From: Centroscyllium fabricii
Lineage: Eukaryota
Assembly (NCBI GenBank): GCA_051313645.2
Contig: JBNRSN020000014.1
Coordinates: 107,508,001 to 107,572,000 of the forward strand
Reading direction: 5' to 3'
Length of the DNA: 64,000 bases
Below, one piece after another: positions 1-64,000 of this stretch (position 1 is the first letter of the stretch; each line of letters starts with the position of its first letter). The notes beneath the pieces were generated by a model, which did not search any database, was not told the origin of the DNA, and saw nothing but the letters and a program-made list of their open reading frames with translations. A program made the position numbers and the translations under genes.

Positions 1-609
1 CCCATTAACACCGGAGATGCTGCCAGCTCCATTTTGCAGGGGGCTGAACGGTAGGTGTTCCAAGCGCCTGCCTGTTTCAGCTGATAGGCCCCTTCTAGTA
101 TGGAAACTGGACTATGACGTAAATAGGACCCCGATTGCCATTTTAGGTTGGAACTCAACGGAGCCTGCGCCATACGGTCACCGACCAGTTTCATGGGTGA
201 TGGAGCCGAAAGAAGAAAGATGTGCATTTCTACAGCGCTTTTCACAACCACTGGATGTCCCAAAGCACTTTACAGCCAATTAAGTACTTTTTAAAGTGCA
301 GTCACTGTTGTAATGTAGAAAACGTGTGACGATTCGTCAATGAATCAAAGACGAGTAGTTACCTTAACTATAGGCTTTTATTCGCTTTACAAAGGAGCTA
401 CGCTCCAGTCGAACATCGAGTACAGAATGAATGGGGGCAGGTCAGACCCCACCTATAAGGCTCTCACCTGAGGGGAGGAGTTAGAGGTGTGGCTGACCTG
501 ACCTCACGACAGTGTCATAATACAAAAACTATGTACAGTGCACCCAGCCGCTATACATGCTGGTTTACAGTGGTAATAACGGTTACCACATTCACCCCTT
601 CTTTGAAAA

Positions 610-3600
610 TTAAGTCTGGCGGGGTGAATGGACAGAACAGTTCATAATAAGTCTCTCCGGCGGTCGCGTCTGCCTTGAGGACCGCCGGGTTTCTGTTAGC
701 GGCGCTGGTGCCGGTAGTGTCGGCGGTGCTGGTGCCGGTAGTGTCGGCGGGGCCGGGTCCCCTGGCTGCTGCTGTGCCTGTGGTGTGGTGTCCGGTTCTT
801 GGTCCTCAGCTGGTAGTGGCGGGGGCTCCGGTGTGTGCGTGTGCATAGGCCAAAATCCGGTGGGTTGTGGTTGGTGTGTAGGCCGGTGGTCAGTAGGTAG
901 TGGCTGGTCGGGCTGAGGCTCGACCAGGGGCTCTGCTGTGCTGCTCCCGGCGGGCGCTAGGTCCCTGATGGAAACTGTGTCCTCGCGCCCGTCCGGGAGC
1001 TGCACGTATGCATACTGCGGGTTGGCATGCAGCAGCTGCATCTTCTCCACCAGGGGGTCGGTCTTATGGCCGCGGACATGTTTTCTAAGTAAGACCGGCC
1101 CCGGCATCGTGAGCCATGGTGGGAGTGCTGTCCCCGAGGTCGACTTCCTGGGGAAGGAAAAGAGCAATTCGTGAGGTGTGGCGTTGGTAGCCGTACACAG
1201 CAGAGAGCGGATGGAGTGCAGCGCGTCTGGGAGGACTGCCTGCCAACGGGACACTGGAAGGCCTCTGGACTTCAGGGCCAGGCTGACCGCCTTCCAGATG
1301 ATCCCGTTCTCCCTTTCTACCTGGCCGTTCCCCCGGGGGTTTTAACTGGTCGTTCTGCTCGAGGCAACCCCTTTCTGAAGCAGAAACTGACGCAGTTCGT
1401 CGCTCATGAACGACGACCCCCGGTCGCTATGGATGTAACTGGGGAGACCGAAAATGGCAAACAGCATGGTGAAGTGTTTGATCACCGTTGCGCTCGTCAT
1501 ATCTGGGCAGGTGAAGGCGAAGGGGAAGCGGGAGAACTCGTCTACGACCGTGAGGAAGTATGAGTTGCGGTCGGTGGAGGGGAGGGGGCCTTTGAAGTCC
1601 ACGCTTAGACGTTCAAAAGGGCGGGTGGCCTTAATGAGGTGTGCCGTGTCTGGCCTGTAAAATTGGGGTTTGCACTCGGCGCAAACAGGGCACTCTCGGG
1701 TCATAGCCTTGATCTCCGTGATGGAGTAGGGGAGGCTACGGGATTTAATGAAATGGGCAAGTCTGGTGACACCCGGGTGGCAGAGGCGATCGTGGTGTTC
1801 CTTCAGCCGGTCTAGCTGGGCACTGGCGCACGTTCCCCTGGACAGTGCATCCGGGGGTTCATTGAGTTTGCCTGGTCGGTAAAGAATGTCGTACTCGTAA
1901 GTCGAGAGCTCGATCCGCCACCGCAGGATCTTATCATTCTTGATTTTACCATTTTGTTTATTGTTAAACATAAACGCGACCGACCGTTGGTCGGTGAGCA
2001 GGGTAAAACGCTTACCGGCCAGGTAATGACGCCAGTAGCGCACGGCCTCCACGATAGCCTGGGCGTCCTTTTCCACTGCAGAGTGGCGAGTTTCGGGTCC
2101 CTGTATGGTGCGGGAGAAAAACGCTATGGGCCTGCCTGCCTGGTTCAGGGTGGCGGCAAGGGCAAAGTCCGAAGCGTCGCTCTCCACCTGGAAAGGGATG
2201 GACTCATCAACGGCGTGCATGGTCGCCTTGATAATATCTTCCTTGATCCGGGCGAACGCCGTGTGGGCTTCAACCGAGAGGGGGAAGACGGCATCCTTGA
2301 GGAGCGGTCTGGCCTTATCTGCGAACTGGGGAACCCATTGCGCGTAATAGGAGAAAAATCCCAGACTTCTCTTTAGGGCCTTGGGGTTGTGAGGTAGGGG
2401 CAGTTCCTGTAAGGGACGCATATGCTGTGGGTCGGGGCCAAGGACCCCGTTTTCCACTACATATCCGAGGATGGTGAGCCGATCTGTACTAAAGACGCAC
2501 TTGTCTTTATTGTACGTGAGATCGAACCGTTTCGCCATGTGGAGGAATTTGGCCAGGTTGGCATCGTGGTCCTGCTGATCATGGCCGCAGATGGTCATGT
2601 TATCTAGGTAGGGGAAAGTGGCCTGCAACCCGTTCTGGTCAACCATGCGGTCCATCTCCCTCTGGAATACCGACACTCCGTTGGTCACGCCGAAGGGGAC
2701 CCGGAGGACGTGGTAGAGCCGACCGTTCGCCTCGAACGCAGTGTACGGGCGGTCGGCTTTCCGGATCGGGAGTTGGTGATATGCCGACTTAAGGTTGATT
2801 GTGGAGAACACCTTGTACTGGGCGATCTGGTTAACCATTTCCGAGATGCGGGGAAGGGTGTAGGCGTCGAGCCCGGTGTAGCGGTTAATGGTCTGGCTGT
2901 AGTCGATCACCATCCACAGTTTCTCGCCAGTCTTAACCACTACGACCTGGGCCCGCCAGGGGCTGGTGCTGGCTTCAATTATCCCCTCCTGCAGCATACG
3001 CCCGACCTCCGAACTGATAAATGTCCGATCCCCTGCACTGTAACGCCGACTCTTAGTAGCAATGGGTTTGCAGTTTGGGTCGAGTTTGTCGAACAGTGAG
3101 GGTGGGTCGACTTTCAGGGTGGAAAGGCCGCAAGTCGGGCTCCGCTTTAGGAAGGGATTGTCCCGGCTACTGACGGTGAGGGGGGCCAGGGTCCCACCGA
3201 ACTCCATTGTCACGCTCTTCAGGTGGCACTGGAAATCCAGTCCCAGTAAGACTGGGGCGCACAACTGCTGGAGTATGTACAATTTAAAATTACGGTACAC
3301 GCAGTCCCTGACTGTGAGCGTGACGGAGCAGTAGCCGGTGACGTCCGCCGTGTGGAACTTTGAATCAAGGGAGATTTGGTAGTGTGTGGGCAGGGTCTGC
3401 AGTCCGTAGCGCTGCACTGTGTCGGGGTGAATGAAGCTCTCTGTGCTTCCGGTGTCGAACAGGCAGTTGGTGGTATGGCCGTTGACTTTAAACCCCATCA
3501 TGGAATTTGATAGGGTGTGCGGCCTAGCCTGGTCGAGCATGGCTGAGGCCGAAGTGTGTGTGCGTGTGTGGGAGCCCTCCGCTAGCCGGGGCCGTGCACA

Positions 3601-4836
3601 AGATGGCGGCGCCCGTGATTCGCACATGGCCGACCGCGGTGGGCAAGATGGCAGCACCGGGGAGTCGCACATGGCTGGCCGCTGAAGACAAGATGGCGGC
3701 GCCGGGGGGTCGCACATGGCTGGCCGCTGAGGACAAGATGGCGGCGCCCGTGATTCGCACGCGGCGGGCCGCTGTGGACGCGGTGGCGGTGCCCGTGGTT
3801 CGCACGCAGCGGGCCGCGGTGGCTGGGTTGGCGGCGCCCGTGATTCGCACGCAGCGGGCCGCGCTGGGCGAGATGCCGGCGTTGGGGGGTCGCACATGGC
3901 CGGCCGTGGCCGAGTTTGGCGTGCCGTGTGCGCGGCCGGCCTCTGCCGTATCAGGGTGGGCGATGGGGGCGCTTGTACTCTAGCCCCGGACCGTTGCTGG
4001 GTCGCGCTGCAACTGCAGCTTACCTGAGGCCAAGGGCCGGCGTTGGAGCTCACGCAGGCTGCGCTGTTGTGTCTGGAGTTGGGCGCTGGGGCCGATTTGC
4101 AGGCCCTGGCGTAATGTCCCTTTTTCCTACATTTCTCGCAGGTCGCGGTCCTCGCGGGGCATTTTGCTCACGGGTGTAGTCCCTGGCCGCAGAAATAACA
4201 TTTTCTATCCTCCGACGTCCTCGCAGCTGCCGCTGCCGTTGTGGGGGTCTCGACCCGTCGTGGGGCCGCCCAGGAGTCGAAGGTGGCTTGTGGGCCTTGG
4301 CCGCTATACGCCTCTAGTTTGCGGCATGCTCCATCCACTGCGTTGGAGATGGAGATTGCCTCTTCCAGCGATAGTGTTTCTTTCTCCAGCAGCCGCTGGC
4401 GGGCCTGGGCGGACCTGATCCCCGTCACGTAGGCGTCCCGGACGAGGAGTTTCGTCTCCTCCTGCGCCGTCCGTGCCTTGCAGTCACAGGCCCGGGCGAG
4501 GGCTTGGAGCGCCAACAGGTACTGTTCATTGGACTCACCAATTTGTTGTTGTCTGGTCGCCAGCACGTGTCTGGCATAGACCGACTGGACCGGGCGCACG
4601 TAGCATGCCTTCAGTTTCTCCACGGCTTCTGCGTACGTTTTAGCGTCGTGGATGAAGGAGTATACCCGGCTGGAGATCCTAGATGTGAGAACGTGGAGTT
4701 TGTTCCCGTCGGTTGTCGCCTTGGCGGCCTCCATGGAGGCCTCGACGAGACTGAACCAGTGTTCAAATGCATTGGCGGCGGCTGGGTCCTGTGGACTGAT
4801 GTCCAGCTTTTCGGGTTTCACAGCGCCGCTCTCCAT
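610..4836 (-). pseudogene. gag-pol polyprotein of element A (Gag zinc knuckle, protease, RT, RNase H, integrase); one frame with two premature stops
   Basis: ORFs 4168-4836, 1342-4053 and 610-1254 are in the same frame, with stops at 4168-4170 (HP*, likely CGA>TGA) and 1342-1344 (TS*NPRG). Motifs: CYFCG, LFDTGS, YLDN, ESDASD, HHCC, SVDFKG, HSDRG. Confidence 0.93.
3590..3905 (-). repeat. In-frame 45-bp (15-aa) tandem array, about 7 units, between Gag and protease
   Basis: RPAACESRAPPSCPQ-type units; four carry caagatggc(g/a)gc on +. Confidence 0.9.
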
Positions 4837-4846
4837 TTTAATTTTG

Positions 4847-4858
4847 AAGCGAATAAAA
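4847..4858 (-). promoter_or_regulatory. Non-tRNA PBS-position sequence complementary to LTR 4909-4920
   Basis: aagcgaataaaa (4847-4858) is the exact reverse complement of ttttattcgctt (4909-4920). Confidence 0.85.
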
Positions 4859-6321
4859 TTGACGTATCGTCAATGAATCAAAGACGAGTAGTTACCTTAA
4901 CTATAGGCTTTTATTCGCTTTACAAAGGAGCTACGCTCCAGTCGAACATCGAGTACAGAATGAATGGGGGCAGGTCAGACCCCACCTATAAGGCACTCAC
5001 CTGAGGGGAGGAGTTAGAGGTGTGGCTGACCTGACCTCGCGACAGTGTCGTAATACAAAAACTATGTACAGTGCACCCAGCCACTATACATGCTGGTTTA
5101 TAGTGTGCTTAACCATTACAGTGGTAATAATGGTTACCACAATGTGGCAGCTAATTTGCGCACAGCAAGCTCCCACAAACAGCAATGTGTTAATGACCAG
5201 ATCATCTGTTTTAGTGATGTTGATTGAGGGATAACTATTGGCTAGGACACTGGGAATAACTCCCCAGCTCTTCATCGAAATAGTGCTATGGGATCTTTTA
5301 CGTCCACCTGAGAGAGCAGATGGAGCCTCGGTTTAATATCTCATCTGAAAGACGACACCTCCGACAGTACAGCACTCCCTCAGTACTGCACTGGAGTGTC
5401 GGCCTAGATTTCTGTGCTCAAATCTCTGGAGTGGGACTTGAACCCACAACCTTCTGACTCAGAGGTGAGGGTGCTACCCATTAAGCCACAACTGAAAAAA
5501 GAGGCCCGCTAAAGATAAGTGTCGAATTATCTTCGCTGAGTGCTCCTACGGAGTCCACTAAAATAACCAGGGCTCTGCCAGCCCGGGATCTCCATCCTCT
5601 ACAATCGCAACTTACCTTGTGCCGCCCTGGCCCACTACTGAGGCCTCAATCCAGCGAGCTGCACTGGGATGCCTGTTCAATGCCCCGCAGCTCACCTGCC
5701 AAATTTAAATGAGGCCTGGGCCTCAAAACCGAGGAGGGCTCTTCGCCACCGGAGCAGGCGACCGACCAGCACCCTGGTCGGTCGCGCATAATCAAAATCG
5801 ATTCCTATGTGTGCGGATTTGAGGTGAGGACAGGTTTGAGCTCAGCTGTGGTGCACCTGTAAAGCATGTGAAAAATGGCCACTTGCGAGAGGCAACTGTA
5901 CACCAGCAAGGACCTTCAGGAGAATAGGAAAAGGAAGAGAAATTAATGGGAACAGCACAGTAAATCTTAGATAATAAAAAGGATGCTAAACTCAACTAAA
6001 AATCCAAAGAATGTGTTAAATAAATAATACCTGTGAACAATATCCCAATAATATATAGAGGCGATAAATTGGGCAATAATAATGGCCCGGAATTTGTGGT
6101 TGGAGGTGTACCTCCGGAGTACATCTCTGACAAAATTTAAAATAATCCACATCTAGATGGCGGCGTGCATAGACGCAGTGGCTTTGCGTCTCCCAAGATG
6201 ATGCTGTCCGCTGGTTGTTCCCGTACTGGTTCTGGGTCCGTTCGCCGGCGGGGTCAGTGTGGTAGAGCTCCGGGGTCACACCGAGGTTGACACACCTAGG
6301 CTGTCGTGGTCAGAGCGGCAG

Positions 6322-6789
6322 GGCCCGAATGGCTGGATCATCGGGGCCTGCGTGGCCGGAGCGCCGGGGCCCGAGTGGCTGGAACATCGGGGCCTGCGTG
6401 GCTGGAGCACTGGGGCCCGAGTGGCCAGAACATCGGGGCCTGCGTGGTCGAAGTGCCGGGGCTCGAGTGGCCGGAACATCGGGGCCTGTGTGGGTGGAGC
6501 ACTGGGGCCCGAGTGGCCGGAACATCGGAGCCTGCATGATCAAAACGCCGGGGCCTGAATGGCCGGTTCATCGGGGCTTGCATTTCTGGAACATCAGGGC
6601 CCGAGTGGTCGAAGCGCCGGGGCCTGAGTGACCGGAACATCAGGAGCTGTGTTTCCGGAACATCGGGGCCCGAGTGGTCGAAGCTCCGGGGTCCGAGTGG
6701 CCGGAACATCGGGGCCTGCGTGGCCGGAGCACCAGGGCCTGAGTGGCCGGAAAATCGGGGCTTGCGTGACCAGAGTGCCGGGGCCTGCG
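6322..6789. repeat. GC-rich minisatellite, 23-bp monomers alternating as a 46-bp dimer (about 20 monomers)
   Basis: gtggccggaacatcggggcctgc alternates with gtggccggagcgccggggcccga. Confidence 0.9.
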
Positions 6790-6834
6790 GATGGAGTGGA
6801 TCAGACTGAAACTTACAGAAGAGGACATTTTAAT

Positions 6835-7767
6835 GGGCCATGTTTTCCTGTGGCCCGATTGCTGCGGGTGCGCGCTCACGTGCACCTGCAGCGCATGCCC
6901 ACGTAATTTTTTTTTCTGACGGCAATTTCCTGTGGAAAATGCCGGGTTTTTTTTGCTGCGTAGGGGTCTGGTTTTTTTTGGTGCGTGGTGCTTTGTGCGT
7001 AGGTTGTGAGCTGGCCACGCCCACTGAGGTCGGCTTTCCCCCCGCACAAAGCACAGAATCGGCCTCAGGACAAAGAATATCGGGTAGGAAGCACCTTGTT
7101 ATTTTTAAGTTTCTAGGAAGCACCTTGTTTTTTTTAAGTTTCTAGGAAGCACCTTGTTTTTTTAAAGTTTCTAGGAAGCACCTTGGTTTTTTTTGGTGGA
7201 AGTGAAAAAAACACGTTTAAAGGTAAGTTTTTTTTTGATTCCTTTGCAGATATTTGTCTCTGGTCTTTCAGCTTGTAAATGGGTAGGGTTTTTTTTTGGT
7301 GAAAGTGAAAAAAAAACGGGTTTTTAACGCGAATTAAGCAGCTGTGATGGCCACCAGAGCTGCTGACATCACGTTAAAAACCCGTTTTTTTTCCACTTTC
7401 ACCAACAAAAAAAACCCCTACCCATTTACAAGCTGAAAGACCACAGACAAATATCTGCAAAGGAATCAAAAAAAAACTTACCTTTAAACGTGTTTCTCCA
7501 CTTCTCAAAGCTGCTGCAGCACCTCTAAGACTGCTTTTTAAATGTGCATCTCAAGAGAGACTTGCCCACGTGATACACACGTATTTTGAGCAGCTGCCAC
7601 AGGAAATCGGCAGCTCAAAGTCTTCCTGGGTAGGAAGCTGAAGCCCCTTGCCCATCAGCACAGGAAATTCACGTTTCTGGTAATCACCCGAGCTGCACCC
7701 CCACGAGGCATTTCTGACCCCCCTTCGTGAGGGTGCAGCTCTTCTGGAGCACAGGAAAACAGGGCCC
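6835..7767. mobile_element. Harbinger-type MITE with long internal palindrome
   Basis: TIR gggccatgttttcctgtg / cacaggaaaacagggccc; TSD AAT. Internal inverted arms at about 7210-7332 and 7369-7495. 29-bp tandem repeats at about 7085-7190. Confidence 0.8.
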
Positions 7768-7887
7768 AATATCTGCATTATTTCTTGGGAGATTGCATGT
7801 TTGCATTTCGTTGTATTGTGTTTGTTCACCTTACAATGACAATAAATTGAACTGAATTGAATCTACCGTCAGGCTTCAGAAACTTCA

Positions 7888-8729
7888 GGCAAGATTTTCA
7901 TTGGGCCATGGAGGCGGGATTGGAGGCGTGTGGGGGGTTAAAATCCCCAAATCGGGGGGCACGAACCCATCCCACCCCCAACCCACCTCAATGCCAGTTT
8001 CAAAGGAGGCGGGTACCCAACCCGGACTGGGACCCGCCTCCCTGAGGCGGGAAGGGGATTAGTGCCAATTAACTGCCTGTTAACAGGTAGTTTACAGGCA
8101 GTTTTTAGCCTTATCCCTATTTTCATTGGTGAAATGTGGGATTACCGGCTGCTCCAAACCACGCCAAATTAGCGAGGCGGGCCGTCAGGATGAAGGGCTT
8201 GGAGGGGTCAAGATGTCCGGTGTTCAGGTGAGTGATGGGTGCGTGAGTGCAGAGGTAAGTGTGTTTGGTGTGTGTAAAGAGTTCAAAGAAGTATTACTTA
8301 CATGTACTTACCTTTACAGCCTTCCTTCCTTCAGGTCTCGGGAGTCCCTCATCTCACCGGCACAGAAAGCAGAATGGCCGCGAACTGTCAAAAGTTCCAG
8401 CATTCAGCTTTCTGTTCTGGGGAGATCTCTAAATCATCCTGAGAGGAAGGAATTAACCTGAGATACAGATTGTCAGTGTTTGACAGCTTCAAACAGCTGT
8501 GAAATGCTGATATTTCATCTGTCAAAAGGTCTTGACAGATGAAATATCAATCTGTGACGTCATCTGTTGCCGGGTGCCCCTTAATTGGCCTGCTGAGCCC
8601 ACTGGGTGGGCTCAACAAGGTCAATCAAGTCAAAATCGCGTGGGTTGGCTAGAACTCGGTGGAGGCAGGACTACAACCCCGAAAGCTGTAGTCCCGCCTC
8701 CTACCCGTCTCCTCAATGAAAATCGAGCC
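7888..8729. mobile_element. Harbinger-like MITE (same family as about 34461-35297)
   Basis: Imperfect TIR ggcaagattttcattg / caatgaaaatcgagcc; shares internal blocks with the 34.5-35.3 kb copy. TSD unclear. Confidence 0.6.
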
Positions 8730-10432
8730 ATTCGGATCTTGGGCCTGCTGGCGTATGCCTGCGTAAATGTCCACGGATCCCAGGGACGCAGGCGTTTTGG
8801 AAGCATCCCTGGGATCTCGTGAGCCCGGTCCTCCAATCAGAAAGGAGGAATCATAATATGCTTATGGCTTTTCCAGTTACAAACGGAATCGCCATAAGCT
8901 TATTAGGAATCTCCAAATAATTAAATAATTTATACAACTGGAAAAAAATAATTGTTCCCATTTTCAAATTTACTTAAAAGTTCCTTCAATAAAGCATTTA
9001 CAATAAAAATGTAATTTTGGGAAAAATAATTTTAAACATTTTAATCCAGGCCAAAATTTACATAAACTGATTTTAAATGTTTGTGCATGATTATTTATTA
9101 AAATATTTTTAATTTAAGACTTATATTAACCCTCACACTGGTGAAAGCAGGCCCTGTACCTGCTTTTTCCAGGCGTAAGTGTTTTGTGGGCATTCGCTGG
9201 GCAGTAGTTGGGCAAATCGCCCAGCTCTGCACCAGCGGAAGTGATTTTTGGGTCGCTGCAGATGATCTGTCAAGGCGAATCTTGACATCGCAAGTTCCGG
9301 GTTTTCACTCCTGCACAGCGCATGTGGAAACCTGGAACTTGCGGGGCCTTTCTGATGGCTGTGTGTACGCCGTCATTGGGAGCACAAAATCTGGGCCAAT
9401 GTTTATGATCCCAAAATGATAACTTCTGTGTGAATTCAAGCCAAATTGCAAATTTAGTGCAAGTTCAAATAATAGTACTGTAACTGGATTTGTGTTTATT
9501 TTGGAGTATCTATTGCCACTGACAACAGCATTTGGAGCCCATCTTCCATTTTAACAAGGCCCAGAAACTTAAACCAATTTGATAAAAATGCTTTCGAAGA
9601 TCACAAGATAATAGGCCATTCAGCTCACCATAATTCATGCATCCAGCATGACCCTAAAGACTTTGACTGCAGTTTCCAATTGGTTCTTAAATGATTCCAG
9701 GATTTTCACCTCTGCTATATATGCGAGAGTCCATTCCGTGTACAGGAAACTCTTTGGTATCCGGCACCTATGGGAGCGGGATGGTGCCGGTTGATTAAAA
9801 ATTCCGGACAACGGAGAGGTATACCTACCAAGGTACAAGGGCCCCGTTACACAGCACACCTGTTACACCGCCACAGGTGCAGGAGCAGGAGTCCCTGTTA
9901 CATGGCCACAGCCACAGGAACCCCAGTTACACGGCCACAGATCCAGGAACCCCCAGTTACACGGCCACTAATATCCAGTAAAACTTACCTGAACCTACTC
10001 CTGAATGTTGCCGGTTAAGAGAGATTTCCGGATATTAGTGATACCATCAATTACTCGAGTCTGAGAGCAAGTTAACATAGGCTTTAATAAACTTAGAACA
10101 AGCGTAAGGGATCACAGGTATCGTTAGTACAGTACAGTAGAGAGGAGGTCAGAACCCACGAGTGCTGACCTTTATACCCCCAGGGTCAGAGGCGTGGCCT
10201 ACCCGAGGTCCTCCAGGTACAGGTCTCCCAAGTCTGGCTGGGCAAGAGTAGACACGCCCTAAGGCATGTACATACACATAGTTGGTGTTATAGCCAATAT
10301 CACCACATTCACCCCCTGTTAAAGAATTTCAGTACCAGGGGGGGCACAAACAATAACTAACATATGTACAGACAGTATTTACAAAGGTTCCGAGATGTTC
10401 CAAAAAAATTGTGGCCGCCTGTTCATGCCAGG

Positions 10433-13400
10433 TCACATTGAGCAGACCAGGCGGTCTGGCTGGCGTCGCACCCTCGACGACCGTCTGAGCTGCTGGTCCT
10501 GCCGTTCGGTATCGGTACCTGGGGAAGCCGAAGGAGTATACGTTAGCAGCGCGTCACCAGGGAATACAGCGGTATGGGTCGGTGGGGGGCTGGGCACGGG
10601 CTGCGATGTGGGTGGTGCCGGCTGGACCCACGACGAGAGGAAGGGGGGTGGGGGCGGAGTTGTGGTCGCGGGGGCGCCTGCGGGCGCCAGGTCTTTAATA
10701 GAGACTGTGTCCTTCCTGCCATCAGGGAACTCCACATAGGCGTACTGCGGGTTAGCATGGAGGAGGAGTACCCTGTCGACCAGTGGGTCGGTCTTATAGT
10801 GCCGTACATGGCGCCGCAACAGTACTGGGCCCGGGGAGGCTAGCCACGACGGCAGCGACATCCCCGAGACGGACTTCCTGGGGAAGGAAAACATCCGTTC
10901 GTGCGGCGTTGCGTTGGTCGCTGTACAAAGAAGCGACCGTACGGCGTGTAGAGCGTCCGAGAGAACCGCCTGCCAGCGTGAGGCTGGAAGGCCCCTGGAC
11001 CTGAGTGCCAGGCGGACCGCCTTCCAGACAGTGCCATTCTCGCGCTCTACTTGGCCATTGCCCCGGGGGTTGTAGCTCGTTGTCCTGCTCGACGAGATTC
11101 CTCTCGCGAGTAGGAACTGGCGCAGTTCGTCGCTCATAAAAGCAGACCCCCGGTCAGAGTGTATGAATGAGGGGAAGCCGAATATTGCGAATATCGGGGC
11201 GAGGGCGTTGATGACTGTGGCAGCAGTCATATCAGTGCAGGGTATCGCAAATGGGAAACGGGAGTATTCGTCCACGACTGTGAGGAAGTAGACATTCCTG
11301 TCGGTGGACGGGAGTGGGCCCTTAAAATCAATACTAAGGCGTTCGAAGGGCCGAGAGGACTTAATCAGGTGTGCCTTGTCCGGTCGGAAAAACTGCGGCT
11401 TGCATTCCGCACAGACCGGACAATCCCTGACTATCTCCCTAACCTCCGCAATACTATACGGTAGATTGCGGGCTTTGATAAAATGATAGAAGCGGGTGAC
11501 CCCCGGGTGGCAGAGGTTATTGTGCAGAGCCTGCAGTCTGCCCGCCTGCACGCTGGCGCAGGTCCCGCGGGACAGTGCATCAGACGGCTCGTTGAGTCTA
11601 CCTGGCCTGTACAAAATATCATAATTAAAGGTGGACAATTCGATCCTCCACCTCAAGATCTTATCGTTCTTAATTTTTCCCCGCTGTGTGTTACTAAACA
11701 TAAATGCTACCGACATCTGATCGGTGAGCAGGGTAAATTTTCTACCGGCCAGGTAGTGTCTCCAGTGGCGCACCGCTTCGATAATGGCTTGGGCCTCTTT
11801 TTCCACGGAGGAATGCCGTGCTTCCGAGCCCGAGAGGGTACGGGAAAAGAAGGCAACGGGTCTGCCTGCTTGGTTCAGGGTCGCCGCCAGGGCGAAGTCG
11901 GACGCGTCGCTCTCCACTTGGAAAGGCACGTCCTCATCAATGGCGGACATTGCCGCTTTTACTATATCGGCTTTAAGTTGCTTAAAAGCCGTTAGTGCCG
12001 CTGCCGACAGGGGAAAAACAGTGGCCCGCATCAGAGGCCGGGCTTTGTCCGCAAATTTCGGGACCCACTGCGCGTAATACACGAACAGCCCCATGCACCG
12101 CTTTAGAGCTTTGGGTGTCTTGGGAAGGGGATACTCAATCAGCGGGCGCATTCGGTCAGGGTCCGGGCCGATTAACCCGTTTTCCACCACACAGCCCAAA
12201 ATAGCCAGGCGTCTGGTGCGGAAAACACATTTTTCTTTGTTGTAGGTCAAATTCAGGGATTTGGCTGTTTTCAAAAATTTAGCGAGGTTCTCGTCGTGGT
12301 CCTCGTCCGAGTGGCCGCAGATGGTGACATTATCTAGATAGGGAAAGGTGGCCCTGAGCCCGTGTTCGTCTACCATTCTATCCATTTCCCTCTGGAAGAC
12401 GGACACTCCGTTCGTCACTCCGAAGGGAACCCGAAGGAACTGGTAGAGGCGACCATCCGCTTCGAAAGCGGTGTAGGGGCGCTCCTCTCTGGGGATTGGG
12501 ACCTGGTGATATGCCGCTTTAAGGTCTATAGTCGAATAGACTTTGTATTGGGCAATTTCATTTACCATGTCCGAGATCCGGGGAAGGGGGTACGCATCGA
12601 GGAGTGTAAACCGGTTTATGGTCTGACTGTAGTCGACCACCATCCTGTTCTTCTCCCCCGTCTTTACCACTACTACTTGGGCCCTCCAGGGGCTGCGGCT
12701 GGCTTCAATCACCCCCTCTGCCAACAGTCGCTTCACCTCGGTGCCAATAAACGCCCTGTCTGCAGCACTATACCGCCTGCTCTTTGAGGCAATCGGTGCG
12801 CAGTCCGGCGTGAGGTTCGCGAACAGTTTCGGGGGTGAGATCCGTAAAGTGGTGAGCCCACAAAGCGGGCGCTCACGGGGGGTACTCGACTCGACCGTCA
12901 GGGGTGGGAGAGGGCCGCCGTATACCAGGGTGACACACTGCAGGTGGCTCTGGAAATCGAGCCCCAATAACACTGGGGCGCACAAGTGGGGTAACACAAA
13001 CAGTTTAAAATTACAGTATTTTACCCCGCGAACTACAAGTGATACTTCGCAACACCCCACGGCCTGCGCCGATTCTGAGTCCGCCGCCAAGGCGATGCGT
13101 TTTAAACAGGGGCGGATCGACAAGCGAAGACGGTCAGCGGTCTCGGGGGAAATAAAACTATCAGTACTACCCGTATCAAATAAACAGTTACAGTTTTGTC
13201 CGTTTACCTGGACGTCCATCATTGATTTCTGCAGTTCATGGGGTTTTGATTGGTCCAAAGTGATGGACGCCAGCACGGTTGATGAGTCGTCTTCATCCGA
13301 ATATTCTGGGTCGGAGTCAATTCGAAGACTCTCAAAATGGCCGCTGCCTCGTGGTGATGAACTAAGATGGCCGCTCCTCCTAGCTGTGGCCTCAAGATGG

Positions 13401-14248
13401 CCGCCGCCTCGTGGTGCTCCCTCGCGGTCATCTACCTCCGTGTAGTAGGAACGTGGTGCCGCTCTCGCTCCGCTGCAGATGGGGGCTGTCTTCTTTTTCT
13501 GCCCTGTTGCGCGGCACATCGTGGCATAGTGCCCCTTCTTTCCACACCCCGAGCACGTAGCATCTTTGGCTGGGCAGCGCAGTCTAGAGTGCCTAGCTTT
13601 TCCGCAAAAGAAACACTTTTGGTTGGTTTCAGGCCTGCTTCTTCCTGCCGCTGCCGTTAGCGCTGGGGTAGGAGTTGGGGCTGGGGATGCCCACGTAGGC
13701 GCGCTTGGTTGGCCATACGTGGTGGATCTCCGATCTGCATTGTCCAGATTTACAATCAGGGAGGCTGCTTCTTTTAACGTTAGCTCATCCCGTTCTAGCA
13801 GTCGGGCCCTGATATATGGGGAGTATACCCCTCTTACCAGAGCGTCCAGTGCCAGTTCGTTGTAGTGTTCGTCCGCCGTCAGGGGGCCAGGGGCGCAATC
13901 TCGGGTCAGCGCACAAATTTCTTTCACGAATTTGGCGCCCGGTTCCTCGGCGCTCTGGGCTCTCTGAGTCAACACGTGCCTTGAGTGAACAGCGTTGGCT
14001 GCTGGCACAAATTGTTCTTTCAGTTTCTTCATGGCCTGTTCGTAATCCGACTCCCCTTCGATGAGGTGGTAATGGTCAGCACTGATTCTGCAGTGTAGAA
14101 TTCGGCTCTTCTGCTGATCAGTTGAAGCAGTCTCTTTCACTTCGTCGATATAGCTCCTCAGCTGCTGTTCCCAGTGTTTATACCGGCGTTCGGCATCGGG
14201 AGCAGTCGCATCAATTTCCAAGATCGGGACAGCCAGAATTCGGTCCAT
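10433..14248 (-). CDS. Single-ORF Gag-Pol polyprotein, 1271 aa (zinc knuckles, aspartic protease, RT, RNase H, integrase; no chromodomain seen)
   Basis: CFFCGKARH…CSGCGKKGHYATMC, LFDTGS, STIDL…PFG…YLDN, ESDASD/EKEA/TDQ, H-x4-H…CPVC, IDFKG…HSDRG…VERENG. Confidence 0.97.
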   Translation of the reverse strand: MDRILAVPILEIDATAPDAERRYKHWEQQLRSYIDEVKETASTDQQKSRILHCRISADHYHLIEGESDYEQAMKKLKEQFVPAANAVHSRHVLTQRAQSAEEPGAKFVKEICALTRDCAPGPLTADEHYNELALDALVRGVYSPYIRARLLERDELTLKEAASLIVNLDNADRRSTTYGQPSAPTWASPAPTPTPALTAAAGRSRPETNQKCFFCGKARHSRLRCPAKDATCSGCGKKGHYATMCRATGQKKKTAPICSGARAAPRSYYTEVDDREGAPRGGGHLEATARRSGHLSSSPRGSGHFESLRIDSDPEYSDEDDSSTVLASITLDQSKPHELQKSMMDVQVNGQNCNCLFDTGSTDSFISPETADRLRLSIRPCLKRIALAADSESAQAVGCCEVSLVVRGVKYCNFKLFVLPHLCAPVLLGLDFQSHLQCVTLVYGGPLPPLTVESSTPRERPLCGLTTLRISPPKLFANLTPDCAPIASKSRRYSAADRAFIGTEVKRLLAEGVIEASRSPWRAQVVVVKTGEKNRMVVDYSQTINRFTLLDAYPLPRISDMVNEIAQYKVYSTIDLKAAYHQVPIPREERPYTAFEADGRLYQFLRVPFGVTNGVSVFQREMDRMVDEHGLRATFPYLDNVTICGHSDEDHDENLAKFLKTAKSLNLTYNKEKCVFRTRRLAILGCVVENGLIGPDPDRMRPLIEYPLPKTPKALKRCMGLFVYYAQWVPKFADKARPLMRATVFPLSAAALTAFKQLKADIVKAAMSAIDEDVPFQVESDASDFALAATLNQAGRPVAFFSRTLSGSEARHSSVEKEAQAIIEAVRHWRHYLAGRKFTLLTDQMSVAFMFSNTQRGKIKNDKILRWRIELSTFNYDILYRPGRLNEPSDALSRGTCASVQAGRLQALHNNLCHPGVTRFYHFIKARNLPYSIAEVREIVRDCPVCAECKPQFFRPDKAHLIKSSRPFERLSIDFKGPLPSTDRNVYFLTVVDEYSRFPFAIPCTDMTAATVINALAPIFAIFGFPSFIHSDRGSAFMSDELRQFLLARGISSSRTTSYNPRGNGQVERENGTVWKAVRLALRSRGLPASRWQAVLSDALHAVRSLLCTATNATPHERMFSFPRKSVSGMSLPSWLASPGPVLLRRHVRHYKTDPLVDRVLLLHANPQYAYVEFPDGRKDTVSIKDLAPAGAPATTTPPPPPFLSSWVQPAPPTSQPVPSPPPTHTAVFPGDALLTYTPSASPGTDTERQDQQLRRSSRVRRQPDRLVCSM
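13330..13420 (-). repeat. Three 30-bp in-frame repeats (xxRxxGH[LF]xx) with YY1-type motifs
   Basis: aaaatggccgc, aagatggccgc and aagatggccgcc on + at 30-bp spacing. Confidence 0.8.
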
Positions 14249-14267
14249 TTTTGGATTTTAGCGACGA

Positions 14268-14282
14268 TCTAAGTTTATTAAA
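14268..14282 (-). promoter_or_regulatory. Non-tRNA PBS-position sequence complementary to LTR 14328-14342
   Basis: tctaagtttattaaa vs tttaataaacttaga, a perfect 15-bp inverted repeat. Confidence 0.9.
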
Positions 14283-14850
14283 TTGATACCATCAATTACT
14301 CGAGTCTGAGAGCGAGTTAACATAGGCTTTAATAAACTTAGAACAAGCGTAAGGGATCACAGGTATCGTTAGTACAGTACAGTAGAGAGGAGGTCAGAAC
14401 CCACGAGTGCTGACCTTTATACCCCCAGGGTCAGAGGCGTGGCCTACCCGAGGTCCTCCAGGTACAGGTCTCCCAAGTCTGGCTGGGCAAGAGTAGACAC
14501 GCCCTAAGGCATGTACATACACATAGTTGGTGTTATAGCCAATATCACCACAATTAGGTGCCGTTTAAACGAGAGTTTCCTGTACTGATCACTCTTTGTG
14601 TCAAGAAACACTTCTTGACATCAGTCCTAAAATTGTCTGTTGCAAGTTAAAACTTGTGATTCTAAGGGCTAGAAATTGGTCTTGGGCGGTGGCTGCAATG
14701 GAACTGAATATCAGGTGCTGTGTATAAGGGGTGGCCAATCCGATACCACCTGTTTTACGCCACTGTCTGAGACCAATTCCTAGGCCTTTAAATGGTTTAA
14801 TTGAAAGTAATTTTCCAGAGTTACCTATTCCATTGCATTTTATCGAGCTG

Positions 14851-14955
14851 TGGGATCTTAGACATCCACCTGAAAGGGCAGACATGGCCTCAGTTTAACA
14901 TCTCATCCAAAAGGCAACAACGCTGACAGTGCTGCCAACTGAGCCACAGTTGACG
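14851..14955 (-). mobile_element. DeuSINE fragment
   Basis: Similar to about 5290-5370 and the SINE head (gggatct…tccacctga…tctcatc…actgagccaca). Confidence 0.65.
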
Positions 14956-15466
14956 TGCGTTCTTGTATACCTCTGTAAGATCACCTTTCAGACATTAATA
15001 CTGAAGAGCCCAAGTTTCTCCCTTGTTTCCTCATAACTCAGATTGCTTAAGATCTCTAAGATTTGGCATCATCCCTTGTGTCTTCATGCTATTAGTTGAG
15101 GGTAGAACAACAGCCGGGATATCTAGGCGGTGGTTTTCCTCTTGCTCCCACCCTGCTTACACCTAAAAATGGGGTGGTAGTCACCTCAAAATTGCATGGC
15201 GGATTGGGCACTGATTTACCACTACACTACTCAGGTGGAAACCGGCAGGGGCGTGGTTAATATATGCAAATCAGGAGCAAATGAGGCAGTTAAGATCCCT
15301 CTGCCATTTTCATCTTCACTGTCATTACTACAGCCAGGTCCTCAGCCTACCCATAAACCGTGTTATGTTGGGAGGCAGCCATTCCCAGTGCAATGAAAGG
15401 GATATTCACCTGATGTAAGCTAAAATGCTGCTAGATTTTTGGGAGACATTTTGCTTTGTTACTCAG

Positions 15467-15734
15467 TGTGGTAACCGTGTATTACCATTGTATATAGTTG
15501 ATGTGCTCACCTTACCATTGTATATAGTTGATGTGCCCACCTTGATATTGTATGTTAGGCCAGGTCAGCCACACCCCTAACTCCTCCCCTCAGGTCGGAG
15601 CATATAGGTGAGGGCTGCCCTGCCCCCGCTCATTCTCGCCTTGAACTCAACAGGAGACCAGCTCCATTGTTAGTGAATAAAAGCCTATAGTTTGGGTAAC
15701 TACTCGTCTTTTGCGTTTGATTGACGATACGTCA
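15467..15734 (+). mobile_element. Solo LTR, element-A family
   Basis: tgtggtaacc…gatacgtca; TSD ctcag; contains aataaaagcc. Confidence 0.92.
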
Positions 15735-16597
15735 CTCAGACAATGTTGAAGTGCTTGCTGTGGCTGTGAAATATTCTGAACTCTGAAGGGGCTTCTGGCA
15801 ATGCACTTTTTCGTCATTGATGTCCTTCTGGCACTTATACTCTGGCTAGAAGACGAGGAGGAGCAGCTACAGGAGGAAGGATCAAACAGCGCTGTAGCTG
15901 CTGGGAGGCATGCTCACAGGAAGGCTTATCCTTCCAACAAAGTGTGTAGTCCCAAGGCAACAAACCTGTGCTTCTCTGAGAAGCAGTGCAGAAGGAGGTT
16001 GTGCTTTTCTAGGAAGGCTGTCACACAATTGCAACAAGGCCGACAACCAATAGCCACAGCTCCCACCGCATTGCCTGTTGTAGTCAAAGTCAATGCAGCT
16101 TTCAACTCCATTGCTTCCAGCTCCTTCCAGGCTGTCACAGGGGATATCAAGAACATAATTCAGTCTGCAGTTCATGCTTGCATTAAAGCAGGTGTCTAAT
16201 AGCATGTTTGCTAAACACTTTAATCACTTTCCACAAAAGTAGCAGGAAAGGGCTCTGGGGTTTGCACAGTTTGCAGCTTCCCCTGAGGCCAAGATATCAT
16301 TGACTGCATCGCATCACCCTGCGGCCTCCTTCACAAAACCACACTGCCTTCATGAATTGTAAGGGCTACTGTGAAGGAATACGCTATATAGCCTTTTTAG
16401 AAAAATACACTATCTTATGAAAGAATTCTGGCCATGTTGAGATAAGATAGTAGTTGACCATGAAGAGTACCTTATAAGGAACTCTACCTTATAAATTCTT
16501 TAAAACATGACAAACTGGGTTTGGAAATTTAGAAACCTAACTATGAAATAGCTATGAAAGAATTCTGGCTATTGAAACAGGATAAGTTGTTGACCCT

Positions 16598-16864
16598 TGA
16601 CGTATCGTCAATCAAACGCAAAAGACGAGTAGTTACCCAAACTATAGGCTTTTATTCACTTACAATGGAGCTGGTCTCTTGTCGAGTTCAAGGCAAGAGT
16701 GAGCGGGGGCAGGGCAGCCCTCACCTATATGCTCCGACCCGAGGGGAGGAGTTAGGGGTGTGGCTGACCTGGCCTTACATACAATGTCAAGGTGAGCACA
16801 TCAACTATATACAATGGTAAGGTGAGCACATCACTATATACAATGGTAATACACGATTACCACA
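16598..16864 (-). mobile_element. Solo LTR, element-A family
   Basis: tgacgtatcgtca…ttaccaca; TSD accct. Confidence 0.92.
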
Positions 16865-16890
16865 ACCCTGAATAAACAACCTTATTGAAA

Positions 16891-17229
16891 TATAGAAACA
16901 TAGAAGATAGGAGCAGGAGTAGGCCATTCGGCCCCTCGAGCCTGCTCCACCATTCAATGAGATCATGGCTGATCATCCAAATTCAGTAGCCTGTCCCTGC
17001 CTTCTCTCCATATCCCTTGATCCCTTGAGCCTTAAGAAATATATCTAACTCCTTCTTGAATATATTTATTGAATTGGCCTCTATGGCCTTCTGTGGTAGA
17101 GAATTCCACAGGTTCACCAATCTCTGGGTGAAGAAATTCCTCCTCATCTCTGTCCTAAATGGCTTACCCCTTATCCTTAGACTGTGACCCCTGGTTCTGG
17201 ACTCCCCGACCATCGGAAACATCGGAAAC
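16891..17229 (-). mobile_element. CR1 LINE 3' fragment
   Basis: ESRTRGHSLRI…RRNFFTQR…WNSLP C-terminus plus CR1 tail. Confidence 0.9.
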
Positions 17230-17761
17230 AGAAGAATGGGTGTCTCCGAGTGGCTGGCCTTTTGGGAACAGAACAATGGTCAACCCTGGATAAGTGATTT
17301 AAATTAAACCTCTTAAAGATGACACATAAGGTAAGAAACATCTGCCTTCACACCTATATGGTAAAAACTCCCAATAACTATTGGCGATGCAGTAGTAAGA
17401 ATTGCAAGAGGTCAGCAGAAAGATGAATAGTGAAAATTAACTTGGATCAGCAGAAACCTTATGGGATACAACTGAAAAGGGTATAAATATTGCAGTCTCA
17501 AATGGGATATCAGAATTGCTTTAATCGGGCAAGGTGATTCTCGACTATAGAGGCAGCTCTGTTGTCTTCCACTCTTTGTACCTCGGGGATCGAATGTAAT
17601 TTGATATTGATGGATATTCTGCATAGAAAATTTTAAGGACTTTAATACTGTAGCGAAGTTAAGATTTAAAAGTAAGATCCGCTGTTAAAAAGATCATATT
17701 TTTTCTCTTTTTAGAACTGTTAACATTGCGATTGACTGATTCACCAAGTGTAAATTGCATG

Positions 17762-17961
17762 ATGTGGAGGTGCGAGTGTTGGACTGGGGTGGACAATTGT
17801 AAGAAGTCACACAACACCAGATTATAGTCCAACAGTTTTATTTGAAATCACAAGCTTTCGGAGCGCTGCTCCTTCTTCACCCGAGGAAGGAGCAGCGCTC
17901 TGAAAGCTTGTGATTTCAAATAAAACTGTTGGACTATAACCTGGTGTTGTGTGACTTCTTA
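17762..17961. mobile_element. Penelope-like terminal fragment, head-to-head palindromic
   Basis: Matches 42140-42260, with arms inverted about 17878. 13-bp TSD tgtaaattgcatg (17749-17761, 18623-18635). Confidence 0.8.
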
Positions 17962-18615
17962 TGCCCCGCTTTCACTGAGGCGACGAAAATCCCGAATGGT
18001 CCCGAATCTGAAATTTTTCCGGTTCGTAGACAATTCTTGCAGTTCTTAAATGATTCTTAGTTGATTCTTAGTTGATTCCTAAGCATTCGTACAGTTCGCG
18101 TGAGTTCGTCGATTTTGCACGAATGTTTTGGCTTGTCAAAAACCTTCGTGGGAGGGTTCACGAAGTTCAGATTCGTACATGCATCGTAAACACTTCGTGA
18201 ACCTTTCTTATCGTTCGTAACCCTTTCTTATCGTTCGTAACCGCTTCGTAATCGCTTCTTCTGCATTCTGGCCTATTCTTGGGCATTCGTGACTCCCTCA
18301 AATTCGTGGACCCACGCCGAATACATCATGAAACAGGCACGAATGTCCACGAATCAAGTACGAATCGGTCGTAGTGGATTCGTACAGTAATTCGGCACAT
18401 TCGTAAGTGAGTCGTACCTTATTCGTTAAATTCTTACCTGATTCTTTGAATTCGTACTTGTTTCTTAAACCATTCTTGACATTCGGCATGAATAATTCGT
18501 AACAAATTCGTACCTCCTCCCGAATCTCTACGAAACTTGTCATTTTTTGCCGAATCTTCACAAATTTCGATTCGGGACCATTCGGGATTTTCGTTGCCTC
18601 AGTGAAAGCGGGGCA
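17962..18615. mobile_element. PIF/Harbinger MITE
   Basis: About 55-bp TIRs tgccccgctttcactgagg… / …cctcagtgaaagcggggca; TSD TTA; interior packed with ttcgt/acgaa motifs. Confidence 0.88.
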
Positions 18616-19234
18616 TTACAATTGTAAATTGCATGTCAGTTCTTTTAATAAATCTCTATACATTTTTAGAATTGTCTCACATAAGTCTTCTGCATCAATA
18701 ACTCGTGAACCCAATCTCTGTACACTCTTTGGTGGAGAGGTACATTTCTGAAAGAGATCTCCAGACCCTGATAATATCCGGGACATTACAGTCTGGCTAA
18801 ACATATTAAAAGTGCTATCTGGAGGACGGTATCATTCTTGGGTTGTTCCTTTCCTTTAGGGAGAGATAGCCCGGACCTTTAGACCCAATTAAGCGACTTT
18901 AGGATTCGGCCACCTCAAACTTTAGTTGAAAGTGAACATCTGAGAAATACACCTAATCGGGGATATCCCCAAAGGGGCTAGGACGAGTAAATATCCTTTC
19001 ACTACCACCCTGTTAATGTGCAACTGGTGTATGATCACTAGCAATGTATCATGCAGGGTTTTGCCCTCTCTCCTGGGAGCTGGCATGGTGCTTTTATATT
19101 GTAGTAATCCTCCAACCCTGGCCCCCCACCACCCCACTCTTTGCCCCTGCACAGCAAGCAAGAGGCTGGCTGCTTGAGGACAAAGGCTATCCCCGCCACA
19201 CTTAGCTCGTGACTCCTCTCAGGATTCCACACTT

Positions 19235-20140
19235 GGGGGGGAATTTTTAAAAAGCTGTGGGAAGCTGTCGGGTTTTGGGCAGGTCAGCTTTCTGTCCTGC
19301 CCGCCCAAGGACCTGGGAGGCCCGAGCGATTTTGGCTCAAGTGGCCAATCAAATCCCCGTCGATCTGTCGGGCTTCCAATACACACTAATGGGCGGGAAC
19401 TTAGCCCTTTACATTCACAGTTTGAGTGGGACGGGCTGTTGATTGACAGGCCTGAGTAGTAAGAACTCACTAAGCCTGATTGACAGATCTGAAAGTGTTG
19501 CCTTTGTTTCTATGTTGACATAGCCTCTGTGAGTCAGACTATGAAAGGAACACTAAAACCACAAAACAAACAGTTGAAGTGAGTCACTGTTTGTTTGTGG
19601 TTTCAATGGAATGTAAACAGAAACTGATCCCCTGGGTGATTGACAGCTGGGCTCACAGACACAGTGCAGCACACCAATCTCTGTTGAATAGGAGCGATTT
19701 GAAGGTGAGTGATTTCAATGTTTTGGGGCTCTGAAGTTTACCACCCTTGGGTGGCAGCTGCACCTCCAGCATGGTGGAGGCTAGCAAGCTGCTGTGTGGG
19801 TGCTGTACCCATGCCTTGAAGGTGGTAGACACCCAGCCACCTGGGTTCCCACCACCTTTTCCATGGCGGGGTTTTCACCAGGTGGGTTTTGGGTGGGAAG
19901 AGGGCTAAAATAGCCGAGGGCCCTTAAAATAGGATTAGCCATCCAATTAAGGGCCCTCAACGACATCAATCTGCATCCCCGCCGGCAGCGGGCAGGAAAC
20001 ATGCGGGGCGGCAAAACCCGCCAAACGAAAATCCCAAAAGAGCGGGGATCCGGCGGGGTGGCTTCCCGCCCACCGGAATTGCAATTTTAGTACCCGCCCT
20101 GCCAGAAACCCGCACTCACGGCCTTCCGAAAATTCCCCCC
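19235..20140. mobile_element. Harbinger-type MITE (same family as 58295-59017)
   Basis: ggggggaattttt … aaaattcccccc; TSD CTT; interrupts the HARBI pseudogene. Confidence 0.78.
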
Positions 20141-20628
20141 CTTGGTAGCAAAACTGCACTACAATCAGATCCAAGGTTCAACTATAGCTCTCATCAAGCA
20201 GACCGTTGGAGTCCTCAAGCAACAATTCCACTGGCTGGATAGGTCTGGTGACTTCCTGCAATACAGCCCATGAAGAGTGTCCTGTATAATAGTGGTTTGT
20301 TGTATTCTCTGTAAATTTGCTGTGAAACAGGGACAACCCATGGAGCCACCATTGGACGAGACCTTCAGCATGATGAGGGAGACAATACTGGTGACATAGA
20401 GGATGGTGACCAATAGTTGCCTGTAGCTAGAGGCCTTCGGCAGCAGTTCATTGCAGAGCACCACCGCTGAACATTTCCTGCCCCCCACATTAACAGTCAG
20501 GTCCAACATCACTCCCAGTTCTTTCACCCTCCAATAAACTGCTTCTGTCTTAAGACCAACATTGATATTCACATCAACAAAACGTTGCAGCATCACCAAC
20601 TACCACAGGAACACTCTCTGCACTCAAA

Positions 20629-21963
20629 GGGGCGTTTTTCTGAGGTCCGAGGAGGCGGGATTTTTTTTTAAAATGAGTGCAGTTTCGGAACGTGCCTCCA
20701 ACTCGCCTCTGCAGGATTTTGCCGCTACCGGTTTTGCAGCTGGCCAGAGAGCTTGTTAAGAGGCTTAAATGCTCGTTAAGGGCCTCTCTAAGCCTATTTT
20801 GAGAGGCTCTCGTTATTGCTCGACCATTTCAGCGTGTTCCACGACCCTCCTAAACCACGCCAGCTAAACCTGGTGGGTTGACAAGTGGGTGGTCTCCTCA
20901 CAGCTGCAGCTCAAACATTGAATCAGCGATTTCATCAGGGATTAGTTGCAGGTGGCAGAACTTTGCTTTAAAAGGTCTTTCAGCACTTTTAGCAGGCCTT
21001 CCGAAGTCGGAAGTGCTGCAGCTTGAATCTATCAACTGTTGGACCACCTTGGAAGACCTTCTCCCTGCTTGCAATGAGCGCTTCCCCAAAGGAGGCATCT
21101 ACAAGCAGCATGGGAACTATTCATTTTCTTTCACCATTGACCTCAGATGAGGAGGAGGAGGCTCTGGAGGAGGAGGAGGAGCAGGAGGAGGTCAGAGTGG
21201 CAGCAGGCAAGCACATGGCTGCCCGGGATGCAAGGGATGAAGTTATCCTGGCCAGATTTATATAGGTTTCCCAAGTTGGCACATGTCCTTGGCTCCATCT
21301 TAAGAAATCATTGAAAATGAACATGACTCTCCGGCATCCTTTCACTCTGGCCACCAACTTGACAATGCAAGTGTCGCGGAGGCTGCAATGTGGAGCTGCC
21401 TAAGGCGAACGAACAGATGCCATAACGCCAATATTTTGGCATCAAATCAGTTTTAATGCTTTCCAACAGGGATGGCATTTCAGCAACACACATAAACATT
21501 CACCCAATCTGCACACAGATCTGGAGGTTATATCCCTTGCCAGCTGGACCCACACAGCCTTGATTTCTTTGGGAGGCCTCTTCCTCCCAAAGGAGGGGAA
21601 GAGTGCCTCCCTGCTAGCTCTCACCCCTTCAACCAACATTTGCAGCACCTCATCCGAGAACCTCGGGGAGGTCCTTGCCTTGGAATCTCAGAATATGTTG
21701 CAGGTGGTGCAGCATAGGCAGAAATCCAGTGGAATGATCCAAGGCAGCAAGCAGCCCAAAAATCAGGCTGGAAAAGTGACGTCAGCAGAGGCGAGTTTCA
21801 GTCCCAAAACATTAATTGACCAAGGGCAACCCACACCTCTGAAATCAAGTGGCCAATCAGGGGAAAATCACAACTTTTTGAAAACTATCTTTGGAGGCGG
21901 GCTTCAAATCCACCTGAACCGAAACCTGCCTCCATCCCACTTCCAGTGGGAAAATCACCCCCC
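20629..21963. mobile_element. Internally deleted Harbinger with mini-transposase ORF (21110-21265 +) and Myb/SANT remnant (about 21500-21700 -)
   Basis: GGGG…CCCC termini. LQMLVEGV…LFPSFGRKRPP…W resembles the 59743 exon; SDEEE…ARDEVILARF resembles the transposase C-terminus at 63170. Confidence 0.7.
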
Positions 21964-23654
21964 ATAGATTTCAAGAATGTTTATCATTTCACTGGCTCAC
22001 ACAAATGAATACAGACTAATTATCAAACTGATGTGAGCTCCGAGTGCTTGTTTAAGTGTTCTCTTGCCTACTCTAGTGCTTTGACGAGGTGTTCCCCCAG
22101 TGCTGCAGCACAGGCATTGCAAGGCTGCTGTGGCCCAGTCAAGAACTCCTGAGATGCTTTCTGGTCAGCAGCCTTTGGTTGAGGGGCCACGGGGGTGCAG
22201 ACATGCTATCGTCCTCATGTTTCATTCCCTTTACATGACTGCCCCAGCAACTCAGCACTCACAGTGATATGTGGGAGAGCAGGCTGATGATCTGAATGAA
22301 ACCCCTATCATTCTGGCTCCTAGTTTGGCCATGGTGGAAGAAATGGTGGAGTCCAGAGCCTATATGGCTTCTGTATGAACGTCCCTGAGAGAAGTTGCTA
22401 CTGATACCTAGGCAAGGAGGGCCCAGCTGCTGTGTTCTTTGAGGTGACCACGCAGACCATGGTTGAACGCTGAGTATCAATGCCATGCGCAAGAGCCCCG
22501 CACACTCTTCCACACTCTGATATTTTGTGGAAACTCCCTGACAGGAGGTCCAATGTATTCAGCAGTTGCTGGTAAATAGGAAACATTTTTCTTCTGAAGG
22601 CTGGGCCACTAAAGTCTGCATTTCTTTTCTCTTTGGCAGAACTAGGACGTGAGTTTGACCTCATGTAAGCAGCTTCCTCGCCTGTCCTTTCCACCTGCTC
22701 CATCACGTGCTCAGTAAATCAAGCAGTGAAGACCCTTCTTATGCACTATCTTTACCACATGCGATCTGATTTCTATGCTAACACTTGGAAAGGTATTATC
22801 GAGTGACAATTCATCTTTGAGTTGGTCATCCTGCTATGTCGGTGTTGCTTCAGGCCGTCAGTCATTAGAATATAAGAATTAGAAGCAGGAGTAGGCCAAA
22901 CAGCCCCTCGGGGTAATATTTACTAAAGCGGTTCGGGAGGTTTTAAACTAGTATGGCAGGGGGGTGGGAACCTAGGTAGTGGAAAAGAGGGAGGTCATAG
23001 GAAGCCAGAAATAAATGGTAGGAAGGTGAGAAGCAATAAGCAAGGGAGAGAAACACAAAGGGCCAAACTTATTCATAATAGTGTGATCAAAACAAGCCTA
23101 AAGGCTTTGTATCTTAATGCAAGAAGCATTAGGAACAAGGTGGATGAACTAGCTGTTGAAATAGAGGTAAGCAAATATGAGTTGATTGGAATTACGGAAA
23201 CATAGCTGCAGGGTGGGCAAGGCTGGGAACTCAACATCCCGGGGTATACAACATTCAGAAAGGATCGGCACAAAAGAAAGGGAGGTGGGGTGGCATTGCT
23301 GGTGAAAGAGGGGATAAATGCAATTGAAAGGAAGGATATTAACTCAGATGATACGGAATCTATATGGGTAGAACTAAGAAATAGTAAAGGGCGGAAAACA
23401 TTTGTGGGAGTTATATACAGGCCTCCAAATAATAATATGGAGGTGGGGGACGGCATAAAAAGGGAAATTAGAGAAGCGTGCAATAAGGGCACAGCTGTCA
23501 TCATGGGCGACTTTAATCTACATATTGATTGGACCAGCCAAATTAGTAAAAATACTGAGGAGGAGGAATTCCTAGAATGTTTACGGGACGGTTACCTGGA
23601 CCAATACGTCGAGGAACCAACTCGGGATCAGGCCATCTTAGACTGGGTATTGTG

Positions 23655-26162
23655 CATCATAGGTGACTTTAACTTGCATATAGATTGGACTAGCCAAATT
23701 AGTAAAAATAATGAGGAGGAGGAATTCCTTGAGTGTGTAAGGGATGGTTATCTGGATCAATATGTCGAGGAACCAACTCGGGATCAGGCTATCTTGGACT
23801 GGGTACTGTGCAATGAGAAGGGACTAATTAGTAATCTTGTTGTACGGGGACCCTTGGGTCAGAGCGATCATAACATGATCGAATTCTCACTCGAAATGGA
23901 GAGCGAAGAAACTGACTCAGAGACTAAGGTCCTGAATTTAAATAAGGGGAATTATGATGCCATGAGACGGGAATTAAGTAAGTCTGATTGGGCAGCGTTT
24001 CTGGGGGGACTGGCGGTGGATAAACAATGGCAAGCATTTAAAGACAGAATGGCAGAATTGCAGAAATTGTTTATACCAATCTGGCATAAAAAGAAATCTA
24101 AAAAGGTGACTCAACCGTGGATAACAGGGGAAATTAGGGACAGCATAAAATCCAAAGAAAGGGCATATAAAATAGCCAAAAAAAGCACCAGACCTGAAGA
24201 TTGGGAACAGTTTAGGATACAACAAAGGAGGGCAAAGGGATTAATCAGGAGGGGAAAAATAGCGTACGAAAGTAAGCTTGCGGCAAACATAAAAACTAAC
24301 TCCAAAAGCTTTTACAAGTATATTAAGAGGAAAAGACTGGTGAAATCCAAAGTCGGTCCATTACAGTCAGATTCTGGGGAATATATAATGGGAAATAAGG
24401 AAATGGCAGACCAATTAAATGCATATTTTGGGTCTGTCTTCACAAAGGAAGACACAAAAAACCTCCCTGAGATATCGGGAACCATAGGGACAATTGGAAG
24501 GGAGGAACTGACAAAAATCAATATCTCTAAGGATATGGTGTTGGGGAAGCTAAAGGGACTGAAGGCTGACAAATCCCCAGGGCCTGATAACATGCATCCT
24601 AGGGTACTCAAGGAGGTGGCCCTAGAGATAGCAGATGCTTTAAGGATAATTTTCCAGAATTCAATAGACTCGGGAACAGTGCCCATGGATTGGAGGGTAG
24701 CTAACGTTACCCCACTATTTAAAAAGGGGGGTAGGGAAAAAGTGGGTAATTACAGACCTGTAAGCCTTACATCGGTGGTGGGCAAAATACTAGAGTCCAT
24801 CATTAAGGATGTAATAGCAGAGCACTTGGCAAATGGGGACAGGATAGGACAGAGTCAACATGGATTTACAAAAGGTAAATCGTGCTTGACGAATCTATTG
24901 GAATTCTTTGAGGAAGTAACTGGTAAAATAGATGGGGGAGAGCCAGTAGATGTGGTGTACCTGGACTTCCAAAAAGCCTTCGATAAGGTCCCACATAAAA
25001 GATTAGCATGTAAAATCAAGGCTCATGGGATAAGGGGAAAAGTATTGACGTGGATAGAGAACTGGCTGGCAGATAGAAAACAGAGAGTTGGAATAAACGG
25101 CTCATTTTCTGAATGGCAGGCAGTAACAAGTGGGGTACCTCAGGGATCTGTCCTGGGTCCCCAGCTGTTCACAATTTATATTAATGACCTGGATCAGGGA
25201 ATCGGATGCAGCATCTCCAAATTCGCAGACGACACTAAACTAGGAGGGGGGGGTAGGCTCAGAAGAAGAGATCAGGAAGCTCCAGAGCGATTTGGACAAA
25301 TTGGGGGACTGGGCAGATACATGGCAAATGCACTATAATGTGGATAAGTGTGAAGTTATCCACCTTGGGGGCAAAAACGGGAGGGCAAATTATTATTTAA
25401 ATGGCAATAGATTGGGAGATGGGGAAGTACAGAGAGACCTGGGTGTTCTTGTGCACCAGTCATTGAAGGCGAGCATGCAGGTGCAACAGGCGGTCAGGAA
25501 GGCAAATGGTATGCTGGCCTTCATGTCAAAAGGGTTGGAATACAGGAACAAAGACACCTTACTACAGCTGTACAGGGCACTGGTGAGACCACACCTCGAG
25601 TACTGTGTGCAGTTTTGGTCGCCTCATCTGAGGAAGGATGTTCTTGCCATGGAAGGAGTGCAGCGGCGATTCACCAGGCTGATACCAGGAATGGCAGGAA
25701 TGACCTATGAGGAGAGACTATGTAGTCTGGGGATGTACACACTGGAGTTTAGAAGATTGAGAGGGGATCTCATAGAAACATATAAAATTCTGACAGGCCT
25801 GGACAGACTAGATGCAGAAGGAATGTTTCCGATGGCAGGAGAGTACAGAACTAGGGGACACAGTTTAAGGATAAGGGCTAAACCATTTAGGACAGAGATG
25901 AGGAGGAATTTCTTCACCCAGAGAGTGGTGAACCTGTGGAACTCACTGCCACAGAGGGCAGTGGACGCCAGCTCATTAAATATATTTAAGAGGGAATTAG
26001 ATATATTTCTGCAGGCAAAAGGGGTTAAAGGTTACGGAGAGAAGGCAGGGACGGGATACTGAACTGAAGGATCAGCCATGATCTCAATGAATGGCGGAGC
26101 AGGCTCGAAGGGCCGAATGGCCTACTCCTGCTCCTATCATCTATGTATCTATGTATCTATGT
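23655..26162 (+). mobile_element. CR1 LINE (inner, 5'-truncated copy) inserted in the outer CR1
   Basis: ORFs 23290-25338 and 25292-26062 are separated by one frameshift in a G-run at about 25245. (tatctatg)n tail ends at about 26162, after which the outer copy resumes (agaagggactaattag). Confidence 0.88.
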
Positions 26163-28271
26163 AGAAGGGACTAATTAGCAATCTAGTTGTACGAGGCCCC
26201 TTGGGTCGGAGCGATCATAATATGATCGAATTCTCAGTTGAGATGGAAAGTGAAAAGATCAACTCGGAGACTAAAGTCCTTAATTTAAATAAGGGGAATT
26301 ATGAAGGTATGAGAAGGGAATTAAGTTAAATTGATTGGGCAGTGTTCCTGGGGGGATTGAATGTGGATAGACAATGGCAAGCATTCAAGTATAGAATGGA
26401 AGAATTACAGAACTCGTTTATACCGGTTTGGCATAAGAATAAATCTAGAAAGGTGACTCAACCGTGGATAACAAGGGAAATAAGGGACAACATTAAATCC
26501 AAAAAATGGGCATATCAATTGGCCAAAAAAACTACCAGGCCGGAAGATTGGGAGCAGTTCAGGATACAGCAAAGGAAGACTAAGGGATTAATCAGGAGGG
26601 GGAAGATAGATTACGAATGTAAGCTTGCGGCAAACATAAAAACTGACTGCAAAAGCTTTTATAGGTACATCAAGAGGAAAAGATTGGTAAAATCCCAAGT
26701 CGGTCCCTTGCAGTCCGATTCAGGGGAATATATAATGGGGAATAAAGAAATGGCAGACCAACTAAATTCATATTTTGGTTCTGTCTTCACAAAGGAGGAC
26801 ACAAGCAACCTCCCAGGGATAGCAGCGAACATAGGGTCTAATGCAAGGGAGGAGCTGACAGATATCAGTATTTCTAAGGAGATGGTTTTGGGGAAGTTGA
26901 AGGGATTGAAGGCCGACAAATCCCCAGGGCCTGATAATCTACATCCTAGGGTACTTAAAGAGGTGGCCCTGGAAATAACGGGTGCTTTAAGGATCATTTT
27001 CCAGAACTCGATAGACTCTGGATCAGTACCCACGGATTGGAGGGTGGCTAATGTTACCCCACTATTTAAAAAGGGGGGGCAGAGAGAAAGCAGGGAATTA
27101 TAGACCAGTAAGCCTTACATCAGTAGTGGGCAAAATGCTCGAGTCCATTATCAAGGATGTAATCTCGGAGCATTTGACAATTAGAGATGAGATCGGACAG
27201 AGTCAACATGGATTTACAAAAGGTAAATCGTGTTTAACTAATCTATTGGAATTCTTTGAGGAAGTAACTCGGAAAATAGATGGGGGAGAGCCAGTAGATG
27301 TGGTGTACCTTGACTTCCAGAAAGCCTTCGATAAGGTTCCACATAAAAGATTAGCATGTAAAATTAAGGCTCATGGGATTGGGGGCAAAGTTTTGATGTG
27401 GATAGAGAACTGGTTGGTAGATAGAAAACAGAGAGTTGGAATTAACGGCTCGTTTTCTGAGTGGCAGCCGGTGACTAGTGGGGTACCGCAGGGGTCTGTC
27501 CTGGGACCCCAGCTGTTTACAATATATATTAATGATCTGGATCAGGGAATTGAATGTAATATCTCCAAATTCGCGGATGACACCAAACTAGGAGGGGGGC
27601 GGGCTCTGAAGAGGGTGTCAGGAAGTTACAGGGTGATTTGGATAAGTTGGGGGACTGGGCAGATAGATGGCAGATGCACTATAATGTGGATAAATGTGAG
27701 GTTATCCACTTTGGGGGCAAAAACAGGAGGGTAGATTATTACTTAAATGGCAATAGATTGGGAGATGGGGAGGTGCAAAGAGACCTAGGTGTTCTTGTGC
27801 ACCAGTCGCTGAAGGCGAGCACGCAGGTGCAGCAGGCGGTTAGGAAGGCAAATGGTGTGTTGGCCTTCATATCAAGAGGGTTCGAGTATAGGAATAAGGA
27901 TACCTTACTACAGCTGTACAAGGCACTGGTGAGACCACACCTCGAGTATTGTGTACAGTTCTGGTCGCCTCGCCTGAGGAAGGATGTTCTTGCCATGGAA
28001 GGAGTGCAGCGGCGTTTCACCAGGCTGATTCCTGGAATGGCAGGAATGACCTACGAGGAGAGATTATGTAGTCTGGGCTTGTACTCATTGGAGTTGAGAA
28101 GATTGAGAGGCGATCTCATTGAGACGTATAAAATTCTGAAAGGTCTGGACAGGTTAGATTCAGAGAGAATGTTTCCAATGGCGGGGGAGTCCAGAACCAG
28201 GGGCCACGGTCTAAGAATAAGGGGTAAGCCATTTAGGACAGACATGAGGAAGAATTTCTTCACTCAGAGAT

Positions 28272-28465
28272 TATAAAATGTACCAGGATGCCCAACATAC
28301 GAATCTCTAAGAAGGGCTTTCCTAAGTCTAGTTAAATGTTATAATTATTTTGTTTGTATTGTTATTAATATACTATTTTTTGTATATTACAATGCTTTGG
28401 CAACAACGGTGGATACCATTCATGCCAATAAAGCTATTTGAATTTGAATTTGAATTTGAATTTGA
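28272..28465 (+). mobile_element. 3' end of a non-LTR retrotransposon with (tttgaa)n tail (possibly RTEX-like), inserted in CR1
   Basis: ccattcatgccaataaagcta(tttgaa)n; related copy on - at about 53487-53880. Confidence 0.6.
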
Positions 28466-28697
28466 GTGGTGGGCCTGTGGAATTCCTTGCCACAGAGGGC
28501 GGTGGAGGCCAGTTCATTAAACATATTCAAGAGGGAATTGGATATATTTCTTCAAGCTAAAGGGATTAAAGGTTACGGAGAAAAGGCGGGGACGGGGTAC
28601 TAGCTTGCTAAAGATCAGCCATGATCTCATTGAATGGCGGAGCAGGCTCGAAGGGCTGAATGGCCTACTCCTGCTCCTATCTTCTATGATTCTATGA

Positions 28698-30140
28698 TAA
28701 GCCTGCTCTGTCATTCAATAAGATCATGGCTGATCTATGACCACAACACCACCTTCCTGCCCTAGCTCCATATTCCTTGATGTCCCTAGAGTCCAAAAAT
28801 CTATCTATCTCTCCATTGAATATACTCAATGACTGAGCATCCACAGCCCTTTGGGACAGAGAATTCCAAAGATTCACAACCTTCTGAGTGAAGAAGTTTC
28901 TACTCCTCTCAGTCTTAAAAGGCCGACCCCTTATCCTGAGACTATGCCCCCTTGTTCTGGACTAGTTCTGGACTCTCCAGCCATGGGGAAACAATCTCTC
29001 AGTATCTATCCTGTTAATCTCCCTCAGAATCTTATATGTTTCAATGAGATCGCCTCTCATTCTTCTAAATTCCGAAGAGTTTAGACCTAATCTACTCAAT
29101 CTCTTCTCATAGGACAATTCTCTCATCCCGGGGATTAGTCTAGTGAACCTTCTCTGAATCGCCTTTAAGGCAAGTATATCCTTCTTTAGAGACACAGTAC
29201 TCCAGGTGTGGTCTCACCAAAGCCCTGTGCAATTGTAGCAAGACTTCCTTACTCTTGTACTCTAACCCACTTGTAATAAAGGCCAACATGCCATTTGCCT
29301 TCCTAATTGCTTGCTGTACCTGCATGCTGACTCTCTCTGTTTCCTGTACGAGGACACCTAAATCTCTCTAAACACCAAAATGTAATAGTTTCTCACCATT
29401 TAAAAATATTTTGTTTTTCTACTCTTCCTACCAAAGTGAACAACCTCACATTTCCCCACATTATACTCCATCTGCCACCTATTGCCCACTCACTTAACCT
29501 GTCTATATCCATTTGCATGCTCTTTATGACCTCTCTACAGCTTACTTTCCCACCTAACCTTGTATCCTCAGCAAAATTGGATACATTACATAATGTCCTT
29601 TCATCTAAGTCATTAATATAGATTGTAAATAGCTGAGGCCCAAGCACTGATCCTTGCGGCACCCCACTAATTACAGCCTGCCAACCTGAAAATGACCCGT
29701 TTATCCCAACTCTCTGTTTTCTGTCCATTAATCAATCCTCTATTCATGCTAATACATTACCTCCAATCCCATGAGTCCTTATCTTGTGTAACAACCTTTT
29801 ATGTTGGGGGTGTCAGGGGATATGGGGAGAGGGTAGGAGGAGGGGGGTGCTGGGTTTGGATGATCAGCCATGATCTCATCAAAATGGCGGAGCAGGCTCG
29901 AAGGGCCGAATGGCCTACTCCTGCTCCTATCTTCTGTGTTTCTGTGTATGTGGCACCTTATTGAATGCCTTTTGGTAATCCAAATATACTACATTTACTG
30001 GTTCCCCTATATCTACCCTATTAGGTACAGTCTCAAACAACTCGAATAAATTTGTCAAATGCAATTTTCCTTTCATAAAACCGTGTTGACGCTGCCTAAT
30101 CATGTTATGATATTATAAGTGCCCTGTTTCCACTTCCTAC
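28698..30140 (-). mobile_element. Older CR1 RT fragment, with a SINE/CR1 tail inserted at about 29805-29950
   Basis: RKQRVGING…[26 protein letters not shown] pieces with frameshifts. Confidence 0.85.
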
Positions 30141-30976
30141 ATATGTAATGTAATATAATATAAATGTAAAGGACCTAGAAAGTTTAATGGCAGGGGTAAG
30201 CAGTAGCAGATAAGTGGCAGTGCAATGCAGCATGGATTGTCATGCTCAGTGTGTGTGTGTGTGTGAGTAAACATGCATGCGAGTGAGAGGATTCAGTAGA
30301 AAGAGAAAGGGATGAGAAGCTGCCCAACCACAAACTCTGCCAATGGTGTCAGTGGCAACCTCTGTGGCTAGCTCCACAGCTGCACTGGAGAATCAGGTGG
30401 TCTCTGGGCAACATCATGCTGCCTGTTGCTTCAGTGTCTCGCTCTCCACTGAGCAAGTTGAAAAAGTACACCTCCCTGTTAAGGAACTGTAGGTTGCTGG
30501 ATTTCCCTCCTTCCCAGCTGGTGAACTGCCTAAAGCAGTTCGTGCTGGCAGCTCACCCATTCAATTTAAATGGGGCCTGACCACAGAAATTGATCAGACC
30601 TCCCACTGACGCCATCGAGCAAGAAGAGCGGATTTTCTGACCACTACCTGCTCGATATAAGCCCGAGATGAAAATTGCACCCCCCGAAGTCCCTGCTCGT
30701 CTTTGAATATGGGCATTTAGTTATGCTCTTTCTCAGAGTTACCAGATCAAGGATTGCATGAGAGCCAGGTTCTGTAATCTTTATGTACTAATAGTGTAAA
30801 TCAAAATGTTGTTCAGGTTTATTATGTGTGTGGAGCTGGCAGGGGGGACGGGGGGGGGGGATGGGGGGTGGGGGTGGGGGGGGGGGGGGAGTGGTTATAA
30901 GCCTGGAAATGATTGCTTGTGATAGTAGTGTGTGAATGGTATTTGAGCCTGTTTTTTTTGTAGGGCAGAAGAGATT

Positions 30977-31739
30977 GGGCCAGAAATTGCAGTCTGCCCA
31001 TATCGCGTTTGAGCTCTGGTGCGAGCGCACCAAAGCTTAAACACACAGGAAGCAGCCGTTTGCGCTGCTTCAGGTTTTCCTGAGGCGGCCAGCAGGGGGG
31101 GCAGAGTTTCTGCGATGGCTCTCGTAGGAACCATCGAACTACGGGGTGCGTTCAGTCATTCCGTTTTTTAAAAAGTTTTTCTACGGACCAATAGCAGAAG
31201 ATTGTACGCTGGGAAAAAGGAGTCGTAAGTACCCATTTTTATCTGGTAAGTGTGTATTTTATTGATTTTAATTGTTGCTTTTTCAGGTTTTTAATTGTTG
31301 TTAACTTTAAAGACAGGCAAGTATTTTTTAGGCCTGTTAGAAGATGAAAAATGTTTCTGTAAATGTTTATTTTTTCTTTAAAATAGGTTATTTATGTTAG
31401 TTGGGGTAATGTTAAAAAAAATGTGGTGATTTTAAAATTTTATTTTTGAGTTTCGATGTCTTTTGGGTAATCTCTCCTTTCAAAACTTACACAGCTTTCT
31501 CAGTGGAAGTTTTGAACGGAGGATTGCTTCCACTGATTGGCTCCCTGCCAATCACGTGGTCTCAAAAGCCATCTCGCACTAATTACGCCGTTCAGTTGCC
31601 CATGAAGCTCGCACAGAGCTCTGACAAGCTGGGCGAACAGGAATGACTGAGTGCAAAAAAGCAAACCGGCCGATGCGCTGGGTAAGTGCAACTAGCAGCA
31701 CTGCACCCGCACGAAAGGCTCCAGGGGAATTTCTGGGCC
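30977..31739. mobile_element. Harbinger-type MITE
   Basis: gggccagaaatt / aatttctgggcc; TSD ATT. Confidence 0.65.
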
Positions 31740-32328
31740 ATTATGGGATGTTTTGATAGAAGTGTTTAAAATTATGAAGGGTTGGGACAGAGTCGATAGA
31801 AACAGACCATTTTGAGTGGCTGAGGGGTCTAGAACAAAGTGACCCCAATATAAAATTACATGCAAGAGACTTAGGGCAGAGGCAGGAGACTTTTTTATAT
31901 GGATGTTTGTGAAGATGTGGAATGCACAGAGGGCTGTGAACTTGTGGAGTAGAATTAGTGAATGAAACAGAGATCACGCGAATATTTAAGAATAGGTTAG
32001 ATCGGTGGTTAAAGGAAAGGGGAATAAAGGGAACAGGGCCAGCACATGAGATTAGGACCGCTGCTCATGTGAAGGGTTAAACAGCCTGTTTCCGTGTTGT
32101 AATTTCTAATTAATTTTGTGCATTCGTATAACTCCATTTAACACAAGTGTTGATCTGTTTATTTTAAATGGATTACTGCTTCTGCTAAAATAGTGAAAAG
32201 AATATTGTATGCGTGCATCCCACATTCACCATTAATATCACCAACAGAATATCTAGTTAATAATATTTTGCAAAGATAAATTACCACATTTATTTAATTG
32301 GAATGAAAGCATCTTATTTTATTATCAT

Positions 32329-32532
32329 AGCAAAATACTGCGGATGCTGGAAATCTGAAATAACAACAGAAAACGCTGGAGAAACTCAGCAGGCCAGGCA
32401 GCATTGGTGGAGAGAGAAACAGAGTTGATGTTTCAGGTTGATGACCTTTCTGACCTGAAACGTTAACTCTGTTCCTCTCTCCACCGATGCTGCCTGGCCT
32501 GCTGAGTTTCTCCAGCGTTTTCTGTTGTTGTT
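32329..32532. mobile_element. Palindromic Penelope-like terminal fragment with partial hammerhead core
   Basis: About 85-bp inverted arms around 32445; gacctgaaacgttaac; probable TSD ttattttatta. Confidence 0.65.
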
Positions 32533-34237
32533 TTATTTTATTACCTACTGCTTTACATTTCATATTTGATATTCCTCGATTCTGTCATTCCCCAATGAAT
32601 TTGTTCCTCTCTGATCCTTCTGTCTCTCGGGCCTCTCCTCTCCAATTTCAGTTGAGAAGTTGGACTTGCTTGATGTGATGACCATATCTGGGTGTCTTGC
32701 ATTGTTATGAAATTTCAAACAAATTGGAGTAAGTAAGAGTACATGTTTTGATTCAGATTATAGCTTGAGCTAGATCTAGATGATTAGCTTTTAGCGAGTA
32801 AATTATTTCGCATTCAAATTATATCTTATCAGAGTACTTGTGCTTTTTGGCTCTGGCTCCACTAAGTCAGAACGAGGAACATATAATTCCTTCAGTTAAT
32901 GAGATCCATGGTAATGTTCTGTCTAATATTATCAGAATGAGGGAACGCAGTATTCCCTCACGTACAGTCAGGATTAGTGACCTCTGCATCGAAATGTTAC
33001 CTGACCACTTTTTAAAAGAACAAAAATCCCTCCGGTGTAGCTCTGTTGTAACTTTATCTTACGTCAGGCAAAGTACGAAGGGATGCATTATTTCTAGCAG
33101 GTAACCTAGACCAAGGAGTGGGGTTGGGGAATTCTGAAAAAAACTCTTAATTACAAACTGTTGTTTGGTTTAACAAATTAAATAAATTCTTCTCCTAGTA
33201 GCTTTTCCATTGCATTTTTTCATGTTTCAAACACAATAGGAGTACACACAGAAAAGTGGATCAGTAATGTACTCCATCAGGAAGGAAGCACTATCAGACG
33301 GGGACATGTTAAGAGTATGCAAATGTTGAGTGAAATCCCATCAATCAACTGACAGCAACAGCGGATAATCATATTTGTGTTTTCACTGAATACAAAGGAA
33401 CTGTGAAATTATCCAAACACTACTATGCTAGCGATTTGCATATCAGCTAAAACACAGTGAAGAGACTATAAATCCTGTCATAATTGAGATGTTTGAATGG
33501 CATATTTTATGCTCTAGTCAAATGGAAACAAGGTACAGCCCAGAGCAGATAACCCAAGAACCTGAATCATCCTTTACTCCTGAATTGCTTTTCTTTATAA
33601 CAGGGGGAAAACACACAGTGCCGTCCCATGTTTCACCTCGGACAGTGAAGTTAAATAGGACAGTTTATTGGCACTGTGAGTCCTGCCCTTTCAGCGACTT
33701 TTGACAAAGGGGACAGATAATTGTAACTATGGAGGAGGGTATCTGTCTTTCCTCAGGAGAAGACCCCCTCATCTACTGTGGCATCATGAATGATGGCCCC
33801 TCATCAGCTGCGCTCCCATGGTCCTTTCAAATGTTTACCGAAGTGAAGTGAAAGGGCCCAATGCTGTGCTCAGTGAATTACATTTCTTCACCACGCAAAC
33901 TTTGAAGACCTGCAATTCATGAAAGCTGTCGGCGCTTTCACATTTTCTGCCACTTTGAAACAAGAACATCCACAGTATATATTGTTACCATTTTGTAACT
34001 TTCTGTAAATAATGTGTGCAGTCACTAATACCTGTTTTTATTGAGTCTGGAGCTGGACTGTTGATTTTCCCGCTGATCGCCGCAATTTTGTTGTTTTCCT
34101 AGTGCCTGGTTGTTTTCATTAAATTTTCATTCACTTTAATCTTAAGCTTTTTTTAATTCATTCTAAACTATTGCTATCTAACAACAGTCACTATTTTACA
34201 TACTATTTGTGCACATGGACATTTTTTTGTTACCACA

Positions 34238-35340
34238 GATAGTTGTAAATGGCTAACTAACAGAAAACAGAGGGTCAGGATAAACGGTTCATTTTCAGGT
34301 TAGCAAACTGTAAACAGTGGAGTGCCACAGGGATCAGCGCTGGGGCCTCAACTATTTACAATCTATATTAATGACTTGGATGAAGGGACGGTGTGCACTG
34401 TAGTCAAATTTGCTCATGATACAAAGATAGGTGGGAAAGCAAGTTGTGAGAAAGGCACCAAGGGCTGAATTTTCTCAGCCCCGAGGAGGCGGGCATGGAG
34501 GTGAGACTGCCGGTAAAGTAGCAGAAAGTGGGGGCGGATGGCAAACCCACCCCCATCCCTCCTATGTGCCCTTTTGCCAGGAGGTGGGAAGATGTGCTGC
34601 TTCGGATCCCGTCTCCTGGAGGTGGAAAGGGATTAAATCCTTTTAACTGCCTCTTAACAGGTAGTTAACAGGCAGAAAAAAGGATTAGAGCCATTTTACC
34701 TTCACATGTGAAGCCTTCCCGACCTCTGAGAACCCCGCCGGGTTGGAAGAGACATGGAGGAGGTCTGCGGAGGTCGGAGGCACCTGGAAGTAAGTTGTCG
34801 AGCTGAGTGATGGGTGTAAGTGTGGAGTGATAAATATGTATGGTGAGTGATAAGTGTTAAAAAATGTGCACTTACCTTGTTTTCTTCCTACAGCCTTCAT
34901 CCATCCTGGATCGAGAGACTCAACATCTTCCTTGTCGATTTCACAGACTGGCTGTTGGATCCTCTGAACCACCATCCATCTGAAATCGGCAAAGTTGAAA
35001 GGTTTGATGAGTCCTGAACACAAGGTCGCATCAAACTACAGAGAATGTCAGTGTTTGACAGCTTCACAGGGCTGTCAAATGCTGACATTTCTTCTTTCAA
35101 GAAGTCTTGACGGATAGCATGTCGGACGTTGACGTGCTCTGTCAGTGACTTCCTCCCTAATTGGTCTGCTGAGCCTGCAGGGTGGGCTTAACAAGGTCAA
35201 TCAGGGGAAATCGCTCTGGCTGGTCAGACAATGATGGAGGCGGGACATTGACACGACAAGCAGCAGTCCCGCCTCCAACTCATCTCCATTGAGAAAAGGC
35301 TAAATGAGTGGGTAAAAATTTGGCAGATCGAGTATAATGT
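34238..35340 (+). mobile_element. CR1 fragment interrupted by a Harbinger-like MITE (about 34461-35297)
   Basis: RKQRV…GVPQGS…IYINDL-like sequence at 34250-34440, resuming at about 35297; the MITE is similar to 7888-8729. Confidence 0.65.
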
Positions 35341-36402
35341 TGCTCTTACCACTGACTCATCTGAGAACACTGAACTCCACACAGCCTGGGAATCAAACAC
35401 GGGCTTCTCAGCCTACATGGTTCAACTATTCACTGGAAAAAGTTGCTGGGCCATTGGGGGAAGCTACTACCTTAAGTGGTTCTATCTTAGAAAATGACCT
35501 GATTATCAGCAGGAGCAGGTAGAACCCAGTGCTGCTAAATTTCTATTCACGTGACAGTCCTATTAGGGAAAAAATGCTTCAAAAGCAATAAGGGGTGTTT
35601 CTATCTAAAGTAATTAACTGCAGTGGAAAATAAGAGCGGTAAATAGTGAAAATGCAATCGAAACTCGCCAGTGAAACTTGGAAGCTTATTTGTTTGGGAA
35701 CTCTGCCCAGTCGGCATTGTCGAGGCAGGTGTCTGGATCAGATCACCATGTCTGCTCATGAGTTGACTTATCTGCAGTCCACCTGGACTACTAATGTTGT
35801 CTGTGCTACAAAACTGCCATAACAAACCAAACAAAATGTACAACTGTAACATGTATGCCTTTCCGAGGACAGACCACACAATGAAAGAAGCTGAGACAAA
35901 AGTACTAACCTTCAAAAAGAACCCACATGATCAGACTTCAGAGCATCTCTTTGCTCGATCTAAATATCTATATAATTAAACATTTTGCATCTAATGCAAA
36001 TAGGGTATCAACTTTCCAAATGTTCAACCTCAAAAATGCCTGTAAGGAAAATAACCGTACTTGACGCCATGCTCTGTGAATGGCCAGTCTTGCTGTCAAT
36101 CATTGAAAATAAACCACCTGTAACCTCTTTTTATTCTTTATATAACACGGCCCTGAAACTCCGTGAGGTTTCTCCCAGTCTCCTGCTGTAACTTCAGGAG
36201 ATCAGCTGGAACCTCAGGGAAACAGTGCAGACAGATTTTTCAATATTTACACCGTTGCTCCGACGATTGTGCTGGTCTGCTGCCGAGGTTACAGGGGACC
36301 CCCATGGAGTTTCAGGGGTCACACATTTGAGCTGGGGAATAAAAACACTGCTTGTTTATGATTGACAGTAAGACTGCTGTTCAGAGCTAACAAGGAATCC
36401 TC

Positions 36403-37138
36403 GGGGAGAAATTCACCATTTGGGGCGCTAATTTTTTTAAGTTTAAAAATTAAGTGCCAGGCAGTAACGATTTCAAACTTTTAAAAATTTACCGTTTGCA
36501 CTCCAAGAAGGAAGTGGGGCATTAAATCAAGCCCTCCACTTCCTTCTTGGAGCGCAATCGGCAGCAGGCAGGGCGGAGAATTCAGCGGCGCTGCTCACTG
36601 GGCCGTTCAGCGCTGCCGCGCTCAAAGGCTCCTTCCCTCCCTTAAAGGGAAGGGCCATCGCTGCAGGCTCTGCAATATAAGAAGTATCTACCTGGATCAC
36701 CAAGGCAGCCGCGATCCTGCGCGGTCAGCCCGGCACTCAAGCAGAGAGCCAGGCTGATCGATCGTGGGCAGGAACCCATGAAAAAAATTGGAACAGGAAA
36801 GTTTTTTTTTTACTTACCTTGGCCACCTCGTCTTTAATCATCGCCCCCAAAGTGGCTGGCTGCCCGATGCACGCCTCCTGCAGCTGTCGGTGTTTTCGAC
36901 CGCCATTGCTGCAGGGGGTGGAAGTCAATTTCAGATCCGAGGCGCTACCGGGGCGATACGCACATCGATGATGTCACGATCTCCGGGCGAAGGAGATTGG
37001 GGCGCAACGCCGTAGGGCCGCTGCAAACCTCCCGCCAAATATGGCGGCAGTCGATGTCAGCGCCGTGCTTGGTCGCAAAGCCATTTGCGCCCCGTTAATG
37101 CCCCCAAGGGAAGCGCAAAAGCACCCAATTTCGCCCCC
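36403..37138. mobile_element. GC-rich Harbinger-like MITE
   Basis: ggggagaaatt / aatttcgcccc termini with internal palindromes; TSD unclear. Confidence 0.55.
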
Positions 37139-37456
37139 AGGAAATCCCTCTTCCCCACTCAGTTCAGGATCAGGATAAAGGTAAAAGATACCAATTGAAT
37201 AAATCAATAAAGCAACATGGCAGATGTTTCCGCTATGCTTCAGGTAAAGTAAAACTGCTAACATGTTCTTTAAAAACTCAGTTACAATTTCGCTGCATCT
37301 AACACAAAGGGAACAATTTCCTTCCATGTCAGTTTAATATGAGTTGTGGGGATGTTACTCAAACCTATCATCAGGGACAAAGTGACTGAGCTGATCAAAG
37401 AAAGCCAGCATAGATTTTTGAAGGGTAGGTTAGTCTGTCTAATCTAGTTGGATTGT

Positions 37457-37749
37457 TGACGTATCGTCAATAAGACTAAAGACGAGTAGTTACCTTAACT
37501 ATAGGCTTTTATTAACTTAACGATGGAGCTAGCCTCCATACGAACATCAGGCACAGAATGACTGGGGGCAGGGCAGACCTCACCGATAAGGCTCCCACCT
37601 GAGGGGAGGAGTTAGAGGTGTGGCTGACCTGGCCTTACAACCGTGTTCTACATCCAATACATCCAATGCACCAAGCAACTATATACATGGGTCATGTGGT
37701 GCAGTACAACTACAATCCAACTATATACAATGGTAATATGATTACCACA
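37457..37749 (-). mobile_element. Solo LTR, element-A family, inserted in a CR1 remnant
   Basis: tgacgtatcgtca…ttaccaca; TSD attgt. Confidence 0.92.
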
Positions 37750-39158
37750 ATTGTTTGAGGAGGTCACTAGTATGGCAGAGAGGGCAGTGTCTATGGATGT
37801 TGTCTACAATGCATTTTCAAGAAGGCTTTTCTTTGCCAGTTATGCCATTGTTCCAGAGATTCCAGCAAAGTCACACCAGAGAGCCATGTGGCAATTCCAG
37901 GTGTATGTCTCCCCATCTCCGCGTTGAGCACCAATTTTAACCCCCTGCACTTAATGAGAATGGAACACGCGGGAAGTTAAAATGGGGCAGTGTACTTTTC
38001 TCCCCGTTCAGGCCCCGCTCCCACCCACTGCCAATTTAACTCCCGGGTTTCGGATGGTATTGTAAGTGCTCGTCACAGGTAGGAGAGTGCCACATAAATC
38101 TGAAAAAGGTGGGGTCCTATGATGCAAATAGGACCCCAACGTGATTTTAACTCGGTTGCACGAGTATTGACCAGTGCCAGAAACTCCTAAAAACCTGGCT
38201 GCAAATAGGATCAAGATCAGAAGAGGCCCAGAATGGGAGGTTTTAAAAAAATGTCGGTATCTTTTTGGGCCAGGAGAAGCATGAGTGCTCTTCTGGGCCT
38301 CACAAGGAATCGCTGGGCTTCCCGTGACCTGGGTTTCCCCCCCTCCCCCAACTGTGGTGCCCTCTGGAGCTCTTCCACCATTTACCTTAGTGCTGGAGAT
38401 ATTTTCCGCAGATCCCGGGTGGTGGCATCCTACTGCCCGTAATCCTGGCCTCACCCGTCGGCCTGGTAATGACTCCCGTAGGTTTGGGTGAGAGACTCAA
38501 CTCCAACATTGAAATGAGGAGCTGAAGTTAAAATCTCGCCAGGCCTCTCAGTGTCAGGGTGCAAGTCTGCTGCTTGGCCCCGCACGCACACACTGCACTT
38601 TCGTCCTGAGTTAAAATCGGGGCTATTCTGTTTGACTTCCACTGTTACCACCTGCCTTTGTCTCTCTCTCTCTGTATGGCCTCGCGCACAATTTATTTTG
38701 GCATTGTCGCTGCATATTGGTGGAGGGTAACGATTAGAGACACTAATCCGGGTCAAAATGAAGTTGTCTTTGGAAAAATATGGGTTAATAAATGAAAGCC
38801 AGCACAAATTTGTTAAAGGCAAATCGTGTTTGACTAACTTGATTATTTTCTTTGATTAAGTAACCGAAAGGGCTGATGCGGGTTGATGTGTATAGGGACT
38901 TTCAGATGGAATTTGATAAAGTGCTACATAATAGACTTGTTAGAAAAATTGAAGCCCATGGGATTAAATGGGCAGTGGCAGCACAGATAAGAAACTGGTG
39001 AAGGGACAGAAAGTAGAGAGCAGTGAACAGTTGTTTTTTCAGACTGGAGGGAAGTGTACGGTGGTGTCCACCAGGAGTCGGTGTGGGGACCACTGCTCTT
39101 TTTGATACATATTAATGACATGGACTTGGGTTTGCATAGCATAATTTCAAAGTTTGCA

Positions 39159-39465
39159 GGTTGCACGGTGGCATAGTGGTTGGCACTGTTGCCTCACAGC
39201 GCCAGGGGCACGGGTTCAAATCCGACCTTGGGTGACTATCTGTGTGGAGTTTGCACATTCTCCCCGTGTCTGCGTGAGTTTCTTCCGGGTGCTCCGGTTT
39301 CCTTCCACAGTCCAAAGATGTGCGGGTTAGGTTGATTGGCCATGATAAATTGACCCTTAGTGTTAGGGGGATTAAATATGTGGGGTTGCGGGGATAGGGT
39401 GGGATATGTGTGGGTGCAGGCTCGATGGGCCGAAATGGCCTCTATCTGCACTCTAGGGATTCGTT
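39159..39465 (+). mobile_element. HE1-like V-SINE (tRNA head)
   Basis: A-box tggcatagtgg, B-box ggttcaaatcc, V-domain-like tgtggagtttgcacattctccccgtgtctgcgtg. Confidence 0.85.
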
Positions 39466-41797
39466 AGGGGTAATTTTCGTGTAATGGTGGGAAACTGGCG
39501 GGAATTGGGCGGGCCGGGTTTTTGGCCCACCCAATTAAGTGGCGCGGATTCCCACGCAATTTTCGTGCAACCATCCAATTAATTCCCCACATGTGGGAAG
39601 CCTTCCCAATCACCGATTTCCAGTCAGAAAGTCGCACAGTATGACGTCAGGATTCGGGTTTTCTTTAAAAAAACAGCTCTCCTCCCGCACTGCTCAGAGC
39701 TCTGAATCTTTCAACAGGATGGCAGAGCGTGAGGGTGCTGCAGCGGGCCGCCCCAGAGGACGACCGCCAAAGGTGTCCACACAGGAGCAGCAGGGCACTC
39801 AGCAGGGGGCCTCCACATCTGCTGACACCACAGGGACAGCACGACGTAGGAGCACTCGTAAAAGAACCAGTAAACACCCTTAGGCACAACGGGAGTCACT
39901 TGGGTGTTAGTGTTACTTAGGTCTCCAAAGCAGTGGTCGCACAGCAGACCACTGCAGGTGCCTCCTGATGCAGTTGTCATGTCTGACATCTTGCAAATGG
40001 CCCTTCCACATTGAAACCTTATGCAGGCTGGACAGCAATCGGGTAGGCCTCACAGATATGCAACGATGCTGAAGCAATATGGCAGAAGGACTTACAGCAA
40101 GACGAATGACGTTCAACAGCAGAGTGCAGCTGAATGGTTAGCAATGAAGGTCCTTGAAACCGGCCTACCCTCATGGGGACGCACACCAGCGAACAGAGGG
40201 ACTGTATGACCGATGTGTGGACCAAAGGATGACCAGGTTAACTGAACAAGCCACCTGATGTTTTCGCTACAGCAGCAAACACGCCTCAGTGCTGAACCTT
40301 TACAGGAACAAACCCTTAAACAGATGGAGGTGGCCAAAGAAAAGATGCGCCAACTGTCCAAAGTACCCACGCATCCAACATCATCAGGCTTCAAATGCAC
40401 CCTCACAGCACCTGACCCTGATGGAATGGCCAAGGAGCCATGGTGCCAGCAAGCCTAAGCACTGAAGCATCAAACAAGATCAGGTGGGTGAAGAACCACC
40501 AGACATTGACCCTCACCGCCCTCCACTACTGCTGCCTCATGTGAGGGTGCGCTGCCCTGGTTTGTCATTATGTTTCACTGTTGAAAAGGGAAGGGCAGTT
40601 CGTGAGAGGAGGGAACATGATTGACAATGGATATGAAGTTGCAACTTCAAAAGTGGACTGGCGGAGGTGCAGCATTGCTGATAATGACATTTTGACTGTT
40701 TCAACCTGCATGTCTGCATCTGTGATGCCTGGGACATCATTAATGTAGTGAATCATAAGTGCTGGTCATCAGTTGAACAACCGTGCATGTGGCCATGTTT
40801 GCTTAATGTATGTACTAAACAGCATGTTGCAGTTGCAACCTTTTGTTTCTGTGTTCATTATTGCATGTGATGGTTGAGTGGCAGCATGTTCATCAAAGGA
40901 ATCTGTGGTGCGTCAGGGGCGTGGCTGGGGTCGAGCGGCAGCAACCCCGTCCTCCTTCTCCTGTACCCCCTCCTCTTCTTCCTTCTCTTCCTCTTCCTCT
41001 TCCTTCTCCTCCTCATCTGAGGACGGTATGCGAGGAGGAAGGTCTTGGTGAGGAGGTTGCAAGCCACGGCGCTGGGCCATGTTGTGAAGTTGACAGCATA
41101 CCAGTACCATTGTGGAGACCCTGTTTGGGGGGTATCTTCTGCGGTGATGACCTCGGATGCGCCGATGCCTTCTGGCCCATGCTGCCCCCGGAAGGTCCAC
41201 AGGAGCATCAGGCTCCTGGTGTGGCTGTTGCTGTTGCTGCTGTAGCCGCATCTGCTCCTGGTAGAGATCATGCAATCCCAAGAAGGGAAGGAAGAAAACA
41301 GCTCCCATGGCTGTGCTGGCAGCCTCGGCTGAGGAAGCACTGACTGAGGCGGAGGGGTGGGGGGTGGGGGGGGCGTTCCCAGGTCACACTGCAGAAGTGT
41401 TAGAGGATTCAACCTTTCACAGGTGCGCTGAAGGCTCTTGCTAATATCCCGTGGACTGAGACAACAATGTGTTTGGGCATGCGAATGATGGCTGATTAAA
41501 TGTCAGCCCTCATTAAGTGACCAGACACAGATACTCAGCAGTCCCACGCAGTTCACACAAGGGTTTCACCTGGTGGGGTTTATCTTGGCGGGTTTTGTGC
41601 GTGAAACGCACGGATGCCAATTAAGGGCCATTAACGAGCTAAACAAGCATCCCCGCCGGGCGCCGGCGGCACGGAATCGGGGCGGCAAAAAAATCAGGAC
41701 GAAAATTCGAAACCAGCGGGAAATGGGCGGGCTTGGGCGAGAACCAAAAATGTCGAATTTTCATCTCCCGCCCGCCCGGCCCACGAAAATTCCCCCC
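39466..41797. mobile_element. Non-autonomous Harbinger, deletion derivative related to the 59489+ element
   Basis: TIR aggggtaattttcgtg / cacgaaaattcccccc; TSD GTT. Colinear with about 59500-59770 and 61595-63440. Mini-ORFs at 39719-39883 (+) and 40913-41308 (-). Confidence 0.88.
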
Positions 41798-42138
41798 GTT
41801 GATTCTATGATAATTTTATGACACCAAACTCAGAAATGTAGCAAACAATGAGGAGGATAGTAACAGACTTCAGGAGGGCACAGACTGGTGAAATGGGCAG
41901 ACACGTGGCAGATGGAAATTTAATGCAGAGAAGTGTGAAGTGATTCATTTTGGTCAGGATAATGAGGAGAGGCAATCTAAATTAAATGATATAAAGTTAA
42001 TGGGGGTGCAGGAACAGAAAGACCTGGGGGTGTACATACACAAAATTGAAGGTAACAGGACAGTTGAGAAGCCTGTTAAAAAGGCATACAGGATCATTGA
42101 GCTTATAAATAGAGGCATGGAGTACCAAAGCAAGGAAT

Positions 42139-43032
42139 GATGTGGAGGTGCCGGTGTTGGACTGGGGTGGACAAATGTAAGAAGTCACACAACACCAGGT
42201 TATAATCCAACAGTTTTATTTGAAATCACAAGCTTTCGGAGCGCTGCTCCTTCATCAGGTGAAGTGGAGAGATGCATATAAACAAAGTATATATAGTTGG
42301 AGAATAATGCTGGATGATTACAGGTAATCTTTCCAACTGCCCTTCATCACACCTCGGCAGAGAGACATTCACAGCAATCAAAGGTGTGAATGGTGTCCAA
42401 ACAGGTCAGTCAGGAAAACACCACACTGAAGAACAATGAGGTGGAGTCACAAAGGGTCAAATGTTGCACATGCTGGGGTCTGTGTGAAAAACAAACAGAA
42501 CAATAAAAAAAAAAAATTCTTGCTGGAAATCACAGCCGGTCCAGCCGCATCTGTGTAGTGAGAACAAGCCAAAGACAGCTCGAGTCTGGATGACTCTACG
42601 TCAGGTGGGGTTACATGTAGCGTGACATGAACCCAAGATCCCGGTTGAGGCTGTCCTCATGAGTGCGGAACTTGGCTATCAGTTTCTGCTCGACGATTTT
42701 GCGTTGTCGTGTGTCTCGACGGCTGCCTTGGAGAATGCTTACCCAAAGATCGGAGGCTGAATATCCTTGACTGCTGAAGTGTTCCCCGACTGGGAGGGAA
42801 CACTCCTGCCTGGTGATTGTTGTGCAGTGTCCGTTCATCCGTTGTCGCAGTGTCTGCATGGTCTCGCCGATGTGCCATGCTCCGGGACATCCTTTCCTGC
42901 AATGTATGAGGTAGACAACGTTGGCCGAGTCACATGAGTATGTACCATGTACCTGGTGGGTGGTGTCCTCACGTGTGATGATGGTATCTGCGTTGATGAT
43001 CTGGCGTGTCTTGCAGAGGTTGCCGTGGCAGG
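42139..43032 (-). mobile_element. Penelope-like element 3' part with GIY-YIG endonuclease remnant
   Basis: NVVYLIHC…C…IGET / LRQRMNGH…PVGEHF…RKIVEQKLI…LNRD. Confidence 0.85.
42227..42261 (-). ncRNA. Minimal type I hammerhead ribozyme motif
   Basis: Minus strand reads CAC-CUGAUGA-A-GGAGC(AGC)GCUCC-GAAA-GCUU-GUG. Confidence 0.75.
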
Positions 43033-43509
43033 GAAGTTATGCTAAACCTTTATGTATCACTCGTTAGGCCCCAGCTGGAGTATTCTGGCCAATTCTGAGC
43101 ACCACACTTTAGGAAGGATGTCAAGGCCTTAGAGAGGGTGCAGAGGAGATTTACTGGAATGGTACCTGGGATGGAGGACTTCAGTTATGTGGAGAGACTT
43201 GAGAAAGTGGGATTGTTCTCCTTAGAGTAGAGAAGGTTGAGGGAAGATTTGATAACTGTGTTCAAAATCATGAAGAGTTATGATAGAGTAAATAAGGAGA
43301 ATTTGCAGGGCTATGGGGAAAGAGCAGGGGAGTGAGACTGATTGGAGAGCTCTTTCAAAGAGCCTGCACAGTCCAAATGCTCTCCTTCTCTGCTGTGTCA
43401 TTCTATGATTTGTCCATTTGTCTTTGTGTCACTCTCCATAAGTTTCTCATTTCCACTATCTGCACTTTCTATATAATCTTCCCCTCTCTCTGTATGCTCC
43501 TCACAGCAA

Positions 43510-43850
43510 CATAGGAACAGAAGTAGGTCATTAAGCCTCTTGATTCTGTTCCGCCATTTTATTAGATAATGGAATCTAATCCATTTACAGTACCTGCCAT
43601 TGATCCATATCACTTACTAAATAAAATTCTGTCAATCTCAGTCTTGAAAATTTCAATTGACCCAGCATCCACAGCCTTTTGGGACAGGGAATTGTAGATT
43701 GCCACTACTCTTTGTGTGAAGAAGTGCTTCCTGATTTCAGTCCTAAATGGCCTCACTCTAATATTAAGTTTGTGTGCCCTTGTTCTGGGATTCCCCCCCA
43801 GAGGAAATGGTTTATCCGTATCTACCCAAGCGAATCCTTTTAATATCAAT
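43510..43850 (-). mobile_element. CR1 3' fragment
   Basis: RTRAHKL…RKHFFTQRVV…NSL. Confidence 0.8.
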
Positions 43851-44315
43851 TTGATAGTATCATTTAAAAGAGAAATGGGCAGGTTCCTAATTTGACAAAG
43901 AATAAAAGATACAAAACTTAGATAAAGGAGGAAATTAAAAATGGTCAATGAATGAGCTTTTTGAAAGTGAGGTAAACAGTCTGAGCTAGATTGGTTGCAC
44001 TGCCTTTAGCGATAAAGTACCTCCCCAATAAACAGCGAAGACATATCCGGAGGACACTGTGGTAACCCTTATATGGTTACCATTACCTTATATGGCTACC
44101 ATTGTATAAGTGCCATTGTACTGCTGGGAGCCAGGTCAGCCACATCCTCGACTCCTCCCCAGGTGGGGACACCGATATAAGGTGTGGCCAGACCCAGCCC
44201 CTTCATTCTTGTATGTGAACTTGTAAAAAGACTAGCTCCATTCTTTATCAATTAAAAGCCTTGTATTTCAGTACTAACAAGTCACCTTTTAATTGAGTTA
44301 GCGACTACGCTACAA

Positions 44316-44329
44316 TTTTAATTGATAAA
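44316..44329 (+). promoter_or_regulatory. Non-tRNA PBS-position sequence complementary to LTR 44244-44257
   Basis: ttttaattgataaa vs tttatcaattaaaa, a perfect 14-bp inverted repeat. Confidence 0.9.
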
Positions 44330-44335
44330 CTTAAA

Positions 44336-47300
44336 ATGGAGAGCAGCACGTTAAAACCTAGGGAGCTGGACATTAGCCCCCAGGATGATGCGGCACCAGC
44401 TACCTTCAAGCACTGGTTTGGATTACTAAAGGCCTATATGGCAGCAGCCAAGGCTACCACGGACGAGGACAAACTCCAACTCCTGCTATCCAGGGTCTCC
44501 AGCAGGGTTTTCACCCTTGTCGAGGACCTTACAACCTACGAGGAAACGGTGACGACCCTCAAACAGTACTATGAGCGCCCGGTCCACTCTGTCTACGCCC
44601 GCCACCTACTAGCGACCCGATCTCAACTACCCGGTGAGTCAAACGACCAGTTTGAGCAAGCGCTCCGGGGCATGATACGGGCCTGTGGCTGCAAGGGTGG
44701 ATTGACCAAGGCACAGGAAGAAAACATCCTCCTCCGGGACGCCTATGTCTCAGGACTAAGATGTGCAGTAGCCCGTCAGAGGCTACTGGAAAAGGACAAT
44801 CTGACCCTTGAGGAGGCAACCACGTTAGCCAAATCGGTGGAGGGGGCCCGGAATAAATCGCAGACGTACGGTGGTACCAGCCATCAAGTCTACAACATAT
44901 GGGCCGCACCACAACAGGCGTCACGGATTGAGAGCCCCACGACGGCCGCGACGGCCACCACGGACACTAAGCTCAAACACTGCTATTTCTGCGGCCAAGG
45001 ATTGCACCCCAGAGCAAAATGCCCAGCCAAGACGGCGACCTGCGAAAAATGCTCCAAGAAGGGACACTTCGCCAAAGCCTGCAGAGCCACTCCAGCCACA
45101 GCATCTAAAAGGTACAACAGTGCAGTCTGTGAGAGCAACCATCACCAGGTAAGCTGCATTTGCAGTGCTATTCAGCGACGGCAAGCGCCCCCACCTCGAT
45201 GCAGCGGCAACCGGCCAAACGCGAGCTTACAACGCAGCCGGCTGCGTGCGAATCACGGGCACCGCCAACCCGACCACCGCGGTTCGCTGCGTGCAAATCA
45301 CGGGCGCTGCCAGCGCGTTCACCGCGGCTCGCTGCGTGCGAATCACGGGCACCGCCAGCGCGTTCACCGCGGTTAGCTGCGTGCGAATCACGGGCACCGC
45401 CAGCGCGTTCACCGCGGTTCGCTGCGTGCGAATCACGGGCACCGCCAGCGCGTTCACCGCGGTTCGCTGCGTGCGAATCACGGGCACCGCCAACGCATCA
45501 GAGCCCCGCAGTAACGCTACCCCGCAACCCAGGCCCCTCCATGTGTGAACCACGGAAGACGCCATCTTGCGCCCAGGGCTCCTCCATGTGCGAGCCAAGG
45601 GCGGCGCCATTTTGTACCCGGGGCCCCTCCATGTGCGAGTCAAGGGCGGCGCCATTTTGTACCCAGGGCCCCTCCATGTGCAAGCCAAGGGCGGCACCAT
45701 TTTGTATCCAGGGCCCCTCCATGTGCGAACCATGGGCGGCGCCATTTTGTGCACAGTCCCCATCAGCAGGGGCTGCTACAACTACAGTCAGCCAAAGCAA
45801 GCCCCATCACTTGTCTAATTCATTAATACGTATTAGGATTAATAACCATACCGTCGACTGCCTTCTCGACACGGGCAGTACCGAGAGTTTCATTCACCCT
45901 GATACAGTGCGGCGTTTCGGGCTGCAGGTCCTGCCCACCAACTACCAAGTGTCCCTAGCTTCACAGTCCCACACCGCGGACGTCACCGGCTACTGCTCCG
46001 TCACGCTCACCGTCCAGGGACGCGTGTACCGCAATTTTAAATTCTATACCCTCAAAAAGTTGTGTGCCCCAGCCTTACTAGGCTTGGATTTCCAGTGCCA
46101 CTTCAAGAGCGTGACCATGGAGTTCGGCGGGACTTTACCCCCCCTCACCCTCAGTAGCCGGGACAATCTCCCCCCGAAGCGGACCCCGGCCTGCGGCCTC
46201 TCCACCCTGAAAATCGACCCCCCATCGCTGTTCGCCAACCTCGACCCAAAGTGCAAACCAATCGCCACTAAGAGTCGGCGGTACAGTGAGGGGGGTCGCA
46301 CGTTTATCAGGTCGGAGGTCGGGCGGATGCTGAAGGAGGGGATTATTGAAGCCAGCACCAGCCCCTGGCGCGCCCAAGTTGTAGTGGTGAAGTCTGGTGA
46401 GAAACAATGGCTAGTGATCGACTATAGCCAGACTATCAACCGCTACACCGGGCTCGACGCCTACCCCTTCCCCGCATCTCAGAAATGGTCAACCAGATCG
46501 CCCAGTACAAGGTGTTCTCCACAATCGACCTTATGTCGGCGTATCATCAGCTCCCGATTCGGAAAGCCGACCGCCCCTACACCGCCTTCGAGGCGAACGG
46601 TCAGCTCTACCACTTTCTCCGGGTCCCCTTTGGCGTGACCAACGGAGTGTCCGTGTTCCAGCGGGAGATGGACCGTATGGTTGACCAGAATGACTTGCAG
46701 GCCACCTTCCCCTACCTGGACAACGTGACCATCTGCGGCCACGACCAGCAGGACCACGATGCCAATCTGGCCAAATTCCTCGCCACGGCGGCTAAGCTGG
46801 ACCTTACGTATAACAAAAACAAGTGTGTCTTTAATACAACCCGGCTCGCCATCCTCGGATACGTGGTGGAGAACGGGCTCCTCGGCCCCGACCCACAGCG
46901 TATGCGACCCCTGCTAGAACTGCCCTTACCTCACAACCCCAAAGCCTTGAGGAGATGCCTAGGATTTTTCTCCTACTATGCACAATGGGTCCCACAGTTC
47001 GCAGATAAGGCTAGACCACTCCTCAAGGCTGCACTCTTCCCCCTTTCTATAGAAGCCCAAAAGGCATTCGAAAAGATAAAGGAAGATATCATCAAGGCGA
47101 CCATGCTCGCTGTTGATGAATCCATCCCTTTCCAGGTGGAGAGTGACGCTTCGGACTTTGCTCTTGCTGCCACCCTGAATCAGGCAGGCAGGCCCGTAGC
47201 GTTTTTCTCCCGCACCTTACAGGGACCCGAGACTCGCCACTCTGCAGTGGAAAAGGAGGCCCAGGCCATCGTGGAGGCCGTGCGCTACTGGCGTCATTAC

Positions 47301-48785
47301 CTGGCCGGTAAGCGTTTTACCCTGCTCACCGACCAACGGTCGGTGGCGTTTATGTTTAATAATAAACTACGGGGTAAAATCAAGAATGATAAGATCATGC
47401 GGTGGCGGATCGAACTCTCGACTTACGAGTACGACATTCTTTACCGACCAGGCAAACTCAACGAACCCCCGGACGCACTGTCCAGGGGAACGTGCGCCAG
47501 TGCCCAGCTAGACCGGCTGAAGGATCTCCATGACCGCCTCTGTCACCCGGCTGTCACCAGATTAGCCCATTTCGACAAATCACGTAGCCTCCCCTACTCC
47601 ATCACGGAGATCAAGGAGATGACCCGAGATTGCCCTGTCTGCGCCGAGTGCAAACCCCACTTTTTCCGGCCAGACACGGCGCACCTCATTAAGGCCACCC
47701 GCCCCTTTGAACGTCTCAGCGTGGACTTCAAAGGCCCCCTCCCCTCCACCGACCACAACTCATACTTCCTCACGGTAGTGGATGAGTTCTCCCGCTTCCC
47801 CTTCGCCTTCCCCTGCCCAGATATGACGAGCGCAATGGTGATCAAACACTTCACCACGCTGTTCGCCATCTTCGGTCTCCCCAGCTACATCCATAGCGAC
47901 CGGGGGTCATCGTTCATGAGCGATGAACTGCGCCAGTTTCTGCTCCAGAAAGGGGTTGCCACGAGCAGGACGACCAGTTATAACCCCCGGGGGAACGGCC
48001 TGGTAGAAAGGGAGAATGGGATCATTTGGAAGGCGGTCACCCTGGCTCTCAAGTCCAGAGGCCTTTCAGTGTCCCATTGGGAGGCAGTCCTCCCAGACGC
48101 GCTGCACTCTATCAGGTCATTATTATGTACTGCTACTAATGCCACCCCGCACGATCTTGTTTTTTCCTTCAACAGGAAGTCAACTTCGGGGACGGCGCTC
48201 CCACCATGGCTGACGACTCCGGGGCCGGTTTTCCTTAAGCGGCACATTCGGTGCCACAAGACGGACCCCCTGGTGGACAAGGTACAGCTCCTACACGCCA
48301 ACCCCCACTATGCCTTTGTGCAGTTCCCAGACGGGCGTGAGGACACCGTGTCCATCAGGGACCTGGCCCCGGCTGGAAACACCGCCACAGCGCCTCCTGC
48401 TGGCCAGCAGGTCGACCTACCACCAGACACAAGATGGGCCCCGAGTTTCCCCGCCGATGCACCAGACGATGAGGTCCAGCAGAACCCACCACGTCCAGAA
48501 CTTACAGCACCAACGGAGGCGGGCTATTCGACTATGGAGGCATCACCACCAACACCGGAACCCCGGCGGTCCGCAAGACAAACGCGACCGCCGGAGAGAC
48601 TGATTATGAACTGTTCCGTACATTCACCCCCCCCGGACTCAAAGTTTTTAAGAAGGGGTGAATGTGGTAACCCTTATATGGTTACCATTACCTTATATGG
48701 CTACCATTGTATAAGTGCCATTGTACTGCTGGGAGCCAGGTCAGCTACACCCTCGACTCCTCCCCAGGTGGGGACACCGATATAA
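44336..48785 (+). pseudogene. gag-pol of element C with frameshifts at about 45190 and 46470
   Basis: ORFs 44336-45376, 45160-46638 and 46485-48785 align with the single frame of element A; LLDTGS, YLDN, RNase H and integrase motifs present. Confidence 0.92.
45235..45755 (+). repeat. Two adjacent 45-bp in-frame arrays (6 plus 5 units)
   Basis: RLAACESRAPPARSP x6 then GPSMCEPRAAPFCTQ x5; the second array carries (g/a)ccat(c/t)ttg. Confidence 0.92.
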
Positions 48786-48919
48786 GGTGTGGCCAGACCC
48801 AGCCCCTTCATTCTTGTATGTGAACTTGTAAGGAGACTAGCTCCATTCTTTATCAATTAAAAGCCTTGTATTTCGGTACTTACGAGTCGCCTTTTAATTG
48901 AGTGAGCGACTACGCTACA

Positions 48920-49745
48920 GACACCACGGTGGTTGGCCAGATCACCAACAACAATGAGTCAGCCTACAGGGATGAGATCCAGCGCCTTGTGGGATGGTGT
49001 GCCGACAACAACCTGGCACTGAACACCAAGAAAACTAAGGAGATCATAGTGGACTTCCGGAGGACTGGAAGCAGAAGACACACCCCCATCTTCATCCAAG
49101 GGGCTGAGGTGGAAAGGGTGTCCAGCTTCAAGTTCCTCGGGGTCCACATCTCGGAAGATCTTTCCTGGTCACTAAACACCTCCTCTCTGGTTAAGAAGGC
49201 CCAACAGCGCCTGTACTTCCTAAGGAAGCTGAAGAAAGCCAGGCTGTCATCCGGCATCCTCTCCAACTTCTACCGCTGCACAATCGAAAGCATACTGACA
49301 AGCTGCATCACTGTCTGGTATGGAAATTGCACCATCTCGGACCGGAAGACCCTGCAGCGGGTAGTCAAAACTGCCCAACGAATCACCGGTACCCAGCTAC
49401 CGTCAATGGAAAGCATCTACCTCAAACGCTGCCTACGGAGGTCTCTGAACATTATTAAAGACCACACACACCCCAGCCACAGTCTGTTCGCCCCCCTGCC
49501 CTCCGGGAGACGCTACAGATCAATTCGCACCCGCACGACTAGATTTAAGAACAGCTTCTTCCCCAGGGCTGTCAGCATCCTGAACTCTAAATTCCGGTAC
49601 CTGCACACCTGAAAATGTACTTTACTGTATGCAATTTGCATGTAATTTATTTGCACTACTCTCGGGAGCGTCGAGTCTTCGTCTCGTTGTATTGTACTAG
49701 TACTCTGCAATGACAATAAAACATGAATTGAATTGAATTGAACTG
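48920..49745 (+). mobile_element. Rex1/Babar-like LINE, 5'-truncated RT C-terminus
   Basis: DTTVVG…NESAYR…LNTKKTKEIIVDFR…FKFLGVHI…FYRCTIESIL…LPSGRRYRS…NSFFP; aataaa plus (tgaat)n tail. Confidence 0.88.
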
Positions 49746-49779
49746 CTGCACTTGGAGGGCTAGCACAGTAAAGACTGTA

Positions 49780-50983
49780 GGGGGAATTTTAACACCCCAC
49801 ATTGGGCGGGACAGGGTTGGGAGGTTTATAAATAGAAAAATCACGTAACCCGATCCTAACTCGCCGCGTACGCGCCTGCTGCCATTTTTAACACGGTGGG
49901 TTGCTTGGTGTGTCTGTGTCCCACTCTTGGGAGTCAGGACCCTTTATTGAAATATTTAAATCAGGCTCCCACAGTGCAGTTGGGAGCTTGATTTAAATTT
50001 AACACTGGTCGGACGGGTTTCCCAGGGTCACCAAAATGGAAAAAGGAACAGGCAGATCAAGCAGGTATGTACTTTTTAGAGCACTGCTTGTGGGCCAGGA
50101 GGAACAGGAGAGCATCAGCCCGGTATCTCAAGCAGATCTCTCTGCCTCGATCAGACGACCTCCCTTCCAAGTCTGTCACCCCTCCCAATTGCTGATCCCA
50201 CTCCACCCCCCCAACTACTGCTCCGCGATCTCTCCCAGACCCCCTTCCCTCCCAATTGCCGACCCGCATCACCAACCTGCCATCTCTCCCGGTCCCTCCA
50301 GTCTCCCGATCACCGATCACCCTCACCAATCCGCCATCTCTCTCGGTCCCCCCTTCCTCCCGATTGTCGACCCCCCCCACTAACCCGCGAACTCTCCCGG
50401 ACCCTCCTCCCTCCCGATTGTCGCCCCCCCCCGTCACCAACCCACGATCTCACCCAGTCCCCACTACCTCTTTGTGGTGTATGTGCCTTTAAGGGTTTAT
50501 ACTGGGCACTACTTTGTGTAGTGCCATAATATTGCAGTACTGCGGTCTACCACAGGTGTATATAAGTTCGTGCGTGGAGCGATATGCTCAGTTCCAGACT
50601 CTGTAACGATTGAATAAACATCTCTTGGTTTCATACCTGGCAGTCTAGTCCGCTGTTATTATAGATCGATAGCGCGGACTCAACACTCTTGATTGCTGAA
50701 ATGATCACCTCCCCCCCCCACCTCCTCCCACCATTCCAACTACTGCTCCACAGTCTCTCCTAGTCCCCCTTTCCTCTCGATTGCTGATCTGACCCCGCTC
50801 GCCCCCTCCACCAAACCCCCATCCTTCCTGGTCCCCGGCTGCGACCTTCTACCACTGGCTTTCTCACCCGGCAGCCAGCCAGCCTGTCGATCTGGCCAGC
50901 GGGCGGGAAACAGAGTAAAAAAAATGGCAATGAGGTCCTGCCATTAAAATTCCCCCCCCCGCCTCCCCATAAATATCGGGGCC
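49780..50983. mobile_element. Harbinger-like non-autonomous element with C-rich degenerate tandem repeats (about 50150-50470 and 50690-50840)
   Basis: gggggaatttt start; internal palindrome atttaaatcaggctccc…gggagcttgatttaaat shared with about 54445-55050. Confidence 0.5.
50473..50685 (+). mobile_element. Solo LTR of a different family
   Basis: tgtggtg…tcaaca; TSD ctctt; TATA at about 50559 and aataaa at about 50613. Confidence 0.85.
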
Positions 50984-51448
50984 TGTGTGTGCAAGACTTA
51001 TAAAACTGCTCCGATGTGAGCTTTAAAGTAAGGAATTGAACCGCTTTTGTTCTTTTTTTCTACCGGCATTGCTCAGCCTAGCCCTGGCTACCAGAAATAA
51101 AACACAGGCTATAAATCAAGGGGGATTCCATATAACATCTTTTTACTTTTATAGAAAATCAGTTCCTCTGGTAACTGTGAAGCTTTGTTTAAGGTATGTA
51201 TTTAAAGCTGCTCCACGACTAAGAAATCATTTGGGTTTTTTTTCTTATTTAATTGATGGGACTTAAAGATGAAGATGGAAATGAACTTTCCAGCTGAAAA
51301 CGACAGAATAATCCAGGAGTCCCACCAGCTTTCACTCTTTGTAAGGCACATTTATTTAATTAGGTAAATAAAGATGCAACCTGTTTTCAAAATTTCTCCC
51401 CCGTTGAAAACTATTCCAGCTTTCTGTATTTCAATGGATGTGCAACTT

Positions 51449-51865
51449 AGAAACATAGAAACTTAGAAACATAGAAACTAGGAGCAGGAGTAGGCCATTC
51501 GGCCCTTCGAGCCTGCTCCACCATTCAATGAGATCATGGTTGATCATTCAATCCCAGTACCCCGTCCCTGCCCTCTCCCCATATCCCTCGATCCCTATCG
51601 AGCCTGCACTGACACATATCCCACCCTATCCCCGTAACCCCACATATTTAATCCATCTAACACTAAGGGTCAATTTATCATGGCCAATCAACCTAACCCG
51701 CACATCTTTGGACTGTGGGAGGAAACCGGAGCACCCGGAGGAAACCCACGCAGACACGGGGAGAATGTGCAAACTCCACACAGATAGTCACCCGAGGCTG
51801 GATTTGAACCCGGGTCTCCAGTGCTGTGAGACAACAGTGCTAACCACTTTGCCACCGTGCCGCCC
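51449..51865 (-). mobile_element. HE1-like V-SINE with CR1-derived tail
   Basis: Reverse complement of the 59085-59476 family. Confidence 0.88.
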
Positions 51866-51960
51866 ATACTTCTCCCATACTTGTGCTCGAGAAGGCTTAC
51901 TCCTCATAACACAAGTGCTGAGGAGTTCATATTTTCCTAAATGTCTTTTGTGCTGGTAGT

Positions 51961-52195
51961 TACATAGAAACATAGAAGATAGGAGCAGCAGTAGGCCATT
52001 CGGCCCTTCGAGCCTGCTCCGCCATTCAATGAGATCATGGCTGATCATCCAAACCCAGCACCCCGCCCCTGCCCTCTCCCATATCCCTATTGAGCCTGCA
52101 CCGACACATATTCCCACCCTACCCCCGTAACCCCCCTAACACTAAGGGTCAATTTATCCTGGCCAATCAACCTGACCCGCGCATCTTTGGACTGT
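51961..52195 (-). mobile_element. HE1-like SINE 3' half
   Basis: Direct similarity to about 51470-51715. Confidence 0.8.
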
Positions 52196-52381
52196 TGTCC
52201 TTAGCTATACTCTAGGAAATTCTATCTGCACGTTACATTGTGGCAGGTTAAACCAGCCGGGTTTGCGTTCCCCAGTTGCTCAGTGGACGTATTTGCTCGG
52301 CTACAGAGCCAGATAAACCTTGGCCAGTTAACTGGTGTCAACTGGGAGGCGGTGCAGTAACTACAATTCGCCTCAGGCCCT

Positions 52382-53412
52382 TCAAGATTCAAGATTCAAG
52401 ATTATTTTATTGCCATTTGTAACTGGTACAATGGAATGCTTACTCCTCACTCATTCTCACAGTATAAGTATAAATATAAAAAGCAAAGGTAAAAACAAAT
52501 ATAAATATAGAAATAGTAAGCAACTAAACAAATAAGCAAGCAAGTGCGGTTAGCAGTTCAGTAGGCGCACTGCCTATGAGTAGAAACTGTTCTTCAACCT
52601 GCTGGTCCTGGTTCGGATGCTGCGGTACCATCGGCCGGACCACAGGAGGGAGAACAGACCGTGCCCAGGGTGATTGGGGTCCTGGATGATGGAGCGGGCC
52701 TTAGTCCGACCCCTGGTCTGGAAGATCTCCTCGATAGACGGAAGTGCACACCTGATGATCTTTTCTGCCGTCCTCCTCTGGATGGCTTTCCTGTCCTGTG
52801 CAGTGGTGTTACTGTGGTGAGCCATTTAGTGTGGTTCACACTGTGTTATTATTGTATATAGTTTGTGCTAATAAATCTGTTCCTTTCTGTAAGGACCTGG
52901 ACCAGCTGACCCCGCCTCCGGGTATGAGTATAAAGGAGGATGCTCCGCCAACCTGACTCTCATTCCGGGCAGACTCATCGTGGACCAGGTCTAGTTCTTA
53001 GCTAATAAAAGCCTTCAATTACTCTTCACCAAAGACTGGCGTAATTGATTTGCGCATCAATTACCATACCACACAGTGACACCACCCGTCAGGATGCTCT
53101 CTATGGTGCCGCGGTAAAAGTTCACAAGCCACTGTGTGCTTATGCCGCATTTCCTCAGGCACCGTAGAGGGTAGAGGCACTGGTGTGCCTTCTTCAGCAT
53201 GTAAGAAATCACACAACACCAGGTTATAGTCCACCAGTTTTATTTGAAATCACAACTTTTGGAGCGCAGCTCCTTCATCAGGTGCATGTAAAGAGATTCA
53301 TTTAAACACAGCATTTATATAGAGGGAGAGAACAATGTGGTCTCTCCAACTGTTCAACATCACACCTCAGCAGAGAGACATCAAAGCCTTCAGCATGGCC
53401 TCAGCATGGCCT
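52382..53412 (-). mobile_element. Rex1-like LINE fragment interrupted by a solo LTR and a Penelope fragment (about 53198-53385, with a hammerhead motif at about 53250-53284)
   Basis: TAQDRKAIQR…HPGHGLFS…RLKNSFY; tail (tcaagat)n on +; ggagcgcagctccttcatcaggtg. Confidence 0.78.
52813..53059 (+). mobile_element. Solo Gypsy LTR (another family with aataaaagcc)
   Basis: tgtggtg…gcgcatca; TSD gttac/attac; tataaa at about 52930. Confidence 0.82.
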
Positions 53413-53486
53413 TCCGCTAAAGAGGGAAAGATGGGAAGGCTTTCATGCCCCTGATTGCTATTGAGTGATTCTCACTTGTAACAAAT

Positions 53487-53880
53487 AATTCAAATTCAAA
53501 TTCAAATTCAAATAGCTTTATTGGCATGAATGGTATCAACCTTTGTTGCCAAAGCATTTTAACATACATAGAAATACATTTATAACATATATATAAAATA
53601 CATTATTAGACGTAATAACAACAGTACTAACAGAGTATATACAGCCGCATCCGTAGTAATATCAGTAGATATATAGCTTAAATGCAGTTTCAATCAATAT
53701 CACAGTCAATGTTGGTCATTTTCTGCCTGTGTGTGTGTGCATGTGTGCATGTTGGTCAGTCATTGTCCCTCAGGTTGTGGCATGCATGGACATTGAGTGG
53801 GTACAGGATTGCCCATGGTTGCGGTACTCCCGTGGTTGAGCGGCCTACCTTCTCTTGGTCTCGGCTTACAAATAACGCAT
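53487..53880 (-). mobile_element. Non-LTR retrotransposon 3' end, same tail family as 28272-28465
   Basis: (ttcaaa)n tagctttattggcatgaatggtatc. Confidence 0.6.
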
Positions 53881-55540
53881 CTGGTTATTTTATCGTTTGA
53901 CAGGCAGGGGAGGGGCAGAAGGCCAAAAGAGGGGAGAATTTTTCTTTAAAACTTAAAAGTGTGAGGAGAGAAATACAAAGTATAGATGTTGAATAAGATT
54001 GACAGTGCAAGATTGCTGTGGTAATTTAAAAAATTTAGTGAGTGATAGCAATGTCTCTTGCCTTATTAGAGGGTATTTTTCCAGACAATTGCACTGACTA
54101 ATGAGGAAAATAACCTTGTGAAATGAAACTAAGGAAAAAGCAATTTTAATCATTTATTCTTAAGATTATAAAATGCAGAAAGTGAAAGAGCTGGCTCAGT
54201 TCCATGTCTAACATCATTTGAGTGGCAAAAAAAAAATCACATTATAATGTGATATGAATCTCATGAATCACACCCAAAATTTACAGATTACATCAGGAAA
54301 TCGAAGTAAAATAATGGTGTTATCGATTAATCTGGTGAATAGAAGATTATACCCATGTGATATGAGCAGTAAAAACCATGCAGGTGTCAGTATTAAAAAT
54401 TCCACATATAAAACGCTATTGTAGATTGCATAGCCTCGTTATTAACCCCCCCACGACGAGCAGAAGAGGGTTGGGGGTTAGAAAGTGGAATGTGTGGAAC
54501 AAGACCACAACTCACCGAGTACACGCTCGCTGCCATTTTTACTGTTGCGGTTATTGGTGCGCCCGTGGTGAGGTGGGACACTTAATTAACAGATTTAAAT
54601 CAGGCTCCGAGAGTGTAATTGGGAGCCTGATTTGGTTAACTGCTGCCGCACGGGTTTCCCAGGCGACGGTAAACTCGGCAGTGAAACGGAGGAGGGTGCT
54701 GCTGGCTCCCCCAAGGTAAGTGGCTGTTTCAGCACCCCTTGTGGAGCAGCAGCACCCAGCCCCGATCGCCAGCCTCTCACCCCGTTCCCTATCACAGGCT
54801 TCTTCCCCCACGTCCCCACCCCCCCGATTACTGGGCACTGTCCTCAGGGGCCCCCGACTGCAGCCTCATACTGCTAGTGTTTCCTTCCACCCGTCGGCCA
54901 GGCTGTCCATTTGGCCAGCTTCCAGGTGGAAGACAGAACTACAAGGTATTGATGAGGTCCTGTCATTAAAATCGGCAGGAGTTCCGTGGCCCCAGGCAAG
55001 CCTAGTTTTTCGGCCTTACCCGCACCATCTCCGCAAATGTCGGGGTCAATGTTGTACCCTTATTTCACATTCCCTGTGGTGATTTGGGCCATTGGAGCCA
55101 ATAGGATCGTAATAATTTACAGCACAGAAGGCGGCTATTTGGCCCATTGTACCTGTTCTGGATCTTTGCTAGAGGAATACAAAACTATTCCCACTGCCCC
55201 AATCGTTCCCCGTATCTTCCATTTCTTCAAATATTTATCCAATTCTACCTCAGTCACTTTCTGTGCTTAGTCATTCCATGACCCAGCAACTCAATGCGTA
55301 AATAAATTTCCCCTAACCTCTCTCCTCACACTCAATAACAATTTTAAATTGATGACCCTCTCCATTGTCACTGACTGAAGTCTTTCCCCATTCACTTAGC
55401 AAGACCCTTCTTGAAATCTTTTGCAGATCCTCTCACTTTGCCAAACTTCCTAATTTTGTGTTGTCAGCAAAGTTGAGACTGTACTCGTTATACCTAAGTC
55501 CAAATCATCTATATATACTCAGTGCAATAATGTACCCACT

Positions 55541-56177
55541 TCTTTTTCTTCTTAGGCAGTCCCTCGGAACCAAGGATGACTTGCTTTCACATTAAAAATG
55601 AGTTCTCAGGTGACTGATGAGTCCAATGCGGGACCTACAGTCTCCGTCACAGGTGGGGCAGACGGTGGTTGAAGGGGCGGGTGGGTGGGGTGCTTGGGTT
55701 GACGTATGCTCCTTGCGCTGCCTGCGCTTGGCTTCCGCTTGCTCCCGGCGAAGAGACTCGAGGTGTTCGGCGCCTTCCTGGATGCTTCTCCTCCATTTTG
55801 TGCGGTCTTGGGCCAGGGATTCCCAGGTGTCAGTGGGGATGTTACACTTTTCCAAGGAGGCATTGAGGGTGTCCTTGAAGCGTTTCCTCTGCCCACCTGG
55901 AGCCCTCTTGCCGTGCCGGAGCTCTGAGTAGAGCACTTGTTTTGGGAGTCTCGTATTAGGCATGCGGACAATGTGACCCATCCATCGAAGCTGATCGAAC
56001 ATGGTCAAAGCTTCGATGCTGGGGATGTTGGCCTGAGCAAGAACACTGACGTTGGTGCGCCCATCCTGCCAATGGATTTGCAGGAACTTGCGGAGGCAGC
56101 ATTGGTGGTACCACTCCAGTGCTTTGAGGTGCCTGCTGTACATGGTCCATGTTTCTGAGGCATACAGCAGGGAGCCC
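55541..56177 (-). mobile_element. RTE-clade (BovB-like) LINE 3' fragment inside an old CR1 (about 55100-56470)
   Basis: ORF 55592-56143: QLRWMGHIVRM…RLPKQVLYSEL…GGQRKRFKD…CPTC…HLRTH; (aag)n tail; TSD tacccact. Confidence 0.9.
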
Positions 56178-58294
56178 TACCCACTACTGACCCTTAGGAC
56201 ATACCACTTCCAACCTTTCCAACTTGAACAAAAGCCATTTACCCCAACACTTTGTTTCCATTAACCAACTGTCTATCCATGTTGCTGCATTTCTTCTCAT
56301 ACCATATGGCAGGAGTTTTTGAGCAAGCCTCCTGTTAGAAATCTTAGCGAACACCATCTGAAATTCCATATACACTGCATCTATTGCAATCCCTGTATCA
56401 ATCCAATCACTAATTTCTTCAAAAAAATTCTAGTAAATTTGTCAAACTTGACTTGTCTAAAACAAATTCATAGGGGGGGAATTTCATGTCCATGTGAGGC
56501 GGGGTTTTAGGCGGCCCGGCCGGCAAAATAGCGGAACCGACAGGTCCCGCCCATCCCACATGGGAGCACAGCGCTGGTTATTACTGTTGGACTATAACCT
56601 GGTGTTGTGTGACTTCTTGCATTTATTACTTTCTCCTTCAAGGTGTGAAGGACATGCTGCCAAATACAGCCTTGAATCTCAGCCTGGAGCAACAAGTATA
56701 TCAAATCTGCTGGAAAGAACAATGGAGAGACCCAGGGAAAGAGCTGAGAGTGCAGCCCCCACATTCTCTTCTAAATTGATACAAGGAAGGGCAAATCAAA
56801 ATGAACCTGCAAAGTGCTGCTCAGTACCCAAAACTCCTTCACACAGCATTGAATCTCTCCAGAAGTCTCTCTCTCTCAGAATGCGTGGTGCAAAAATGTC
56901 ACCAACAAAAAAAGGCACGAAGCAGTCACCTTTAAATAGCGCACCCCCAGTCCCTTTCTGACTGCAAAATGCTCCCCTCAACTTATCATTGTTAGCGGCA
57001 GGCAGTAAGGCAGGGGGCGCCACTCAATATGCGGTCTGGGGGTCACCATCTGCCGGCGCAGGAGATCGTGACGGTAGTGTTTAGTGGCGCTGCAAAATGC
57101 CTCGTCAATTTTGAGAGCGGCGCAAAAATCACTGCGCCCGTGCGCTAGCTGCTTTGCACCCCCATTAGCGCCCTCTTAAGGTGCTAACAGGAGGCACAAC
57201 CAACTGAATTTTTCCCCCTTAGAGTCTCGGCGGCTGAAGGCACAGCCACCAATGGTGGGGCTAATATTCAAAAGATCAAAAGAATCAATTTTCTGATGCA
57301 TCGTCTGAGGAGATCCTTATATGAGTAGGACAGAAAGGAAAAAGTGGATAGCAGGACACTCATTTTATTTCTCTGTCCTTTACACTCCAGAGGAACTGGA
57401 AGCAGGAAAGAAAAATGTGAACGAGAAAGTGACCCAATGGCGACACCCTCAACAGCTAGGACACCCATCAGAACTTTACCCGTAACATCATTCACCCTCT
57501 CACTCACACTCGCCAGCCTAAATAGAGCTACTCAGGGTTAATTAGATTGTTTCAATCAGGAGTGGACGCTCGCTGCTGCATGGCACACAGCAGAGCCAGA
57601 GGGAGAAGTAATAGAAGTGGAGAAGAATGTTTGTGAGTGGAAGCCAAGAAAAAGCCAACCCCTGGCGAAAAAGCATTAGACAGGGCCCTGCCTTGAAAAG
57701 AAATGGTACAAAACTCACTTGAAAGCACTGCAAAACCATCTCTGAAAATATGCAGCAGATAGCAGAGTCCAATGCCATCCTTTGTGGCAGCAATACAGAG
57801 GCTTTTTCAACAATGCAGAGAAGCCTAGAGAGTGGCAGCTGCAGGAAGCTATAACCACAAAACAAAGAACTGGAGGCAAGTCATCAGCTCCATTGTACAA
57901 GCTTTGATTAGTGGCATTCAGGCCTTGGGTGGTGGAAGGAAGTATTTGTGAGAGCAATATCTTCCAGATGCTGAGATCGCCAGGGTACCATTTGAGAGGG
58001 TTTGTAAGATATTCACTGTATTCTGTCCCAGAGATGAAGGGATATTAGTTCCGAGTGAGAGAGTAGAAGATGGCTCTAAGGATTCTGCCTTCCCTTAGAA
58101 GAGCATCACCACAGAGCTCTCTGCTCAGTCCTCTCTGATGCTTTCACAGGTGGAAAGAATCAACTGGTCAAGGCTGTGGGAATTCCAAACCCAAAGAAGC
58201 AGTCTGTCAATGATCTTTCCCAGGAGTCAGCAGCCCTGAGAGGAGGCCCACTTCTGTTCTAAGAGGTTCATAGTCATAAACAGTAGCAGTCCAT

Positions 58295-59017
58295 GGGGGG
58301 GACTTTGCCGGGCGTGCGGGAACCTGGTGGGGATTGGTCGGGGCGGCTTCCTGTCCCGCCCGCCCAAACACCTGGGAAGCCCACGCAATTTTAATTTAAT
58401 TGGGTTGTTAAATCCCCGCCGGCAGCAGCGGGTGGTAATTAATTCAATCCAGTCGGGCTGCAGTGGGGCTGCGAGGAGTTTGAATGACAGTTCCAGCACT
58501 GGTTATTGACAGTTCCCATGGAAACATTCCACTGTGACATCACAGTCGAGTGGAACCAATGGGAAAGGTCAAATGCTGGTGACTGACAGGTGGGCGGGCG
58601 GGCTCCGAATCCTTGACAGCTCGCACCGGCTGTGAGCAAATGTGCAAAGCTGAGATTTCTCTGTTTTTGCTCCAAGCATTTGGCAGCATGTCCTTCACAC
58701 CTTGAAGGAGAAAGTAATCACCAGCGTTGTGCTCCCACTGGGTTTCACCCAGCGGGGTTTAAGGTGATGGGGTTAGGGTGGGAAACAGCTCAAAATGGCT
58801 GAGGGCCCTTAAAATGGCATTACACATGCCAATTAAGGGCCCTTAACGAGGTGACAACCCATCCCCGCCGGCCGGCGGTGGCAAGGTTTCGGGCGGGGAA
58901 TCAGGGCGGGGGAAAATGATAAAGCGGCAATGGAGGGGGGTCGCGACCCACTGGTTCCGCTATTTTGCCGGCCAAGCCGCCGAAAACCCCGCCTCATGGG
59001 GACATGAAATTCCCCCC
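58295..59017. mobile_element. Harbinger-type MITE; an inverted, deleted copy of its right end lies at about 56473-56670
   Basis: TSD CAT; shares blocks with 19235-20140. Confidence 0.72.
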
Positions 59018-59084
59018 CATTATTTCAAACCCCAGACCCTCAGGTGGCACTTCGAAGTGTAAGAGTAGGACTGAGGATAAATAA

Positions 59085-59476
59085 GGGCGGCACGGTGGCA
59101 TAGTGGTTAGCACTGTTGCCTCACAGCACTAGAGACCCGGGTTCAAATCTGGCCTCGGGTACTATCTGTGTGGAGTTTGCACATTCTCCCCGTGTCTGCG
59201 TGGGTCCTCTGGTTTCCTCCCACAGTCCAAAGATGTGCGGGTTAGGTTGATTGGCCATGATAAATTGACCCTTAGTGTTAGGGGGATTGAATATGTGGGG
59301 TTACAGGGATAGGGTGGGATATGTGTTGGTGCAGGCTCGATAGGGATCAAGGGATATGGGGACAAGGCAGGGACAGGGTACTAGGTTTGGATGACCAGCC
59401 ATGATCTCATTGAATGGCGGAACAGACTCGAAGGGCCGAATGGCCTATTCCTGCTCCTATCTTCTATGTTTCTATG
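59085..59476 (+). mobile_element. Full-length HE1-like V-SINE
   Basis: A and B boxes, V-domain-like core, CR1-type tail (ctatgtttctatg). Confidence 0.9.
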
Positions 59477-59742
59477 AACTCACAAAATGGGGGGATTTTG
59501 CCAGAATGACGGGGAATTGGCGGTGATTGGTGGGGGAGGGTTTTGGTCCCGCCCACTAAAGTGCCTGCGTTTCCCACATTATTTTAGCCTAAGTACCCAA
59601 TTAAAACCCCTCCTGTGGGAAGCCTTCTCAATCACCGATTTCCAGTCAGAAAGTCGCAGAATATGATGTCAGCATTCCCCTTTCTTTTAATGAACACGGC
59701 TCACCTCCCGCACTGCTCAGCATTCTGCAAGCCTTCACCAGG

Positions 59743-61732
59743 ATGGCTGAGCATGAGGGTGCTGCATCGGGCAGCGGGAGGGGAAGACCCGCCCCCAGAT
59801 TTGATGACGCCTCCCTCGATGCTTTAGTCGAGGGGGCAACGACCCATAGGGAGGTTCTCTTCCCTTTCTCAGGGAGGAAGAGACCTCCCTCCCAGACCAA
59901 GGCTGCTTGGCTGCAGGTGGCTGAGGGGGTGAGCTCCTTGGGCACAACACCCCGGTCCTGGCTCCAGTGTAGGAAGAGATTCCATGACCTTCACCACACT
60001 GCTAAAGTAAGTATTACTTTCCCATCACCCTCAATCTGATCCCCCTCACCTCTCCTCACCAGAACTTAGCTTCACCACTCCCTTCCTCCACATCCCACTT
60101 CACTATCACCTGCAAGTGCCCTTACCCATTCCCTCTCTCTGTATGCTCACAATCACAGCCCTTTTCGACCATGCAGCCCTCACACTCCCCCTCACTCTCA
60201 TGCTTGCAGCACATCTGGCAGCACACAGGGCGAGCCTTTGGTCTTGCAGCCTTACTCCATCTTTCTCTCCCTCCAACTATCTTTGCTGTTCACTCGCTGC
60301 ATCAACTCCTTCCTTCTCACTCAACCTCCACTTCTCTCCCTCATTGCAGGAAACGACAGCCGCCAACAAGCGCCAGAGAGCCAGGACCGGAGGAGGACCC
60401 CCCTCCATCCTGCAGCTGAGCACCTGGGAGGAGGCAGTCCTGGAGCTGGTGGGAGAGGGAGAAGCCCCGGGAGTGGGTGACGGAGAGGCAGGCTTGGCTT
60501 CGGAAGCTGGTGACAGAATGGTTTCATATCTCTCTCATAGCTATCACGTGAGTCTGCCACAATGAATATAAAAGCACTGCAGATGGCCTTCTGCTCATCT
60601 GCTGAATGCTATGTCTATGTAACCTTGGTGACATATCTGTAACCTCTTCCTTTACTGCCCCACAGGACCATCTGCAGAGCACCTGGGGAGTGCTGGTGCT
60701 GAAGACCCGAGCCATGTACAGTCCTCAGAGGAAGCTCCCACCTCTGAGGGCACACCGTCAGCAGCACTGACGCCACCCAGCACCAGCGCAGATACTAGCA
60801 CCTCGGTGGGCCCCTCTAGACATAGATTTGTATTGTCACCGGGTGAATCACAAACCACAAGTGAGCCTCAGCAGATTGTGGAGACAGGGACAGCATTGCA
60901 GAGTCCTAGTCGGAGGGCGCAGGACTCTGCCAGCTTAGCTCAGCTGCATGTCGACCCTGTGCCTCTGGATCCATCAGGCAGAGTACAGATGCTGGGACTC
61001 CAGACAGAGATGCAAGCATCTCTGACAGGTTTTGTCTCCGAGGTAGCTGCGAGTGTCAAGTGAACAGAGGAGTCCGTCGCGAGCATGAGCAGATCCTTTG
61101 CGGAGTCAGTGGCGCATGACCGCATCACCATGGCAAGGATGGCAACCTCCATGGAAAGGATAGCGACCGTGGATGAGAGGATGACAACAGCCATGGAGCA
61201 CATAAGTCGCCAGTGTATCGAAAACATGGGTAGTGTTCAGAATAGACTGACATCTCTTGAGGAGCGATGGGCATCTATTGAACACAGGAACCAGACCTTC
61301 ATGGAAGTCCTTCTGAGTAGGACTTCCAGTGCAGATACGGGTCCCCATGGCACCCCTGAAGTGCAGCAAGGTGCTGTCCAGCCACTTGCAGGCGCTGAGG
61401 GGGAGCTGACCCATGAGAGGGAGGTTGGTGGAACAGCTGCAGGAAGTGGGGGCTCCTCTCCAAGCGCTCCCACATCCATGCCACTGCAGAGCCCTTGGTC
61501 AGAGGCCCGCCAGAGTCCCAACCCACCTGAGATGGAAGTCTCATACCCTGCCCAGCCGCAGGGGCAGCAGACTGGTGGCGAGTCCTCAGAGGCTCGCCGC
61601 CCCAGAGGACACCCGCCAAAGGTGTCCACACAGGAGCAGCAGGGAACTGAGCAGGGGGCCTCCACATCTGCTGACACCACAGGGCCAGCACCACGTAGGA
61701 GCACGCGTATGAGAAAACTTAAGCACCGTTAG
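59743..61732 (+). pseudogene. Harbinger Myb/SANT-like DNA-binding protein, 3 exons (59743-60006, 60350-60509, 60666-61732), about 496 codons with one in-frame TGA (61061-61063)
   Basis: PRF…L…W…VA…R…QCRKRF.DL; GT-AG introns with compatible phases 0 and 1; ARTGGGPP in exon 2. Confidence 0.82.
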
Positions 61733-63169
61733 GCACAAGGGGATTCACTTGGGTGATAGGATAACAGCACTTTCGGGTTGAATTACGCTGGTCACAGAGC
61801 AGACCAGTAATGGTGGCACCAGATGCAGTTGTCACGTCTGCCATCTCGCGAATGGCCCTTCCACATTGAGGCCTTATGCAGGCTGCCCAACATTCGGTCA
61901 GGCCTCACAGATATGCAATGATGCAGACGCAAGCTGGCAGAAGGACTTACAGCAAGACGCATGAGGCTCAATAACAGACAGGAAGTCCATGGTGAAGGGT
62001 GAAGGTCATTGAAATCGACCTACCTGAAGGCTCACACAGACCAACGACCAGAACAATGACACTGCAAACCATCAATCATGGGAACGAACACAATGCAAAC
62101 TGTAGGAAACTGCTGAGGAATAATGAGCAACATCAAACAATCCTCAGGGCTCAACGAGAAAAACAACTAAACTGGAGTTGGATGGAGGTGGGCAAGGAAC
62201 AAATGTGCCAACTGGGCAAAGTGCCCACGCATCCAACAGGATGTTCTGGCAGCTGGCCCCCAACAGCACCTGACCCTCACGAAATGGCCAATGAGCCATG
62301 GTGCCAGCATGCCTACCGTCTCAGATGTCCACTGTAAGTAGATGTGTCCAGGCCCACCAACGAGTTTCAATCACCGTCTCCCATATCTCCTGCCGCATGT
62401 TGGGATGAGCATCCCTGAAGCACCTCCATGACATCCTCATGCAGAGCAATCCCAGTCCTTGAGAGCGCTGCCATTATTGGACGATACATCTCCACTCCAC
62501 CGCAGGATCACAGCACAGTTCTGCTGGTTCAAAGTTACGATGTCAGTCGGTTGTTCACCTTGCAGCCGCTTTACAAGACCCACAAAGTCACTCAAAGCCA
62601 CACAACAGAAGCTGATGTTGGCTGTGAATCTCTGGCGCAGTTGAAAAGGGAGGGGCACCACGTGAGAGTGGTAGACCCTGAGGGACAATGGAAATGAACT
62701 TGCAATTTCAAAACTGGACTGGCTGAGGTTCTGCATTGCTGATAATGAATATTTGAGCTTTGAAAGCTGCATGTATCTAGGTGTGATGGCTGGGACCAAA
62801 TTAATGGACTGATTGATAGGTGCTGGTCTTCACTCCAACAACCATTGATTTGGCCATGATTGTTTTATTTTGTGATTAAACGTTATGTTACAGTGGCAAT
62901 GTTTATTGTTTCTGGGTACATTATTGCATGTGATGGATGGATGGGAACATGACCATAACTGCAGTGCCTGGTGCGTCAGGGCCCTGGGTGCATGCGCGAG
63001 CACTGAAGGCACTCACAGGCAATTGGCAGCCCCACAAGCCCACCCCTGACACACAGATGTTCTTGCAATAGTGAGGATCATGCAGGTATGAGCTATGGAA
63101 GTGATTGGAGTGTGGCATTGAGGATGTGCTGTTAAGATGGTGAGAGTAGCAGAAGCTGCCTTGAGTAGG

Positions 63170-64000
63170 TTAAGCAAATCTTCCAAGGATGAGCTCGTTC
63201 CTTGCTTGCCAGGCAGCAATATTCTTGCCTAATGCTGGCAGTGGCTGGTGCCGCGCTGGAGCAACCCCGTCCTCTTCCTCTTCCTCTTCTTCCTCCTCTT
63301 CCTCTTCTTCCTCCTCCTCCTCATCATCTGAAGACGGTATGCGAGGAGCCAGGTCTTGGTCAGGAATGTGCAAGCCACGGCGCTGTGCCATGTTGTGAAG
63401 TTGACAGCAAACCACTACCATTCTGGAGACCCTGGCTAGGGAGTATTGCAGGGCTCCACCTGATCTGTCCAAGCATCTGAAACGCATCTTGAGCAAGCCG
63501 ATGGTGTGCTCTATAATGCTTCTGGTGGAGATATGTGTGGAGTTGTAGTTCTCCTCAGCCTGATTGGCTGGCCTCCTGACCGGCATCATGAGCCAAGTCC
63601 TGAGGGGATAGCCCTTGTCTCCAAGTAGCCATCCCGGAAGTTCATCTGGCGGTGTGAAGAGCGTAGGTAAGGTTGATTGGCACAGGACGAAGGAGTCCTG
63701 GCAGCTGCTAGGGTACCTGGCACACACATGCAAAATCTCCTTGTTGTGGTCACACACCAGTTGAACATTGAGCAAATGGAAGCCCTTGCGGTTGACAAAA
63801 GCAACTGGGTTGTCGGTGGGTGCCCTAAGGGCCACATGTATGCAGTCAATGATGCCCTGCACCCTTGGGAAGCCTGCCAGACAAGCTATTTCAATCGCTC
63901 GGGCCCTCAACATTTGCGCGATCCCTGGTGAAATGGATGAAATTGTGGGCGAGGGCAAAGAGGGCATCGGTTACCTGGGTGATGCAAGAGTGTGTGGCCG
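63170..64000 (-). pseudogene. Harbinger DDE transposase (HARBI1-like), C-terminal part; +1 frameshift at about 63905
   Basis: [56 protein letters not shown]. The upstream frame reads [10 protein letters not shown]…FIHF. Confidence 0.9.

Follow-up and report, generated by a model that had tools for sequence, protein, structure and literature searches.

A hairpin built on the LTR poly(A) signal suggests tRNA-independent self-priming in an abundant YLDN Ty3/Gypsy clade of Centroscyllium fabricii

Results and Discussion

The three LTR retrotransposons (A, B, and C) harbored by the window, i.e., the whole stretch of 64,000 nucleotides of C. fabricii DNA that was analysed, share a hairpin formed by the beginning of the leader and an LTR stretch whose last bases are the poly(A) signal. 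It is, on balance, likely that this helix hides the poly(A) signal at the 5′ end of the RNA and that, after being cleaved, it provides a primer for reverse transcription in place of a tRNA. More tentatively, these elements may represent an animal-wide Gypsy clade, undescribed in print, whose poly(A)-signal self-priming is independent of that of Tf1/sushi, whose reverse transcriptase (RT) works with two aspartates, and which accounts for about one seventh of the 7.2-Gb genome. Among the three traits that the first-pass annotation had proposed as characteristic (a tRNA-independent hairpin primer-binding site, a YLDN RT, and an array of YY1 motifs), the hairpin is the clade-wide one.

Structure and abundance of the elements

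The coordinates of the features are reported in Table 1. The three elements, endowed with different LTRs, are all present where they had been annotated. The description of B as a recent and intact insertion was confirmed: its LTRs (269 nt each) differ by one mismatch, the 5-bp TSD CTAAT is perfect and the 1271-aa ORF is unbroken. The TG..CA LTRs, the short TSD, the polypurine tract, and the gag-PR-RT-RH-IN order of B are those of a Ty3/Gypsy element, and the closest PDB match of its RT is the Ty3 RT (E 6e-51); a single-sequence structure model (pLDDT 35) was unusable. According to Pfam, the ORF encodes, in this order, Gag, two CCHC knuckles, PR, RT, RNase H, and IN, and contains neither an env nor a chromodomain (no Chromo match), the latter absence having been noticed before; no GPY/GPF was found at the C-terminus of the translated ORF. 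As for the other two elements, the TSD of C is perfect, that of A has one mismatch, and the 5′ LTR of A is longer by 20 nt. The leaders are indeed very short (23 nt in A, 35 nt in B, and 21 nt in C), and the single gag-pol frame attributed to all three elements holds for B, where it is unbroken, and for A, which has one frame though with stops, but not for C, which is frameshifted.

Table 1. Features of elements A, B, and C and of a solo LTR in the window.
Feature	Position	Strand	Description
Element B	10039..14552	-	Full-length Ty3/Gypsy LTR retrotransposon, 4514 bp
B 5′ LTR	14284..14552	-	269 nt, TG..CA; adjoining TSD copy CTAAT at 14553-14557
B TATA box	14416..14421	-	TATAAA; start expected ~29-30 nt downstream, near 14391
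B LTR arm of hairpin	14328..14342	-	Ends in hexamer ATTAAA (14328-14333); predicted self-primer
B predicted primer cut	between 14328 and 14327	-	3′ edge of hexamer
B primer-binding-site position	14268..14282	-	Leader +2..+16; exact complement of LTR arm; without TGG
B gag-pol ORF	10433..14248	-	Single, unbroken, 1271 aa
B zinc knuckles	13514..13615	-	Two, CCHC
B YY1-like motifs	13331..13416	+	Three, AANATGGCC, antisense to the element, 30-nt period, gag-PR spacer
B RT motif C	12329..12340	-	YLDN, aa 637-640; aspartate of motif A intact
B RNase H	11567..11914	-	D-E-D-D residues present
B integrase	11033..11524	-	HHCC and D-D-E residues
B polypurine tract	10308..10325	-	Ending GGGGTGAA; common to A, B, C, and relatives
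B 3′ LTR	10039..10307	-	Adjoining TSD copy at 10034-10038
Element A	327..5141	-	Reading frame broken by stops
A hairpin arms	4909-4920, 4847-4858	-
A YLDN	2599-2610	-
A 45-nt array	3598-3906	-
Element C	44058..48919	+	Frameshifted
C hairpin arms	44244-44257, 44316-44329	+
C YLDN	46713-46724	+
C 45-nt arrays	45241-45496, 45527-45750	+
Solo LTR	37457..37749	-	A-type family, TSD ATTGT

On the basis of YLDN motif matches, the C. fabricii genome contains more than 200,000 copies of the clade; the density of the RT motif (one match per 32 kb) would correspond to ~14-15% of the genome if each match were a full element. Family B accounts for at least 4,517 junction copies, and 20 of its sisters show perfect TSDs (16/20), identical LTRs (11/20), a full ORF (13/20), and YLDN (20/20). 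B is, hence, an intact, young, and recently multiplied Ty3/Gypsy copy; the many sister copies with an intact ORF and the motif counts also bear out the recent autonomous activity that had been proposed for YLDN elements.

Pairing between the leader and the poly(A) signal

Starting from position +2, the leader matches the reverse complement of part of the LTR without mismatch for 12 (A), 15 (B), and 14 bp (C), a length reached by none of 2000 shuffles of each leader (shuffled mean 6.2-6.4). In a set of 42 elements, the stem begins at +2 in 38 and reaches at least 10 bp in 34, and a tRNA-type TGG within the first 8 leader nucleotides occurs in none; stems of tRNA-type outgroup elements, used as a control, do not exceed 7 bp. 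The hairpin is also found in relatives at ~56-66% RT-RH identity. The variable arm positions (8-14) of 37 distinct arm pairs pair with their own partner at 5.62 out of 7, vs. 3.52 across elements, and the own-partner value was reached by none of 20,000 permutations, in a test that ignores relatedness. A chance complementarity was rejected on the basis of both the shuffle test and this covariation. Since each arm covaries with its own LTR, no single host RNA fits, which, together with the lack of TGG, upholds the tRNA-independent primer site.

The exact complementarity noticed at first in A, B, and C thus stands; what had been missed is the identity of the LTR arm with the poly(A) signal. In 40 of the 42 elements the arm carries the hexamer AATAAA or ATTAAA, and its partner changes to match. 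The first leader base is A in 39/40 elements, and GCC follows the hexamer in 32/40. The LTR arm is 12-16 nt long and the loop, which holds the LTR end, spans 23-61 nt, the shortest being that of L043 (23 nt; 32-38 nt in others). A second AATAAA lies within the loop of L038 and L040, and a second complement inside U5 was found in 13/40 elements.

Predicted transcription start and comparison with chromodomain elements

An Inr-like A is located at +28 to +33 of the TATA box in 24 of the 28 elements having one, and its spacing to the hexamer end is constant (48-56 nt); the arm is thus predicted, from TATA/Inr spacing, to lie 37-50 nt inside the RNA. No Inr match was found in B's own family within the segment scanned, no TATA box in the seven relatives from outside the C. 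fabricii genome (0/7), and no polyadenylated retrocopy of the B LTR.

The cited passages on Tf1 and Tf2 of S. pombe and Tj1 of S. japonicus describe elements having no tRNA site and a primer site complementary to their own LTR; the Tf1 primer corresponds to RNA nucleotides 1-11, and an RNase H cut has been proposed (PMC7175516, PMC4600332). The elements described here share with Tf1/sushi chromoviruses the lack of a tRNA site and the complementarity to the own LTR; unlike in Tf1, their arm is 12-16 nt long, predicted to be internal, coincident with the poly(A) signal, and 23-61 nt away from the LTR end. Besides, they differ from Tf1/sushi chromoviruses in lacking a chromodomain and GPY/F, in having two CCHC knuckles, and in forming a separate branch in the best tree. 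In the chromodomain Gypsys of the same genome, used as a control, an 11-bp primer is placed at the predicted cap, 29-30 nt after TATA, and the arm, separate from the poly(A) signal, lies 410-460 nt away from the LTR end.

It might be supposed that ordinary Tf1/sushi self-priming is at work, with transcription starting at the arm in a chromodomain-less offshoot of the chromoviruses. The union of the clade and the chromoviruses (in both tree and AU test represented by those of this genome alone) is not rejected (AU p = 0.19), and the relatives from other genomes have no TATA box to place the start; however, the best tree sets the clade apart from the chromoviruses, and TATA and Inr precede the arm by 37-50 nt, whereas the real chromoviruses of this genome have it at TATA+30. 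We regard this possibility as quite improbable.

A candidate priming mechanism and its alternatives

The self-priming that we favor would proceed as follows. The RNA would begin ~30 nt past the TATA box, ~50 nt ahead of the hexamer end, and the leader, from +2 onward, would pair with a 12-16 nt stretch whose last bases are A(A/U)UAAA, as the covarying complementarity suggests. Folding predicts base pairing of the hexamer in the 5′ context (unpaired probability 0.01-0.06 in 5/5 cases) and a largely accessible hexamer in the 3′ context (0.59-0.81 in 4/5), so that use would be limited to the 3′ signal. The exception is C, whose hexamer is predicted to be paired also in the 3′ context (unpaired probability 0.00); this, and the second U5 complement mentioned above, imply that the masking is not simply 5′-only. 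By analogy with Tf1, the RNase H of the element would cleave at the junction of the hexamer with the conserved GCC, and the resulting 3′-OH would be one base from the LTR end; in comparison with the 11-nt terminal primer of Tf1, the enzyme would here face a duplex with a 5′ tail of 40-50 nt. The RT might then extend the primer through the short loop, after which a jump to the 3′ end of the RNA would rely on the sequence between GCC and the poly(A) site. LTR chimeras marking the strand-transfer zone were not found among the 31 elements compared; L149 was considered as such and rejected, since it carries a 10-nt deletion instead.

The shortness of some loops would leave little homology for this jump and better suits a different scheme, in which the primer site is bound by the identical arm in the 3′ R, belonging to the same or to a co-packaged RNA; after removal of the tail past the hexamer, the RT would copy up to the cap, and the 40-50 nt ahead of the arm would act as R in the jump. 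Priming from the 3′ copy entails the same complementarity, accounts for the constant distance between Inr and hexamer end and tolerates very short loops; on the other hand, the 5′ hairpin would form in cis during transcription and thus occupy the site, and the poly(A) tail must be removed exactly at the duplex edge, a step without precedent in the literature searched. We consider it rather unlikely.

A smaller probability, low enough to call the idea improbable, is assigned to a hairpin that just suppresses 5′ polyadenylation and perhaps shapes translation from the 21-35 nt leader, a different primer being used. The HIV-1 poly(A) hairpin plays a similar role in poly(A) suppression, and both the identity of the LTR arm with the hexamer (40/42) and the 5′-specific masking given by folding (4/5) agree with this role. 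Nevertheless, masking alone needs no exact stem start at +2 (38/42), and the arm fills the sole LTR-adjacent place for the minus-strand start, where no TGG site exists.

The YLDN reverse transcriptase

The YLDN previously noticed is present in A, B, and C and aligns opposite the YLDD of the Ty3 RT. Throughout the genome, YLDN matches outnumber YLDD ones by ~500 to 1 (222,611 vs. 445). Homologs belonging to various animal phyla have YxDN in 93/120 plus 76/120 cases. Of 122 clade members, 25 carry YxDD, and at least 10 D/N changes can be placed on the tree. A search for individual residues changing together with D/N gave none (best difference 0.51), nor did any one residue emerge as compensating for YxDN. 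Between families, pN is 0.13-0.27 vs. a pS of 0.73-0.93, and the variants shared within family B are 20 synonymous vs. 9 non-synonymous; the YLDN RT-RNase H is, therefore, under purifying selection. Both the motif counts and this selection led us to reject the idea that YLDN is the outcome of decay.

The published passages on Ty1 report that the D211N substitution decreases kpol 223-fold and abolishes transposition, that the polymerase still works in vitro, and that transposition needs RNase H suppressors (PMC2148107). The Asn occupies the same position in the two cases, i.e., the second Asp of YXDD; in contrast to that laboratory mutant, YxDN occurs naturally here, in most members of a clade that has been very successful. 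The inability of Ty1 D211N to transpose (PMC2148107) might suggest that YLDN makes an element defective and dependent on YxDD relatives for its mobilization in trans, as the same genome does harbor a genuine YLDD family, with the hairpin and without the array, and one unbroken YLDD copy (L097, 1429 aa). However, the sampled true YLDD copies are decayed (longest ORF 806 aa among 7), and the disproportion between the two motifs, the purifying selection, and the spread of YxDN across animal phyla make such helper-driven movement of YLDN elements extremely unlikely. Copy number and selection strongly argue that the YLDN RT supports replication in cis.

YY1-like repeats

The spacer repeats contain motifs that resemble the YY1 consensus: three in B with a 30-nt period, and 3 in A and 4 in C within 45-nt repeats. 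The supposed YY1 array is, thus, found in all three elements as motifs, but in B it consists of just those three. The array was rejected as a protein motif, since B translates it as GHL, A-type families as PS/PF. It is confined to a shark-type subclade, and relatives from marine metagenomes or contaminant contigs keep the hairpin and YLDN and have no array; the literature searched contained nothing on YY1 arrays in this clade. These repeats are likely a later, lineage-restricted addition acting at the DNA/RNA level, with a regulatory role. The idea that the three traits co-segregate is contradicted by these array-free relatives, and by the YxDD members and the YLDD family described above.

Phylogenetic position and known systems

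The RT/RH trees support the distinct lineage previously suggested, as a well-supported, animal-wide Gypsy clade, with members also in a tunicate and a gastropod. In the best tree, the clade joins tRNA-primed, two-knuckle (Mag-like) elements (94/92), and the chromoviruses join other tRNA-primed elements (95/94). No relatives were found among viral contigs; L096, the single viral pattern match, is unrelated phage DNA. Presumably, L171 and L162 are Mag-like (Mag group, SURL/C-clade), judging from their features. The Mag group, the nearest branch, shares two CCHC knuckles and a single long ORF with our clade, from which L171 differs in having a TGG tRNA-type site and YLDD, at an RT-RH identity of ~30%.

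Cigr-1 of Ciona, present also in molluscs, is described in supplement 3 of PMC2774666 as having two CCHC knuckles and the integrase after RNase H, with GPY/F lost and neither chromodomain nor env. Compared by description alone, B resembles it in the two CCHC knuckles, in the position of the integrase and in the absence of GPY/F, chromodomain, and env, and differs in that the protease motif labeled TANG is not evident; the published passages and tables examined on Cigr-1/MolGy mention neither a priming mechanism nor YxDN. The clade may, hence, already be catalogued, e.g., as Cigr-1 or among the unnamed MolGy clades. In plants, according to the cited passages, self-priming has been predicted from LTR-leader complementarity for 12% of the elements, including Tcn1 (gypsy) and TAR (copia) (PMC6317226); these belong to other lineages, and those passages report no link to the poly(A) signal. 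The openly accessible papers searched did not pair YLDN or YXDN with a reverse transcriptase, nor the name 'Selfy' with Gypsy, and that on self-priming and shark genome expansion contained nothing on this clade.

Conclusions

Experimental proof of self-priming is known from fission-yeast elements; elsewhere it has been predicted. The own priming mechanism that had been attributed to this lineage is a variation on the already known Tf1-type self-priming and not a new principle, the mechanism itself being suggested by sequence analysis. If true, it would represent a second self-priming architecture, occurring in animals, with an internal primer doubling as poly(A) signal; it would widen the routes by which retroelements escape from tRNA dependence, and would resolve the difficulty that both RNA ends carry a poly(A) signal. 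A well-replicating natural YxDN enzyme would test the need for the third RT carboxylate, the same change being one that stops Ty1. Lastly, the clade is a major mass component of the C. fabricii genome.

Element B and Surrounding Features

The first-pass annotation had described element B as an intact, recent Gypsy insertion, and the unbroken ORF, the perfect TSD and the single LTR mismatch (see table) were confirmed. All the catalytic residues of B are kept except in motif C of the reverse transcriptase (RT), which reads YLDN, the Asn lying opposite the second Asp of YLDD in an alignment with the Ty3 RT. The closest named homologs come from sharks and rays. The neighbours A and C are older and belong to other families; they do possess the hairpin and the YLDN attributed to them, but the ORF of A is interrupted by in-frame stops and that of C by frameshifts.

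Features of the window
Feature	Position	Strand	Details
Element A	327-5141	-
Element B	10039-14552	-	LTRs 269 nt, one mismatch; TSD CTAAT
B ORF		-	single, 1271 aa; two CCHC knuckles, protease, RT, RNase H, integrase
Element C	44058-48919	+
Small hairpins, U5 extreme end	4860-4874, 14284-14298, 44298-44314		A, B, C, respectively
Second hexamer-region complement in U5	44258-44314		C; also loci L098, L117, L125, L141, L143, L144, L147-L149, L154
GC-rich minisatellite	6321-6785		23-nt unit, higher-order period 46/69 nt
LINE pair, presumably CR1-type	23437-28700		tandem, identified by translation; FADD motif, 84-88% identical, short repeats at 3' ends
Solo LTR, A-type family	37457-37749		TSD ATTGT; within apparent CR1 remnant
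Related copies, presumably with Harbinger/PIF-like nuclease ORF (63170-63967) and facing second ORF	61085-63967, ~39467-41135

A Hairpin at the Primer Site

In A, B and C, the leader is perfectly complementary, from its second base on, to a segment of the LTR (12, 15 and 14 bp, respectively), a length reached by none of 2000 shuffles for each element. Since the last six bases of this segment are AATAAA or ATTAAA, and GCC comes next, the LTR arm coincides with the poly(A) signal. The small hairpin at the U5 end, also present in most shark-type families, competes with the main stem or nests in it.

Forty YLDN loci (a non-random sample, chosen for codon diversity and from the first 3 Mb of one contig) and 20 YLDD loci were then compared; 32 of the 60 yielded an LTR pair whose end could be recognised. 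Adding A, B and C, and seven relatives on contigs that are marine-metagenomic or contaminant, brings the set to 42 elements. Of these, 38 have a stem beginning at +2 and 34 a stem of at least 10 bp; the hexamer lies 23-61 nt from the LTR end in 40, and none of the 42 has TGG within the first 8 leader nt, in agreement with the initial proposal of a tRNA-independent hairpin primer site. Leaving out two loci with altered hexamers (L100 and L111), 5.62 of the seven positions 8-14 are paired within elements versus 3.52 between elements (37 distinct arm pairs, as many as four kinds of pair at a position; 0/20000 permutations), a score lowered by two rows one off register and whose significance is inflated by relatedness. 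Since the primer site covaries with the LTR and occupies the position where the minus strand starts, self-priming in some form is likely.

The hairpin had also been linked to YxDN; however, the genome also contains a divergent, decayed family that is truly YLDD, and it retains the stem at +2 (13 copies: 15 bp in four, single copies with 10, 7 and 6 bp, and six without a recognisable 5' end). The hairpin is a trait of the whole clade.

Arm Placement and Priming

Scanning with the TATA and Inr consensus motifs located a TATA 72-88 nt ahead of the hexamer in 28/40 elements, with an Inr-like A between +28 and +33 from it in 24 of these 28 and TCAxTY in 18 (background 21/558 windows); the four lacking the Inr-like A constitute B's family. 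The predicted transcription start thus lies ~50 nt upstream of where the hexamer ends, which would give the arm a 5' tail of ~37-50 nt. As a control, eight chromodomain-bearing Gypsys of the same genome were fetched; in the four with a full LTR pair, an 11-bp arm starts 29-30 nt after the TATA and lies 410-460 nt from the LTR end, separate from the poly(A) signal. This placement fits Tf1-type priming, which uses nt 1-11 (excerpts of PMC7175516). The chromodomain Gypsys at loci L177, L179, L182 and L183 are young, their LTRs being 99.5-99.8% identical, and have a Tf1-like putative self-primer of 11 bp that lies 29-30 nt after the TATA. A further 20 Gypsy-like loci were compared; the ones that yielded an LTR pair have stems of at most 7 bp, and most of them a TGG site. 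The arm architecture of B's clade is unlike both types; two putative self-priming designs exist side by side in this genome, and a plain Tf1 geometry for the clade seems very unlikely.

On folding, all five elements have a paired hexamer in the 5' context, and in four of the five it is mostly free in the 3' context. The exception, C, is due to a second complement in U5, found in 13/40 elements and changing in step with AATAAA/ATTAAA, which might fold into another poly(A) hairpin at the 5' and the 3' end alike. By analogy with Tf1, the 5' hairpin would, on balance, be cut between hexamer and GCC to provide the minus-strand primer. Priming by the 3' copy of the arm is a less likely course, and a hairpin serving only to mask the hexamer, as its 5' pairing might suggest, is less likely still; 5'-hairpin priming is favoured over these readings, over the Tf1 geometry and over dependence on a helper.

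In a mixture-model tree (29 rows), B's clade (100/100) joins two elements, one of them tRNA-primed with two knuckles (94/92), and the chromoviruses join other tRNA-primed elements (95/94). A tree uniting clade and chromoviruses, both long branches, is not rejected (AU test, p = 0.19); an origin of the clade's self-priming independent of chromoviruses is favoured rather than demonstrated. The domain features tabulated for Cigr-1 (PMC2774666, supplement 3) are shared by the clade, which may have been named before. Neither its mode of priming nor a Gypsy RT that is naturally YxDN was found described in the literature searched, which lay outside Repbase, GyDB and subscription journals and included excerpts of PMC4600332, PMC6317226, PMC2864245, PMC3601003, PMC3670739 and PMC6238403.

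The YxDN Active Site

According to source names, relatives occur in cnidarians, nematodes, an insect, a spider, a gastropod, a tunicate and several sharks and rays. The best 120 near-length matches comprise 93 YxDN and 25 YxDD (two without call), the best 120 shorter ones 76 and 26 (18 without call). In a FastTree phylogeny (122 ingroup rows; motif column removed, rows with fewer than 300 aligned residues or no motif call excluded), the clade forms one branch (support 100) with 11 D/N changes, 10 of them forced by starred branches. Since the changes are repeated and the deepest rows are YxDD, YxDN is frequent and labile, not clade-defining. No residue tracking the change was found in the 122-row alignment. 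The Ty1 mutant D211N polymerises 223-fold more slowly in vitro and does not transpose except with RNase H suppressors (excerpts of PMC2148107), whereas in B's clade YxDN is dominant and highly successful, which suggests a distributed compensation.

The YY1-Like Array

In 30 elements with landmarks (12 without were left out), the gag-PR spacer, 15.6 kb in all, contains 92 copies of [CG]GCCATNTT, versus 14 in the 108 kb outside it; one copy is reversed. At least one motif is present in 26 elements and at least two in 19. Since the array is read in B in a frame unlike that of A-type families, the constraint acts on the nucleic acid. Given the general biology of YY1, and if the protein binds here, the motifs are oriented as an antisense promoter or silencing platform would require. 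The suggested linkage of the array with hairpin and YxDN did not hold: the spacer is short and without motif both in the three relatives with landmarks from outside the C. fabricii genome and in the YLDD family that keeps the stem. In 46 of 53 protein homologs the spacer measures 44-54 aa. In some relatives that lack the array (L036:380-395, L105, L185, L187, L189), the LTR contains one YY1-like motif, at 30-110 nt from its end or from the hexamer.

Copy Number and Activity

All 150 scored matches of B's 159-aa RT core are 100% identical, and the 30-mer at its LTR-leader junction occurs at least 4,517 times. The first 20 minus-strand matches of the core, fetched as sisters, are 99.3-99.8% identical to B; all have YLDN and the 15-bp stem, 13 a full ORF, 16 a perfect TSD and 11 identical LTRs. 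Among 14 full-ORF copies of the family, shared variants are 20 synonymous versus 9 non-synonymous, and singletons 31 versus 38; between B and nine other elements, pN is 0.13-0.27 and pS 0.73-0.93. Degenerate motifs counted genome-wide gave 222,611 YLDN versus 445 YLDD (control 0). The recent activity claimed for a YLDN element is thus borne out, and copy identity, copy number, selection and motif counts together suggest that YLDN elements replicate autonomously; their mobilisation by helpers is very unlikely. At 4.5-4.9 kb each, the YLDN matches would make up 14-15% of the 7.21 Gb genome, a figure that truncated copies would reduce and that overlooks mutated motifs and solo LTRs.

Clade neighbours nested or head-to-tail inside 6.6 kb (L102, L108, L115) reflect this density. 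Contigs ~99% identical to B occur in three sequencing runs (X2, X4, X7) labelled as different organisms, which may reflect a common species, contamination or transfer. Three assemblies filed as bacterial (G001-G003; loci L037-L045) contain many animal-type retrotransposons (82 RT matches in G001, 133 in G002), which are host contamination.

Of the three-trait system originally envisaged, the clade-wide hairpin stands, YxDN being labile and the array restricted. B's group has an ordinary overall design with two unusual, mutually uncoupled features: a poly(A)-signal hairpin, common to the whole clade, as putative primer, and a YxDN active site, labile yet dominant in a family group forming about a seventh of the genome.

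Follow-up and report, generated by a model that had tools for sequence, protein, structure and literature searches.

A candidate self-priming duplex at the poly(A) signal of Ty3/Gypsy elements without a chromodomain

What is the role of a sequence just downstream of a 5' LTR that is complementary to an LTR segment carrying a putative poly(A) signal? Three full LTR elements raised this question in the window, i.e., the whole stretch of 64,000 nt of Centroscyllium fabricii DNA that was analysed: A (327-5141, minus strand), B (10039-14552, minus strand), and C (44058-48919, plus strand). The original prediction was that an LTR segment containing AATAAA or ATTAAA, followed by GCC, pairs with an arm located after the 5' LTR, that its complement exists only there, and that the duplex masks the poly(A) signal only in the 5' LTR, either in addition to or instead of priming. 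The first part was borne out: the paired LTR segment holds the hexamer and then GCC in A, B, and C, and in each of them the arm is its exact complement.

Elements A, B, and C and their leader arms

Each element was bounded by TG...CA LTRs and flanked by a target duplication of 5 bp, and each contained a polypurine tract. Pfam analysis revealed protease, RT, RNase H, and integrase in the Gypsy order (PR-RT-RH-IN) and no env match in A, B, and C, and by this order, the LTR ends, the polypurine tract, the target duplication, and the lack of env, the three were identified as Ty3/Gypsy elements. No chromodomain was detected in the eight ORFs examined by the Pfam scan, nor among the Pfam domains listed for the top 120 homologues. 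The best named homologues among these 120 were from catshark and rays, followed by those from corals, insects, nematodes, and a sea cucumber. The RT active-site motif of A, B, and C and their homologues was YLDN, not YxDD, and a literature search found nothing in which YLDN and gypsy occurred together. The features of the elements were located as follows.

44058..44314, plus strand: 5' LTR of C, TG...CA, 257 nt, 96% to 48663-48919; target duplication GACAC at 44053-44057 and 48920-48924
44174..44182, plus strand: TATA-like box of C, predicting a start at about 44205, some 53 nt ahead of the duplex end
44244..44257, plus strand: LTR strand of the duplex of C, TTTATCAATTAAAA, putative self-primer; putative cut after 44257, then GCC
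44251..44256, plus strand: ATTAAA hexamer of C, putative poly(A) signal; 3' LTR copy at 48856-48861
44286..44296, plus strand: second complement of the hexamer segment of C, 11-nt CTTTTAATTGA, inside U5; 3' LTR copy at 48891-48901
44316..44329, plus strand: leader arm of C at the PBS position, exact complement of 44244-44257; 1-nt spacer A at 44315, LTR CA ending at 44314
44336..48785, plus strand: gag-pol of C (Gag with two Zn-knuckle motifs, PR, RT, RNase H, IN), with two frameshifts
48650..48662, plus strand: polypurine tract of C, ending GGGGTGAA before the 3' LTR
48663..48919, plus strand: 3' LTR of C, counterpart of 44058-44314
4860..5141, minus strand: 5' LTR of A; 3' LTR at 327-590; target duplication CACAT/CACGT
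4909..4920, minus strand: LTR strand of the duplex of A, with AATAAA at 4915-4910
4847..4858, minus strand: leader arm of A, 12 bp
14284..14552, minus strand: 5' LTR of B; 3' LTR at 10039-10307; target duplication CTAAT
14328..14342, minus strand: LTR strand of the duplex of B, with ATTAAA at 14333-14328
14268..14282, minus strand: leader arm of B, 15 bp; the arm itself has a sense AATAAA

Some other features of the window were also recorded. B has a single open frame of 1271 aa and LTRs that are 99.6% alike, and one public run contained near-identical contigs at very high depth, suggesting that B is a young and abundant family. In-frame 45-nt tandem repeats lie between Gag and protease in A (3546-3951) and C (45180-45764) and are absent from B. 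A solo LTR of the A lineage (approximately 37457-37749, minus strand) has a 5-bp ACAAT duplication and AATAAAAGCC, with no adjoining arm. Elsewhere, a 2.35-kb duplicated unit with long ORFs (23816-27893), a 23-nt tandem array (6215-6858), and, right after C, an ORF with an ALKBH8_N Pfam match (48902-49612) were found. ARAGORN detected no tRNA genes in the window.

The leader arm begins one base past the LTR-terminal CA and spans 12 bp in A, 15 bp in B, and 14 bp in C, for which the numbers of chance matches expected in a 250-nt LTR are 1e-5, 2.6e-7, and 3.8e-6, respectively. The hexamer in the duplex was the sole sense AWTAAA of the LTR in all three, and its position suggested that it is the working poly(A) signal. 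Over the whole element, hexamer complements of at least 8 nt were found once in A, once in B, and three times in C, where the 11-nt sequence in the U5 of each LTR was added to the arm. The predicted restriction of the complement to the neighbourhood of the 5' LTR hence held for A and B, with one site each, and failed for C. As a feature of the clade, the U5-internal complement was rejected: it reached 11 nt in C alone and at most 7 nt in the other 22 families.

In the predicted folds of A and C, the duplex extended over an internal loop and paired the Gag AUG region (44237-44243 with 44335-44341 in C), and several relatives have arms that end at the ATG. Such pairing of the AUG region could possibly serve as a switch between translation and priming.

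The duplex in related elements

Relatives were collected as 97 loci from two scans; a Gag-only alignment was too variable as a search query, and no relatives were found among viral contigs. Sixty-four loci were dropped for lack of a Gag N-terminus or of upstream DNA, and the 33 usable loci made, with A, B, and C, a set of 36. L004, L032, L057, L070, and L072 were re-added since their arms were visible, and were counted for hexamer identity, not for the presence of the duplex. Grouping by eye gave 23 families, which became 28 family representatives with the five arm-selected loci.

The duplex was in place in 35 of the 36 loci, and L030 shows it via its 3' LTR end. Priming of L030 by a tRNA, as its TGG after the CA might indicate, was rejected: 12 bp of its arm are complementary to the end of its own 3' LTR. 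With offsets of 0-3 allowed, an offset of 1 was obtained for 26 of the 36 loci, and the other ten had CACA ends, were point-mutated copies, or, in one case, L030; in 18 of 20 cases, the 3' LTR placed the CA end at the same point. None of the 28 representatives had TGG within 6 nt of the LTR end, and 25 distinct 11-nt arms were counted among them, which indicates that the arm follows the sequence of its own LTR, not that of a tRNA. The distance from the arm start to the ATG was 15-44 nt, with no TGG in the gap, and that from the LTR segment (5' copy) to the arm was 24-70 nt. The duplex is real and clade-wide.

Two observations concern individual loci. L001-L008 are animal-type retrotransposon contigs inside assemblies filed as bacterial MAGs, likely as host contamination. 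In L068 (approximately 610-780), the leader runs on past the arm into upstream LTR sequence repeated directly over 17 nt, and this repeat overlaps the arm by a short word common to both; it resembles the outcome of a template switch during primer copying.

Pairing at -1 to -11 before the duplex end was found in 27-28 of the 28 families, and from -12 to -18 the paired families numbered 25, 24, 22, 16, 15, 11, and 4. The 11-bp core opens at a conserved AG. Information peaked at A-11 (22/28), at G-10 (25/28), and at AAA|RCC; the AG columns carried 1.16 and 1.82 bits, and the hexamer columns -6 to -4 carried 0.73, 0.38, and 0.54 bits. The 336 pairs of the first 12 columns comprised 329 Watson-Crick pairs, seven mismatches, and no G-U, whereas the neighbouring U5 hairpin had 13 G-U in 66 pairs, a contrast biased by the choice of the duplex register by Watson-Crick count and by the permission of G-U in the hairpin search. 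The gag sequences of L027 and L028 agree at 99.2% over 1.1 kb, yet the two loci differ by a G>T at -7, present in both LTRs, for which the arm carries the matching change. The absence of G-U and this matched change, seen in one close pair, would fit an arm rewritten from the LTR segment.

AWTAAA lay inside the duplex in the three window elements and, among the 28 families, in 16 by the LTR arm and 18 by the leader arm; the duplex thus does not cover a canonical signal in every family. Ten families had a perfect or near-perfect duplex without AWTAAA (GGTAAA, GTTAAA, TTTAAA, TGAAGA, GATAAA, GTGAAA, and AGTAAA), and in three of the 28 a canonical hexamer was located outside the duplex, in U5. Seven of the ten carry GTTAAA, GGTAAA, TGAAGA, or GTGAAA, which are not known to be among the common poly(A) signal variants. 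Three of the non-canonical duplex forms, AGTAAA included, are minor variants of the signal. AGUAAA serves in this way in MMTV (PMC12789967; this and the other papers are cited for excerpts). On an RT tree (quick SH-aLRT, 37 rows, fetched loci only, with L007 and L008 left aside), non-canonical hexamers had at least four separate origins, with the duplex retained. Judged from these families, the conserved feature is the duplex, not the hexamer. The hosts of the non-canonical families may read looser signals, which weakens the evidence that these families provide against masking. A poly(A) signal upstream of the duplex, with TAAA as the RNA end, was not favoured, as no canonical hexamer was present within 80 nt upstream in any of the 36 loci.

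Priming and the choice of the poly(A) site

We consider it likely that the duplex is a Tf1-like self-primer in a Ty3/Gypsy lineage without a chromodomain. Complementarity, register, and conservation were observed directly; cleavage, priming, templating, and the start site we infer. The LTR segment would pair with the arm at the PBS position, and the element's RNase H, as in Tf1, would presumably cleave the RNA where the duplex ends on its 3' side (AAA|RCC). The freed 3'-OH would prime minus-strand DNA via the one spacer base into U5, and the primer would later be copied into plus-strand DNA, by which the arm would be rewritten from the LTR segment in each cycle. The hexamer lies at the primer 3' end in many families, presumably because a poly(A) site is required just past the cut and because the primer end is A-rich. 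Since a cut at AAA|RCC would make strong-stop DNA end at RCC, the poly(A) site should fall just beyond it to leave R homology for strand transfer, and this would place the hexamer near the primer 3' end.

The start site was considered from several sides. In L057 and L072, the LTR before AG was only 39 and 44 nt long, with AT-rich TATA-like sequence upstream, suggesting a start close to the duplex. The context of the AG resembles the initiator TCAKTY (named in an excerpt of PMC3601003), and 18 of 28 fit a loose version. In A, B, and C, transcription predicted from the TATA boxes would begin 53-65 nt upstream of the cut, leaving an unpaired flap of 39-50 nt, a point against a simple Tf1 geometry. 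Pairing also often reached -14 or -17, past an 11-nt primer beginning at AG. A U5 hairpin flush with the cut (RCC) was found in 14 of the 23 families, B and C not among them (shuffle mean 4.2; 0 of 1000 shuffles reached 14), and the other two helices of the Tf1 pretzel were not identified, with no further helix conserved in the predicted folds. No poly(A) tails were seen by eye at contig ends.

Alternatively, the segment in the 3' R, either in cis or on a second genome, could act as the primer: the arm would pair with this 3' copy, and the cut at AAA|RCC would remove the tail. R upstream of the segment would then serve strand transfer. The segment is identical in both LTRs, and such priming would account for the pairing past -11 and for a use of the 39-50 nt of upstream R in A, B, and C. 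However, the local 5' copy, 24-70 nt off, should pair first, and the excerpts of the literature surveyed contained no precedent. We regard this route of priming, and likewise the corresponding role of upstream R, as unlikely.

A further alternative, which we judge very improbable, is that the duplex solely masks the poly(A) signal and another primer is used. The AWTAAA overlap seen in most families and the mismatch of the TATA-predicted starts in A, B, and C with the Tf1 geometry would agree with it, but masking requires no fixed register at the CA, no perfect Watson-Crick pairing, and no flush AAA|RCC end. Moreover, the gap of 15-44 nt to the ATG offers no alternative primer site and no TGG, and the duplex survives without the hexamer. 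With its fixed register, no tRNA site, no G-U, and ten of 28 families lacking AWTAAA, the duplex spoke against the earlier suggestion that it acts in masking instead of priming.

Self-priming would leave room for masking as a second effect. Folding predictions gave hexamer opening costs of 7.0 kcal/mol in the 5' context vs 1.1 kcal/mol in the 3' context for A, 7.8 vs 1.3 kcal/mol for B, and 6.3 vs 5.3 kcal/mol for C, with 3.8 kcal/mol in a longer 3' context of C. The 5'-specific masking originally proposed was thus reproduced by predicted folding in A and B, while C showed a weak contrast between 5' and 3'. In a folding series from the TATA-predicted starts, the opening cost in A and B stayed at 2.4 or lower until 60-65 nt past the cut had been transcribed. 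Cleavage is expected 15-23 nt after the hexamer (excerpt of PMC12789967), and in A and B this site would already be transcribed before the predicted masking sets in. Such late closing may be compatible with masking because cleavage may be slower than folding. On these models, masking would be a physical consequence of the duplex and need not be selected, and hiding the poly(A) signal is probably a side effect, not the main job.

Selection of the priming duplex also to hide the 5' poly(A) hexamer, as a 5'-specific switch, is conceivable, though we are doubtful of it. AWTAAA within the duplex in all three window elements and in 16 (LTR arms) or 18 (leader arms) of the 28 families, the lack of any further sense AWTAAA in the LTRs of A, B, and C, and the structure-based suppression described for HIV-1 (excerpt of PMC12789967) would agree with such selection, as would the far higher predicted opening cost at the 5' end in A and B and the range of 3.1-10.2 kcal/mol in the 5' context over 35 copies. 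On the other hand, ten families have no AWTAAA in the duplex, three have a canonical hexamer outside it in U5, and the hexamer columns -6 to -4 are less conserved than AG and AAA|RCC. In addition, C is predicted to mask the hexamer in both LTRs, and in A and B the hexamer is predicted to be open until approximately 60 nt past the cut.

We lean slightly towards a choice between the 5' and 3' sites by cap proximity of the hexamer and/or by U3 signals of the 3' copy, which is compatible with priming. The cap-to-hexamer distance would be +6 if the start is AG and about +50-60 if it is TATA-driven. Retroviral 5' sites are suppressed via cap proximity, U3 enhancers, U1 snRNP, weak signals, and structure (excerpts of PMC12789967 and PMC3694450), and the roles of cap-to-signal distance and U3 enhancers are established there. 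In A and C, a U3 branch-point/pyrimidine/CAG acceptor and a gag donor could define a terminal exon. The donor CAG|GTAAGC lies just after the gag Zn knuckles in A (4026-4018, donor 4023) and C (45146-45154, donor 45149), and the acceptor just upstream of the TATA box, with the AG ending at 5001/468 in A (minus strand) and 44162/48767 in C (plus strand). Across the relatives, however, acceptors were found in 11 of 28 vs 7.0 +/- 2.3 in shuffled sequences (78 of 1000 reached 11), which was not significant, and a strong donor (8 of 9) in only three of 21 scorable elements; a clade-wide splice acceptor or donor was rejected on these counts. From the sites in A and C, splicing could give an mRNA that carries gag alone and terminates in the 3' LTR; in B, the donor, near 13207, is weaker, and a site resembling an acceptor lies near 14483/10238.

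Relation to known systems

The widest reading, which we put forward only tentatively, is that an animal-wide Gypsy lineage without a chromodomain evolved self-priming apart from Tf1/sushi and that the helix of its vertebrate members has two selected jobs, namely shut-off of the 5' poly(A) site and the primer cut at the 3' edge of the signal. With both jobs, the mask would be rebuilt to match the signal in every cycle because the primer is copied into the arm. Self-priming in these elements would, if true, make them a second self-priming Gypsy lineage across animals, vertebrates included, and would bear on whether tRNA- or hairpin-priming came first; self-primed elements would also be expected to escape tRNA-fragment silencing. 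The overlap with the poly(A) signal makes a compact system in which paired mutations can separate priming from 3'-end choice. As a hypothesis, the poly(A) switch has its weakest case in C.

In the literature excerpts searched, no animal Gypsy clade outside the chromoviruses was reported to self-prime, and supplements of mollusc and annelid surveys may contain the clade. These excerpts describe self-priming in Tf1/sushi chromoviruses, and for a single copia lineage of plants it has been predicted (PMC6317226). The Tf1/sushi elements (S. pombe Tf1, Tf2, Tj1, Tosmo, sushi, and Tcn1) share with the present ones an LTR-complementary PBS and the lack of a tRNA site (excerpts of PMC7175516, PMC10085805, and PMC4600332), and a three-helix structure is common to the Tf1/sushi elements (PMC10085805, PMC4600332). 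The Tf1 primer consists of the first 11 bases, with the RNase H cut between 11 and 12, and thus resembles the 11-bp core of the present duplex (PMC7175516). Unlike A, B, and C, in which no chromo match was obtained, Tf1/sushi elements have a chromodomain at the integrase C-terminus. The present putative primer also differs in overlapping AWTAAA in most families and in its pairing of 12-18 bp, and A, B, and C differ from Tf1 in the upstream TATA-predicted start, with a flap of 39-50 nt that is absent from Tf1.

The self-primer of TAR/Houba/Osr-1 Ty1/copia was predicted by the same test, i.e., an LTR complement of at least 10 bp located 0-5 bp past the LTR (excerpt of PMC6317226). Those elements are copia with plant hosts, whereas the present ones are Gypsy-order elements of animals. 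By its short LTRs, 5-bp target duplication, two Gag Zn-knuckle motifs, length of 4.2-4.9 kb, and broad metazoan range, the clade may match the Mag lineage or Cigr-1-like animal Gypsy clades. Typical Mag elements are tRNA-primed, unlike what the present duplex suggests, and the RT motif here is YLDN.

The HIV-1 poly(A) hairpin is present at both RNA ends. It is local, whereas in A and B the partner of the hexamer lies outside the LTR; the U5 helix of C is the HIV-like case. Suppression in HIV-1 also draws on U1 snRNP, cap proximity, and U3 signals. In HIV-1, the hexamer in R is base-paired (excerpts of PMC12789967 and PMC3694450), as is likewise predicted for the elements described here.
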